A program made the position numbers and the translations under genes. 64,000 nt of DNA from Bigelowiella natans CCMP2755 (Eukaryota; Protista; Cercozoa). The DNA lies in NCBI GenBank assembly GCA_000320545.1, contig ADNK01003472.1, positions 1 to 64,000 of the forward strand. The letters run 5' to 3'. Numbering within the stretch: position 1 is the first letter of the stretch; the number at the start of each line of letters is the position of its first letter. Positions 1-64,000 of this stretch are shown one piece after another. The notes below the pieces were generated by a model. The model was not told where the DNA came from, searched no databases, and saw only the letters and a list, made by a program, of their open reading frames with translations.

Positions 1-159
1 TGTCCTTGTTGTATACAATACGACTACTACTACTACTACCACTACCACTTCTTCAATTTGACAGCTGACCCCCCCCCCCCCCCCCCCTCTCTCTCTTTCT
101 CTCTCCTGTCCCCCCTAATAGTAATACACAATGATACTGCAACAACACAAACAGCTTTA

Positions 160-894
160 CTTGACGGCGCACATTTTCTGTCGCTTGGAAGGACCCGAAA
201 TCGGCAAAAAATGGAGCATGGAGGAGTGCTTGGTGATCCAGTGGAAGCTTAAATACAGCAGGGCTAATGGACGACGACGACATCTACGGATGATGATGAT
301 GATGGTGATGATGATAATGATGGTAATAATCGTGTAATATACTTATTGGAACATTTGCTTTCAAGAAGATATACATACATACATACATACATACATACAT
401 GATGATGTTTGGTGAGAATTGAAGACGTTGAGTGTATATGCCATGCTACTACATTGGCCGTACATATCCATTGATGAGGTGATGATATTCAGATGCACAA
501 CATTCATATTTGATGTTATTCACCATGCTACAGGATGATGATGATGATGGTGATATTATAAATGCGTAGTACAAGTAGTAGTAGTAGTAGTAGTAGTAGT
601 AGAATGGATGGATCTTGGATCGTGGATCGTGGGTGTGACTGATTGACTCACATGTGCTTCCCAATCCCTCGATAGAAATCGTCAACATTCACATTATGGT
701 AGGAACTCTTCTTTGGAAGAAAACGCAAGTTATTGCGATGTTTTTCCATAGTTGCTGTTCTGGGCATTGATGTATATCTTTTCCCTCTTCCTTCTCCTTC
801 TCTCAGGCCGCTGCCTGTTTTACAATTGTTTTTCTTTTCCTCTCCTTCGTAACATTGATTGTCTCTGTCTTGGCGTTTACTATTTATCACTCCC

Positions 895-928
<34 letters not shown>

Positions 929-1884
929 GCATCTTTGCTGTCATTGTGATATTACTCCTGCTGTAATCGCCATTATTCCTACAACAACTACTAGTGCTAC
1001 TACCCTTTTGGTTTTGTGGTGGTGCCAATATCCGTTGTTGTCTTCTACTTCTTTCTCTCCCGCTCCTATTAGTATCGTCACCCCCCTTTTCATCATCATT
1101 ATCATCATCACCACCATCACTGTCTTCAAATCTACTTGGCTGCTGCTGCGGCTTAACTGCTACTACTCTGCTGCCGCTGCTGCTGCTTTTAGACTCAGCA
1201 GCAGCAGTAGTAATGGCTGTTTCTGGAAACTTTCTATTGGACATCCATTCGATTGAATTGGCGTACAGTCTCATCATCTGCATCTGTGCGTCGGGGGATG
1301 ATGATGCTGCTGCTGCTGCTGCTGCTTCTACCAACGGATTTGCCATGGTATTCTTCTCATTCTTGCTTTCGTTGCTGGCATCATCAGCATTAGCCATATT
1401 TATGAAGGATAATGGAATGTCTTTCTTACTGCTACTGCCATATCGCTTCATTAAACCCCAGTCACCAATGACTGCCTGCATCAATAGGGATGGATGAATG
1501 AATGATGGGAACAATAATGAAGTCTAACGAGAAAACACACAGGAAAGAAGGAAACTGAGGAGGAGGAGGAGGAGGAGGAGGAGGAGGAGAACAATCAGGA
1601 GAATAGTAGTAGTTTTAGTAGTAGTTTTAGAAGTAGTAGTAGTGTCATGCAACTAAACAGTAATACTTTTCTTTATGTGATATATATAATTGAGGCAAGA
1701 TAACTTGTGACTTTATAATTATCTCCTCCTTTCCTTCATCTTAACAACAGCAATGTCTCATCATTCTCAATGTTGATATTGTTTTACTATTATTGCTAAT
1801 ATCCAGCAAGAGGAGGAGGAAGAGGAGAAGAAGAAGAAGAAAAAGAGAAGATAGTATCACATACAGGGTATTGTTCATAATTAA

Positions 1885-1917
<33 letters not shown>

Positions 1918-2460
1918 CACCTTGACAGCTTGAGGCGTGATTTTGCTAGCACTACCACTGCTAATATCGGCCTCCAGGAACACATTCGCACAGCGTATGT
2001 CGTTATGAACAACTCCTAACACATCGTGTAGATGCCTTAAAGGAAAATGATGCCTGTTGTTTAGATCATAAGGTGACAAATGATGATATCTTCTCCTCCT
2101 CCTCCTCCTCCTCCTCCTCTTCTTTTAATTCCCTCCTTGCTTTCTTCCTTCTACCTGAGGCCTTCTGCAATATCGAGAGCTATTTTGAAGAACCAAGAAG
2201 GGTTTCGAAAGTTGACTAATCCCTTCGCCAATAGCTTATCAGCAGAAGCAAGACTGCACATGATAATAAGAATGGGGAGGGAGGATATCGGATAATTCGT
2301 AACCAAAACAGAAGAAGGAGAAGGACAAATTATGATAAATTTGTCCTGTTTAGTGAACGATATTCCTTCTTCCTTTCGACCTTGTAATACAGGACTAAAC
2401 TATGCCGACGATAATGGGGATAGTGATATGATAATAGTAGTAGTTGGTGCTAGTAGTTGG

Positions 2461-2494
<34 letters not shown>

Positions 2495-4156
2495 GATAAT
2501 AATGCCGTTATCATCTCAAATGATGATGTTTGAAGTGGAATATTACTTGTAGTACTTCGTGACCTACATGATAATAGTAATATTTAGGAGGTGATGACAT
2601 ACGACGATGATCATGAATAATCAAGATCTATTGCTATACTACTAATCGTAGTATTCCACCCATCATCATCATCATCATCATCATCACCACCACCACCCCA
2701 TTAACCATCGACATTTAGCTGCAACAACTAACTACCGGGCAAAGCTTCTCCTTCTTAGTTGTTATGCCATAGAACCTGCAAAAGGATATGATGATGATGA
2801 TGTTCATGATCATTCGCATTGGCGTTTCAGATTTGTACTGGTGTATATATTATGTGTGTGGCGGAGGCAAGCTTTCCAATGGCTCCTTTCCTCCAGAAGA
2901 GCTCTCTTCTTCTTCTTCTTCTTCTTCTTCTTCTTCTTTTGTTTTTTTCTCTGTTCGCACTACTACTACTACTACTACTGCTAGCTAATGCTATAATGTT
3001 CGTAGTAGTACCGGACAACATTAGGATGGGGTTCCATGCGGATGTAAGCAATCAGCTCTTGTAGATCACCCGTACCGTGATGAGGAATCTACGGAGAAGG
3101 AAAGGATATACAGGGGAAAGAGGTGGAGAAGGAATAGGATGAATTATCAGGAGCACCATCTCCACCCAACATATACTGCTGCCTCCTATCAAGCAGCTGG
3201 GAGATAGAGATTATTTCAAATGAAATGAGTTTTTGTTGATGACCCCCCTCAGTGATGGTAGTGTGAAACATCATCATCATCATCATTATCATCATCATCA
3301 TAATCATCAATTCCACCTTTCTTGTGCATATGTGTGTTTGCAGTGTGCGTAGAGAGTCATATCATGTAAAAGAGATATTTGTATAGCAAATGAAATGTAT
3401 TACAGTTACCTTTACGACAACACGATTACCCTTATACGATGCCAAGTACTGGTGTTTTTATTGATTCATTAATTGGTTGTTGATGATTATGATGAGGAGG
3501 AGGAAGAAGAAGAAGAAGATGATGATGATGATGAAATGCAACAATAGAACAGAGCTAAGCACTTGTGAGTAGCAACAAAACTAACGACTGCTACCTAGTA
3601 GTCATCATCACATGACAACAATAACAACAAAGCGCGTCGATCAAAACAGAATATGTAGCCGCAATGTTAGTTTAAAAATAGGCAGCAGTATCGTGGCAAA
3701 CTACTCCTACTACTACTACTACTACCGTTTGGCCAAAGACTCCTGCTCCTATCCGCTCCAAGATGTCGATCTGATGATCAATTGTCAAGAGTAGGACCAA
3801 AAAAAAAAAAGTAGGATGCAGTAGTAACAGAGGTAGAGGTCATTCATTAGCAGTGCTGCAGGAAAGACGACGTCGATGGAATGCTACTGGCTTGTTGGGA
3901 AATAACATGTTTTAAAAATATGAATCGAATTTTCTTTTTCTTAGCGATGGATTCTACTTGATACATTATTATTGTTATTATTACTACTACTACTACTACT
4001 ACTACTACTTTTGTAGGATCCAGGATGCGATCTGTTGCACTGTTACCTCTTCACCATTTAAGTAGTATGTGTGTGCGTGTGTGTGTGCGTGTGTGTGTGC
4101 GTGTGTGTGAGTATGTGATTGTGTATACTCTCCTTTGATCGTAGGTTAGGCATCAC

Positions 4157-4194
<38 letters not shown>

Positions 4195-4257
4195 AGACCT
4201 GCCGTACGACACTCCGTTGACTAATGACCATATCACATCGCGTAAGAATCGCCAAGA
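160..4257 (-). CDS. Multi-exon protein kinase (TKL-like); ends approximate
   Basis: Minus-strand exons give the kinase subdomains in order: ERIGAGVFGQT (~3730-3770), YLASYKGNRVVVK (~3410-3450), MEPHPNVVR (~3010-3040), KIALDIAEGLR|HLHDVLGVVHNDIRCANVFL (~2155-2190, ~1970-2036) and QAVIGDWGLMKR (~1440-1480), with GT-AG borders. Confidence 0.85.
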
Positions 4258-6944
4258 ACGAACTACAGTGATGTTGACTATGTTGTTGTGCTAGAATGAA
4301 GTACCAAATGATGGTTGTTTCGGAAAGAGAAGAGAAGTGGACAATGCAAGTAGTAATGGAGGAAGAAGAAAAGTAAAGAGAAGAAGAAGAAGGAAAAGAA
4401 GAATACTAGGAGCATGTAAATCGTGGGTAATTTTCCTCGATAAGACTACAAATGAGCACGTATTATTTATTAATGGTGTGTACGATGGAGAAGCTAAGAA
4501 ATTCATTCAATATAAGCTTCTTTGATGAGCTAATATGAAGGGCTTGGTCACCCAAATCTCGTCTCTTTTATACTATGTGCCATCATTACACTATCACCAC
4601 CACTACCATGTGCAAGCATAATACACAATAATATTACCGACTGCCATTAGCCAGCAATCGACACGACGTTATATGGTGTGACATCAATAGATAATCAACA
4701 CGGATTTGTTTGTTGCGGATAATATGAATAAATTATTAGATCATTATCATCATCGTCATCATCATCGTCATCATCACCATCATCATTATCTTGATGATAA
4801 TTGTCAACATCATCACCACAACCATCATCACAAAACATACTACTTGAACATTGATTTCAGTCGGGATATTATGTGAGATTGGATAAATAGTATCAACACA
4901 TATCGTGGACAGATAGTTTTCTGTCTAAACGTTCTATTCCTCTCTCTCTCTCTATCTCTCTTTCTCTCTTTCCCACTTCCCTCCCTTACTGACTAATAAG
5001 AATGCCAGAGGAAAATCCGGTGAAAGACATGAACTCTAGGGTGATTGATGCCCAAACGACGGAGAAATCAATCGTATTATAGAAACTAAGTGTTTTAAAA
5101 AATCAAAGCAATAATGACGTATCAGTTAATAGCTGACCACCCTCTTCTTAGTACTTTGTGAGTGTTTGTACTTTAGAATGCGCTACTACTACTACTACTA
5201 CTACTACTACACCTTATCAAACTTAATACCTGCAAAAGTATGTACGAATGTTGAGAAAGAAGTGGAGAACCGTTTCTATTCCGAATATCATTATAATGAA
5301 GAGGCTCATGCTGACCAGTAAAACGTACACCATTATTAGAAACCACTTAGTACAGCTCTAGATGAACATTCACTACATAAATAAACAGACACATCTCACA
5401 CAATTTGTTATCTGGCTGCTAATCAACAGCTTTTAACATCTATATCCTAACAATCAGCTTCTAATTCTCTCCAAAATAATTTGGTCGGAGAAGGGCAATA
5501 GTAGCACATGAAAATGCTGCTGGTGGGAAACTAGTAAATTCAGATGTATGGATTTCAAAACAAGACAAGTGAACAATAAATCGTTGAATCAATCATGCAC
5601 CACTACCTGCTGAGGATGTTATATGCTGTTCCTAATCGTTCATCTGTATACTGCTTTTTGTCAACCCCATCACCGCACTCATCGTCCATTTCACATGCGT
5701 GCTAAAATAACAATAACAATAACATAATAGGAATGAAGGGGTTAGTGCATACATGATAAATTATTAGGCATAGACAGACTTTGCAATTTTCCAATCCATC
5801 TTCGAAGTCTCGAAGACGAATCGATATGGCCAAGAATACAATAATAATGTCCACTAAAAGAAGTGAGCTCAGTATGATCGAAGTGCCTGAATTATGGGCA
5901 AATCCGAAATTTAAATATCTCTTTCTTCTGAAAAAGGAAGGACAAGGAGAAGGGGGTGGAGAATTACTCACTGGGATGATGCAGCACCCAATTAAGCTTT
6001 TCTTTGTATCCTTGGCCACCATAATTATCTTCCACGTTTTGGACTCTCTTCTCGTACCTAACATGATGGGAAAATAAGACATGAGTGCTCTAATTAACTT
6101 TTGCAAGCATACCCTCAGTATTTGTATGTATTTACCACTCATGGAAAGCACCCTTTAACGATGCTTGCTGCTCATGCATAGGCCTCCTCACTAAACTTTT
6201 ATAGTAGTGAAACTTTATAGCGCCTGGGAGGGATTGATCCTTCGGAAATTGACGACTACCTCCTCATGAGCTGCAATGGGGCTTTGGCCACCAGGTTGAT
6301 GTCGCAGCTGTCTGATTGGGACCCAATTTGGAGCTGCTTTTCGATAATAACATGTCGCAGCTGTCTGGTTGGTCTCCTGGTCGAAGCTGCTCCATGCTCA
6401 TCATATTGGAGCACGGCGACATGCTGTTGTCTCTCTGTACAAACCACCACCGATCACCATGGAAATAATATACACCACATATATCTTGGTGAAGATAATA
6501 TGCATAATGCAGCAGCATGTAGGTTGCATGTCTCGTTGGATGGTTGGATTCTGCACTCATGATAAAAGCAGGAAGTATTTGGTGCTAAAAATTGACATAA
6601 ATGTGAACTGTTGATTCATGATCCACACATCGCTGTTGGGGAACATCAACACCACTGCCATGCGCTAACGCGCTCCTTCATTCCTATCATCCCAGGGGGG
6701 ATATATAAAAAGGGGTTGGTAGTCCCTTCCCCCTCTGTGGGGAGGGCTTATCATCTTCTGACCGTAACAATAGCTGGAATGGTGGCACACGCGGTCCTAT
6801 CATCCTTGTACCCGGTCTTTACCCACTGGATTTGCATGCCAAATGCTGCTGCTACACGCTTGAGGCCATGCATGTTTTTTATTATAATAATAAAATATTT
6901 ATTGATGTTGTCCACCATGGCTTCTGCTTTGTCTCCTCCCTGTG

Positions 6945-6978
<34 letters not shown>

Positions 6979-6997
6979 TTACTAAATTTTGATTCGC

Positions 6998-7276
6998 AGC
7001 AAGAACGACGCCACCACCTTCGAAATAAGGTGAATTGGTCGCAGCTTGAACGGTGGAAAGGGCCACAATGGGTCAGAGAGGTCAAACAAACGCATGTATT
7101 AATATTGCCACATTGTGTCATGATGTAGCTAATTTGGGACTCCCCATCCGCATACTTATCAACAATTCTCTCTCCTACTACTACGACCTATCTGTCTCTT
7201 TTTCTTACAGCAAGCTCGAGCTAAGTTGGAGAAGAAACTCGCAGGGCAAAAAGTATACTTGAAGAGAAAGTATAAG

Positions 7277-7308
<32 letters not shown>

Positions 7309-8669
7309 AAGAAGGGAAAAAAAAAACCTCCAAATGTCTCCACACGGTGGTACCAATGAAATATGACTGCTTCTTCTCCCTCTTGTTCGTCTTCCTTCCT
7401 TCTCTTCTGTCTCAATATTACCAGACAAAGAAGCCACCCGTGTTGGAAGGCGAACACAGAAAGGTAGCTGCTATTTAACAATGAAACAGTTATAGGAGTG
7501 CGAAGAAGCACATGATGAGGAATTAAAAGTTGGATAGCTGGGTCTGTGTCTGTTTTTAAATAACGATCAATTGCAGAAGAAATCTCGACAACGCATTCGC
7601 TCAGAGGAAGGGAGAGGCTATTCTGGTAGGATTGAGAACAAATATTTGAATATATGTAAGCTATAGCCCGCAACATGATTATTATTCTTATATTCATGTT
7701 ACTATTATTACTATTCTATGAATGAATACCTTTCTGCTGCCAACTGATAAACCAACTCCATAGTCATCATCATCATCATCATTCTCTTCACCATCTATAC
7801 ACTCGAATACTACTACTATAACCTCTAGGTCATGCTGGTGGTTATTACCCTTCACAAAGGATTCTCCTCGTTGGAGATGTAAGATATTGATTATGCAATG
7901 CATATGGACCTTTGCATATTATAGTGTGCATCTGTTATCATATTAGGGCGATTTGAGCTTCGGTGCAAGTTTGTGTCGTATTTTCAGTAGGGGCAGCAGC
8001 AGCAGCAGCAGCAGTTGTTCCTCAGAATACTACTCAAGGAGAGGCGGTAGAGGTGGTGGTGGTGGTGGTGGTGATGCCAAACGAAACCGCAAGAGATCGA
8101 AAGCTAGTGTTGACGAACATATCGATGATGATGAGGGCAGTAGCAATAACGAGAATTATGATTACATTCAAGACGATGAGAAACACGGCAGCACTGGATT
8201 TGCAATACATCGACATGATGGGGGTGGTACCCCTACTTCTGCTACTACTACTAGAACTCCAGCAGCAACCAATCTTGTTGTTACGGCCTTTGAATCCTAT
8301 CAGCTTTGTAAGCAATGGTGAGTGAGTAGTACTAGGATGTTGATGGTTGCGTTTTTTGCTACTGCTGCTACTGCTGCTACTGCGAAATTAGTCCGAGGGA
8401 AAATTTGGAGAGAGCAGAAAGAAGCTTGGATGAGAGAGTAGTTACTGTCTTTCTATTATTTTTCATTTCTCACAAAGGTACCCTGAAATAGTGGAAAACG
8501 AGAAGGAAATAAAGAAACACGGCGCTAAGGCAACAACAACAACAACAACACACATGAACAATTGTAAAGTTGGCAAATGGTGTAGTTGGAGAGGGGGATA
8601 GTAGAGCTATGGCATGAGTACTATCGTCGAGTAACATAATAACAACACAGTCTATCTATCTATCTATAC

Positions 8670-8702
<33 letters not shown>

Positions 8703-8859
8703 ATCCATGGAACAGCACATCATACTACGACCACTTCTTCTTCTTCTACTTATACTACTACTACTACTAACTGCATAATAGGTTATGTTTGGAGTCGATG
8801 CCACCTGCCTTCGCTCCTTCTTTGGCCCTGAGTAAGAGAAAGAAATATGATGATGATGC

Positions 8860-8890
<31 letters not shown>

Positions 8891-10603
8891 ATCCATAATA
8901 GGAAAGGAAGCAATCGTGAGCAAACACGTAGTATTAGTCGTGGGCACAACCGACCTATTCGAGCAGGTGATAGAGCTCCAGATCCCTATGACTACCGAAA
9001 CCAGGATTGGCGGTAATATTGTTGCTATTGTTGATGTTGTTCATGATAGGATAATCATCGATTACGGTGTCACATACAATTACTTCATTATCATTTATCA
9101 TTGTCACCCGTCATCATCTTCATCGTCATCATGATCAGATTTGACCGTATAGTGTTCAACTTTCCCCTCGTCACGAAACGATTCAAGACTGCAGTACTAC
9201 TACTACTACTACTACTACTTCTACTACTAGTAGTATCATTATCCTATTTTGATGTTAGATTTATCTGTCAGATGATGGTGGATAGGATCATCGATCACAA
9301 ATATTATTATTGTTTCATCATAATCATTATTAATAATATGGTGTGTTTGGGTGATATTAAAAGGGCAGCAACATCAGGGCAAATCAGTACCTTTTGTCTT
9401 CATTTTTCCAGTCATGTTTGCAAGTTCTGAAACCCAAAGGAGAGATTCACATCTCGATTCAAAGATGTGCCCCATACACCAAATTCGGACTATTACAACT
9501 CGCTAAAGACTCCTCCAGGTAGTGATAATTGTACGCCTTCTTCGTGGTTAGAATACAATCATCATGAACATCATTATCAGACATGTGTTGTGCTTGGTGG
9601 CATCGAACGAATTTGATCCTCGTCGTTTTCCAGGGTATGTATGTAGATAGATAACAATAATAAGAGTGCATCATCAAAATCATCCTACTAACGATAATAT
9701 AATTCTGCTTGCTCCTGTTTGTTCTATACTTTGATCACCTACTACTCTAGTACTTTTAAGATAAATGTCAACTAATCCCTATTCATGGTCTTATTGTCCC
9801 GTTGTTCCCTTCTCATTTTCTTCTTCAGATATATTTACCGTGCAGCAAGACAAAACTATCAAAATAGCAGCAGTGGTACCACTAGCACCACTAGCAAGGA
9901 TGCAACAGCAGTAGCAACCTCTATCAATAATACTGCTTGGGGCCGTCCTGCTGCTGAAATAATGAAGAAGAAGACAAAGTGGGTGCCGTCAGTATTAACA
10001 TGATCATCTTCATTATCATCATCATCCTTATCAATTGTTGTCTGCTACTAAAACAGAGATCATAGGAATGATGAGTTCTTCTACAGCAAAAACCCCATTA
10101 CTTACCGATGGCACCGCAACGATACCGATATGCAAATAGCCATACTCAAAGCTAAGTCGTCGCTGCTTGCACCAGGTCTCATTGCACCGAAGAAATACAC
10201 GAACTCCTTACTGTTATCATCGCGTAAAGGAGGAGGAGGAGGAGGAGGAGGAGCAGCAGCGGAGACGACGACAAGCACCGGTGTGATTGCTGCTTTGGGC
10301 AATAGAGCAATGATTGGTGTTGATCTTTCTTCCCCGAAGTCGTTGTCTACTACACCACCTAGCATCCTTACCACAGGAGCTGGTGCAACGATCAAAACAG
10401 ACACAATTCCTAATCAAAGGTAATAATGCTACTACTAGGAATAGGTGAGAAGAAGGAAGAGAAAGAGGAGGTTCAGTCGGTGCACTACGACACTAAGAAG
10501 AAGAAGATGGAAGTGATGCTACTGGGATATTGTTGGTGAATTACGGTGGTGGTGGTGATGATGATGATGATGCTGACGACTGTCCTCGTTATTAATGATG
10601 ATC

Positions 10604-10640
<37 letters not shown>

Positions 10641-11168
10641 AGGGAGAGAGCACGAATGCTGTCGGTACTTCTCAAGCAAAAAGCAGCAGGAAAGCTTGGT
10701 CTCTCCAGCAGCAGCAGCACCTTCCAAGATAATAACTATGGTAGTAGTAGTAGGCTAGAAGGGAAGAAGACAAAGTCGATGATGATGATGATAGTGATGA
10801 TGATGATGGTGATGATGACAATGGTGAATGAATTATATCTGTGATATCTCTCCTTCTGCTGTCTCACGATAACAATCACTCTCCTCCTCTTTCTGTTCTT
10901 CATGATTCATAATGTTTGTCAGGTGGTATTGTGCAGATGAATTCTCGTAAAGAGAATCGTAGCATAGTCGTGGCCACACAGTACCAGGATTTTCCACTGA
11001 AAAAGGGTACCATCGTCAGGCTAACTGGTAAGTACAGTACTGATTGCTTGCTACGTAGTCACCAAAGAAGAACAAAATACAACAACAACAACAAAAACAA
11101 CAACAACAACGACAACAATAATAATAAGAAGAACAATATATATTCTTATTTAGGCAAAATTTTGATGC

Positions 11169-11200
<32 letters not shown>

Positions 11201-11716
11201 AATTACGGTAATGATCACTATTTGCTATATTTTGAGATGGTAAATAGCCCCATATGATCTTCATAAACAACACTATCATCATTACCATCATCACCATCAT
11301 CATTACAATCATCTCGATGTAATTCTAGCAAGGGCTATTATTCAAACATTGATCATACTCTCCCTTATTCATTCATTTAGCGATTGTTTTATTATTCATT
11401 TATGTATGTATGTATGTATGATGTGTGTATGTATGTAGGATTGCGCCGATTCAAAACTGACGAAAGACTTCCCGGCCATGTCGTCGGATTTGTTCTCGAG
11501 CGTGGATGCTACATCGTACATGTATGCAATAATAGAGTGATGGTGATGATGGTGATGATGATAAACTCAATAATAAGAGCAACAGGCCAATGAAATCAGT
11601 AGCTTCGATAGAAAGAACATTGATATTACCCACACCTACACGCAATCATCATCATCATCATCATCATATTCAATCGTTGTTTCTGGGTGTGTTATTAATC
11701 GTTTCGTGGTGTGTGC

Positions 11717-11748
<32 letters not shown>

Positions 11749-12513
11749 CATCATCAGATCCCAAACAACGACCACAGACTCTATGTTCCTCCTGAAAATG
11801 TGCGCCAAATTCTAAGGAAAGTGCTTGTGAAAAGGGTAATGCTAAAGTTGATGATGATGATGATTATTATTATTATTATTATTGACAATAATTATGATCT
11901 TAAGTAATAATGATAATGGGTATGGTGCTTGTTGTTGTAGTTGTAGCAGCAGTGGTAGTGGTAGTAGTAGTAACTATGCTAAGGAGCAGCTGTTAGTGTG
12001 CTGCTGCTGCTACTTACTGTTGGTAATTATTACTGTTCTTTCCTACGATATCTTCATCATTATATCAGTGACAGCTCTTCCCTGCTTGTAATATACTGTT
12101 TTGTTATATTTGATCTGTGTTGAATGATGGCCTTTTTAACAACTTATCAGAATGATTGCAATTATGATGATGGTTATGATGGGGCTCGTAACCAGAAGCA
12201 CCAGCACTCTGGAGAGTTGATGATGTATGAGGGTCGTATGTTGGCATTCAATGCATCGTCCTCTTCTTCTTCTTCTTCTTCTTCTTCTTCTTCTTCTGCA
12301 CACCAATCCCCATACGCTAACAACCCTTCGTATCTTGTGCGCCTTCTTAAGAATTTGAGAGATAATGATGGTAGTAAGGAGAAGAAGAACGAGAAGAGTA
12401 CCAGCAGCAGCAGCAGCAGCAGCATCAGCAGTAGTAAATGGTATAGATGGGATGAGCTTGTCGTTCCAAATGGAACACACGTTTACATTCACAGCCTCAC
12501 CCACCAAACGGTA

Positions 12514-12516
<3 letters not shown>
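6998..12516 (+). CDS. DUF2431 / BMT5-like (25S rRNA m3U methyltransferase-like) domain protein with long low-complexity extensions; multi-exon, ends uncertain
   Basis: Exons encode GDLSFGASLC (~7945), NLVVTAFES (~8270), FDRIVFNFP (~9140), VLKPKGEIHISIQRCAPYTKF (~9425) and FDPRRFPG (~9615), which is the DUF2431 motif order. Joining the 7.0-7.6 kb and 10-12.5 kb exons to this gene is inferred. Confidence 0.7.
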
Positions 12517-12548
<32 letters not shown>

Positions 12549-13114
12549 ATAGGTGAATTCATGTTTGTAGTTCAATACTGATGATGATGATGATGATGAT
12601 AAATATGAGCTAAATTTCAAACAGCAAAGTTGAGCTACTTTCGGGCGAAGTAGATTTATGTGTATTTGCTTGATTATATCTTGCTCGTCTAGCCGTGATT
12701 ATACCGAAGATTGGATGGATGATTTTAAGTGTTTAAATTATATTTTGGCTTGTCTTTTTGTGTAATATTTTCATTTTTGAACATTTCTCTTCCTTCATTG
12801 TGTAATTTAGGAATTGAACGGGGCAATGGGTAAAGTTATAAATTGGAGCCAATCCGAAGGAAGATATCATATCAATCTGCGTCGTCACCCACGGATTATA
12901 GTCAAACTTCGCCCTCAAAACTTAATCTGCTAGAATAAACAAATCTTACATGCCTTATTTTGAACGTTCTTGTGCAGCAACGCTATCGTAAATCTGTTGT
13001 CATAGTATACTTTGAAGTATGCATATGTGAGCTGGCTCGCAGGAATAAGACTGTGGCATGTCTGTGTGGTTATTTAGCTTGCTTTGCCATGCGTACCAGC
13101 GCTTACACATAGTG

Positions 13115-13159
<45 letters not shown>

Positions 13160-13511
13160 TATGAATATGTGTGTGTGTATGCGCGTGTGCTGCATTTACC
13201 ATTCGTACAATTCATTTTAAGTCTCATCGCCACTTTTATGAAATGGCGGCGCGAGAGCTGACACATTAGATCAATAGCTTCGTATACGTAAAATTAAATG
13301 TTACAATGACGCTGCTTACAACGAGGATGATGATGATTTAAAATAAATTATTTTGCTGCGAGTTTTGTAAGTACATTGCTGGCCACCTAGCTATATAGAT
13401 TTAGTATTTAGCAGCTATTGGTCATTTCTTGAAACCGTATTTAATAATCTGTGATAACACCAGAGTAAACAGTTGTTTCATACGGCATTTGCTGATTATT
13501 CATTTGTATTT

Positions 13512-14310
13512 TTATACTTTGAAGTTACACGCGCAAAACCATCCTCGAAAAATCATGGCTGATGAATTCCGCAGAGTTTGTTCGAAACTGCAATGTTCTT
13601 CGCATTCAAGTATTGATGATGGCGTGTGGCGAGGTAGGAGATTTTCCACAAGTAAACCTAACAACTGGCTGTCGCGCTTCATTTCGTTGGTGTTCATGCT
13701 TGATGTGTCTGAATAGATTAGAATTGCAACATGTTGTCATAACACTAATGCCGTATTTCCATGATTTTATCGTATGACTCTGAGGTTATCACTAACATCT
13801 CCAAATCGAAATATTACTACCTACGTACGACAATTGTGAGTAGACAATTCACCATCATCATCATCATCATCATCATCATCCTCATCATCACCTTATTAGT
13901 TCATCCGCAGAGTAGAACTCAATCTTGCAGTTGTCGCAGAAGACGCGCAAGCTACTTGGATGGATGATAAATTGTGATAAGAATTTGATAATTTCTATAA
14001 TAAGACCTCGGTTAAGACTCTGGTGAAGCATAATGGTGTGGATGTATGATAATCATATGCGATTATGGGTGCCGGAAAAGTAGTCTTTTAGTTATTGCAT
14101 TCTCAAAATTTCATCATTCATTTACTATATATCTTACTCAATCAGCAATGCCATCATCATCGTTCATCATCATTATTATCAGCAGCAGTGGCAATGGCAT
14201 CATCCTTTTTGTCTTTGTATCATACGTCTTAAAATTGCTGTGGTTGCTGCTTTTCCGAAATACAGCTTCTTCAGATTTTCGAATGTGATAATAAACATTG
14301 AGCTAAAAGA

Positions 14311-14357
<47 letters not shown>

Positions 14358-15773
14358 ATATATATGTATATATAGAGAGAGAGAGAGAGAGATAGAGAGA
14401 GAGAGGTAGAGAGAGAGAGAGAGATAGAGAGAGAGAGAGTTGTAGTAGTGGCAGCAGTAGTAGTTTATGGTGATGACGATAATGATAACAAGGATGATGA
14501 TGGTGATAGTTCATATGAATGCTTGTGCTTGTAGGGAGGAATGCATTGCTATATTAGTATTTCTGATTTATTGTACAAAATCTATCATTGTTTCTAATAA
14601 AAAATATGATGATGACGCTAAACTACATGACGACTCTAGCAAGCTTTACACATTGACCTACTACATACTTTTTGGATGAATCCTTTCTTGCAGAAGATAC
14701 ACTGAATATAAAGAGAAGTTGAGTCAGTAAGTCGAAATGGTGATTAAGTTAGGATCCACCACCACCACCACCAGCAGCACTGACCGAAAAGGGCTTTTCA
14801 TATCGATGAGTAAGGGAGTGGCGCTTTAAAACCATCTAATGAGGATGAGGATGAGGAATGTGGGAGTACGCATAAGGGGGCTGCTTTTCATCATATCGAT
14901 GAATCAGGAGAGAGAGTATCGCACACACGACGATTATGTGAAATCAAATCGAGTTCATGATGAAAAATAAAGAAATGGGGAGACAGACAGATAGATGATC
15001 AAATTGTTTAATCACTGTCACTTATAGCATCCGAGAGGGTGGTGATGGTGGTGGTGGTGGTGGTGGTGGTGGTGGTAATAACAACAACAACAACAACAAC
15101 AACAATGTGTTCTATTAGACAACACTCAATATGTGAGTTTGCGTATGTGTGTGTAATTTTTTGTGTCGTCTTTCTCCTCCTCCTCCTCCTCCTCCTCCTC
15201 CTCCTCCTACCTTCTGTGTAAATGCAGAGTTGCAGACATCACATCGGAAGGGGCGCTGGCCACGATGATACGTTCGTTGATGATTTACTAGGGTCTAACG
15301 TGTGATAGTAGAAAAAATAATACTTCATATCGATGGTGGTGACAGTAATGATATTGCGATCAAATGCTGATAACAGTGAATAATGCTAATTTATATACAG
15401 TATGCATAAAGCACACACAGTCGTGGTTCAATTAGGTATAATGAAAGCTATATTTGCTGTTTTTCTTGTCTTATGAAGGGCAATCATCATCATCATCATC
15501 ATCATCACCATCATCATCACCGTGTGATGCCAGAATGTCCTGGTACAATTTATACACTTGAACGGTGGTTCGCCTCCTGATTGACGATGATGATGATGAT
15601 GACGACGATGATGACGATGATAGTACGTACGGCTACTGGTAGTTTAGTAGTAGTGGCACCTGCGTGCCTGATCTGGTGTTGTCCGAGATGACATTGCTGC
15701 AGCAAAAAGAAGGTAGTAGTAGTAGTAGTATATTTTAGGACCCCTCTCTTTCTCTCTCTCTCTCGTCTCTCTC

Positions 15774-15837
<64 letters not shown>

Positions 15838-15844
15838 TGTATGT

Positions 15845-15880
<36 letters not shown>

Positions 15881-16764
15881 TGTCGTCAAATACATCAACA
15901 CCTCCGAAGTAGTAGTAGGACACGTATCATCGTTGGCTGATAGCAGTTTCACCACCAAATAAAGTAGTAGCGGTGGCGCTATTAGCATTACTTACGACAT
16001 TCATTTTCTACCTGTCTGAACCTTCTCGAGCAGTTTGTACACTGAAATGGCAACGCTCCCTGATACAACGTTTGCCGTTCATAGAAAGTAAGTTGTAGCA
16101 ACAAGAAGGAGGGGGAGGAGGAGAGATCATACACTTATTTGCTCGCCCGGATGAAATTCCACATATATTATCTACTATCATGAATAAAGAGTGGCGCACC
16201 GTATGGGTGAGATTGTGCACGGCGAGGTGATGCTTCTTGAAGAAGCTCTTCCCGCATTTTAGACACGAATGCTTTCTTATAGGTTGTGTCTTCTTCCTCA
16301 TTATTACGTGTTTTGATGTTTTATTTTTTGCCATGGGCAGTGGGAATGATGACATTGTATTTATCGTATCCTTACTGAAGGGCAGTAGTACTAGGACGAT
16401 AAAAAGACATGTCAATAAAATATTAACGCTGCTGCCGTAGTTGGTGTTGTTGCAGCAGAGGGGGGACAACGTGTTGATGATGATCACGACTCCTTGTAGT
16501 AGGAGTTGATATCAAGCAGGTTGATAATGGTTTCCTTGCTCTCCTCCTCCTCCTCCTCCTTGCTCTCCTTCTGCTGGGCTGCTTTCTTGTGTGCTGTGCT
16601 TCTTCCTCTTAATGATTGTGAAACTGATCGATCTTAAAAATAATACATTTACATCACAATCAAAGCGAAGAATGCATGCGGTTCACCATATGCGACATAG
16701 ACCATTCAGTTACATTAGGCTCGAATTTCTTGCATTTTTGCGCATTTTTGCGGTGAGCATCATC
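13512..16764 (-). CDS. C2H2 zinc-finger protein with about 5-6 fingers, multi-exon
   Basis: Spliced fingers: HSCLKCGKSFFKKHHLAVHNLTHT, PFQCTNCSRRFRQ..HLGQHQIRH, PFKCINCTRTFWHHTTLVNHQRTYH, RPFRCDVCNSAFTQKMVLKRHSLTHRYEKPFS, CIFCKKGFIQK and FCDNCKIEF..HIKHEH. Confidence 0.85.
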
Positions 16765-17973
16765 GTGTAGATAGATTACGTAGATCTTCGGAACGAGAAG
16801 AAAACCTGAATCAGTGTCAAACAAAGGGCAATTCTAACAGACGACATCCAATTCTTTCTCCGTAATCTCATGATCCTTTCAACCGCTCCAGACTCATTTC
16901 TTGTGGATTCCTTTCCTGCTCTCCTCGGGGTTGCTTGAAGGCGCACCTTCACGTTGGCAGCGCAGCATGTTGTCTGTGCACCGTGTTGAATGCAAAATTC
17001 TCAACAGCGTTTCAATGTTTCAACGTTTGTTTCTTTCTCTTCCTTTCTTTTTGTGCTCTCTTGTCCTCGTCTTGGGTGAATTGGCACGTCACCTGATGAT
17101 CCTCGTCCTTTGCAAGTGTCATGCAACACTTTGGGAATGCTGTCCATCATCATGTTTCTTTCTTTTTCTACTGCACCGTTGGTGGCACACCAAACTTCGT
17201 CTACAACCAACCACCACAACCGCATGAGCTCTCCCAAATCGCATCAGGCGACGCTGGCTCTGGCTGTTGTGTCTTCTTTTGTTGTTTGAAAGACAAAACG
17301 TCCAGCCTGCCCGCCACCACGTTCCGGCATTGCGCATGACATTCAGAATTGTTAGTCCTGTTTGCAGTGCTCAACGGCTCCACCAACGAGTTGCCACGTA
17401 CGTGCATCGCGACGGCGCACTCATGCCAGCACCTCTGCGGACCTCAGCACACACACAGTCCTAGAGTCGTGCAAGCAAAACATGAGAGGAGCAAAAACTA
17501 AACAGCAATTCGTGCTCGCATTGGTGCTTTGCAGTTTAGACATCATTGTCCATACGTGAATGTATCATTTCAAGATTTCTACATGCGCACTGCTTCCCAG
17601 TATACCAGCGTCGTGCTTGTGACGAACGCCGCATCCTAGCATGCCTGCCTCGAGCTCGCGTGCACGCACAGCTAGCTGCAGAGCGTGAGCTGGACAGTCA
17701 AATTGTGCATGGACCCCATCGCATATTTCCCCGTCAAGCAACATTTCAAGACGGTGCGTGCGTCATGGATGTTGAGTGTTGTGAGCGCAGCGGGTAGATT
17801 CCATCACAATACACGTGCACATGCATGTCTCCCTTTACACAAAAAACGCAAATATGCATAAGCGCAGCGTCCTGACCACGTGGATATGCACCGTGAAACG
17901 CATCAAAATTGTTTAGTTCTGTCGTGATGAGTTTACTGCCTTCGACCGCATAGTTCAACTTTGCATGCTCGTT

Positions 17974-19657
17974 TTACACGCCACCACCTGATAGCCATGA
18001 TCGTAATCCCCCTTTTTGGATATTTTTATTTCGTTCCGCAAGGCTACGCAATCTTCGTTTTTCTTTGTGTAGCTCTCTCATTCGCTTCACCTCGGCCTCA
18101 GAAGGGAATTCTGGGTCGAGGTTTTCCAATAGGATCGCATGTTCAGTCCTTGTGCCCTTTCGATATGATGATATTATCTTATCGCGCTTATTATACAACG
18201 CGATTATCTTTGTATTATCATTAGCATCAATTTCATCATTTTGAATTCTTATAACTACTACCAAATGATTTCTAGTGGCAGCAGCTGTCAGTTCCAGTCC
18301 AACAAGAGCGGCTGCATCTTTTGTTGACTCCAAGGTGTCGATCCAGCTGTGGACACAAATATACGATACGTGATATCACTTGCCAATATTGCAATCATCA
18401 TTATTTTATAATTACAACCTTTGTTTTCGCATCATCATGCATACAATTGTATACTACCTAGCATCTGAATCTCCAATGATGATGACCATTTTCCCGCCAA
18501 CTCTGACGGTGATGATGATGATAGCAACAATAACAACAATGGGTATGATTTAACAGCTAGTTTCCGAGCAGCGATGATATAACCTTTTGTCTATTTTGTT
18601 AAAGAGCTTGTTGCAGATAGCGACTACATGAAGCTCTATGAAAATGTGAATATATTACAGACTAGGATAAAAACCTTAAGACTTGTTTTGCATTTAGAAG
18701 CCATGCTTCCTGATCCACAGCCCACATCTCCTCATAGTCCAGTAGGACATCGTCATAGTTGTTCTTGTTCTTGTTGTTGTTGTTGTCCGATTTATGCTTC
18801 ACGCGTATAGTTAAAAGAGTGCCAGCATACATAATCAGGAGAAGCCAAGACATTTTTTCTATCTATCAATCATCTTACCTTGTCGGTCCCATCTTTTTCA
18901 TCCATCATCCCCGTTGTTGTCATAGTCATTCTCTTGAATTTTATGCCATTTCTTGTTCGAGTCCTGAGCGCTTTCTTTGATCCCATTTCTCCGTCTTGCC
19001 ACTCTGGAGGCCATCGCTGGCGTTGTGATGACGAGGATCTGCCACTTCTCTGTTTCCTCGTTGTTCTCCTTTTTCCGATGGCCTGTGTGGGGAGAGAGCT
19101 AGATATAAACACGTCGTCTTTCACATTTTCGTCTTCTTCTTCAGGTGCTACAAGTGCGTCGGAATCCTCATCATTCTTTTGCTTTTGTCCACGATCTGTA
19201 TATGATGCATAAATTTATCATACAAACATATTTACACACATACACGAATCAGTCATTGTCACTATTCTAGGGGATGAAATACTGCTACTACATGCGTGAA
19301 GATAATTACGATAGCGGAGTTGGAGAAAAAGAAGTAGTAGTTCTTGTAGTAGTAGTAGTAGTAGTAGTAAGTAAGTAAGTAGTAGGAATAGACAGCAGTG
19401 GTTATCTTCACAGTGGTTGTAGTAGTAGTAGTAGTAGTAGTAGTAGCAGTAGTAGCACAAGTGGTAGTAGTGGTAGTGATAGTGGTGTGTGGTATTTGTA
19501 GCAGTTGCGCTAGGTACAGTAGCAATTGAAAATATAGTAATTCAGTGCAAGAGGGTACCCTTCTTATTGTTGTTATTGTTGTTGTAGTCTGAGAAGACTA
19601 AGGCCGACGATGAGGGTGAAGAAAGAGAGAGCGATGATGCTGCTACTGCTGCTGCTA

Positions 19658-19692
<35 letters not shown>

Positions 19693-19827
19693 GACAACAG
19701 CGGATCGGATGATCCCACGCGCGCACGTGCTTCTCTTGCAACACTGATTAAAGAGGAGGGGTTTATGAATAAGTATGAAAGAGTTCAAGGGCTCACAAAG
19801 GCACGTAGACGATGAGACAATAATGGC

Positions 19828-19860
<33 letters not shown>

Positions 19861-20503
19861 AATTATGATGACGACAACGATAATGAGTAGCTCCTTTTCT
19901 GCTGCTGCTACTGCTGCTACTACTACTGCTGCTCTCAATCAGCTCAAGTAGGAACCTCCTCTCACAGGACTTTACTACTACTAGTAGTACCTGAGGTAGT
20001 CATACACTCCAGGGTATGGTGGTGAAGTAAGAATAGCACCGACCTCAATCATTTTACTGCTACAACTGCTACTACTATTGCTGCTGCTACTGATGTCCTC
20101 CTCATTTGAATAATCCTTCCTACTGCTAAAATAACCCAAGTACTGCTGCCACCCCCTCCTGGCGTCATTTCGCATTATACACGCATTTGGCGTATTAGGA
20201 TGCACAGTCTGCAAGGAAAATATACATTAAAATTTTAGATCAGATTGCCTCCTCGTGCTACTGGCACTCAGGAGGAGATCACATAGACTTCTATGCTTGT
20301 TTATTTAATTCATTCTACTACATCCAAGCATAACAACAGAGAGAAATATGAACATTAGAACATGAATAGACTGCAGGAATCTCGAGTGATGATTGGTGTT
20401 TTTGCACTAGTTAGCTTGCTGCTACTTCAGCTGCTACTTTTAATTTGTAATAATTTTCAGCCCAGCTTCAAAGGGGCTCTTCCGAAATCACACGCACACA
20501 CAA

Positions 20504-20555
<52 letters not shown>

Positions 20556-20581
20556 ACAAACGCGCGCGCGCACACACTTCC

Positions 20582-20664
<83 letters not shown>

Positions 20665-21029
20665 TTAAGTAGTGAATCCCTCCTAGTATTCCTCTACAAT
20701 ATTTTGGAAGCTGTTAAAATTCTCCCCCCTAAAAGCAAAAGGGGGGAGGTGATTGGTGTCTTTGATGTTGGAGATCATCATCCCTCCAGCGAGGGAAATT
20801 TTTTTTTTTCTTTTTCCCCTCTCCATTTGGTGGTTACCTTTTTTTTTTTTTTTGATTTGCCCTTCATGACCGTCTTCCCTTTTTCGTCCTTTCCCCCCCC
20901 CCCCCCCGCCCCCTCCTCCTAGGTTGCGACGATGCAGCATGGCTGAGAAGATGAACCACAAGCATGCTTGCACGTTGGGTTTCTCTCCTACAGATTCCTC
21001 ACGAATCCATAATCTAACAGAGAAATTAT

Positions 21030-21061
<32 letters not shown>

Positions 21062-21159
21062 AATGATGAGAGAGAATTATTATTGTACGCTCAGATTCAT
21101 CGTCCACATCACTGAATTTTTGTATGACCACCTGAGATCATCAAGAGTGACAACTGCGC

Positions 21160-21195
<36 letters not shown>

Positions 21196-21846
21196 CACCA
21201 GCTCCTAAGTAACCGTAAGAATAGTAGATCAAGTAGATAAGAATGCATCCAGAACTGCAATGTCACTGCCGCACCTATGATATCCGTTGACTCCTCCTCC
21301 TCCTCCTCCTCCTCCTCCTCAGCTTCTTTGGTTATTGTTCCTTCGATGATTCTTTGTGTTACTCTATCCGCCATTGATTGAACCCGCTCAAGATCATCAT
21401 CACTAGGTCTCCAGCTGAATAGAATAATCATCACCAGCACAAACGTCATTTTAAGCATAACATTGCTGTCATCGTGTAACAAGAAGATTAACATCATTGA
21501 AGAACTTTATGGTAGGGAGATTTCACAGCTGCTCGCAAGATGGCACTGGGTGCAACAATCAGCATTGGGTAGCAGCAGGTAACAACGTTACTAGCCACTA
21601 ACAACCACCACAATCACCGCAATTATGGCTCAATAGTTTATGATGATGTAAGTTTTATTTAGGAGAAATAGAGTACCTAGCTTAGTATAGTACATATTAA
21701 CATTCGTACGTGTGAAATTTGGAGACGAATACTGCTAAAGGCGAGATGTCAAAACCGTATGTACGCTTTCCAGCTCGCATGCCCTCAAGTATTGTTGTCC
21801 CCCTGAGAAATCCATACATACATACATACGTACGATCACAGGTGTA

Positions 21847-21877
<31 letters not shown>

Positions 21878-22663
21878 GTGATGGTGGTGATAATGGTGGT
21901 GGTGATGATTACGGTGGTGGTGGTGGTGGTGGTGATGATCTAAATAATGATTCCAATATTTATCTTACGAAATGATATATTGATTTGAGCGAACACTTGA
22001 CACAAAAGGGGTTACTATCATTATTTGATCATACCCTCCAACAAAGGGGTCTAGCACTTCTGCGCTCTCGTTGAGAAGATCACGCAAAATAACGTGAGCG
22101 GCTACATATTCGATAGTAAGTATCGTAAAACGACGACAATGACCATAAGATGAGGAGCTTCCATCGCTATTAACATAGAAAGGATGCGAACAACATGGGA
22201 GGGTGGGGAGACAGAGCATCACTACACCACCACCATCACCACCACCCATAGGTTGGAGTCCTGCAGGATACGAATGAAATCCTATCAAAACCAAAAAACT
22301 TGAGAACAAAAAAAGAGTTATTTTTCATCGTTGAAATTATCGTGTAATCATAATAATTGTTATAAAGATTTTGCTTCTTGATTTTTATCAGTTCCATACT
22401 ACGGATCACATTCACCATCACCATCAGCAGTAGCACAGACATCATTATCGCTAAACAGCTGTATTATTAGTTGTTGGTGTTCATGTTGTGTTGTTGTTGT
22501 TGTTGTTGCTGTTGTTGTTGTTCTATCCTCAATTCATGGCGAACCGTGAGTCAGTCGTGGAAATCCACTAGGTGTATGAGGAAATCCATACTAAAATTAT
22601 CAAAATAATTATACTACTAGTAATAAAACTACCAAATATTATAATTCAGAGGCTACCTTCTCG

Positions 22664-22702
<39 letters not shown>

Positions 22703-23300
22703 ACACGCACACACACACACACGCGCGCACGCACGCACACACTGTAATCGCCTTATACAGCCCCTTGTCTGTGCTCTATACTATTTTTTTGAAGTAGGTT
22801 CACACTTAGTCATACTTTCCACTGCAGCCAAAGCGCCTCGGCAAGTACCTTGAGACGATATTATGGTCTCATCAGTGCACAATGGTGAGAGCACACCACC
22901 AGAACATAGTATTACTGTGTGACATCATCAATAGGTCATTTTCCATCGCAATTTATTACACCTTTGCCTTTTCAGGATTTCCTTGTAGAACGAGCTCGGG
23001 TCGACCACTATCATCATCAGCATTATCACCATCATATTTATGTTGGTACATTTGATGGCTTTCACCGGTTGAAACACGAGGATTTTGTATGTTTCCTAAC
23101 TTGCCCTTCACAGTTGACAGGCACTGAAGACTGCCTCCAGATATTCTCTGCTGAATATTTTGCTCTCTTACCGGTGTGAACATTTCACTGCGAAAGGGAT
23201 AATGTCTCCTTGCTAGTAGTAAGCCAACACTAGGTCTCCAAATGGTGCGACGGCTATTCACTAGAGAGGTTACAAGAACCACAGCAACTACAAGCGCCAT
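17974..23300 (-). CDS. Bacterial-type amino (N4-cytosine / N6-adenine) DNA methyltransferase, alpha-type motif order, spliced, with N-terminal signal+transit-like leader
   Basis: Exons: MALVVAVVLVTSLVNS...LVLQGNPEKAK | VLAEALWLQWK | YGFPHTPSGFPRLTH | GFHSYPAGLQPM | AAHVILRDLLNESAEVLDPFVGG | GTTILEGMRAGKRTYGFDISPLAVFVSKFHT ... ILTSPPYPGVYDYL ... EMGSKK ... AWLLNAKQVLR | VGGKMVIIIGDS ... TRTEHAILLE, stop at 17974. The 5' junctions were checked and are phase-consistent. Confidence 0.85.
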
Positions 23301-24029
23301 CGTTCGTGCAAATTCGTCAGCTTACAACGAAATCATGGATAGAGAAGAAGAGACAAGATGATGTATTTAAGGAGGCCCTCCTTGGGAGAGAAAGTGGGGT
23401 TCTCGAGGACTGCGTCCACCATCGGTATTATTTCGTTCTCTATGTTGCCTTGTTTCGCTTCAGCATGAGACGCAAAATACCATGAAAATGCTTGTCGTCG
23501 TTGATGTTTCTAGGCATTATTAGAGTCTATTCTGCCGTATCCGTTTTCTTTCTTATCCGCGGTTAATGTGATCTTTGCGCGTGATATTTTTAGGTATTAT
23601 TAAAGCAGAAGAACACGACCCGTGATAACATGCCATTGTGCAATCTAGCAATCTGTGTTACGTAGATAGAAAAAAGGCATGGTACCACAATAGGATTTTA
23701 CTTTATTTCCTTGTCGTTAAGCAATAACTGCATTCTCCTTCATCAATAAATGGTCCACACGCAAATCAAGTCGAACAGCAGCTCCATTATTTTGAACGAC
23801 TGAAATATAAGTGACAATCGCTGAGTAATTTCCTGCATTCATAAAGCTAATTGCATCGAAACGAGTCGCGATGATCTGAAAGGAGAGTCGTGTACGCATT
23901 GTCTATTGCACGGTGGCCTCCACTTACACATCATTTTCCCCAAGGTTTGCGGAGGAACACTCCAAGAGGGGTTAAAGGTTTAAGTCAATAGTCAATGGTT
24001 CATGCAATGTAAATTGTAAAATATATATT

Positions 24030-24067
<38 letters not shown>

Positions 24068-24080
24068 GGAGGCTAGTTGA

Positions 24081-27000
24081 ATGCCATCGGCAGGAGGAAG
24101 TAAAGAAGTTACTAACCAACCGCTATCATATCTCTCAAGCGCGAAAATTCGCATTGATCGATTTCATCCCTTCTCGTTGTCTCCTCCAAACGCTAGCGTA
24201 CCCAGCAGAGGGATTGATGCAGCAACCAAAGATGCGAAGAAGTCATCAGCAAAGTTGACATCTAGCAATCCCGATACCATAGCAAATATGTCCAAAATCT
24301 TCGACGTTGTTCCCAAATTCCCAGGGGCTACAAAATTTAGTGCTTTCTTGATTTCTTCAGAAATGTCCAAAAAGAAGAAGGTTTGTTTCGCGTATTAGTT
24401 TGTTTCCTTCCCCTATCCCTTTCTCGAGCCAATAACTCAATGTTGGCTTTGTCGGGTATTCTTCCCTCATGTGAATGTCGATATTTGTGATAAATAAGAA
24501 ATCTGGGGTAAAGCGCAAGCACAAATCATTACTCGTGAAGAAACCTCGTCACCCGAAGTATGAAAAGTGATATTTGATGCAAAACATTCGCTTCTTACGT
24601 CAAATTTATTCGTTGCAGAAAACCGAAAACTGCGTACAACTTCTTTCAAAGAAATGCCCAGGAAATACTCAGCAATGTACAATCATTATAATTTGGTTTT
24701 TACTTTAGGATTTATGATATCACATAAATATTGTACCCATTAATAGAAACTGTACAGCCAAGAAGCTGCGCGTAATATTGGCAAATGGTGGCGGAAGCTC
24801 TCCGTGAAAGAAAAATCGGTTAAATATTGCCTTCTTTCATGATATGATTGAATTTGGCAAGGATTTTTCAAGACTAAATTTCTTGTCCTCACATATTAGC
24901 CGTTTGAAAAGCTAGCTCGGGATGATCGTGATCGTTACAACAAGGAGAAGGCTCTTTATTTGCAATTCCTCCACGAGAAGGATGGTAGAGTAGCTTCCAA
25001 CCATCAACACCGAGAAGTTGCTACTGCTGATTCTCCTGCTTCTGCTATCGCTGCTTCTCCAATGCTCACCACTGAGAGCATAAAAGGCGAAAAATACATT
25101 AAGAGCGCTAATGATAACACGATGAGCATTGGTGTCCTCTGCAACAACTCTCAAGACCATCACTCAATGTACCTTCCCATCAGCCAACAGTCTCACTACT
25201 ACGACTACTACCCAAATCGCCTCCAGAATCCCTATCATCACCACCGGGCTGTAGGCTTTACAGTGACGGCACCGTCACCACAAAGGAATCTACTTCATGG
25301 CCAGCAGCAGAAGCAGCACTTACAACAGCGCCACCAACAGCTTCAGCTTCTTCATCATCATCATCATCACCATCATCATCCGAGTCGGTTGAAGCTGGAA
25401 GCACTTCTTGGTGAAGCAAGGGCACGAGCAATGATGCGTGCAGAGGAAGAGGCAAGGGCAAAGGCTCAAGCTCGCGCACATGTGGAAGCTCAAGCAATGG
25501 CCCGCAAGCAAAAATTGCTTCACACTATTCATAGCAACAACAGTTCCAGTAATAATATTCAAAATAGGATGGTGATGATGATATCTGATGCCAAGAAGAA
25601 GTTGAAGAATCTTAATGATAACGGTGAGGATGGAAGTGATAGTAAAGGAGTCTCTACAAGCTGCTGCTCCATGAATCGATCGGAGAATAGTAGTAGTATC
25701 AAGATGGAGTGGTGGAGGCCCAACACTTCTACCTCAAACTCTACTAACCGAATGAAAGAAGGAGTTTTAACTGGGATGATGACAACAAAGAAGGAGGGTG
25801 AAAAGAAGGAAGAAGAACAGAAGGAGGAGGAAAGTGGGCAGACTGTTGAACGTGCATGTACTAATACGGTGGTGGGTACTGAGAAGAGGAATCATAGAAT
25901 TCAACAACAGGGGAGACAACGAGAGGAGGTGGAGGAGGAGGGGGCACAAAAGCAACAAGATACTACTACAATCGAGAACAATGACAACCAAAAAAATGTG
26001 GTGCAACAAGAAGTTACAGCAGCAGCAGCAGCAGCTATCATGAAGAAGAAGAAGAAGAAGAAGAAGAAGAAGAAGAAAACGTGCAAAAGGAGTGTTTCAC
26101 ATACGTCACCAGGAGAAACACTAAGGGGGGGGAGAGGAGAGTTATCAGCACACGAAGAGGAGGGGGGGGGAGGAGTAAAGTATTCTATGAAAAGGAGTCA
26201 TCATCATCATCCAATTGCTACTGCGTCTTCTACTCTTAGCTCTCGGAAATCCACCAAATACAAGAGCAACAAGAAAAGGAAGAAGAAGACAAATAATAAT
26301 AACAATAATACGCAACAGAAGATCGAGAAGAAGCACAAGTCTACAGAAGACTCACCTTTCATTATTCCAAAGTTATTTCCAGTAGTAGTAACCCATGCTA
26401 CTGCTGGTACACCATTACCACCACCACCACCACCAGTAGCAGCAGCAGCAGCAGCAACAATCGGAAATCAGCAGCAAAATCAGCAGCAACAACAAGGAAA
26501 AACAGGATTTGCTAGTCTCCTTTCATTTTCTAGATATGGCATGCCGTCATTGGGAGAGGAGGGGGAGGAGGAGACCATGAGAAATAAGAATGTCGGCAAC
26601 AAGGGAAGTGGTGGTGCTGGTGGTGGTGGTGGCCTCAAAGACGACGATTACAGTAGTTATTTCAATGACGCTAAAGTATCACGGGTTAGTAGTGCTCATT
26701 GCGATGATGATGATGACGATGACGATCGAAGAAGAAAGAAAAGTGGCACACCATTAGTTCCTGCAGCTGCTAATAATGATTCGGAAGTTGTTCATGATAA
26801 TATAAATTCAGGGTTGGTAAATAAAATCAAAGGGCAGCAGTATCTTAGCAGTAACAATAATAAGGATGATGGTGCGTCCACAGAGCAACAACTCAACTTT
26901 CTTCGGAAAAGCAGCAGCAACGATAAACATGTCGTACTTGAACACCACGGTGACAACTTACATCATAATTCGCCTCCTGCTCAACCGTTCTCGTCATCGT

Positions 27001-27308
27001 CATCATCATCGTCAGTGTTTCCTCTTTATGAACAACTAGAGAAATTTGAGTTCCTTGACAACGAAGAGGAAATAGAACAAGATCCATACTCCTCAAAACT
27101 ACTCTTGTTTTCATCTTTTTCAAGGGATGGTGATGACCTTGATAACTATCATGAGGAGAAAGAAAAATTGACCTATACACCTACAGCAATCGGTGATGAC
27201 GAAGAAGACGATGATGATGGTGCTAATTACGATGGATCGTCCTTCTTTTTACGCTCATCAGCTGGTGATGAAGAGTACCACTCACTTACTGCGACAATTC
27301 TATCATGA
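24081..27308 (+). CDS. HMG-box transcription factor with long low-complexity C-terminus
   Basis: The HMG box is split over exons: KKPRHPK | KPKTAYNFFQRNAQ (~24620) | EAARNIGKWWRKLSVKEKS (~24765) | PFEKLARDDRDRYNKEKALY (~24900). It continues into the 782-aa ORF ending at 27308. Confidence 0.85.
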
Positions 27309-27960
27309 TAAAGATACGCACGACAGCAGTGCTACTTTCTATTAAATTGCATCGATTGGTGCTCTATGAAAAAATTGTTATCATTATCTATGACGACGAC
27401 GATAAGGCCCAACCAAATATCTACTATTTTCCACACACAATGAGGTCTATGATGATCTTTTGAAGTAGCAGCCAAATAGCTACATTCCACACACCAATCT
27501 AACAACATATGTACAGTGTACCTACTACGACTACAGAGTCCATCATCATCACCATCATCGTCATCATCATCATCATCTTGTTATTATCATTATTGTCACC
27601 ACCTACGATGCAATATGATACTAATTGAATTATGACACAACTGATAATAATCACCATATCCAAACCTGAAGATATTCATGTGACACGATTTCATTGAATT
27701 TCTAGTTTATCTGTGAGTTGAGCAGAGTGTTGGCACTTAGCACATTATTATTATTTTTATTATTATTCTTGCAGCACATTCTGTGGTAGTAAGGAAGTAA
27801 GAAAGTAGTAGTATCCCAGTAGTCCTCCATTTGTAAATATTGGTACGGAGGACCAGGAAAATGTCATCATTTATTTAGAGCATCGTCAAAGCACTTCAAC
27901 AACTACTACTCTGGATTTATCACAGGGAATTTTGCTGCTGTCCCGTGCAAATAAACACAC

Positions 27961-28004
<44 letters not shown>

Positions 28005-28670
28005 GTATATAAACCCTTGACTAAGTATGTAAAGCCTTACATATCAGGGCCATTCACCAACCGTTTCTTGTATGGATAGAACAATTTGATTAAAATGTAT
28101 CTATCATATGAGCGAATATTTCCTTAAAAAAATTGTAAAAATATTAACACGGTGTACATGTCAGTCTTCCCACCCAGAAGTACAAAACAATGAATTATTC
28201 GGCCAGAGTGACATATTACACTGGATGGAATAATTAATGTGATGAATGCTTTTTTTCCATGGTGCCATATTTAAAGTTTAAAATAAAATTTGAACATGCA
28301 TCCCCATCTTATTGTTGCATAGCATGCGTGTTGTTACTTGGTGGCTAGGGATTCGACCAGCAATCTAGCAATGCAAACTTGCTAGCTTGATTATCTTGCA
28401 CTTTGGCGAGTATTATAGTGCACACCGCACTGTGTTCAAGATGCGAGTACGTACGTACACACACAGCCGTCATCATGTAGCTCGTGCATGTGCGTGCGCT
28501 GCAAGCTAGCAAGGCGGCTGCTTATGCTCTACTAGTCTAGCCACATTGCGCTAGCATGTGGACTCTCTTACTATGCGATATGCGATACGCTATCCATTTG
28601 TTACTTCCATTTGCACATCATTGCGATCATTCCAGCATTGGCTGTGTACGTGCTATAGCGTGTGATGCTG

Positions 28671-28703
<33 letters not shown>

Positions 28704-28851
28704 ATGACCATTGAAAAAATTTAATTCTTCATTACATCCGTCTCATATATATATATATGGGGTCCGCGAGTGGTAAATATATACGCACTCGTGCATTGCG
28801 CCTGTCGTTGCATGGTTTGCTGCTATACAGCTATATAGAAGACACAGTAAT

Positions 28852-28893
<42 letters not shown>

Positions 28894-29245
28894 CTAGATA
28901 TATATATATATATATATATATATCACATTACGTCGTATCTATTGTCCTGGCCTCGCATTCGGAGCTTGAAATACAATCCCACAGCTGCTGCAATTCATCA
29001 GTGTACAATTGGCGTGATGTAGCAGACTGTACTGTGTGCAATCATGTGTGGGTAAAATGATTTATACAGCGATCTAGACAGGGTTGCATAATGACAAATC
29101 TTTAGCGTGACACGCATCACGCATCTGCTCATCTGTAAGGTCCTGACTTAGTTTGTCGTACGTGATGCTAGCGAGCACACAGAGTATTACTTACTAACCC
29201 CCATTGCAAAGACCACCTCCCAGCCAACAAAATATTTTTTTGTAA

Positions 29246-30225
29246 CTAAAAATCTTCGTCATCAAGCACGTCATCCTGAATGAGAAGAAGTTATCGTACA
29301 GGTCAATGTTTGTCCAAGATTTCTTTATTTTTAGGAAAAGACAAGCTGATCGACCTAACGTATGCAAGTGCTTTACTTATTACCTTTCGGACACTCTCAT
29401 AATGGTATTCTTGACTATTCTTTTCGCGAAGATACTGAAAGCAGCACCAACCACCGTCATACCATCAGCATCAGCATATATTTATAAATAGAACTTCTGA
29501 CCTACTTCGGATTAGTTGCACTATTTAAATCATCATTCTGTCCTCCCCCTTGAGCACTACTACTACTACTACTACTACTATACGAAGAATACTCTAAGCT
29601 AACCCCTGCAACTAACCTGATTAAACGCAGACGCTACTGCGGAAACTATGGCCCCAATAGGGTAACAAATGTGCTCTTGTTGCACAAGAGCTTCCCTTAA
29701 TTTGTTATATGGCTGATCTTCAACATCGAGCAAACCAAAAACTAGGCCTGTAAGAGAAAAAGAGAGCGTCACTTGAAGAAGGGGGAGGAGGAGGCAAGCA
29801 AAAGTAAATCTCAATGCAAAACAAGCAGCAAACTTAAAACTTGACAATCTACTTCACAATACCATCCTTACACCCTTATCACGAGGAGGCTGCTGCTGCA
29901 ACTACTACCACTACCACCACTACTACTACAAAGAGTGAAAAATGCTTGTAGTACCAAACAAAAATCCCAATACTGTAGCTGTTGCGACGATTAACAACAC
30001 CTAGATGTTGTAAAAGAAAACAAAAATGGGCTGTCTTACATTGATATTCTTTTCCGACATGATATCGGAGGATAACCTGCTCTTCGGTTTCAACTAAACA
30101 TGATATCGGAGGATAACCTGCTCTTCGGTTTCAACTAAACATGATATCGGAGGATAACCTGCTCTTCGGTTTCAACTAAAGCTTTCCCAGGGGTGGCCTG
30201 TGGTGATGGAGAAAAACACACACAT

Positions 30226-30260
<35 letters not shown>

Positions 30261-31667
30261 AATCATTAGCATCATTATTGCCATCTTATTATTGTTATCT
30301 CATATTACCCCGAACGATCCATAGCAGTAATTGACCAAATCAATAATCGAAAAAAGGAGCGCAAATGTCACAGCGATACCCAGAATTGAGTACAGAGGAA
30401 CCTGAAAGAGGGATATGAGCGGATTTTGATATAATGACGAATCATTATCCAATACAAAGTAGTTGCATAGTAGTAGTAGTAGTAGTAGTAGTAATAGTAG
30501 TAGTAGTAGCAGTAGGTGCATACCTTCGCTCCTCTGCTCATGTTAACCACCCAATTGCTTTCGAGGACAAAACAAAGGATGCCAGAAAACATTACCATTG
30601 CAGAAAATGTACCCAAAAGAATTGGTCGTGGATGCTCTCCTATTATGAAAGAAGAAGAGGAAATGTAACAAATTTATTTTTTACATATCAAGCTACAAAT
30701 TCTTCGTTCTCAACCCAATATAAACAACATTAATTGCTGATCTCGACAATTGCTTTCGCTTGCCCGTATCATCCATCATTTTGACAAGCTACATTGTTCT
30801 GCAATTACATTACCTGAATACACTCTGTACAGCATCCATGAGGATATAATCACGAATAAGACCCCGAAGTAAACGGCGAAGAATGCGTTCACGCTGTAAT
30901 AATACATACCACACCACATCCATAATCACAGTTACCACTCAGTGGAACAAGCCGCTTCTTTATATTCCATCATATACAACCACTGCGAAATCATGGCTAC
31001 ATTATTATCGCTACCTGATCTCAACCAGAGTGCAATTGACTGTGAATGAGATTATCACGCCAAGAAGCGCACCTACATGCAATGAAAGTCAATTCATTGA
31101 AACTAAACTTAGAAAGATCTCATAGGTTACCAATAAGAGCAGCAACAGCCATATTCAGCACCTAATGATTAAGATAGGAGGTAGAAAATGACGAATAAAA
31201 TAAGCCTCAAAATCTGGCAGCGACGTACATTACAAAAGTACCTGGGAATTCTCTAGGCCATCAATGCAAAGAGTCCGCTCTTCATCAGGACCATTGCTCG
31301 TCTTGCTAGCTCCAGGCATTGCTGCTCCACAAATTTGTTTGAGATGTCAGATAATGAGAAGTACATTATATTATAGGTGCCTCCTCCTCCTCCGCCTCCT
31401 CCTCCTCCTCCTCCTCCTCCTCATCATCATCATCATCATCATCGTATTACTCGTACCTTCTTGGGATGTTTGTTTGAATAATTCGATGTTAATGAGGAAT
31501 TAACATAAATGCCCTACATTTATCAAGAAAAAGGATCTACAATGCAAGACGCAATCAACTCTGGAATACCCATGAAGACGATTGGAAATGTCCTAGTTTT
31601 AGTTGTCGCAAGATAAAAATACCCATACACAGCACATACGAAGTAATACCAACAGCAACGTAGTCAT
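29246..31667 (-). CDS. Multi-pass membrane protein of unknown function, multi-exon
   Basis: Hydrophobic exons: GTFSAMVMFSGILCFVLE, VPLYSILGIAVTFALLFSIIDLVNY and GLVFGLLDVEDQ...ICYPIGAIVSAVASAFNQ. The last exons read YLREKNSQEYHYESVRK | DDVLDDEDF-stop. A hydrophobic leader follows the ATG at 31667. Confidence 0.7.
30058..30180. repeat. Perfect tandem triplication of a 41-bp unit spanning an exon/intron donor
   Basis: CATGATATCGGAGGATAACCTGCTCTTCGGTTTCAACTAAA x3. Confidence 0.95.
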
Positions 31668-32279
31668 TTCCGATCGCTTAAGACATGCTTTTAATCTACA
31701 TTTTGATAAAAAATGGTTGCATTTATGACAATGTCCTTCTGGAATCTACTACTGTCGCTACGACTTGCATTCTGAAACACCATGTCATACCAGCAAAGAA
31801 GACTAATTTTATTGAAGTGGGGGATAAAATAAACAGTGAGAAAACGCACAGATTTCATGTCGCATTGAAAAGATATTCGGCATTTTGGAGTAAATTAACT
31901 GGCAACTCTCAGATATATCTATGAAAGTAAGAATAGCAATTAAGGAGTATTTTCCCCTTTACAAGCCCTTTATTGTTGTCGTATTGAAATAGTAGAGGTT
32001 CACATGTATAAATTTGAATAATCTTATGCTATTTTTATCATCTGAAAAATTCTGTCTTCTGTCTGATCCTCTATCTGCACAGAAGCAGGATTCATCAGAC
32101 GAGACGGGTTACGGGCAACCGTCCCCACCCGAACCCGCCTAGACATAGCCTTACACCGGCACGTGTCTTACGTGTGTTTTGTGTTTGACTTTGTGCTTGT
32201 GCGTGGAACATTGTTCAAAGCAACCTCTATTTCTGGAAAATTTGGCACCGGTTCCCATCGTCCTTGCAGCGTTAGTATA

Positions 32280-33070
32280 ATGATGTCACTGAATTTGCGC
32301 TTCCACATTCCGGCGGCAATTCTTCTTCTGGCATCTTTGGCTCTCGCTATTACTACCCTGGTATTTCAAACAATAATCGAATCCGAGTCAGAAAACCGAC
32401 ACATGACTAGAAGTACCACCTATGTTCTTCAATTAGGTTGAGAGTGCATGGGCCTCAATCTCTTCATCCGAAGAGAACATGTTTACATTTGGACTTATTG
32501 GATATACTCACCAGGTATACTTGAATAGGTATGCATTGCGGTGGTTAGGCACGCCATGCATCACATTGAAATGTAACCACCACGTGATCACACCACAGTC
32601 GCACACGCGGACTTAACACACTACGAACGGATGTATTTATATGTGTGTTTGTGTGTTTAGGCGTGTGTTCTCTTGCAGAGAGGAGTGCATGTTGTGAGTT
32701 GTTGAGTTGGATGTTGTTCGTTTAAATTAGATCGGCGGTAGCTCAACATGGACAGCATACATCAAAGACGAAGATGCGCATTCCCTTCTTAAGGCTGGTT
32801 CAATACAGGTTGTTATTACTACATAGGAACTCCATATTTACTTACATCTTATTATCACATCAAGTAATGGTTATGATAATCTGTAGATTTGCCTTCTGGT
32901 GTTTGGAATGTCCTTAAATTTGCTTGGAATCTATGCGCTTCTTCAGCTTCTTGTAAGCATAATCAAAAGGAAGGGAAAGGGAGGAAGAAAACTTCAAGAA
33001 TGAACCAACAGACTTTTATAAATATGTTAACGTTTTATAACTCTCTCTCTCTTGTCCCCCCCCCCCCCCC

Positions 33071-33116
<46 letters not shown>

Positions 33117-35202
33117 CCTGCTTTCGACAGCGAAGAAATACAGAAGATAGTGGACGACAGCATTCATCAAATCGGAGATGCTGCCGCTGCTGCTGCCTAG
33201 GAGCATCCTCATCCTCATCGCTATCATATTCTTGCTCACTATCCTCATGGATGGCTATGGGGCCCTTCATTTCCTTGCTTGCTTGTACAAGCTTCGTTGC
33301 TGCAAGTAACACAAATAATATCTAGGAAATCTGAAGAATAGTAATGATTAAGAGAAATTAGAATCATGCAACTATTTACTATACTGTAAGGCAAAGCATA
33401 ATATAAAAACGTTCATTATCAAAATACGATTATGGTTATGATTTTGATGATCGATTTTTAATGTTATCATGTGAAAATATTTGTCTGACTAATGGACTTT
33501 TGTTTGTCTCTTCTTCTACCAACAACTATTTCCTCTTCGATCTTCCTTTATCACCCCCTTAGCTATCACCTGGCCACTTGTAGGAGTAGAAGCTACAGAA
33601 ATATTCTTCAAAAAAGCCCAGGATTCTCCTGCCAAGGTACTTCGTTTATTTATTGCCTCATTACAAGTTATTTCCTATTGGTAATTATTTCATCACCTGA
33701 CTATTCCTATCTCTTTCCATTATATAATAATTAATTAATGCAGGCCTCTCTTGGATGGTGCCATACGCTAGCAATACTTTCTGCCTTGTGCTCACTGGTA
33801 GTAAATAATTAATTTTATTGCTACTATCACCATGATGAAGACGAATAAAGTTGATGATATGAGAACAACACGCAACTACTTCGTCATCATGGCAGCCGAC
33901 ACAATGACATCACTTTACTTTCAGCTGTGGGTGCTCTCTTCTCACTAAAAGCACTTTATTGATATATTCTGTCAGGGCGGCGCAATTATATCCTTTTTTT
34001 TCCTCCGATTCGCCAAAACGCAACATCTTTCAGGAGGAACCACATCGATTTTCTACAAAAACGTCAACGAAGAAAAGTAATATGCGTATTGTGATTTTGT
34101 TTCAATAGCGGATGTTCGTTACATGTGACAGTAGGTACCCCCCCACCCCCCCCCACCCCTCTCTATCTTTCTCATACACACGCATGCACTGGTATATATT
34201 GTATAATTGACTTCCTCAATTCTTGCTGAACCTATTGAAGGTCTGGTGATGACTCCTTCGATGTAGAGGCATCTCTCGGCTCAATAGACGAGAATGAAGA
34301 GGTAGCTGCTAATGTTTGATGATGGCGGTATTTCAGAGAATTTCAATTTCCCTTTTTAACAATATAAATAAATATATATTAAATAAAAAATATGTATATG
34401 TGCACATCTATGTATTAATACCTGTTTTTAAACGACGGTAACAAAAACCCATTATGCTAACTAAAATGGATCATCATCCGCAGATGGATGGTAACAATTG
34501 TGATGACTCTCCACGTTCATCGCCTCACATATCCATGATGAGCAAGATCATTGCTAAGGTAGTTGTAGTAGTAGTAGTAGTAGTAGTTCCACTTCATTTT
34601 GTTTTTTAATAGAGTATTAGTATCAGCAATTTAGTAGTAAAACAGGGAATCTAAAGATAGACAAATAATATACTGCGGTGGTTGTGTGAGATGAGAAAGT
34701 GTCTATTTAATCTGATAAGCAACATTTCGACCAAGATGAAAACAAAACTACTCCAATATTAAATGATATTTCTTGGAATATAAGGGTTACCTGATGCTGT
34801 TATTAGGTCACAAAACCATTCAGAAAGCATCCTGTACCTCAGAGATATGATAAAGTCAAATTAGACAATAGCATGGAAATGCTGGAGTCACAGTCTGTAA
34901 AAAATCTCGCACGGGCTAGCTCTTCTTTTTCTTCTTCTTCTTCTAGCTGTAGACCTGCGGATGTGTTGAATCCATTTGCTACTCATACCGACCACAAGGT
35001 GGAAGACTATATACTGCAGCAAAAGAAGAAGAACAAGAGCAACAGTGATGGTAAAGAGGAGAACGGTGAAGATGACATTGGCGCTATCCCAGACAATGTG
35101 CACACGACATCGTCGTTAGGCTTAATAAGTCCGAAACAGGTCATTTCTGCGGTTATTGCCAACGGCGACTGGAGAGACGAGATATCTGAGGAAGACATTT
35201 AA
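32280..35202 (+). CDS. Hypothetical protein(s) with N-terminal signal anchor, multi-exon (may be two genes)
   Basis: MMSLNLRFHIPAAILLLASLALAITTLVF leader, several AG/GT-bounded open exons, and a terminal exon ending DWRDEISEEDI-stop at 35202. No family recognised. Confidence 0.45.
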
Positions 35203-36113
35203 AATCAAATAGGAAAATCACTTGTGTGGTAGTTTGCTTGCGACATGGTGCGTTCGCCATTCAAACGTGGCTGTATGCGGTGATGACCACGAGCTAGCTA
35301 GCCACGTCAGCTATCACTCAAATGTTCAACGATCTCATAAAAAAGCGGGAATTTACATCTGTTTCTGGTTAACATTTCTTGAGAATGCTACGTTGTTTCG
35401 TCTAGTTCGAACATCGTTTTTGGCCACGAACCGTCGCAGCAACGGCAACTGTGCTAGTTCGCACATCGCATGAAAATGTCTTGCATTGTAGGCACAATGT
35501 TGCACCATCAGATGACGCGATCATTTTTCACTTACTTGTACATCTAGATGTTGCAACTGGGCTTCCGTGCACTTGCAGACGACTAGACAAACGATCATGC
35601 TGACATCGGTGTTGACGAAACGAACCATTGATCGACCGGCCCACGCGCCCATCAGCAATGTTTCATGCGTGCACACATCTAGACATGCAGAGCAGCACGA
35701 GCATCGCGCATGCATGCATGACTGCGAGGCAACTTGCGTCTGGACATCACTAGAACGTGCTGGTTTGGTGTGTTGAACGTGAAACACGCGTGGCGACGTG
35801 CACACGATCGACAGAAGCGCACGGGCAGGATCCATGCAAGAATTTCAGAAAGGTGCAGCAGGAGGGATCATCAGAAGTGCTCTCCAGGCGAGGACGACAT
35901 TGCTCAGGTTTGCCTCGCTCGCAGCTCGCTGCGCTCGTTGCTCACTCGGCAAATCTCCGGCTCTGTCGCCATTGTTGCCATGCTGTCCCAGCCTGCAAAG
36001 GTGATGCGATTTCCAGATGTTGCATGTTTTGGCGCCAACAGCATTGCAAAATTGCCTGAGTGTGATCAGATTTCCCACGCCCCGGTCGTTTCAGTCCTAG
36101 GCGCCATCACTGG

Positions 36114-38130
36114 ATGTCCCAACAAGACAACGACTCCCTAGCAGCAGCAGCCGGGACAACAGAAGAGAAGAAAAACTCACTTTCAGACCTCCTGCGCCAA
36201 ACAGAGACTTTGGAACAAGAGGAAGCAGCTGGTCTCGACAAATTCGCAGGACTTCGCATCACCCATGCCACGGACTTTTCACCGTTGAAGCCCAGCACGT
36301 GCAAGGCAGTGCGTGAAAAACTCCAGCTTTGCACGGATCTTCCGAAGCCTCCTGCGCTCGGTTCCCTTGGTTTCCTGGTGAAGAAAGGTTCAGGAGACAT
36401 CAAAGAGACAATCGAGGACAGCTGGACAGCTGATTGCCCACCTGCGCCGCAGCTTGCGGCGTGCATGTGCACCTCACACAACTCCTCGAAACAGAAGCAA
36501 TCCCAGAAGACCACGAGATTTTCAAAGCGGCCAGGCGTCTCATCCTTGTCGCGTCCAACGCGCCAGCTCGCAACCCACAAACGTGCAAGTGCATTGCTCG
36601 TGAACAAGTCCTCAAGTCCACGCCAAAACTAGGCAACTCCAGGGACCAAGTTTTGTCTGAATCCGGAGCCAAAGAGATCAACACAGAACTCGACACCCTC
36701 AACAAGCTGCAATGCAAGGCAGGAGCTCCTCGCTCGCAACCCACGCAACGCGGATTCATCTCGCGCTTCCCTTCCCGCTGCCAGCAACACCGTTGCCCAG
36801 GCATCCCTTGCCGACCTGGGAGCAGAGGAGGCGGTGCCGACGCAGAGGCCGTGGTCGAGGACGCAGGGGTTTCGGTCGCCAATGATCCATCCACGCCACA
36901 GAGACCCGCTCTCGGCGACGAGGATTCTGCGTCTGCATCGAGCTTTCACACAGTCAGGAAGCGGCCTGACCAAATCAGTGCACAATCAGGGATGCAACAC
37001 CCGCTTCGCAAAGAAGCCGAACCTGATCCGTCCCTCTGCAGCACCAGGAGGATGCAAGGACGAAGCTCTCCTCGGAGAAGGGAAGAAACTCGAGGCAAGA
37101 GGCATCGCACGCCGAGTCTTGAACGATGGTCCCGGGTTCATCTCTCCTTCCTTCTTGATCCCTGAGAAAAGTGAAAAAGAATGGCGGTTGATGTCAGATC
37201 TCAGGAAGCTTGATGCTTGCTGCTTCCATCAGCGTGTGAAAACGCGTGGTTTGCAGTTTGCACCACACTCTTCAAGGCATGCAACACAACCAATGGTTTG
37301 TCTCCATGGACGTGAAAGGTGGACGTTTTGGTGTGCCCACAGCAGAAGAGCACAAAAAGTGTTTCCGTTTCAAAGTGGGAACAGAGACCTTCGAACTCGA
37401 ACGGCTCCCCGTGGGATTCCAAGGCTCAGCAGAAGCGTTCCGCACCTGGTTGAAACCACATTGTCCACTTTTGCAAACACCACGTCACTCCAGCACTCAC
37501 TTCCCACAGTGGACATCTTCGATCACGTTGCAGATGACGTCTTGTTCTCCCTGCCCAGGTCAGGGGCTCGGGAGGCTCACATTCTCGCACACCGCATCCA
37601 ACAGGCGTGGTTTTCACTCAATTTGCCTCTCAAAGAGGCCAAGAGCTCTTTTCGACCCTCTCGCACCATCGAGCATTTGGGGTTCGTCGTTTCTTCACGT
37701 TCTGTGACGACACGCGCACCGAAAGAGCAGAAAGCCAAGAAAGTTCTCAAACAGGTTCGAAAATGCCCACGGAAAGCGTCGTCGGGTCTCGTCCGCCTCA
37801 GCATCATCGCCTCGACTGTGGGGATGGTCATGGCATTGTTGCCAGCAGTCAACGAAGGCAGGCTTCACACTTGTCATCTCTGCGAACTGCAAACCAAAGT
37901 GGTCCGGCGCTCAGGTTGGAACGCCACATCCAAAGGCTTACTTGGGGCAGGCCCCAGGAGCGAACCACAGTGGTGGGAAATGCACCTCATCACCACTAGA
38001 AAAGAGAGGCCTCTCGACGCAGCTTGCAGGTCGCATGACCTCACCGTTTGTGCAAGCGACGCGTCAGACAATGCAATCGCTGGCGTGCTGATTTCGGATG
38101 CGGGTTCACCTTGTTGGTGCCGACATTGTG
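36114..38130 (+). mobile_element. Decayed DIRS-like (tyrosine-recombinase class) retrotransposon: gag-like region, then RT and the start of RNase H; frameshifted, truncated, hypermutated
   Basis: GPGFISPSFLIPEKSEKEWRLMSDLRKLD, WFVSMDVKGGRFGVP..EHKKCFRF..LPVGFQGSAEAFRTWLKP, ADDVL, KSSFRPSRTIEHLGF, EPQWW and VCASDASD match the DIRS RT/RH motif series. The overlapping upstream ORF is typical of DIRS. No MT or YR domain is visible. Confidence 0.8.
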
Positions 38131-38530
38131 ATGAAATGTGCACATGCACGTGGTGTTGCAATCCAATGGAAGTGTGCACGCACAACGTGCCACACTTGTG
38201 AAAATGCCAGGTGGCTTGCAAAAATCAAACTTGAAAGTGTTTCTTCAATTCAAAATTGAATGCATTGTTTGCAACGAAACTTTTGCTTTTGCGATGCAAC
38301 GGAACACTTCAAAATCATTTCGTGAACAAAGCATCACGTGGAAAATCAAAAGTTCTCTCCTCGCAGCCAGCGTGCACAAACGGTGTGCACTCATCAATCA
38401 TCTTGTCCGTTCTTCTGCCGAGACAGGGCCAAAACGGGAACCGGAGGCATTTCTGCAACAAACCAGGTGCATTTCCATGGTCTTCGTGTGTGCCGTGACA
38501 ACAACCACCACACGTGGCCATCGCGTGTCA

Positions 38531-38856
38531 TGTAGCGCGTACCACTACGCGGGCACAAGTCACGTGCGACAACAAAGGGGTTGTCGCGGATATAGAATAT
38601 AGATAACGTAGATATTAATACAGCATAGGCACGTGGGTTCCGGCGGGACTCATGGCAGCACACCGGAAGTGTGCTGCCCCACGTGCGGCGGCATTCGCGA
38701 AAGCTTCGCGAATGATTACGCAGTGCACGATTTAATAAAAATATAATCTTTAATAAAAATAAACACAACTCTTCAAAAGGAAGCAAACGTGCCTTTCCCC
38801 CCCCCTGCCTACTTGTGCACGTAGCGCCTCGGCCTGTGAACACCTTACGCGCAACA
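38531..38856 (+). repeat. 5' LTR of Gypsy copy 1
   Basis: TGTAGCGCGTA...TACGCGCAACA imperfect terminal inverted repeat and AATAAA signals. Identical by eye to the other three LTRs. Confidence 0.97.
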
Positions 38857-38861
38857 ACCTT

Positions 38862-38879
38862 TGGCTTCCACACACGGGA
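38862..38879 (+). promoter_or_regulatory. Primer-binding site (tRNA 3'-end complement, Glu/Asp-like)
   Basis: TGGCTTCCACACACGGGA, 5 nt after the LTR. Its reverse complement ends ...TGTGGAAGCCA. Confidence 0.7.
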
Positions 38880-38895
38880 AACGATTTGACTAACA

Positions 38896-41800
38896 ATGTC
38901 ACAGCAGCTAGAAGAACAGCAGGACTTTGGCTCGCAGGCCGTGCAAGGGCACGAGCAGAAACAGGAAAGGAAGGGCGATACGGACGCTAAGGAAGGAGGA
39001 GGAACACCTCCACAGGCACCGCCGGGACCAGCACCCGGGATTAAGAAAGCAGATGCAGCAGCAGAGGCACTGGAGAACTTCTACGAGGCGGACGACGAGG
39101 ACGTGGCCGCCGAAAGCAAGAAGGTCGTAATGGCATTACGAGCCTTGCGACCCAGGGCGAGCAACTACGCCAAACTGAAAGTATCGATAGAATACAAGTA
39201 TCAGACACATGATGTTTGGGCAGCTATCATGCAGGACATCATGGATTACGAAGCAGACTTACCTCCAGAGTGGGCAGCTTTGTTTAGGAACGACGGGGGT
39301 CTGGGCGCCTCGCGGGGGACGACCCAGAGCACCGTCAAGCAGCAGCAGCCGGTACAGCGGAACACCCAGTTCATGTCTGTTAAAACAGCACCGGTTATGA
39401 TAACGAAATACAACGGGAAAAGAGGTGAGGCAAGGAGGTGGTGGAAGAACGCTAGGAGTATACTCTGCGACTTTACCCCTAACCCCACCGAAAACGACAA
39501 GCTCAAATGGCTAGCTATAATAAAGCAAGCCATGGACCTTTACGAGACAGGCAGGACCCGGATCAGGCAGCTAGAGAAAATACACACTACAGTTAGTGGG
39601 CTACGAGACGTTGAGGCGATAATGAAGGCTTTTGTAAATGAACAGGATGCTAACTCCCTACCCCAGGCTATTAGAAAATACAGAGCAATGATGCAGCATG
39701 AGAGAGAACCTGTTAGAGACTTTGCCACGCGCTTCCAGGATATGATCGACGAACTACATGATTTTAATTACAACACAGGTGATGATCAGGCAAGGTTTGA
39801 AGAGTTCAAGTTAAAGATAAAGGAATCCACTTACGTTACGGAGAAAGGCTACACCACGATGGAGGCAGCAGTGCAGGCTATATCCCTACGCGAGCAGGAG
39901 CAGGACCGCAAGTTTACCAGCCCTAAGGTACCTGGCATAGGAAACATTAACGCTATTAAGCCGCAGCGAGACTGGTACAAGGACAGGGAAGGTAACCGAC
40001 GTTGCGGATACTGCTCACGTAAAGGGAAACACACCGCTAAAGACTGCAGAGACAGGAAAGAAGGACGACCCAGGATGACGATCAGGCAGCTCAACGAACA
40101 CTACGAGAAGTTAAAGAGAAAGAAAGGCAGAGGACAAGGATATAACAACAGCAAATGGCAAGGCAGCAACAACGGGAAGAACAATAAATATAAGAACAAA
40201 AAGCAGAACAGTATCAATGCTATACAGCAGCAGATAAACGGAATATTAGATCACCTTAAGCAGGCGCCGACGAAGACAGCAGTACCAGCAACGCAGGACC
40301 AAGACAAGCCCATGACCCTAGACGACATAAAGAACTTAGGAGTATGCAACATTAATGACGAAGACGCTAACAGGACTATCAAAGTTGCTATGACCAAGGT
40401 TAAAGTTAAAGACAGCTACGGAGACTACAAGAAACTACCTGCCCTTTGGGATAGTGGCAGCATGCCGAAGTCCTTCATAAGCCTAAGCACAGTAAGAAGG
40501 TTAGGACTATTGGATCAAGTGACTAAGAAAGAACGTAAATATGCTCAAGCAGACGGAAGCTCTTCCATGAAGACCGTCGGTGAGCTAATGCTAAAGCTAC
40601 AGATACCTGGCAGCGACGCGGAGACCCAAATCAAGACCCGAGTAGCCATGACTTTATCCATGGAACTACTCCTCGGACAGGATGCCCTAGAAAAATTAGG
40701 GGGGATCATATCATTCTACAATCACAAGATATACTTTGCTAAGTTGCCAAAGAAGTCAGGCAGGACCATCAGCCAGAACATGATACGGCTTGACGAGTGG
40801 ACCTCTGAGTCAAGCGTTAATGCGTTAGAGTTTATGGACCTAGCGGACAACAAGCTACCTACACCTACCGAGCTACGGAAGAAGAACCCCGGCAAGACCA
40901 TCCGACAGATAACGGAGCTACTGGACAAGACCCCCCCAGCTGATGATTGGGATATCGACAAAGGCAAAAAGTACATTAATAAAATATTAAACGAGAAGTA
41001 CTCTGACATCACCAAGCCGACGACGAAGCCCTCCAGCAAGCTTACCCCAGTAAAGATCGAGCTAAAGAAGGGATACGAAGAGTGCATCATCAATGACCCA
41101 GAACATAGGCGACCGGAAGCGGACTGGGAAAAGATAGAGTGGCAGATCAATGAATGGGCAAAGGAAGGGAAGATAGAGCCAAGCAACTCACCATGGAACG
41201 TGAGACATGTGCTAGCTAAGAAACCTACTTACCCTTTCTTCCGCCTGGCGCACAACTTCATCCGCCACAACCGAGTAATAAAGAGGATCCAGACACCTAC
41301 ACCAAGGATAGATGACGTTATTGAACACGTCATAGGATACAAATACTACTCTTCCCTAGATAAAAATGAATCATACATGCAGACACCCATCCACAAAACC
41401 TCCCGCCCCATTACCGCGTTCTCCAGCAGGCACAGGAAGTGGCACTTCGTCGTATTCCCTTACGGCCTAAGCATATCAGGGGATGCGTTCAGTAGTCAGA
41501 ACTACAGGGCATACACACATGATGGGATGGCGTCTGTGTTGTGGGTGTTTGTGTTTGTGTATGTGGATGATGACATAATATGTACCAACACAGTCGTCGC
41601 TCAGATCTTCCTCCTGGAAAATATATTTATTAGGTTTGCACACTTCGGTTTTACTATTAGACTGCAGAAGTGTACATTCCTAGCTACAAGAATCAAGTGG
41701 TGTGGATATTACCTGGAGCAAGGCCGCATCACCCCAAACCCCGAGAAAGTAGCAGCACTACAGCAAGCCCCTAAACCTAAGAATGCAAAGGAGTTAAAGT

Positions 41801-43869
41801 CATTCTTGCAGACTGCAGCTTGGATACTACGTAGGTTCTCCCCTACCTACGCTAGGACTGCAGCTGCTTTTACTACTGCTTACCGGAAGGAGAACTCTGT
41901 AGGCCTCAGCTTCGCTAAGGTGTGGGCCAAGGCTGGCCTTGATGCCCACTTCGATAACCTAATAAAGTTATGCAGCAACACCCTATTGAATGCTAAGCTA
42001 GACACTACTAGACCAGCTACCCTATGGACAGACTGGTCTAAGCTAGGTATGGCTGCTGTACTTACCCAAGACCAGCAGATCATACGGGTGTGGGGCAGGG
42101 CCTGCACAGCAGCTGAGGCCAAGTACAGCCCTACAAAAGGAGAGTATAAAGCCATGACTGAGGCGCAGAGGAAACTAAGATACTACCTGCTGTCGGTGCC
42201 CAGCTTCACCTTAATGACTGACCACAAGCCCCTCCTAGGCATCGACCGCAAGCTCGAAGCGCCTAACGATGAGTATGCAGCTATGAGGGCGGACACGGAA
42301 GAGTTTAGGGACAAGAGGACAGTGGTCTACGCACCAGGAGACAAGCAGCTTGCTGACTATTTCAGCAGGCTGTTCGAAAAGAAAGTCCCTACCCAGGTCA
42401 CCCCTATGGTTAACGCGATTACCTTCGAGGACGGCGACTTCCTGCCTGAGCCAGAGGAGCTCCAGCACCTTCAAGAACACCTGGATAAATACAAACACAA
42501 GCATGAGGTACTTAGTGATAGGATATATGTATACACTAATAATGTTAGGCGTACCTACGTGCCACGGCGGACCAGGGGAGCCCTTCTCTTTACCGCCCAT
42601 GGACCTGCACACGTAGGAGAAAACCATATCACTGCTCTACTCTACCATTACTACTGGCCCTACAAGCTAAAAGAGATAAGGACATACCTGCGTGGCTGCA
42701 GGTGCTCCAGCTTGAAGGCGGCAGGCGTCGCCACCAAGGAGTCCAGCAAGAGCCGTGCATCTAAGAAAATCAAAGCAAGGAACTTCTTAGATATCGTGCA
42801 AATTGATGTTTATAAGTACGATGGCTATCACTACCTTACCTTCGTTGATGTGGCCACTGGAAAGTGCTGGGTTAAAAAGATTATCAAGGTCAACGTTGCT
42901 AAGAAGAACAAAGGCTTATATAAGCAGAGGCTTACTAACTGCTACCGTACCTGGGAGTCTGAGCTCCAGGCTATCCCTGATGAAGTTAGCATAAACAAGA
43001 TACCAAAGAAGTTACATGTGGATAATGAGACCTCTCTTCTACAGCTACCACACCCTAATATTGATGCCTCACCTGTATACTATGCCCAGTCCAACTCCAA
43101 GGTAGAGCGACTCCACCGCACCTTGGCCAACCTAAGCAGGATAAATAGCACCACACCAGACAAGATACAAGGGTTAGTAAACGACACCTTCACGTCTGGG
43201 GGAGGTATCAAGGATAAGGAGAGGGAAGAAGGCGACGACAACGACGACGATACCGAGAGCGAAGACGAGAAGGTCCCGTACGATGGCCGAGTTCTAAAGG
43301 AAGGACAGTATGTTAGGGCCAAGGTAAATCTGAGATCGAGAAATAAACAAGACCCCTTCTGGGGTGGCGTTGCAAAGGTTACCGAGAGGAAGGGGAGGAA
43401 GCAGTACTACATCTATGATGGGAACAGGGTCACCTTGCGCCACATCAGTCACCTAAAGAATTATGATATCGGTGAGAAGCTCCTAGAGGATGTTAAAGTA
43501 AACCCTACTGTGTGGGAGCGAGCAATGCCTTGTTTAGGACCCCGACCTAAGTTCGATGTGGAATATGGAAACAATAAGGTCAGGGTGAACGACGATTGGC
43601 GCATGAAGATTGTCTATCTAGGCTACCCTGGATTACGAAATATGGAGAGGGTAGCTATGAAAATAAAGGACGGAAAATATCAGCTACTCTACCTAGCTGT
43701 TCCCGACTTACCCTTTGAGCACTGGTATAAGGTCCTGGGGGACCTTGATGCAGAGGGCTGGTATGGACACGAACCTAAGGACGAAGGTGAGTTCTGGGTA
43801 AGCGACAAAGGAGATAAGGTTAGAGAGGAATCTATTACCTGGTGGTTGGTGAAGTTCCGAAAGCGATGA
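38896..43869 (+). CDS. Gag-Pol polyprotein, 1657 aa (Gag, Zn knuckle, protease, RT, RNase H, integrase, SH3/GPY-F-like module, C-terminal MTase-like domain)
   Basis: CGYCSRKGKHTAKDC knuckle; ALWDSGS protease; SPWN, FPYGL, YVDD RT; WTDWS, TDHKPL, ADYFSR RNase H; HGPAH..CRC, QIDV, HVDN, KVERLHRTL integrase. The order PR-RT-RH-IN is Gypsy-type. Confidence 0.97.
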   Translation: MSQQLEEQQDFGSQAVQGHEQKQERKGDTDAKEGGGTPPQAPPGPAPGIKKADAAAEALENFYEADDEDVAAESKKVVMALRALRPRASNYAKLKVSIEYKYQTHDVWAAIMQDIMDYEADLPPEWAALFRNDGGLGASRGTTQSTVKQQQPVQRNTQFMSVKTAPVMITKYNGKRGEARRWWKNARSILCDFTPNPTENDKLKWLAIIKQAMDLYETGRTRIRQLEKIHTTVSGLRDVEAIMKAFVNEQDANSLPQAIRKYRAMMQHEREPVRDFATRFQDMIDELHDFNYNTGDDQARFEEFKLKIKESTYVTEKGYTTMEAAVQAISLREQEQDRKFTSPKVPGIGNINAIKPQRDWYKDREGNRRCGYCSRKGKHTAKDCRDRKEGRPRMTIRQLNEHYEKLKRKKGRGQGYNNSKWQGSNNGKNNKYKNKKQNSINAIQQQINGILDHLKQAPTKTAVPATQDQDKPMTLDDIKNLGVCNINDEDANRTIKVAMTKVKVKDSYGDYKKLPALWDSGSMPKSFISLSTVRRLGLLDQVTKKERKYAQADGSSSMKTVGELMLKLQIPGSDAETQIKTRVAMTLSMELLLGQDALEKLGGIISFYNHKIYFAKLPKKSGRTISQNMIRLDEWTSESSVNALEFMDLADNKLPTPTELRKKNPGKTIRQITELLDKTPPADDWDIDKGKKYINKILNEKYSDITKPTTKPSSKLTPVKIELKKGYEECIINDPEHRRPEADWEKIEWQINEWAKEGKIEPSNSPWNVRHVLAKKPTYPFFRLAHNFIRHNRVIKRIQTPTPRIDDVIEHVIGYKYYSSLDKNESYMQTPIHKTSRPITAFSSRHRKWHFVVFPYGLSISGDAFSSQNYRAYTHDGMASVLWVFVFVYVDDDIICTNTVVAQIFLLENIFIRFAHFGFTIRLQKCTFLATRIKWCGYYLEQGRITPNPEKVAALQQAPKPKNAKELKSFLQTAAWILRRFSPTYARTAAAFTTAYRKENSVGLSFAKVWAKAGLDAHFDNLIKLCSNTLLNAKLDTTRPATLWTDWSKLGMAAVLTQDQQIIRVWGRACTAAEAKYSPTKGEYKAMTEAQRKLRYYLLSVPSFTLMTDHKPLLGIDRKLEAPNDEYAAMRADTEEFRDKRTVVYAPGDKQLADYFSRLFEKKVPTQVTPMVNAITFEDGDFLPEPEELQHLQEHLDKYKHKHEVLSDRIYVYTNNVRRTYVPRRTRGALLFTAHGPAHVGENHITALLYHYYWPYKLKEIRTYLRGCRCSSLKAAGVATKESSKSRASKKIKARNFLDIVQIDVYKYDGYHYLTFVDVATGKCWVKKIIKVNVAKKNKGLYKQRLTNCYRTWESELQAIPDEVSINKIPKKLHVDNETSLLQLPHPNIDASPVYYAQSNSKVERLHRTLANLSRINSTTPDKIQGLVNDTFTSGGGIKDKEREEGDDNDDDTESEDEKVPYDGRVLKEGQYVRAKVNLRSRNKQDPFWGGVAKVTERKGRKQYYIYDGNRVTLRHISHLKNYDIGEKLLEDVKVNPTVWERAMPCLGPRPKFDVEYGNNKVRVNDDWRMKIVYLGYPGLRNMERVAMKIKDGKYQLLYLAVPDLPFEHWYKVLGDLDAEGWYGHEPKDEGEFWVSDKGDKVREESITWWLVKFRKR

Positions 43870-43875
43870 AGGTCT

Positions 43876-43920
43876 AAGGGAATAAGGAAGGAAGGAAGGA
43901 GCAACGTGACTTGGGGGAGG
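43876..43920 (+). promoter_or_regulatory. Polypurine tract of copy 1
   Basis: AAGGGAATAAGGAAGGAAGGAAGGAG, then GGGGGAGG abutting the 3' LTR. Confidence 0.8.
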
Positions 43921-44246
43921 TGTAGCGCGTACCACTACGCGGGCACAAGTCACGTGCGACAACAAAGGGGTTGTCGCGGATATAGAATATAGATAACGTA
44001 GATATTAATACAGCATAGGCACGTGGGTTCCGGCGGGACTCATGGCAGCACACCGGAAGTGTGCTGCCCCACGTGCGGCGGCATTCGCGAAAGCTTCGCG
44101 AATGATTACGCAGTGCACGATTTAATAAAAATATAATCTTTAATAAAAATAAACACAACTCTTCAAAAGGAAGCAAACGTGCCTTTCCCCCCCCCTGCCT
44201 ACTTGTGCACGTAGCGCCTCGGCCTGTGAACACCTTACGCGCAACA
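43921..44246 (+). repeat. 3' LTR of Gypsy copy 1
   Basis: Direct repeat of 38531-38856. Confidence 0.97.
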
Positions 44247-44920
44247 CACAGAGTTGCCCGTTTGGAAGCACAGGCATGTCTTCACGCCGAGGAACCGAAG
44301 TGCACATGATCGCATTTGCTCATCAACATCGTCCCCATGTGAGGTCCAGGAAAACAACCCGCACAAAAATTGACATTCGCCGTCGCTGAAGGCGCATGGG
44401 CAGCAGCATGGCGGCACTCTTTCATGAAATTTTTGGGCGCACGACGAGGACATGTCAAGATCTTGAAACAGTCCCTGGTGTGAGCAGATGACATTTAAAC
44501 ATTTTAAAAAACTAAATATTTTGTGTTGTCGCAGGGCAAAAAACACCTTCCCATTGAAAAAGAATCCCCGATTCCAAATATGATCTAATTCTATGCTGCA
44601 ACATGCAAGGTGTTTGTCGCAGAGATCGAGCGGATGGCAGTTCTTCCAAGTCGCAGTTCAAAAATGCAGCAGGATACAAACCAAACAAACAACAGAGGAA
44701 GTGTTGAGAATGAGACAACAGTTCTTCCAAGTCGCAGTCTAATGCAGCAGGAAACAACTATGAACAACCTCTGCACCACTTACTTGGGACTAGAGCACGT
44801 CGTCAGGTCAGTCGTTCCCCCACCTAGCATAGCAGAGCCTTGGAGAATGACTGGCGCTACTTTGTTTGTTCGTCATCAACCCCAACATCATGCGCATCAT
44901 CAATCAGCATTTTAATTAGG

Positions 44921-45587
44921 ATGACAGAGAAGGACGTCAACCATCGGCTTGCGAAAACTGCTTTCATTGCGATTGCTCTCATTGTCTGCTCCGCCTCCTA
45001 CTTCGGGAAAATCCCAGCAGCAAGCCCCCTCCCTCTTAAGCTGTCGCTCAGATCCTATCAGAACAACCTGGCTACGGCCCCTGCAAATTATGGCCCGAAA
45101 GGATGTAGATTCTGTCGCCGTCGTCGTCGTCACCGTCGTCAATCTGAAATCTTCGCGGCAGTTTCCTCTTCTTCACGTCGTCAAGCTGCAATTACTGCCA
45201 CAGAAGGCACAAGGAATGATGAGGAGAAATTCTTTGTAATGGTGTCGCTTAAAGTAAAACCAGACATGCACGATAAATTCTTGAAAGCAGCTCTCATTGA
45301 TGCCCGTGGAAGCGTGATAGATGAACCCGGCTGCTATAGGTAGTGGCAGTGGTAGTGGTAGTGGTAGTAGTGGTAGTAGTAGCAGCAGTAGTAGTAATAA
45401 TAATAGTAGTAGAAGTAGTAGAATCGAGGAACACGCTTAGTTATGTATGTAGATGTGCCGGCATTTAAAACTAAGTCGTCCATTCCTGTTGCCAAGTGTT
45501 ACTTTCTTTGATTTGTGCTTGTGTCATCGTTTCTGACATCACATCATTATCATTATCATCATGATCATTGTTATCATCATTATTATT

Positions 45588-45619
<32 letters not shown>

Positions 45620-48065
45620 GGTGCAAATTAGGTTTGACATAATTCAAGATGAACTAGATGAGAACAAATTTGCGTTCTATGAAGTAAATAGATGAAGTGT
45701 TCTCTTACTGTAGATTGTTGCCATAGTCTTTGTCCTCATGGGGCCGACACCCTTCCTCCTCCATTTTTATTCTATGATTTCTCTTGAAAAAGTATTGAAT
45801 AAGAGAACGGAGAGCGTGTTCCGTTTCCACAAGTTGTTCACGATGATTCTTTTTCTTCTGTCAACACAATCAATCAGGTTTACGAAGATCGCGCTGCATT
45901 TGACTTTCATACAACCACGCCGCACTTTCTACAGTAAGGAGAGGGAGGGAGGGGGGGGGAACGAGGAAGACAGATCATGAATTTTGATGACGCTGATGAT
46001 CATGGCAGTAACCGTACGATACTTAAAGCGTATTTATATGAATCCTTTTTTCATCTCAAGCAACATTATTTTCATCAGACTTATCATCACATCATGGTGT
46101 ATACATTTCCAGGTTCAAAAAAGTAACAGGAGAAGTACTCTCTGAAAAGGAAAGGGTGATAGTAGCAGATATGAAAACATGTAACCCCTTGCTGAATATC
46201 CCAATCATTACTTCTTTTTCTCTTTTCAATAATAATCATTAATAACTATAATGATCGTTTTGTCAACTGAATCTGCCAGACTCCTGAAAACTTCTCATTG
46301 TTATTTGCCTCTCCTCACCTCTTGCATTCATTCCTTCAATACTTCTCCTTCATACCCTCTTCTATAATAAGGTAAGCTTTTGTAAGAATATCTATCCAGC
46401 TTTAGGAGGAGGAGAGGCATCAATATGTTGGAGCTCGGTTCGTCAAGATGATGTAGAGGTATTTCTTTTGAGACTAGTAGCTATAGCAGTAGTAGTTAGA
46501 CGCTAATATTGATTGTCTGTCTTATTATCATTATAATTTTTATTTTGACATGCTATGATCGATCATGGTGGTAAAAAATTACTGATAGCCTGTGGATGAT
46601 CCAGCCTTTACAAAGGTAGAAACTACTCAGCACCTTTAGAGCATTATGTTTAACACCATCATTTATTATTAATCTGGTCTTTAAAGAAAAAGCAAGAAAA
46701 TAACTATCGTCTCCATTATTGTGGTCGTCATTATCATCATCATCATCATCATCCTCATCATCGCTACTGTTATCATACCCATGCAACAAACATCATTATC
46801 ATTCTTCTTATCAATAAATTGGACATCTGGCTTACAATACCACCTTCATGTGAGATCGATCATAGCATTACTAATTATTGCGACTATATTCTCGATTTTT
46901 CAAGGGGTCTCTACAAGTAATACACGCACCGCACTTCATTAAAAACGGAAGGTTGGTAGCAACATCAATGCAATTATGATAAGCTTCTGCTATCGATCTA
47001 TCCGCCATGATTGGTGGGTTGAGGAGATATGAATTTGTTGAACGAAATAATACATTATGGTCTTTTTCCTTGCATTTGTTACTGACAAAACGGATTAATG
47101 GTGATAGATACGATGATGGGGATTTGATGATGCAGGGTTAATGAATTCATTGAGGAGATACTAGAAGATGCCAATGGCTCCTTGTCACAAGTAGTGGAAC
47201 AATTTAAATAAATAATTGTACGTCGTCGTCTATGTGTTCTAGTCTCCCATTATGATGGGTGGATATGCATTCTCATCCTTGATATGTATTGCTTACACAT
47301 CATTCGTCGTCTATCCATAGGAGCCAGGCTGCTTACGCTTTGACGTGCTACAAAATATAGAAGACCCTAAAGAAATATATCTATATGAGGTAGTAGGTAT
47401 TACTATCAGTGAAAGGATTTAACATTTATCATCCATTTATATTATCATACCTACTACAGCTTCTGGTCTACTAAATTTGCTTCAATATATGAATTAAATT
47501 TCTCGTCATTTACCAATTGCCCTGCTGTTAAAAGAACGGTTGAGTGGGACATATGTTCTTGTTACCTCTTCCTCTTCCTCCTCATTTACGATATTCTTTG
47601 ATTGCTGGGTAGGTGTACACAAACTCAGATGCTTTCGAATATCACAAAACGACTCCACACATTGCAAAGTGGCTTGAAGCTACAAAAGACATGTATAATA
47701 TTACTAGAAATATAGAACACCACTACCAGCACCAAAATCATCATCATAATCATCATAGAATTTATTATGGCGGTAGTAGCCCAAGTAGAAAGTACTATTA
47801 CTGTTTGCAAAGCCATGTTGGAATATTTTTCTTAAATTTTCTTTACCCCTAGTACTAACTACTACTACTACAACTACTGCTGCTGCTGCTGCTACTACTA
47901 CTACGACTACTACAATCCTCATACTTCTTCACCGCTGTTAATATATTATCCATGAAGATATTATACCTCGCACAATTCCAACAGGTATGACGATTCAATG
48001 CTAGAAGCAAATGGTAATGATGGTTTTAGCTTCAACACACGACTGCACCAAGACATTATTCTAAG
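44921..48065 (+). CDS. Tandem ABM-domain (LsrG-like) protein with bipartite targeting leader, multi-exon; 3' end approximate
   Basis: Leader TAFIAIALIVCSASYFG followed by an R/S-rich stretch. Domain 1: FFVMVSLKVKPDMHDKFLKAALIDARGSVIDEPGCYR | FDIIQDELDENKFAFYE | VYEDRAAFDFHTTTPHF. Domain 2: EPGCLRFDVLQNIEDPKEIYLYE | VYTNSDAFEYHKTTPHIAKW. Confidence 0.85.
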
Positions 48066-50675
48066 CCATAAAGTTCAATTTTTAATGCTGCGAATCAGAT
48101 GTAATCGCATCAAATGCAATGTAAATCAGGTGATGTGAAGAATTTCCAACGCAGAATCAGATCCATAGGAAAAAATGTATTTCCTCCAGACAACTGGAAA
48201 TGGCGAAGCTTGTAGTGAATGTGATGATTCAACGCAAGCAAATTTGTTATTCCAACTCCATTGTAGGTCATCCATCACATTGGTGGCATTCACATTGATG
48301 TTAGAATCAAAATGTAACAACAAATGACAGCATCCAACACACGATCAAATCATAATGTCTGCGCAGTGAGCAAAAAATCACGTCATTTTGGAAGATACCC
48401 TGCCAAATGATGTTTGGTTTGCACAGCAGCATTCACGTCTGTGCGATACACAAACACACGGAGAGTTGACCAAACGTCATGTTTCTCCATTGTTTGGTGT
48501 CCCCGCGCAGTTGTGATCACAGCATTGACAATTCTTCGCCTCATCATCACGATCTAAAGTGCAATGCATTGATGTGGAAGATGTGTGCATCTCAGGTTTC
48601 GCATCTGCGATTGATCTAGTGATGAATGAATGAATGATTACTCATGATCCCATGTAATCCCGTGCAATTTGCACTGGTGCATGTGCTGAACGTGAACGCT
48701 CGAACATTGGACTTCACAAGTTTGTTGCTACGCGTGAATGAATCAAGTGATTCCAATGATGTAGTTGAAAAGATCATGCGATGCGTCATCCAACTCTAGG
48801 CCTAGCTCATCCGTGCCCTCTGGTCCTCCCCTATCAATTGAAAATGTGAAAACTGCACGAATGAAGTGATGACAAATGAACGAATGAATCATGAACCAAA
48901 GTGGCCTCGTTCCACAGGAGCGGTTGAAAGTGCGAGCAAGAACCCTGTGCACTGCGCACTGCACAGTGCAATCATTGAACATTGAACATTCTCAAATCTG
49001 ACAATGAACATTGACCTGCGTGTGGAACCATCGATGCAAAGTCTGCATGACATGCGCAAGAACCTCATGGGAGACAATAGCGTTTGCATGCAGCAGCCCA
49101 TGGCAGCGCCCACCAACAAAAATCATTGTGGAGACTTGTCAACAATGAACAACACCCCACTGACACAGGGACACATGTGTCCATGCACGTGTACGCGTGA
49201 GAAACACATGTACCCATGCACACCACATGCACCATCATTTGGCACACGTGTAGCTGTGGGTGCATGTGAAGTACGCGATGTGCACATGTCGTAGACGGCT
49301 ACACGTGTAGGGACACATGTGTCCATGCACTGATGTTGGTTGTTGTCTGGCTTCCATTGAACACTGCATTGAACCAGGCATTCATGCAAAACAACGTGCG
49401 CAAGAAACACACGGGAGACGCGCGTTTGCACGCACCAGCGCCCGCCACAAGCAAAAATCATTGCGAGGTCTTGTCAGCACCCCATGTTGGTGGTGATTGT
49501 CCAGTCAAACAGTTCATGTCAAGTGGCAGCAGCTGGTTGAGACTGGAAGTGATCGTTGAGTCCAAGTTGGGCGATCTTTGGATGACAGATGACAGCAGCA
49601 TCGAGTTTGTTGATGGTCGTGGTCAGGCTGGAAAGATGAATCGATCGAGTTGGAGGGGAGAGCTGGGACAACTGATCAAATCTCACCAGTGCCTGTTTGT
49701 CGTTCGATTGTTGACGTGCCGATGACCGAGTTTTCATTCCAAGAAAGAACAAAGAAAGAAACTTGATGATGGACCACGTTTCCAAAGTGTTGGATGAAAC
49801 TTGCAAAGTGCGAAACAAGCAGATGCACGCAGGAACAATGAACAATGAACAATGATGATGAACCACAACAACATTTCCAAAGTGTGGCAAGCAGACACTT
49901 GCAGCAAACGAAACGCAGTGCCTCGAACCAACTTCAGTGAGGACCAAAGGAATCAAGAACGGCACTTTGGCCATTCCTCCGTTCCCAGTTTCATTGTCTT
50001 CAGTGCCTGATCTTTGCCAACTTTGGGACTGTGACTTCTCTCTGCTTTCTTCACCCCGAAACGTGACAAACGCAAGTGATTTCATGCGAAATCCTCCCAT
50101 CGTGGCTTTCTCATTCTTGGAGTTTGCCAAGCAAGGCCACCATGCCTCACAGCCTCCAAACAAACCCCAAGCAAACAATCCCATGAACCACACCTTCATG
50201 GCCCACTTGGCTGCACGAGCTTCACGCCAACCACAACATCCCCGGCTTGTGATTTTGCGAAGACATTGCCCCTGCTGGGTGGCACAAAGTTGGAGGAGGA
50301 CACACTCATGACCTGCGCGGTCCATTGCTGTCCCATGTTGAGACGCTCAAGTCACGGCTAGCTGCAACAAGCAGCAGCCGTGGTCACAGCAGTAGCAGCT
50401 CAGCTAGCTGCAATGAGCAGCAGCCATGGTGGCAGTGGCACGGCCAGCTGCAATGATGAGCAGCAGCCGCAGCAGCAGCAGCAGCAGCAGTGGCAGTGGC
50501 AGTGGTGGCACTGGCGGTTCTCCGAATGTTCGCGAACTTGGATGGGCGCTGCAAACAGCAGCACGTGCCGCGCATGTGTGCAACAACGCAAGTCGCGGCT
50601 GACATGATTTTTCACACAGACCATGCAAGTGTCATTTCGCGCATTGCACTCATCCTGACGTGGTTCATCCGGGAT

Positions 50676-50943
50676 GAATCTTGGACACAGATCCGAACAT
50701 CCTTGCTTTGGCAACCAAGTCACCGGTGGCTAGGGCGACACGTCAGTCTACCCCACCGGTGAACAGGAATGTGGTTCAGGGATGAGGGGGGAAGCCACCC
50801 TCGCAACCGAAAACCCCCCGTCCATTCTGGCATTGCCACTTCGGCGAACGCAACTTTGAATCTTGAACACAGATTCAAACATCCTTGATCAGGCAACCGA
50901 GTCACCTGTGGCTGGGGCGACATGTCCGTCTGTCCCACCAGTG
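50676..50943 (+). repeat. Degenerate ~182-bp tandem repeat; the second unit is interrupted by Gypsy copy 2 and resumes at 56661-56735
   Basis: Unit A (from 50676) and unit B (from 50858) align. A reads ...CCACCGGTGAACAGGAATGTGGTTCA...; B reads ...CCACCAGTG[Gypsy]AGTGAACAGGAATGTGGTTCA.... Confidence 0.85.
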
Positions 50944-53900
50944 TGTAGCGCGTACCACTACGCGGGCACAAGTCACGTGCGACAACAAAGGGGTTGTCGC
51001 GGATATAGAATATAGATAACGTAGATATTAATACAGCATAGGCACGTGGGTTCCGGCGGGACTCATGGCAGCACACCGGAAGTGTGCTGCCCCACGTGCG
51101 GCGGCATTCGCGAAAGCTTCGCGAATGATTACGCAGTGCACGATTTAATAAAAATATAATCTTTAATAAAAATAAACACAACTCTTCAAAAGGAAGCAAA
51201 CGTGCCTTTCCCCCCCCCTGCCTACTTGTGCACGTAGCGCCTCGGCCTGTGAACACCTTACGCGCAACAACCTTTGGCTTCCACACACGGGAAACGATTT
51301 GACTAACAATGTCACAGCAGCTAGAAGAACAGCAGGACTTTGGCTCGCAGGCCGTGCAAGGGCACGAGCAGAAACAGGAAAGGAAGGGCGATACGGACGC
51401 TAAGGAAGGAGGAGGAACACCTCCACAGGCACCGCCGGGACCAGCACCCGGGATTAAGAAAGCAGATGCAGCAGCAGAGGCACTGGAGAACTTCTACGAG
51501 GCGGACGACGAGGACGTGGCCGCCGAAAGCAAGAAGGTCGTAATGGCATTACGAGCCTTGCGACCCAGGGCGAGCAACTACGCCAAACTGAAAGTATCGA
51601 TAGAATACAAGTATCAGACACATGATGTTTGGGCAGCTATCATGCAGGACATCATGGATTACGAAGCAGACTTACCTCCAGAGTGGGCAGCTTTGTTTAG
51701 GAACGACGGGGGTCTGGGCGCCTCGCGGGGGACGACCCAGAGCACCGTCAAGCAGCAGCAGCCGGTACAGCGGAACACCCAGTTCATGTCTGTTAAAACA
51801 GCACCGGTTATGATAACGAAATACAACGGGAAAAGAGGTGAGGCAAGGAGGTGGTGGAAGAACGCTAGGAGTATACTCTGCGACTTTACCCCTAACCCCA
51901 CCGAAAACGACAAGCTCAAATGGCTAGCTATAATAAAGCAAGCCATGGACCTTTACGAGACAGGCAGGACCCGGATCAGGCAGCTAGAGAAAATACACAC
52001 TACAGTTAGTGGGCTACGAGACGTTGAGGCGATAATGAAGGCTTTTGTAAATGAACAGGATGCTAACTCCCTACCCCAGGCTATTAGAAAATACAGAGCA
52101 ATGATGCAGCATGAGAGAGAACCTGTTAGAGACTTTGCCACGCGCTTCCAGGATATGATCGACGAACTACATGATTTTAATTACAACACAGGTGATGATC
52201 AGGCAAGGTTTGAAGAGTTCAAGTTAAAGATAAAGGAATCCACTTACGTTACGGAGAAAGGCTACACCACGATGGAGGCAGCAGTGCAGGCTATATCCCT
52301 ACGCGAGCAGGAGCAGGACCGCAAGTTTACCAGCCCTAAGGTACCTGGCATAGGAAACATTAACGCTATTAAGCCGCAGCGAGACTGGTACAAGGACAGG
52401 GAAGGTAACCGACGTTGCGGATACTGCTCACGTAAAGGGAAACACACCGCTAAAGACTGCAGAGACAGGAAAGAAGGACGACCCAGGATGACGATCAGGC
52501 AGCTCAACGAACACTACGAGAAGTTAAAGAGAAAGAAAGGCAGAGGACAAGGATATAACAACAGCAAATGGCAAGGCAGCAACAACGGGAAGAACAATAA
52601 ATATAAGAACAAAAAGCAGAACAGTATCAATGCTATACAGCAGCAGATAAACGGAATATTAGATCACCTTAAGCAGGCGCCGACGAAGACAGCAGTACCA
52701 GCAACGCAGGACCAAGACAAGCCCATGACCCTAGACGACATAAAGAACTTAGGAGTATGCAACATTAATGACGAAGACGCTAACAGGACTATCAAAGTTG
52801 CTATGACCAAGGTTAAAGTTAAAGACAGCTACGGAGACTACAAGAAACTACCTGCCCTTTGGGATAGTGGCAGCATGCCGAAGTCCTTCATAAGCCTAAG
52901 CACAGTAAGAAGGTTAGGACTATTGGATCAAGTGACTAAGAAAGAACGTAAATATGCTCAAGCAGACGGAAGCTCTTCCATGAAGACCGTCGGTGAGCTA
53001 ATGCTAAAGCTACAGATACCTGGCAGCGACGCGGAGACCCAAATCAAGACCCGAGTAGCCATGACTTTATCCATGGAACTACTCCTCGGACAGGATGCCC
53101 TAGAAAAATTAGGGGGGATCATATCATTCTACAATCACAAGATATACTTTGCTAAGTTGCCAAAGAAGTCAGGCAGGACCATCAGCCAGAACATGATACG
53201 GCTTGACGAGTGGACCTCTGAGTCAAGCGTTAATGCGTTAGAGTTTATGGACCTAGCGGACAACAAGCTACCTACACCTACCGAGCTACGGAAGAAGAAC
53301 CCCGGCAAGACCATCCGACAGATAACGGAGCTACTGGACAAGACCCCCCCAGCTGATGATTGGGATATCGACAAAGGCAAAAAGTACATTAATAAAATAT
53401 TAAACGAGAAGTACTCTGACATCACCAAGCCGACGACGAAGCCCTCCAGCAAGCTTACCCCAGTAAAGATCGAGCTAAAGAAGGGATACGAAGAGTGCAT
53501 CATCAATGACCCAGAACATAGGCGACCGGAAGCGGACTGGGAAAAGATAGAGTGGCAGATCAATGAATGGGCAAAGGAAGGGAAGATAGAGCCAAGCAAC
53601 TCACCATGGAACGTGAGACATGTGCTAGCTAAGAAACCTACTTACCCTTTCTTCCGCCTGGCGCACAACTTCATCCGCCACAACCGAGTAATAAAGAGGA
53701 TCCAGACACCTACACCAAGGATAGATGACGTTATTGAACACGTCATAGGATACAAATACTACTCTTCCCTAGATAAAAATGAATCATACATGCAGACACC
53801 CATCCACAAAACCTCCCGCCCCATTACCGCGTTCTCCAGCAGGCACAGGAAGTGGCACTTCGTCGTATTCCCTTACGGCCTAAGCATATCAGGGGATGCG

Positions 53901-56660
53901 TTCAGTAGTCAGAACTACAGGGCATACACACATGATGGGATGGCGTCTGTGTTGTGGGTGTTTGTGTTTGTGTATGTGGATGATGACATAATATGTACCA
54001 ACACAGTCGTCGCTCAGATCTTCCTCCTGGAAAATATATTTATTAGGTTTGCACACTTCGGTTTTACTATTAGACTGCAGAAGTGTACATTCCTAGCTAC
54101 AAGAATCAAGTGGTGTGGATATTACCTGGAGCAAGGCCGCATCACCCCAAACCCCGAGAAAGTAGCAGCACTACAGCAAGCCCCTAAACCTAAGAATGCA
54201 AAGGAGTTAAAGTCATTCTTGCAGACTGCAGCTTGGATACTACGTAGGTTCTCCCCTACCTACGCTAGGACTGCAGCTGCTTTTACTACTGCTTACCGGA
54301 AGGAGAACTCTGTAGGCCTCAGCTTCGCTAAGGTGTGGGCCAAGGCTGGCCTTGATGCCCACTTCGATAACCTAATAAAGTTATGCAGCAACACCCTATT
54401 GAATGCTAAGCTAGACACTACTAGACCAGCTACCCTATGGACAGACTGGTCTAAGCTAGGTATGGCTGCTGTACTTACCCAGGACCAGCAGATCATACGG
54501 GTGTGGGGGCAGGGCCTGCACAGCAGCTGAGGCCAAGTACAGCCCTACAAAAGGAGAGTATAAAAGCCATGACTGAGGCGCAGAGGAACTAAGATACTAC
54601 CTGCTGTCGGTGCCCAGCTTCACCTTAATGACTGACCACAAGCCCCTCCTAGGCATCGACCGCAAGCTCGAAGCGCCTAACGATGAGTATGCAGCTATGA
54701 GGGCGGACACGGAAGAGTTTAGGGACAAGAGGACAGTGGTCTACGCACCAGGAGACAAGCAGCTTGCTGACTATTTCAGCAGGCTGTTCGAAAAGAAAGT
54801 CCCTACCCAGGTCACCCCTATGGTTAACGCGATTACCTTCGAGGACGGCGACTTCCTGCCTGAGCCAGAGGAGCTCCAGCACCTTCAAGAACACCTGGAT
54901 AAATACAAACACAAGCATGAGGTACTTAGTGATAGGATATATGTATACACTAATAATGTTAGGCGTACCTACGTGCCACGGCGGACCAGGGGAGCCCTTC
55001 TCTTTACCGCCCATGGACCTGCACACGTAGGAGAAAACCATATCACTGCTCTACTCTACCATTACTACTGGCCCTACAAGCTAAAAGAGATAAGGACATA
55101 CCTGCGTGGCTGCAGGTGCTCCAGCTTGAAGGCGGCAGGCGTCGCCACCAAGGAGTCCAGCAAGAGCCGTGCATCTAAGAAAATCAAAGCAAGGAACTTC
55201 TTAGATATCGTGCAAATTGATGTTTATAAGTACGATGGCTATCACTACCTTACCTTCGTTGATGTGGCCACTGGAAAGTGCTGGGTTAAAAAGATTATCA
55301 AGGTCAACGTTGCTAAGAAGAACAAAGGCTTATATAAGCAGAGGCTTACTAACTGCTACCGTACCTGGGAGTCTGAGCTCCAGGCTATCCCTGATGAAGT
55401 TAGCATAAACAAGATACCAAAGAAGTTACATGTGGATAATGAGACCTCTCTTCTACAGCTACCACACCCTAATATTGATGCCTCACCTGTATACTATGCC
55501 CAGTCCAACTCCAAGGTAGAGCGACTCCACCGCACCTTGGCCAACCTAAGCAGGATAAATAGCACCACACCAGACAAGATACAAGGGTTAGTAAACGACA
55601 CCTTCACGTCTGGGGGAGGTATCAAGGATAAGGAGAGGGAAGAAGGCGACGACAACGACGACGATACCGAGAGCGAAGACGAGAAGGTCCCGTACGATGG
55701 CCGAGTTCTAAAGGAAGGACAGTATGTTAGGGCCAAGGTAAATCTGAGATCGAGAAATAAACAAGACCCCTTCTGGGGTGGCGTTGCAAAGGTTACCGAG
55801 AGGAAGGGGAGGAAGCAGTACTACATCTATGATGGGAACAGGGTCACCTTGCGCCACATCAGTCACCTAAAGAATTATGATATCGGTGAGAAGCTCCTAG
55901 AGGATGTTAAAGTAAACCCTACTGTGTGGGAGCGAGCAATGCCTTGTTTAGGACCCCGACCTAAGTTCGATGTGGAATATGGAAACAATAAGGTCAGGGT
56001 GAACGACGATTGGCGCATGAAGATTGTCTATCTAGGCTACCCTGGATTACGAAATATGGAGAGGGTAGCTATGAAAATAAAGGACGGAAAATATCAGCTA
56101 CTCTACCTAGCTGTTCCCGACTTACCCTTTGAGCACTGGTATAAGGTCCTGGGGGACCTTGATGCAGAGGGCTGGTATGGACACGAACCTAAGGACGAAG
56201 GTGAGTTCTGGGTAAGCGACAAAGGAGATAAGGTTAGAGAGGAATCTATTACCTGGTGGTTGGTGAAGTTCCGAAAGCGATGAAGGTCTAAGGGAATAAG
56301 GAAGGAAGGAAGGAGCAACGTGACTTGGGGGAGGTGTAGCGCGTACCACTACGCGGGCACAAGTCACGTGCGACAACAAAGGGGTTGTCGCGGATATAGA
56401 ATATAGATAACGTAGATATTAATACAGCATAGGCACGTGGGTTCCGGCGGGACTCATGGCAGCACACCGGAAGTGTGCTGCCCCACGTGCGGCGGCATTC
56501 GCGAAAGCTTCGCGAATGATTACGCAGTGCACGATTTAATAAAAATATAATCTTTAATAAAAATAAACACAACTCTTCAAAAGGAAGCAAACGTGCCTTT
56601 CCCCCCCCCTGCCTACTTGTGCACGTAGCGCCTCGGCCTGTGAACACCTTACGCGCAACA
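50944..56660 (+). mobile_element. Full-length Ty3/Gypsy LTR retrotransposon, copy 2, with 4-bp TSD AGTG
   Basis: LTRs at 50944-51269 and 56335-56660, PBS at 51275-51292, AGTG at 50940-50943 and 56661-56664. Essentially identical to copy 1. Confidence 0.97.
51309..56283 (+). pseudogene. Gag-Pol of copy 2, net +1 frameshift in RNase H (may be a consensus error)
   Basis: ORFs 51309-54530 and 54610-56283 match copy 1 except for three homopolymer indels and one substitution at ~54480-54590. Confidence 0.8.
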
Positions 56661-57131
56661 AGTGAACAGGAATGTGGTTCATGGGTAGGAGGAAAAGCCA
56701 CCCTTGTGGCCGAAATCCCCGACTTCGACCACTCATTTTGAATTCAATGGCTTGGGCCACGATGTGCAATGATCGATTTGCTAAAGGTGCAGACGCACGT
56801 CAAAGACATCCAGGATTTTTTGACTAACTCCGAGAAAGAAATCGTGCGCATTTTTTGGGAAAGACATGGATGATTTTTTGGCGAATTTAACACTCGCATT
56901 ATTATCATCGGTCACGAAAACGACGACGAGGAGGAGGAGGAGGAGCAGGAGCAGGAACATGGCGGTCATCAAATGGATGGTGATACACCATTGTGCAGGT
57001 TGAGGTTCGTAGGTCGGTCTCCTCCTCTATACACCACCAGCACCCAAGAAGTAGTCAGTAGTGAGTCAGTGAGTAGAGATTTACTACGTTGTGGCAGCTG
57101 ACCGACCGACCGACCGACCGACTGACCAATA

Positions 57132-57425
57132 ATGCAACAGCACCTGCAGCACCACCTCTTTAGTCACGGGCGTCGTCAGCAGTGGCCGCCACGTTCTTCC
57201 CTCCTCCTCTTTGCCACGTTAGCACTGATTGCGTTATACCACAGCTACTACTCTCTGTCATTTTATCATGGAGGTGAAGGAGGAACTGCTTATAATAGCA
57301 GCAGCCGTAGGCAACATCAACATAAACAAGAGCGGCATCAACATCTTCGGAAGAGGATACCATCCTCCTCCTCCTCCTCTCCATTATTATTATCATTATT
57401 ATCATCATCACTATCCCAATGCCCG

Positions 57426-57465
<40 letters not shown>

Positions 57466-58215
57466 ACCGCTGTTCTTCACCTCCTCCTCCCCCCCCTCCT
57501 CGGGACAACAACAAACCAGCAGTTGCTGACATGACGACACCAAATCTACTATCATCACCATCACCATCATCATCATCATCTTCTTCTTCGTCTCCTCCTC
57601 CTTCTTCTTCTCCCTCTTCTTCCTCTTCTTCCCATTCGCCGCCAACAGCGTTGCCGTCGGATGTTGCTGGTAATCTTGCGAAAAACTATTTGGATTTGGA
57701 CCAGATTAGTAATGACCTAAGCTCCTTAAGGGCAGATCTTCGAAAGAAGCTACGAGAAGACTCCAGCAAACCCGAGGGGAGGAATTTACAACAGATAATT
57801 CTCAACATGAGCGATGAGGAAATTATACAAATATTGCGGCAAGAATCGAGTCAGATCGTCAACGAAACATTTCAATTATCACAGGAACAGATAAAGGCTA
57901 TTCGAAATGAAGCAAAAGATACGGTTCTCTTCGACGACAGAAAGAACGATCATTTGGAAGACCCTCCTCGTACTAACGAGTGGTTCAGAAATTCCGCTCA
58001 AGTATCAACAATTGCGGGGCAGCCTTTTAGGTAGTAGATCATTAAAGAAGTGTTGTTTACTTTCTTCGAATTCTGCATTTGAAACATCGCTTAAGCTGAT
58101 TGCTCCATTTCATATACTGTATTTAAGTCATATACTGCTGCATTAAAGGCGGTAAATTGTGCATGTTCTTATTGTTCTTATCGTAGCGCGGCTGCCACAC
58201 GATTTACAATATTTT

Positions 58216-58254
<39 letters not shown>

Positions 58255-59248
58255 GCGTATGCGTGTGCGTGTGTGTGTGTGTTGTGTATGTATTGCTCCT
58301 TAGCGGTCATAGGGATGGATTGGCCTTGAAACATTCGCAGTTCAATGTTCCGATGGGTAGTAGTGGTGGTAGTAGTAATGAGGGTGTATGTATGGGGGGG
58401 GGAAAGAAGACAACAAGAACGGTTAGAATCATACCATGTTTATGTATTAGTAACAAATAATATATCGATATAAAAGTAGTAGTAGAACTACATAAATTTG
58501 TTGTATGTTTAAGTGTGTGTGTTGTATCAATGACGACTATCTTTGTGCGTTCCCATTATTGATTTATAGGAATGTCATTTGACATGAAAGGGAGACTTCT
58601 TGTTGCTGATGCTGCAAATAACCGCATTCGGAGGTGGTTCAAGTGCTAATGCTGCTACCACGACTACTACTACTATTACTATTTTGCTCTACTACTTACT
58701 ACCACTACCACTATACTCAACTATAAGCTGACGACAGGATTCTTCTTTCTCCTCCTCTTCTTCCTCTTTGTCATCATCATCATCACCAGTAGCAGCATCG
58801 CAATGTTTTAATGTGACGATTTTTTGGTGATATTCTTCTTCTTCTTTTTAGAATCTACTTGTCAGGACCGCCCTCCTCTCACTTACGAGGACGATATCAT
58901 CACCAAGAAGTAGCATCAACAGCATCATACGGACAAAGAAGAGGGCGATTTACTTATGATGATGATGATGATGATAATGAGAAGTTGCAGCAGAAAGGCT
59001 CCTACTCCGTTAAGGCATCAGTAAAATGTAATAACGACGAACAAGAGGCGTATGTGGCGACATTGGCAGGATCTGGTCCTTATCATGACCTCAACAAGTA
59101 CTAACATTTAGGAGGAGGAGGAGGAGGAGGGGCATCTGTGCTGCTGCATATGTAGTTGTGCTTTATATTATATGATGATGATGACGACGCATCATTGTAA
59201 TTTATGTTTAAAAGGTCAATCGATACGATGCAATGATCCTGTACACCC

Positions 59249-59280
<32 letters not shown>

Positions 59281-60227
59281 TTTTTCTTCTTCTTCGATTA
59301 TATTGATTAGGATTCCTACGGCGTCTTCTTTAGGAAAGATAGAAGATTCACTGCGGGTGGGTAGTAGTAGTATAATAGTTGTCATTGCATCATTTCAACC
59401 ATAATTCCTGATATATGGTTCCACATCATCGTCGTATCTTCTTCTTCTTCTTCTTCTTCTTCTTCTTCTTCCAATCATCAGGATGGTGTTGCATCACAAG
59501 CGTTGTTTAATTGGCCAAACGATATTTGCGTGGATAAAGATGTAGGAAATCATTCAATATGACGACAATAATCACTGCTATATCGAATAAACGCTCTTTC
59601 TCTCTTCCACAATCATTCTTCTTCTTCTCCTTCTTCTTCTTCTTCTTCTTCTTCTTCTTCTTCTCATCTAATTTATTCAATGGTGACAATGTTGAACTAC
59701 GACAGGGGGTGAGTACATGTGAGTATACAATCTGCATATGTTGTTGTTATTGTTGTTGTTGTTACAGTATTAATTAACACACATGAGTATGCTGCTGCTG
59801 CTGCTACTGGTGATGCACATATGCGTGTTGATGCTGGCTGCTATTACAGGACAATGTGTACGTAACGGATTGCCACAACCATGCCATCAGGAGAATCGAT
59901 CGTTATGGCATTGTGAGTTATTAGTCCTCGTCATAATATCCACCATCATTAAAATTATCATTATCATCATCATCATCATCATCATCATCATTACTATTAT
60001 AATTGATATTGCATCGTAGCATCTCACAATCTCAAATCATCAATGGAGTACTACTGCCGTCAGCAGCAATAACAACAACAACAACAGGTAACAACAATAG
60101 CTGGTAGTGGTCGTGAAGGCTTGAGCGATGGAGTAGGTACCGAAGCAAGGTTTTCGTATCCATCAGGCATCGATATTATCTACCCTAACAGTACTAATAG
60201 AGGAGTCTATTACTACAGTGATGGTGA

Positions 60228-60259
<32 letters not shown>

Positions 60260-60495
60260 ATGAGAAAAAGAGTAGGAAAGCAGCAGCAGCAGCAGCCATC
60301 ACGAATAGTGGGAATAGTAGTAGTAAGAAGAAATCGTGGAAGAATGCCGATGATGGACCAAAACTTGTCGTCAGTGATACTCTCAACGGTCGTGTCGCGG
60401 TAGTTGACATTAATACTTGATATTGTACTCCTGCATCGTTTGTTCATCATCAAATGGTTGGATTGAATATCTGCACGCACGTAAATATGTAAAAT

Positions 60496-60535
<40 letters not shown>

Positions 60536-60600
60536 TATTCGTCTTCTTCCAGATGATAAATCTTGAAGATTTTGAAGTAACAACTATTGCCAGGTTGTAT
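57132..60600 (+). CDS. NHL-repeat (beta-propeller) protein with N-terminal signal/transit-like leader, multi-exon; 3' end may extend further
   Basis: GMSFDMKGRLLVADAANNRIRR, YVATLAGSG, DGVASQALFNWPNDICVD, NVYVTDCHNHAIRRID, VTTIAGSGREGLSDGVGTEARFSYPSGID and KLVVSDTLNGRV. Confidence 0.85.
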
Positions 60601-61150
60601 TACTACTGTGAGTTCTTCTTCATCTTGTTCCAAATTATCATTTTCCTCCTCTCTCCGGCAGCACTAGATTCTGAAACGATGCTATGTACAGCATGCCTCT
60701 TACTTTCACTACTACTACTACAACTACTACTACTACCACTACAACGACGATATTTAGGAAAGGAAATGAACTACGGTGTCAGCCACACTCAATTGCCACC
60801 AACAAGTAGTACTCACTCCAACATTATATATTAATTCAGATAAAAGAAAACATAAATAAACACATTCTTTTAAAGAGAGTTCTCAGGGGAAGGAGGAGGA
60901 GGAGGGGGACATTGGCCATCAACATTTGTATTAAGCTGCTATTTTAGTAATCATGGTTGAATAGGGAATCATCCTGCTGCTGTGGAATTACCAATATTGA
61001 TATAAACAGAGAAGGAGGAGGAGGAGGAGGAGGAGGAGAAATGGGAACAACAACAAGAAGAAGAAGAACGAGAAACAGAAGAGGCACAAATGATAACGAT
61101 ATAGGAATAATCGCCGTGGGAAGTCACCTGTACTAAACTCATCGTCGGCA

Positions 61151-61215
<65 letters not shown>

Positions 61216-62485
61216 CAAAGTGAAAAGCAGTAGCAGCTAGACGGCGCATTGATTGACTGATTGATTGCCTGCTTGTTGATGTTTTTATATCGTAATGATA
61301 GTCGTGATGATTATAATTATAACTGGTGCCATGTTGTTTCAAATGGAGATTTGTTGATAATGAATATACGCATATTTTAATTTATCATCATTTTTAACGA
61401 AAACTCTTTCATAATTAATGCAATGATGATTATAATTATAACGGTGAGAAGGAGGAGGGGGATATTATGAAATGCAGCATTTACCGGGGTGAATAAAAAC
61501 ATACATACATTTATACAATATTAGCGTACCTGCTATTTCTAGTATTCTAGGTCGTCTCTTCTTCTTCTTCTTCTTCTACTTTTTCCCTCTTATCCTTATT
61601 CTTCATCATCATCTTCTTCTTCTTCTTCTTCTTCTATGTGTGCTTGATAACATAGAGGTGACCCTTATTCCGTGCAGATAGGAATGGACCTTATCAGAAA
61701 AACAAATTACACTACCAACGATAAAAAACATCTTAAATGCGACGAGGATGACGCCGACGATGACAGCGGTTGTGAGATCATCATCAATAACACACCATCC
61801 GTCGCTCAAAACATCATGATTCCACTTACCTACTATTACTACAACTACTTACTACTACTTCTACTACAACTAAAGGTTGGCGCAATGTTGAAGGTCCCGT
61901 AGTACTACGACCAAAGAAGAAAGGAAGAAAGAATAATCTATCGTTATTAGACCGTCTACTACTTGACGACAGCGAGGAGGATCATACCAAAACATTAAAC
62001 GACGACAAAATCGAAGAGGATAGACGACAATATGATGGTTTCTTCGCACCCTATGGTGATGATTAGATTGATGATTAGATTGATGATTAGATTGATGATT
62101 CAATTGATGATGATGATGATGATGATGATGATGTTGGTGATGATGATGAGTACTTATGCTATTTGGCGTCATTGACCACTAGTCGAAGTGTAAGGACCTT
62201 GTTGTAAACTCTGTTCTATGCTACTAATTGGATCATCGTATAACACATGCAATGCCAAAAAATAGAAACTCTTCTACTCACCCCTAATCCCCTCCCCACA
62301 CTAATTGCTACAACATTTCACACGACCAATATACTTCTTCTTCTTCGATCTAACATTGCTACGGATAGCAATGCACATTTGAGTGATAATTAAATAAATT
62401 ATAAGCTCTGGAGTTTGATGGCAAAAGAGGTGTACTGTATGTAGGTACTACCACAATTCTACACTACTATCACACTTTTCCACCA

Positions 62486-62522
<37 letters not shown>

Positions 62523-64000
62523 CTTTGGATGAATCATCAGCGGATACTCGCAATAACCGCGTTGTAGCTCTGGTTCGGAACAACAAACGAAGCAAATCGA
62601 AGCAGCAGCAGCAGCAGCAGCAGCAGCAAAATGATGGTGATGATCATCAGCCTCTGCAGCATCATCACCACCACCATCATGGTGGACTAGAACATCGGGA
62701 ACAAGAGAAGGCAAAAGGAGAAAAGTACTCGTTATCATCATCATCTCCCTCTCCTTCTCTCTCAACGAGCAACTACTTTAAGAGTTACATCGTGGCCGGA
62801 GCAGGAGGTCTATGTGGTATTATGAAAAGAACGAATCAACACAATAAAACAACAACAACAAATCTTTATGCTGTACTACATGATCAATTATCACTAATTG
62901 CGATGATGATAAATGCATACATGCTTATCATCTGCTACATACATTCTTACAAAAATCATCATATTGTTGGTGCCTATTATTAGTGGAACCAGCATTCTCG
63001 TCATCGTCACTTTATTGTTGCATGATGATGCAATCGCACCTGTATTGTTACAGCACCAACACCAATTTGTAGAGTAGTCGTACTAGTAGTGGGATCTGCT
63101 GTTTTATGGGCATATTATTACCTCAATTAAAGTAATTGTACAATATTGTGTTGCGTGATTTATATCAACAGCAACCGAGGATGGAGCTGCATCATCCGCA
63201 CGGTCAGTACATGTGTCATTATTGGGATAACGAGCAAATACGATGATTCCATATTTTGCTTATGTGGTGACAAAGAATCAACTATAAGCAGCAAACCTAT
63301 CAGCAGACGTGCTAATGTCCCCCAATATCATCATGATCAATATCATCATTATCACATCTCTCTCTCTCCTCTTCTCTGATCTTCTTGTTCCCAATTGTAA
63401 TAGTTTCCACCGGTTGCAGCATAAAATCACATTGTTTAGTCATTCGCGACCACAAATATATGCATCATAAATAAATAATACAGTGTATGTAGCATATGTT
63501 TCAGTATCTCCATGGACCAGAATGTCTGACTACAACAAATACTACTATTTATTGCTACAACTACTACTGCTACATCTACTACTGCTACTACTACTTCATT
63601 AGATTTGCGTACCCACAAGGAATCACAATCTCGGTTGTCCTCATCAAATGTGTAGTATTCGCTGCACTTTCTCTAGTTTCTTGTTTGGATTATTATTTGC
63701 ATACATGTATGATGTCACAAATCACACAATGTAGTTGTGGTAGTAGTAGTAGTAGTAGTGGCGGTGGTGGTGCAATAGTAGTGGTGGTCCTGGCGACGAT
63801 CGTAGGTAGAATGATGAAGATGTTGATTCAATAGAAGAAACAGAAAACCATTTATCTGGGAGAAACATATTTTTCAATAAATATTGATAAAACGTGATGA
63901 TACAAACTGAGTAGTCTCACGATCAAAAGTCGTATGATATTAGTACAATAATTTTCGATGCAATACTGACGATTTGAATTATCTGCTGCTGCATCATCTC

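Follow-up and report, generated by a model that had tools for sequence, protein, structure and literature searches.

The window analysed here, a stretch of 64,000 nt of Bigelowiella natans DNA with a GC content of 43.0%, contains an island in which the dinucleotide TA has been almost entirely erased. The island adjoins an expressed flank, comprises the remains of a retroelement and a neighboring repeat, and is split by a young LTR retrotransposon. The features are as follows.

34988-35381, + strand: expressed flank adjoining the island on the left, with an RNA depth of 10-14 and a TA density that is normal to mildly reduced.
~35585-38530, no strand assigned: left part of the TA-erased island, with 7 TA in ~2.9 kb, 6 of them CTAG.
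35909-36733, + strand: segment sharing 84% identity with another copy, at G000:C2661:207252-208106, that is just as TA-free.
36177-36712, + strand: remnant of a gag-like first ORF (local tblastn with ORF1 of relative L040, E 7e-31, 35-48% identity).
36834-38201, + strand: 455-aa ORF with no Tyr, out of the element's frame at ~37.25-37.5 kb.
36900-38129, + strand: reverse transcriptase (RT)/RNase H remnant (tblastn with P0002/P0003, E 2e-73 to 4e-76).
37246-37707, + strand: ORF in a second frame with RT core motifs (weak Pfam RVT_1 match, E 1.2e-3).
37617-38127, + strand: stretch aligned at 86.5% to L038, a relative from the TARA marine metagenomes with normal TA content.
38156-38518, no strand assigned: a different repeat, erased as well, with copies at C897 and C1497.
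38531-44246, + strand: young, unmutated Ty3/Gypsy LTR retrotransposon inserted in the island, with identical LTRs at 38531-38856 and 43921-44246.
44247-44495, no strand assigned: TA-free continuation of the island beyond the right end of the Gypsy insertion; TA reappears at 44496.

By-eye inspection in a first-pass annotation had put TA at five in 36001-38520, where more than 100 would be expected. The full count bears this out, with 5 TA against 133 expected (observed/expected ratio, o/e, 0.04); 2000 mononucleotide shuffles of the interval gave a mean of 133.1 TA (sd 8.9) and a minimum of 102, which places the observed value at z = -14.4. Over 35480-38530 the count was 12 against 161 expected (o/e 0.07), and TA o/e for the whole window was 0.85. 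CA (o/e 1.45-1.49) and TG (1.31-1.36) were both in excess in the island, CG stood at 0.84-0.87 and AA at 1.2-1.27. The Gypsy element, which splits the erased stretch, lies outside the scar but bounds and dates it, and the TA-free state resumes at 44247. DNA derived from transposable elements can also be depleted only in part, as along a graded edge at 48.0-48.8 kb and in copies such as C3040:202-205 kb, whose TA o/e is near 0.8. That raw data might not support the assembled bases had been named as one way in which the annotation could fail; contigs from three independent DNA runs span 34598-38522 with 0 differing letters and 0 gaps. Since no variants were found among these runs in that interval, no de novo change was detected at the island, which is expected and uninformative, because the substrate is almost gone (CTAG and one TTAC) and contigs drop rare variants. 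RNA depth over 35579-38336 was ~0 in one RNA run, showing that the island is transcriptionally silent.

Two components make up the island: the defunct 5' portion (gag-like ORF, RT/RNase H) of a DIRS-like retroelement, and a repeat unrelated to it that lies alongside. The gag-like remnant was located with ORF1 of an intact metagenomic relative (L040), and phmmer matches of the RT/RNase H remnant bear RVT_1 and RT_RNaseH domains. The remnant is frameshifted at two or more points, near 37.25 and 37.5 kb, and stops at about residue 400-414 of a ~700-aa protein. The 455-aa ORF had been taken for an RT/RNase H reading frame free of tyrosine. Tyr is indeed absent from it, but it is not one frame of the element, and the RT core lies elsewhere, in 37246-37707, where frame 1 aligns to residues 41-222 of P0003 (E 5e-20). 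Long ORFs, the 455-aa one included, occur in every frame because TAA and TAG are absent or cannot occur; the island's three forward frames contain 0, 0 and 1 Tyr. Between 35909-36733 and the C2661 copy, transitions made up 92 of 105 substitutions. The C897 and C1497 copies of the repeat at 38156-38518 are AT-rich and have a TA o/e of 1.0-1.35. Elsewhere in the window, ORF pieces at 17974-23300, a candidate DNA methyltransferase, had no Pfam match.

Assignment of the element to DIRS is borne out at the level of tyrosine-recombinase retroelements, as its relatives carry gag-like, RT/RNase H and tyrosine-recombinase (YR)-like ORFs. The pol proteins of ten relatives, when scanned, held RVT_1 and RT_RNaseH only, with neither an rve integrase nor an aspartic protease domain. 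The family's RT clusters beside RT/RH/Dam-type proteins, and the nearest atlas clusters include some from Evosea. A third ORF of 361-408 aa is present in relatives L040-L045 and in a copy from the same genome (C3424); the window copy ends after RNase H and lacks this recombinase ORF. From language-model neighbors and motifs read by eye, the third ORF is predicted to be tyrosine-recombinase-like: PF00589 clusters accounted for 17 of 30 neighbors, which also included NDC10_II, DUF3504 and ALOG. It matched nothing in Pfam at E up to 5 and no PDB sequence, whether searched as a single protein or as a profile; just three homologues were found, and an AF2 model with a pLDDT of 38 was too poor for a fold search. 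The term DIRS-like is thus supported by the ORF content of the family, with its predicted recombinase ORF, whereas the order gag-RT/RH-YR differs from DIRS1 proper and is closer to Ngaro/PAT-type elements.

The alignment with L038 reveals the direction of change. All 27 TA of L038 are altered in the window, to CA (15), TG (10), CG (1) and GA (1), so that 26 of 27 sites underwent transitions and 1 of 27 a transversion; no indels accompanied the changes in this clean pair. Overall, A>G and T>C account for 44 of the 62 substitutions relative to L038, and G>A or C>T for 9. The context spectrum that the first-pass annotation had called for is strongly TpA-enriched, with 27 of 54 A/T positions changed inside TpA versus 17 of 212 outside it (Fisher p 2.5e-11), and the A>G rate was 0.50 after T as compared with 0.09 after A, 0.11 after C and 0.03 after G. 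A:T pairs outside TA are therefore largely spared by the process. We considered whether CpA or ApA is a secondary target and rejected this, the signal being too weak (A>G 0.09-0.11 against 0.02-0.08 for the G>A controls). The adjoining repeat at 38156-38518 behaves likewise: relative to its C897 and C1497 copies (L003 and L004), TA became TG at 12 and 10 sites and CA at 7 and 6, and no TA was kept. At the protein level, the seven Tyr of the closest relative correspond in the island to four Cys and three His. The codon reversions listed in the annotation agree with the replacements that are commonest against relatives, namely Y>H/C, I>T/M/V, K>E, N>D and L>P/S.

These comparisons also bear on the view that there was no mutator at all, the family being intrinsically TA-poor (because its composition is foreign or UA is selected against) or the depletion an assembly artefact. 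Two other family copies in this genome are likewise TA-free, as this would predict, but intact relatives are neither TA-free nor Tyr-free: their TA o/e is 0.58-0.88 overall (0.58-0.62 for L040-L043, 0.68 for L038), and Tyr content is normal, at 2-3.7% in most. In addition, every one of the 27 TA of L038 was changed, the copy is frameshifted and without RNA, and the three DNA runs agree at every base. The absence of a mutator therefore deserves almost no credence. None of the three findings named beforehand as refuting a directional, DNA-level change of TA to TG or CA (A:T>G:C) on both strands (TA-free and Tyr-free intact relatives, substitutions without TpA enrichment, bases unsupported by reads) was obtained, and the island is very probably an in-situ TpA hypermutation scar.

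The signature had been held to match no described pathway, a view that is now out of date, since the same TpA-only A:T>G:C hypermutation arises de novo in B. natans (Mettrop et al. 2026, bioRxiv 10.64898/2026.01.13.699255). It was seen during a mutation-accumulation experiment in culture, with activity varying among lines, and of the 231 de novo mutations, 230 were A>G or T>C changes within TpA, which fell on both strands. Its main target was an integrated NCLDV insert that is single-copy and silent; a virophage insert, which was not set apart by expression, was also hit. That study further reported 124 clusters poor in TpA, found RT and DDE Pfam domains to be over-represented in gene models with low TpA, and proposed an ADAT2 homologue as the candidate enzyme (bioRxiv 10.64898/2026.01.13.699255).

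We conclude that the island scar is a product of this process. The two have in common TpA-directed A>G and T>C changes of both strands, loss of TpA with gain of CpA and TpG, and a silent target, and the island too consists of foreign or selfish DNA, here a retroelement relic and repeats. The evidence of Mettrop et al. 2026 on transposable elements consists of Pfam enrichment only, whereas the island could be set against unmutated relatives at single-base resolution. In our reconstruction of the preprint's two cut-offs, the island has a Rho CpA+TpG of 1.28-1.50, under the cut-off of 1.52, and on this basis it is probably absent from the 124 clusters. What our analysis adds to the preprint is the sparing of CTAG, the rule of one strand per event, the lack of new stop codons and the silent island itself; the main text of the preprint mentions neither CTAG sparing, nor the one-strand rule, nor the inability to create stops (bioRxiv 10.64898/2026.01.13.699255).

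CG products are scarce, at 1 of 27 sites relative to L038 and 45 of ~5,300 pairs, which indicates that one strand is hit per event. Hypermutation thus strikes one strand at a time and both strands about equally. Single columns of a repeat family are mosaics of TG and CA (for example TA 3, TG 20, CA 16) and repeats that are not retroelements were likewise erased, from which it follows that the copies were mutated independently, in place. Such a pattern leaves little room for ADAR- or ADAT-like A-to-I editing of a retroelement transcript before reverse transcription. That mechanism has an A>G read-out, would suit a retroelement target, and fungal and TadA-type RNA editors prefer a 5' U. However, these editors act on RNA, on the sense strand only, whereas, read along the sense strand of the RT, TA>CA changes (15) are no rarer than TA>TG (10). 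An unrelated repeat and repeats of satellite type were erased as well, their TG/CA mosaics differing from copy to copy. Context speaks against it as well: ADARs tolerate a 5' A and favor a 3' G and fungal mRNA editing prefers UAG, yet in the island AA is untouched and undepleted, and TAG/CTAG, with its 3' G, is the least mutated context. Given also that the changes in the preprint arise in place in single-copy DNA, we regard editing of the transcript as very improbable. APOBEC3 enzymes leave a comparable deaminase-type signature with dinucleotide context on retroelements, but their conversion of C to U is restricted to minus-strand cDNA and yields strand-biased G>A, whereas the island shows strand-symmetric A:T>G:C in place, and non-retroelement DNA is affected too.

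The WA>WG phase of somatic hypermutation, attributed to Pol-eta, offers a model for another reading, targeted error-prone patch synthesis, in which a low-fidelity polymerase would resynthesise nicked stretches of silent foreign DNA, misinserting G opposite T at TA. The focus on A:T pairs, the many transitions, the involvement of both strands and the line-to-line differences in activity in the preprint are all compatible with it. It would not be expected to spare ApA, where AA o/e is 1.2-1.27 and A>G occurred at 0.09 as against 0.50 at TpA; nor does it sit well with a transversion at 1 of 27 TA sites, with transitions in 230 of 231 de novo events, or with a clean pair free of indels. We consider patch synthesis improbable.

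The sites that escaped are not a random sample of contexts. In 35600-38530 seven TA survive, six as CTAG (35680, 35751, 36098, 36139, 36630 and 37997) and one as TTAC (37939). Across 67.85 kb of erased DNA, CTAG accounted for 110 of 283 surviving TA and was retained at 64% of its normal density, whereas no other context exceeded 10%. The process therefore works very poorly at CTAG. De novo mutations point the same way: in our hand count of Table S2 of the preprint, TAG-type half-sites were under-hit (20 of 206, o/e 0.47), with A>G at TAG in 3 of 91 and T>C at CTA in 17 of 119 (bioRxiv 10.64898/2026.01.13.699255). A simple half-site rule, by which a G after the A or a C before the T protects, was not borne out: clean pair products at CTAN/NTAG were four for and five against. 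Product directions at CTAN/NTAG in repeat columns were mixed, and survivor densities gave a rough fit to an additive half-site model. Comparing all repeat copies with one another is confounded by common descent, and that tabulation was not relied on for this rule.

Fungal RIP is the obvious precedent, as in both cases dinucleotide-specific transitions riddle selfish DNA in place and the copies diverge. The direction is the opposite one: RIP turns CpA into TpA and thereby makes TA and stop codons, whereas the island loses TA, gains CpA and TpG and acquires no stops. Because a change of TA to TG or CA never makes a new in-frame stop, genes are disabled by missense change alone; Tyr codons are all lost, which would cost a tyrosine recombinase its catalytic Tyr and the YxDD motif of an RT its Y, while the frames stay open. 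The timing differs too, RIP acting in the premeiotic dikaryon and the B. natans process during mutation accumulation in culture. RIP, moreover, requires duplication, and a repeat-targeted, RIP-like trigger had been proposed for the island as well. This part of the first-pass annotation is not supported, since two 5.7-kb Gypsy copies that are 99.93% identical and have identical LTRs lie untouched within erased DNA (TA o/e 1.1-1.2, no TA-type difference) and the main target in the preprint is single-copy. Targeting instead appears to follow silent chromatin or a silencing state and not repeat number, judging by one RNA run.

Our preferred explanation, to which we give a probability of about 0.6 as one statement, combines an in-place TA>TG/CA scar, adenine deamination and targeting by silent state. 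The retroelement part and the adjoining repeat would have been hypermutated where they sit in the chromosome; an enzyme, TadA/ADAT2-type or another deaminase, would deaminate adenine to inosine in the T-A context; inosine would be read as G at replication, giving TA>TG or TA>CA; and silent chromatin or the silencing state, not repeat number, would guide the deamination. Taken alone, adenine deamination is somewhat favored as the chemistry. The genome offers candidates, with TadA/MafB19-type domains at six loci and an A_deamin domain at one. TadA and ADAT2-ADAT3 are attractive because their natural substrate is U33-A34, in which the A is preceded by T/U; their known substrates, however, are single-stranded loops, and the six loci are candidates only. 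Natural A34 substrates also include A followed by G, whereas the island process avoids TAG. Activity on DNA is reported for amphioxus and trypanosome ADAT2, as cited in bioRxiv 10.64898/2026.01.13.699255.

Since TA is its own complement, attack on the A and attack on the T are indistinguishable by sequence, and TA>CA and TA>TG fit T>C equally well. Hence the thymine of TpA could be the base that is oxidised or otherwise modified, to a 5hmU- or 5fU-like form, and that mispairs with G to give T>C on either strand. In some protists, 5-hydroxymethyluracil stands in for T with a preference for TpA sites, and 5-formyluracil forms mispairs with G. On the other side, a six-frame search of the genome for Tet_JBP (PF12851) found no match, a weak negative given that the genes are intron-rich and that control genomes gave none either, while deaminase candidates are present and a preference for a 5' T is a known habit of TadA-type enzymes. 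We therefore hold thymine attack to be distinctly less probable than adenine deamination. No match to N6_N4_Mtase was found in the genome, again a weak result in an intron-rich genome.

More tentatively, the mutator may be a dedicated DNA editor and not a housekeeping tRNA deaminase: an enzyme guided by chromatin or silencing state that would read the duplex and kill by missense change only. If the TA step were read in duplex form, the immunity of CTAG and the lack of a simple one-strand neighbor rule would both be explained. Active, transcribed Gypsy elements would evade this editor and land preferentially in erased, silent islands.

Eukaryotic genome defences rarely take the form of a dinucleotide-specific A:T>G:C mutator directed against foreign DNA, and this one is opposite in direction to RIP and APOBEC. 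As the process is already in the preprint, the island is no discovery, but it gives a clean before-and-after view of its action on a transposable element. The search for the enzyme is narrowed accordingly: it must act on TA and not on CTAG, need no repeats and suit silent chromatin. For annotation, TA-free, Tyr-free open frames in the B. natans genome should be taken as scars, not genes; since no stop codons can arise, "intact ORFs" in erased DNA are meaningless.

By eye, no target-site duplication was seen at either Gypsy copy. RNA depth over the Gypsy LTR peaked at 15,874 and a poly(A) end was located at 38778; this high-copy, transcribed element lies untouched within the same erased DNA.

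Counts confirmed that the TA depletion of the island, the TA-erased retroelement relic of the window, is real. Between 36001 and 38520, TA occurs 5 times, compared with 133 predicted from base composition (observed/expected ratio, o/e, 0.04), and mononucleotide shuffles of this stretch yielded 133.1 ± 8.9 TA with a minimum of 102 (z = -14.4), in agreement with the first-pass annotation, which had claimed few TA where more than 100 were expected. Over 35480-38530 there are 12 TA for 161 expected, and the TA o/e of the whole window is 0.85. CA (o/e 1.45-1.49) and TG (1.31-1.36) are both over-represented in the island and CG is not depleted, CpG having been described earlier as plentiful. Six of the 7 TA left in 35600-38530 are CTAG. 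The 455-aa ORF, previously said to lack Tyr, indeed has none, and the island's three forward frames hold 0, 0 and 1.

Features of the window, by position
From about 35585: erased stretch delimited by TA positions, interrupted at 38531 by a Gypsy element and TA-free again over 44247-44495
36177-36712: gag-like ORF remnant (local tblastn, E 7e-31 against ORF1 of L040, an intact metagenomic relative)
36900-38129: RT/RNase H remnant (local tblastn, E 2e-73 to 4e-76)
38156-38518: second repeat, unrelated to the retroelement, also erased; copies at C897 and C1497, other contigs of this genome
38531-44246: Ty3/Gypsy copy 1, 5.7 kb, identical 326-bp LTRs
48000-50943: second erased island, a high-copy repeat family with 806 candidate places in the genome
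50944-56660: Ty3/Gypsy copy 2, identical LTRs

Three findings named beforehand as refuting hypermutation (TA-free relatives, no TpA enrichment among substitutions, and unsupported bases) were all checked. Contigs of three independent DNA runs cover 34598-38522 with no other letters and no gaps, so the bases of the island are real. In all three runs the contigs cease to match the window at 38522, which is 8 nt short of the LTR start at 38531, and one carries 128 extra letters past this point that have no match in the compared stretch; the break may reflect an insertion polymorphism or a rearrangement between strains.

Relatives retrieved by phmmer with the in-frame RT/RNase H piece 37524-38198 were RT/RNase H proteins of about 700 aa, most with 2-3.7% Tyr. 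Intact three-ORF elements from marine metagenomes that carry one such protein (L040-L043) have a TA o/e of 0.58-0.62, and the closest relative, L038, a 970-nt TARA scaffold that aligns at 86.5% to 37617-38127, has 0.68; the relatives are thus neither TA-free nor Tyr-free. All 27 TA steps of L038 are changed in the window, to CA (15), TG (10), CG (1) and GA (1), and A>G and T>C make up 44 of the 62 substitutions. An A or T of L038 is changed far more often inside TpA (27/54) than elsewhere (17/212; p 2.5e-11), and the A>G rate is 0.50 after T compared with 0.03-0.11 after A, C or G. The proposed direction and context, A:T to G:C at TpA, thus held. The seven Tyr of L038 became Cys (4) or His (3), and the commonest replacements relative to the relatives (I>V/T/M, K>E, S>G, L>S/P, V>A and Y>C/H) match what TA>TG/CA would produce inside codons and over codon boundaries. 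The AT-rich copies of the 38156-38518 repeat at C897 and C1497 have a TA o/e of 1.0-1.35; in the window their TA are TG (12 and 10) or CA (7 and 6), and none remains TA. In the L038 pair, A>G at CpA reached 0.11 against 0.02 for a G>A control, which may point to a weak secondary activity at this dinucleotide.

The process, which had been claimed to work at the DNA level, acts on DNA in place, since repeats other than retroelements are erased as well and copies of the 48000-50943 family, mostly TA-free yet 66-87% alike, show TG/CA mosaics in single alignment columns (for example TA 3, TG 20, CA 16), the pattern expected from independent mutation of each copy. At the left edge of this second island TA thins out gradually over 1 kb. 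Counted against the RT sense strand, hits fall on the two strands in about equal number, so that editing of either the element's RNA or a single cDNA strand is excluded. CG products are rare (1/27 in the L038 pair, 0.8% in pooled pairs), and each event hits one strand, the site being destroyed by the first hit. TA>TG/CA can create neither TAA nor TAG, and TGA only from TAA, so that no new in-frame stop arises and open frames in erased DNA do not indicate function; elements are inactivated by missense change, in particular by loss of every Tyr.

The first-pass annotation had found no described pathway to match, a statement since overtaken by Mettrop et al. (bioRxiv 10.64898/2026.01.13.699255), the one paper on the subject turned up by a full-text search, who observed TpA mutations arising in Bigelowiella natans lines kept in a mutation-accumulation experiment. 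Of 231 mutations in two inserts, one from an NCLDV and one from a virophage, 230 were A>G or T>C at TpA; both strands were affected, rates were about 1000-fold over background, and the activity was confined to some lines. They reported 124 clusters poor in TpA and rich in CpA+TpG, found RT and DDE Pfam domains enriched among low-TpA gene models, and proposed that the enzyme is an adenosine deaminase of ADAT2 type. The island is a new, well-resolved instance of this process. With their cluster thresholds as we reconstructed them, its CpA+TpG of 1.28-1.50 lies below the cut-off of 1.52, which the 48-51 kb island passes, so the published cluster count is probably an underestimate. Details useful for finding the enzyme are added here: CTAG is nearly immune, each event affects a single strand, stop codons do not arise, and an active Gypsy element inside erased DNA is spared.

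The mutator chemistry would be adenine deamination, in keeping with the preference of TadA-type enzymes for a 5' T. Candidates in the genome are six loci carrying a TadA-type domain and a further locus carrying A_deamin, none linked to the scar. Since TA is palindromic, attack on the T of TpA would leave an indistinguishable sequence; a search of the genome for Tet_JBP, a weak negative, gave no match. The same holds for N6_N4 methyltransferase (PF01555) genome-wide, again a weak negative as exons are short. Nine ORF pieces on the minus strand at 17974-23300 likewise matched no Pfam family at E 0.01 or below, a negative weakened by the same shortness of exons. A Pol-eta-like WA>WG process is unlikely, given that ApA was left alone and hardly any transversions occur.

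The process had also been described as repeat-targeted. This was not upheld: both Gypsy copies lie inside erased DNA and are 99.93% identical, yet they are untouched (TA o/e 1.1-1.2), and targeting does not appear to be by repetition. The differences between them amount to a single non-TA substitution plus three indels at 42069-42172, and no matching target-site duplication was seen by eye at either copy. The published NCLDV target is single-copy and silent. In the one RNA run examined the island is transcriptionally silent, with a depth of about 0 over 35579-38336 against 10-14 in the left flank (34988-35381); depth over the Gypsy LTR rises to 15,874, and a poly(A) end lies at about 38778. 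Taking 211 mutations, 6,169 TpA and 3,132 generations from the preprint, the mutation rate would be about 1.1e-5 per TA per generation, by arithmetic rather than measurement. A 96% TA loss would then require roughly 3e5 generations of continuous activity, and a Gypsy copy under attack, which holds about 380 TA, would be hit once every few hundred generations, so that these copies would be very young or else not targets at all.

In 67.85 kb of TA-poor DNA, comprising the window and 30-odd loci, CTAG accounts for 110 of the 283 surviving TA (Fisher p 9e-75) and retains 64% of its normal density, compared with 6-10% for CTAC/GTAG, CTAA/TTAG and GTAC and 0-3% for A/T-flanked contexts. CTAG is thus nearly immune. 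Table S2 of the preprint (10.64898/2026.01.13.699255), tallied by hand, puts 20 of 206 at TAG-type half-sites, which are under-hit (observed/expected 0.47), divided by strand as 3/91 and 17/119. The sparing may reflect a one-strand neighbour rule, though product direction at CTAN and NTAG sites follows neither of the simple ones.

The identification as a DIRS element was accepted in the sense of a DIRS-like, tyrosine-recombinase retroelement. Its RT/RH protein clusters beside RT/RH/Dam-type proteins typical of DIRS elements, and intact relatives carry three ORFs of 247, 711 and 361 aa. The third had no Pfam or PDB sequence match and a poor AF2 model; its language-model neighbours are mostly Phage_integrase clusters (17/30) with NDC10_II, DUF3504 and ALOG, all tyrosine-recombinase-related, and an Arg box and a C-terminal LR...HYY box are visible by eye. 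This ORF order is that of Ngaro/PAT-type elements. The window copy has no recombinase part, and its RT/RNase H stops at residue 400-414 or so of about 700. The RT core (37246-37707) lies in a different frame from its flanking parts, so that two or more frameshifts must be present and the 455-aa ORF does not correspond to a single gene frame. Another family copy, at C3424:65399-69915 (L046, L048), carries the recombinase-like ORF after RT/RH, plus a gag piece in inverted orientation; it is erased too (4 TA in 3.9 kb in L046), as is a gag fragment at C2661, and no family member with normal TA content was detected in this genome.

The erasure signature appears also outside this assembly, in two full-length, partly erased relatives (L044 and L045; ENA assembly ERZ21854029, contigs of 4.2-4.3 kb) with TA o/e of 0.29-0.36 and 0.3% Tyr. 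All three ORFs are still open, the third with 1 and 0 Tyr compared with 12 in intact relatives. Surviving TA are almost only CTAC, CTAA and CTAG, with contexts ranked as in the window's genome.

Elsewhere in the window, a small TA-poor patch at 16860-17350 (TA o/e 0.34-0.41 in 1-kb windows) adjoins ordinary DNA, with successive TA about 150-300 bp apart. CpG o/e is 0.8-1.24 in or at the edges of erased islands (35000-38530 and loci L001 and L002), compared with 0.4-0.75 in surrounding DNA.
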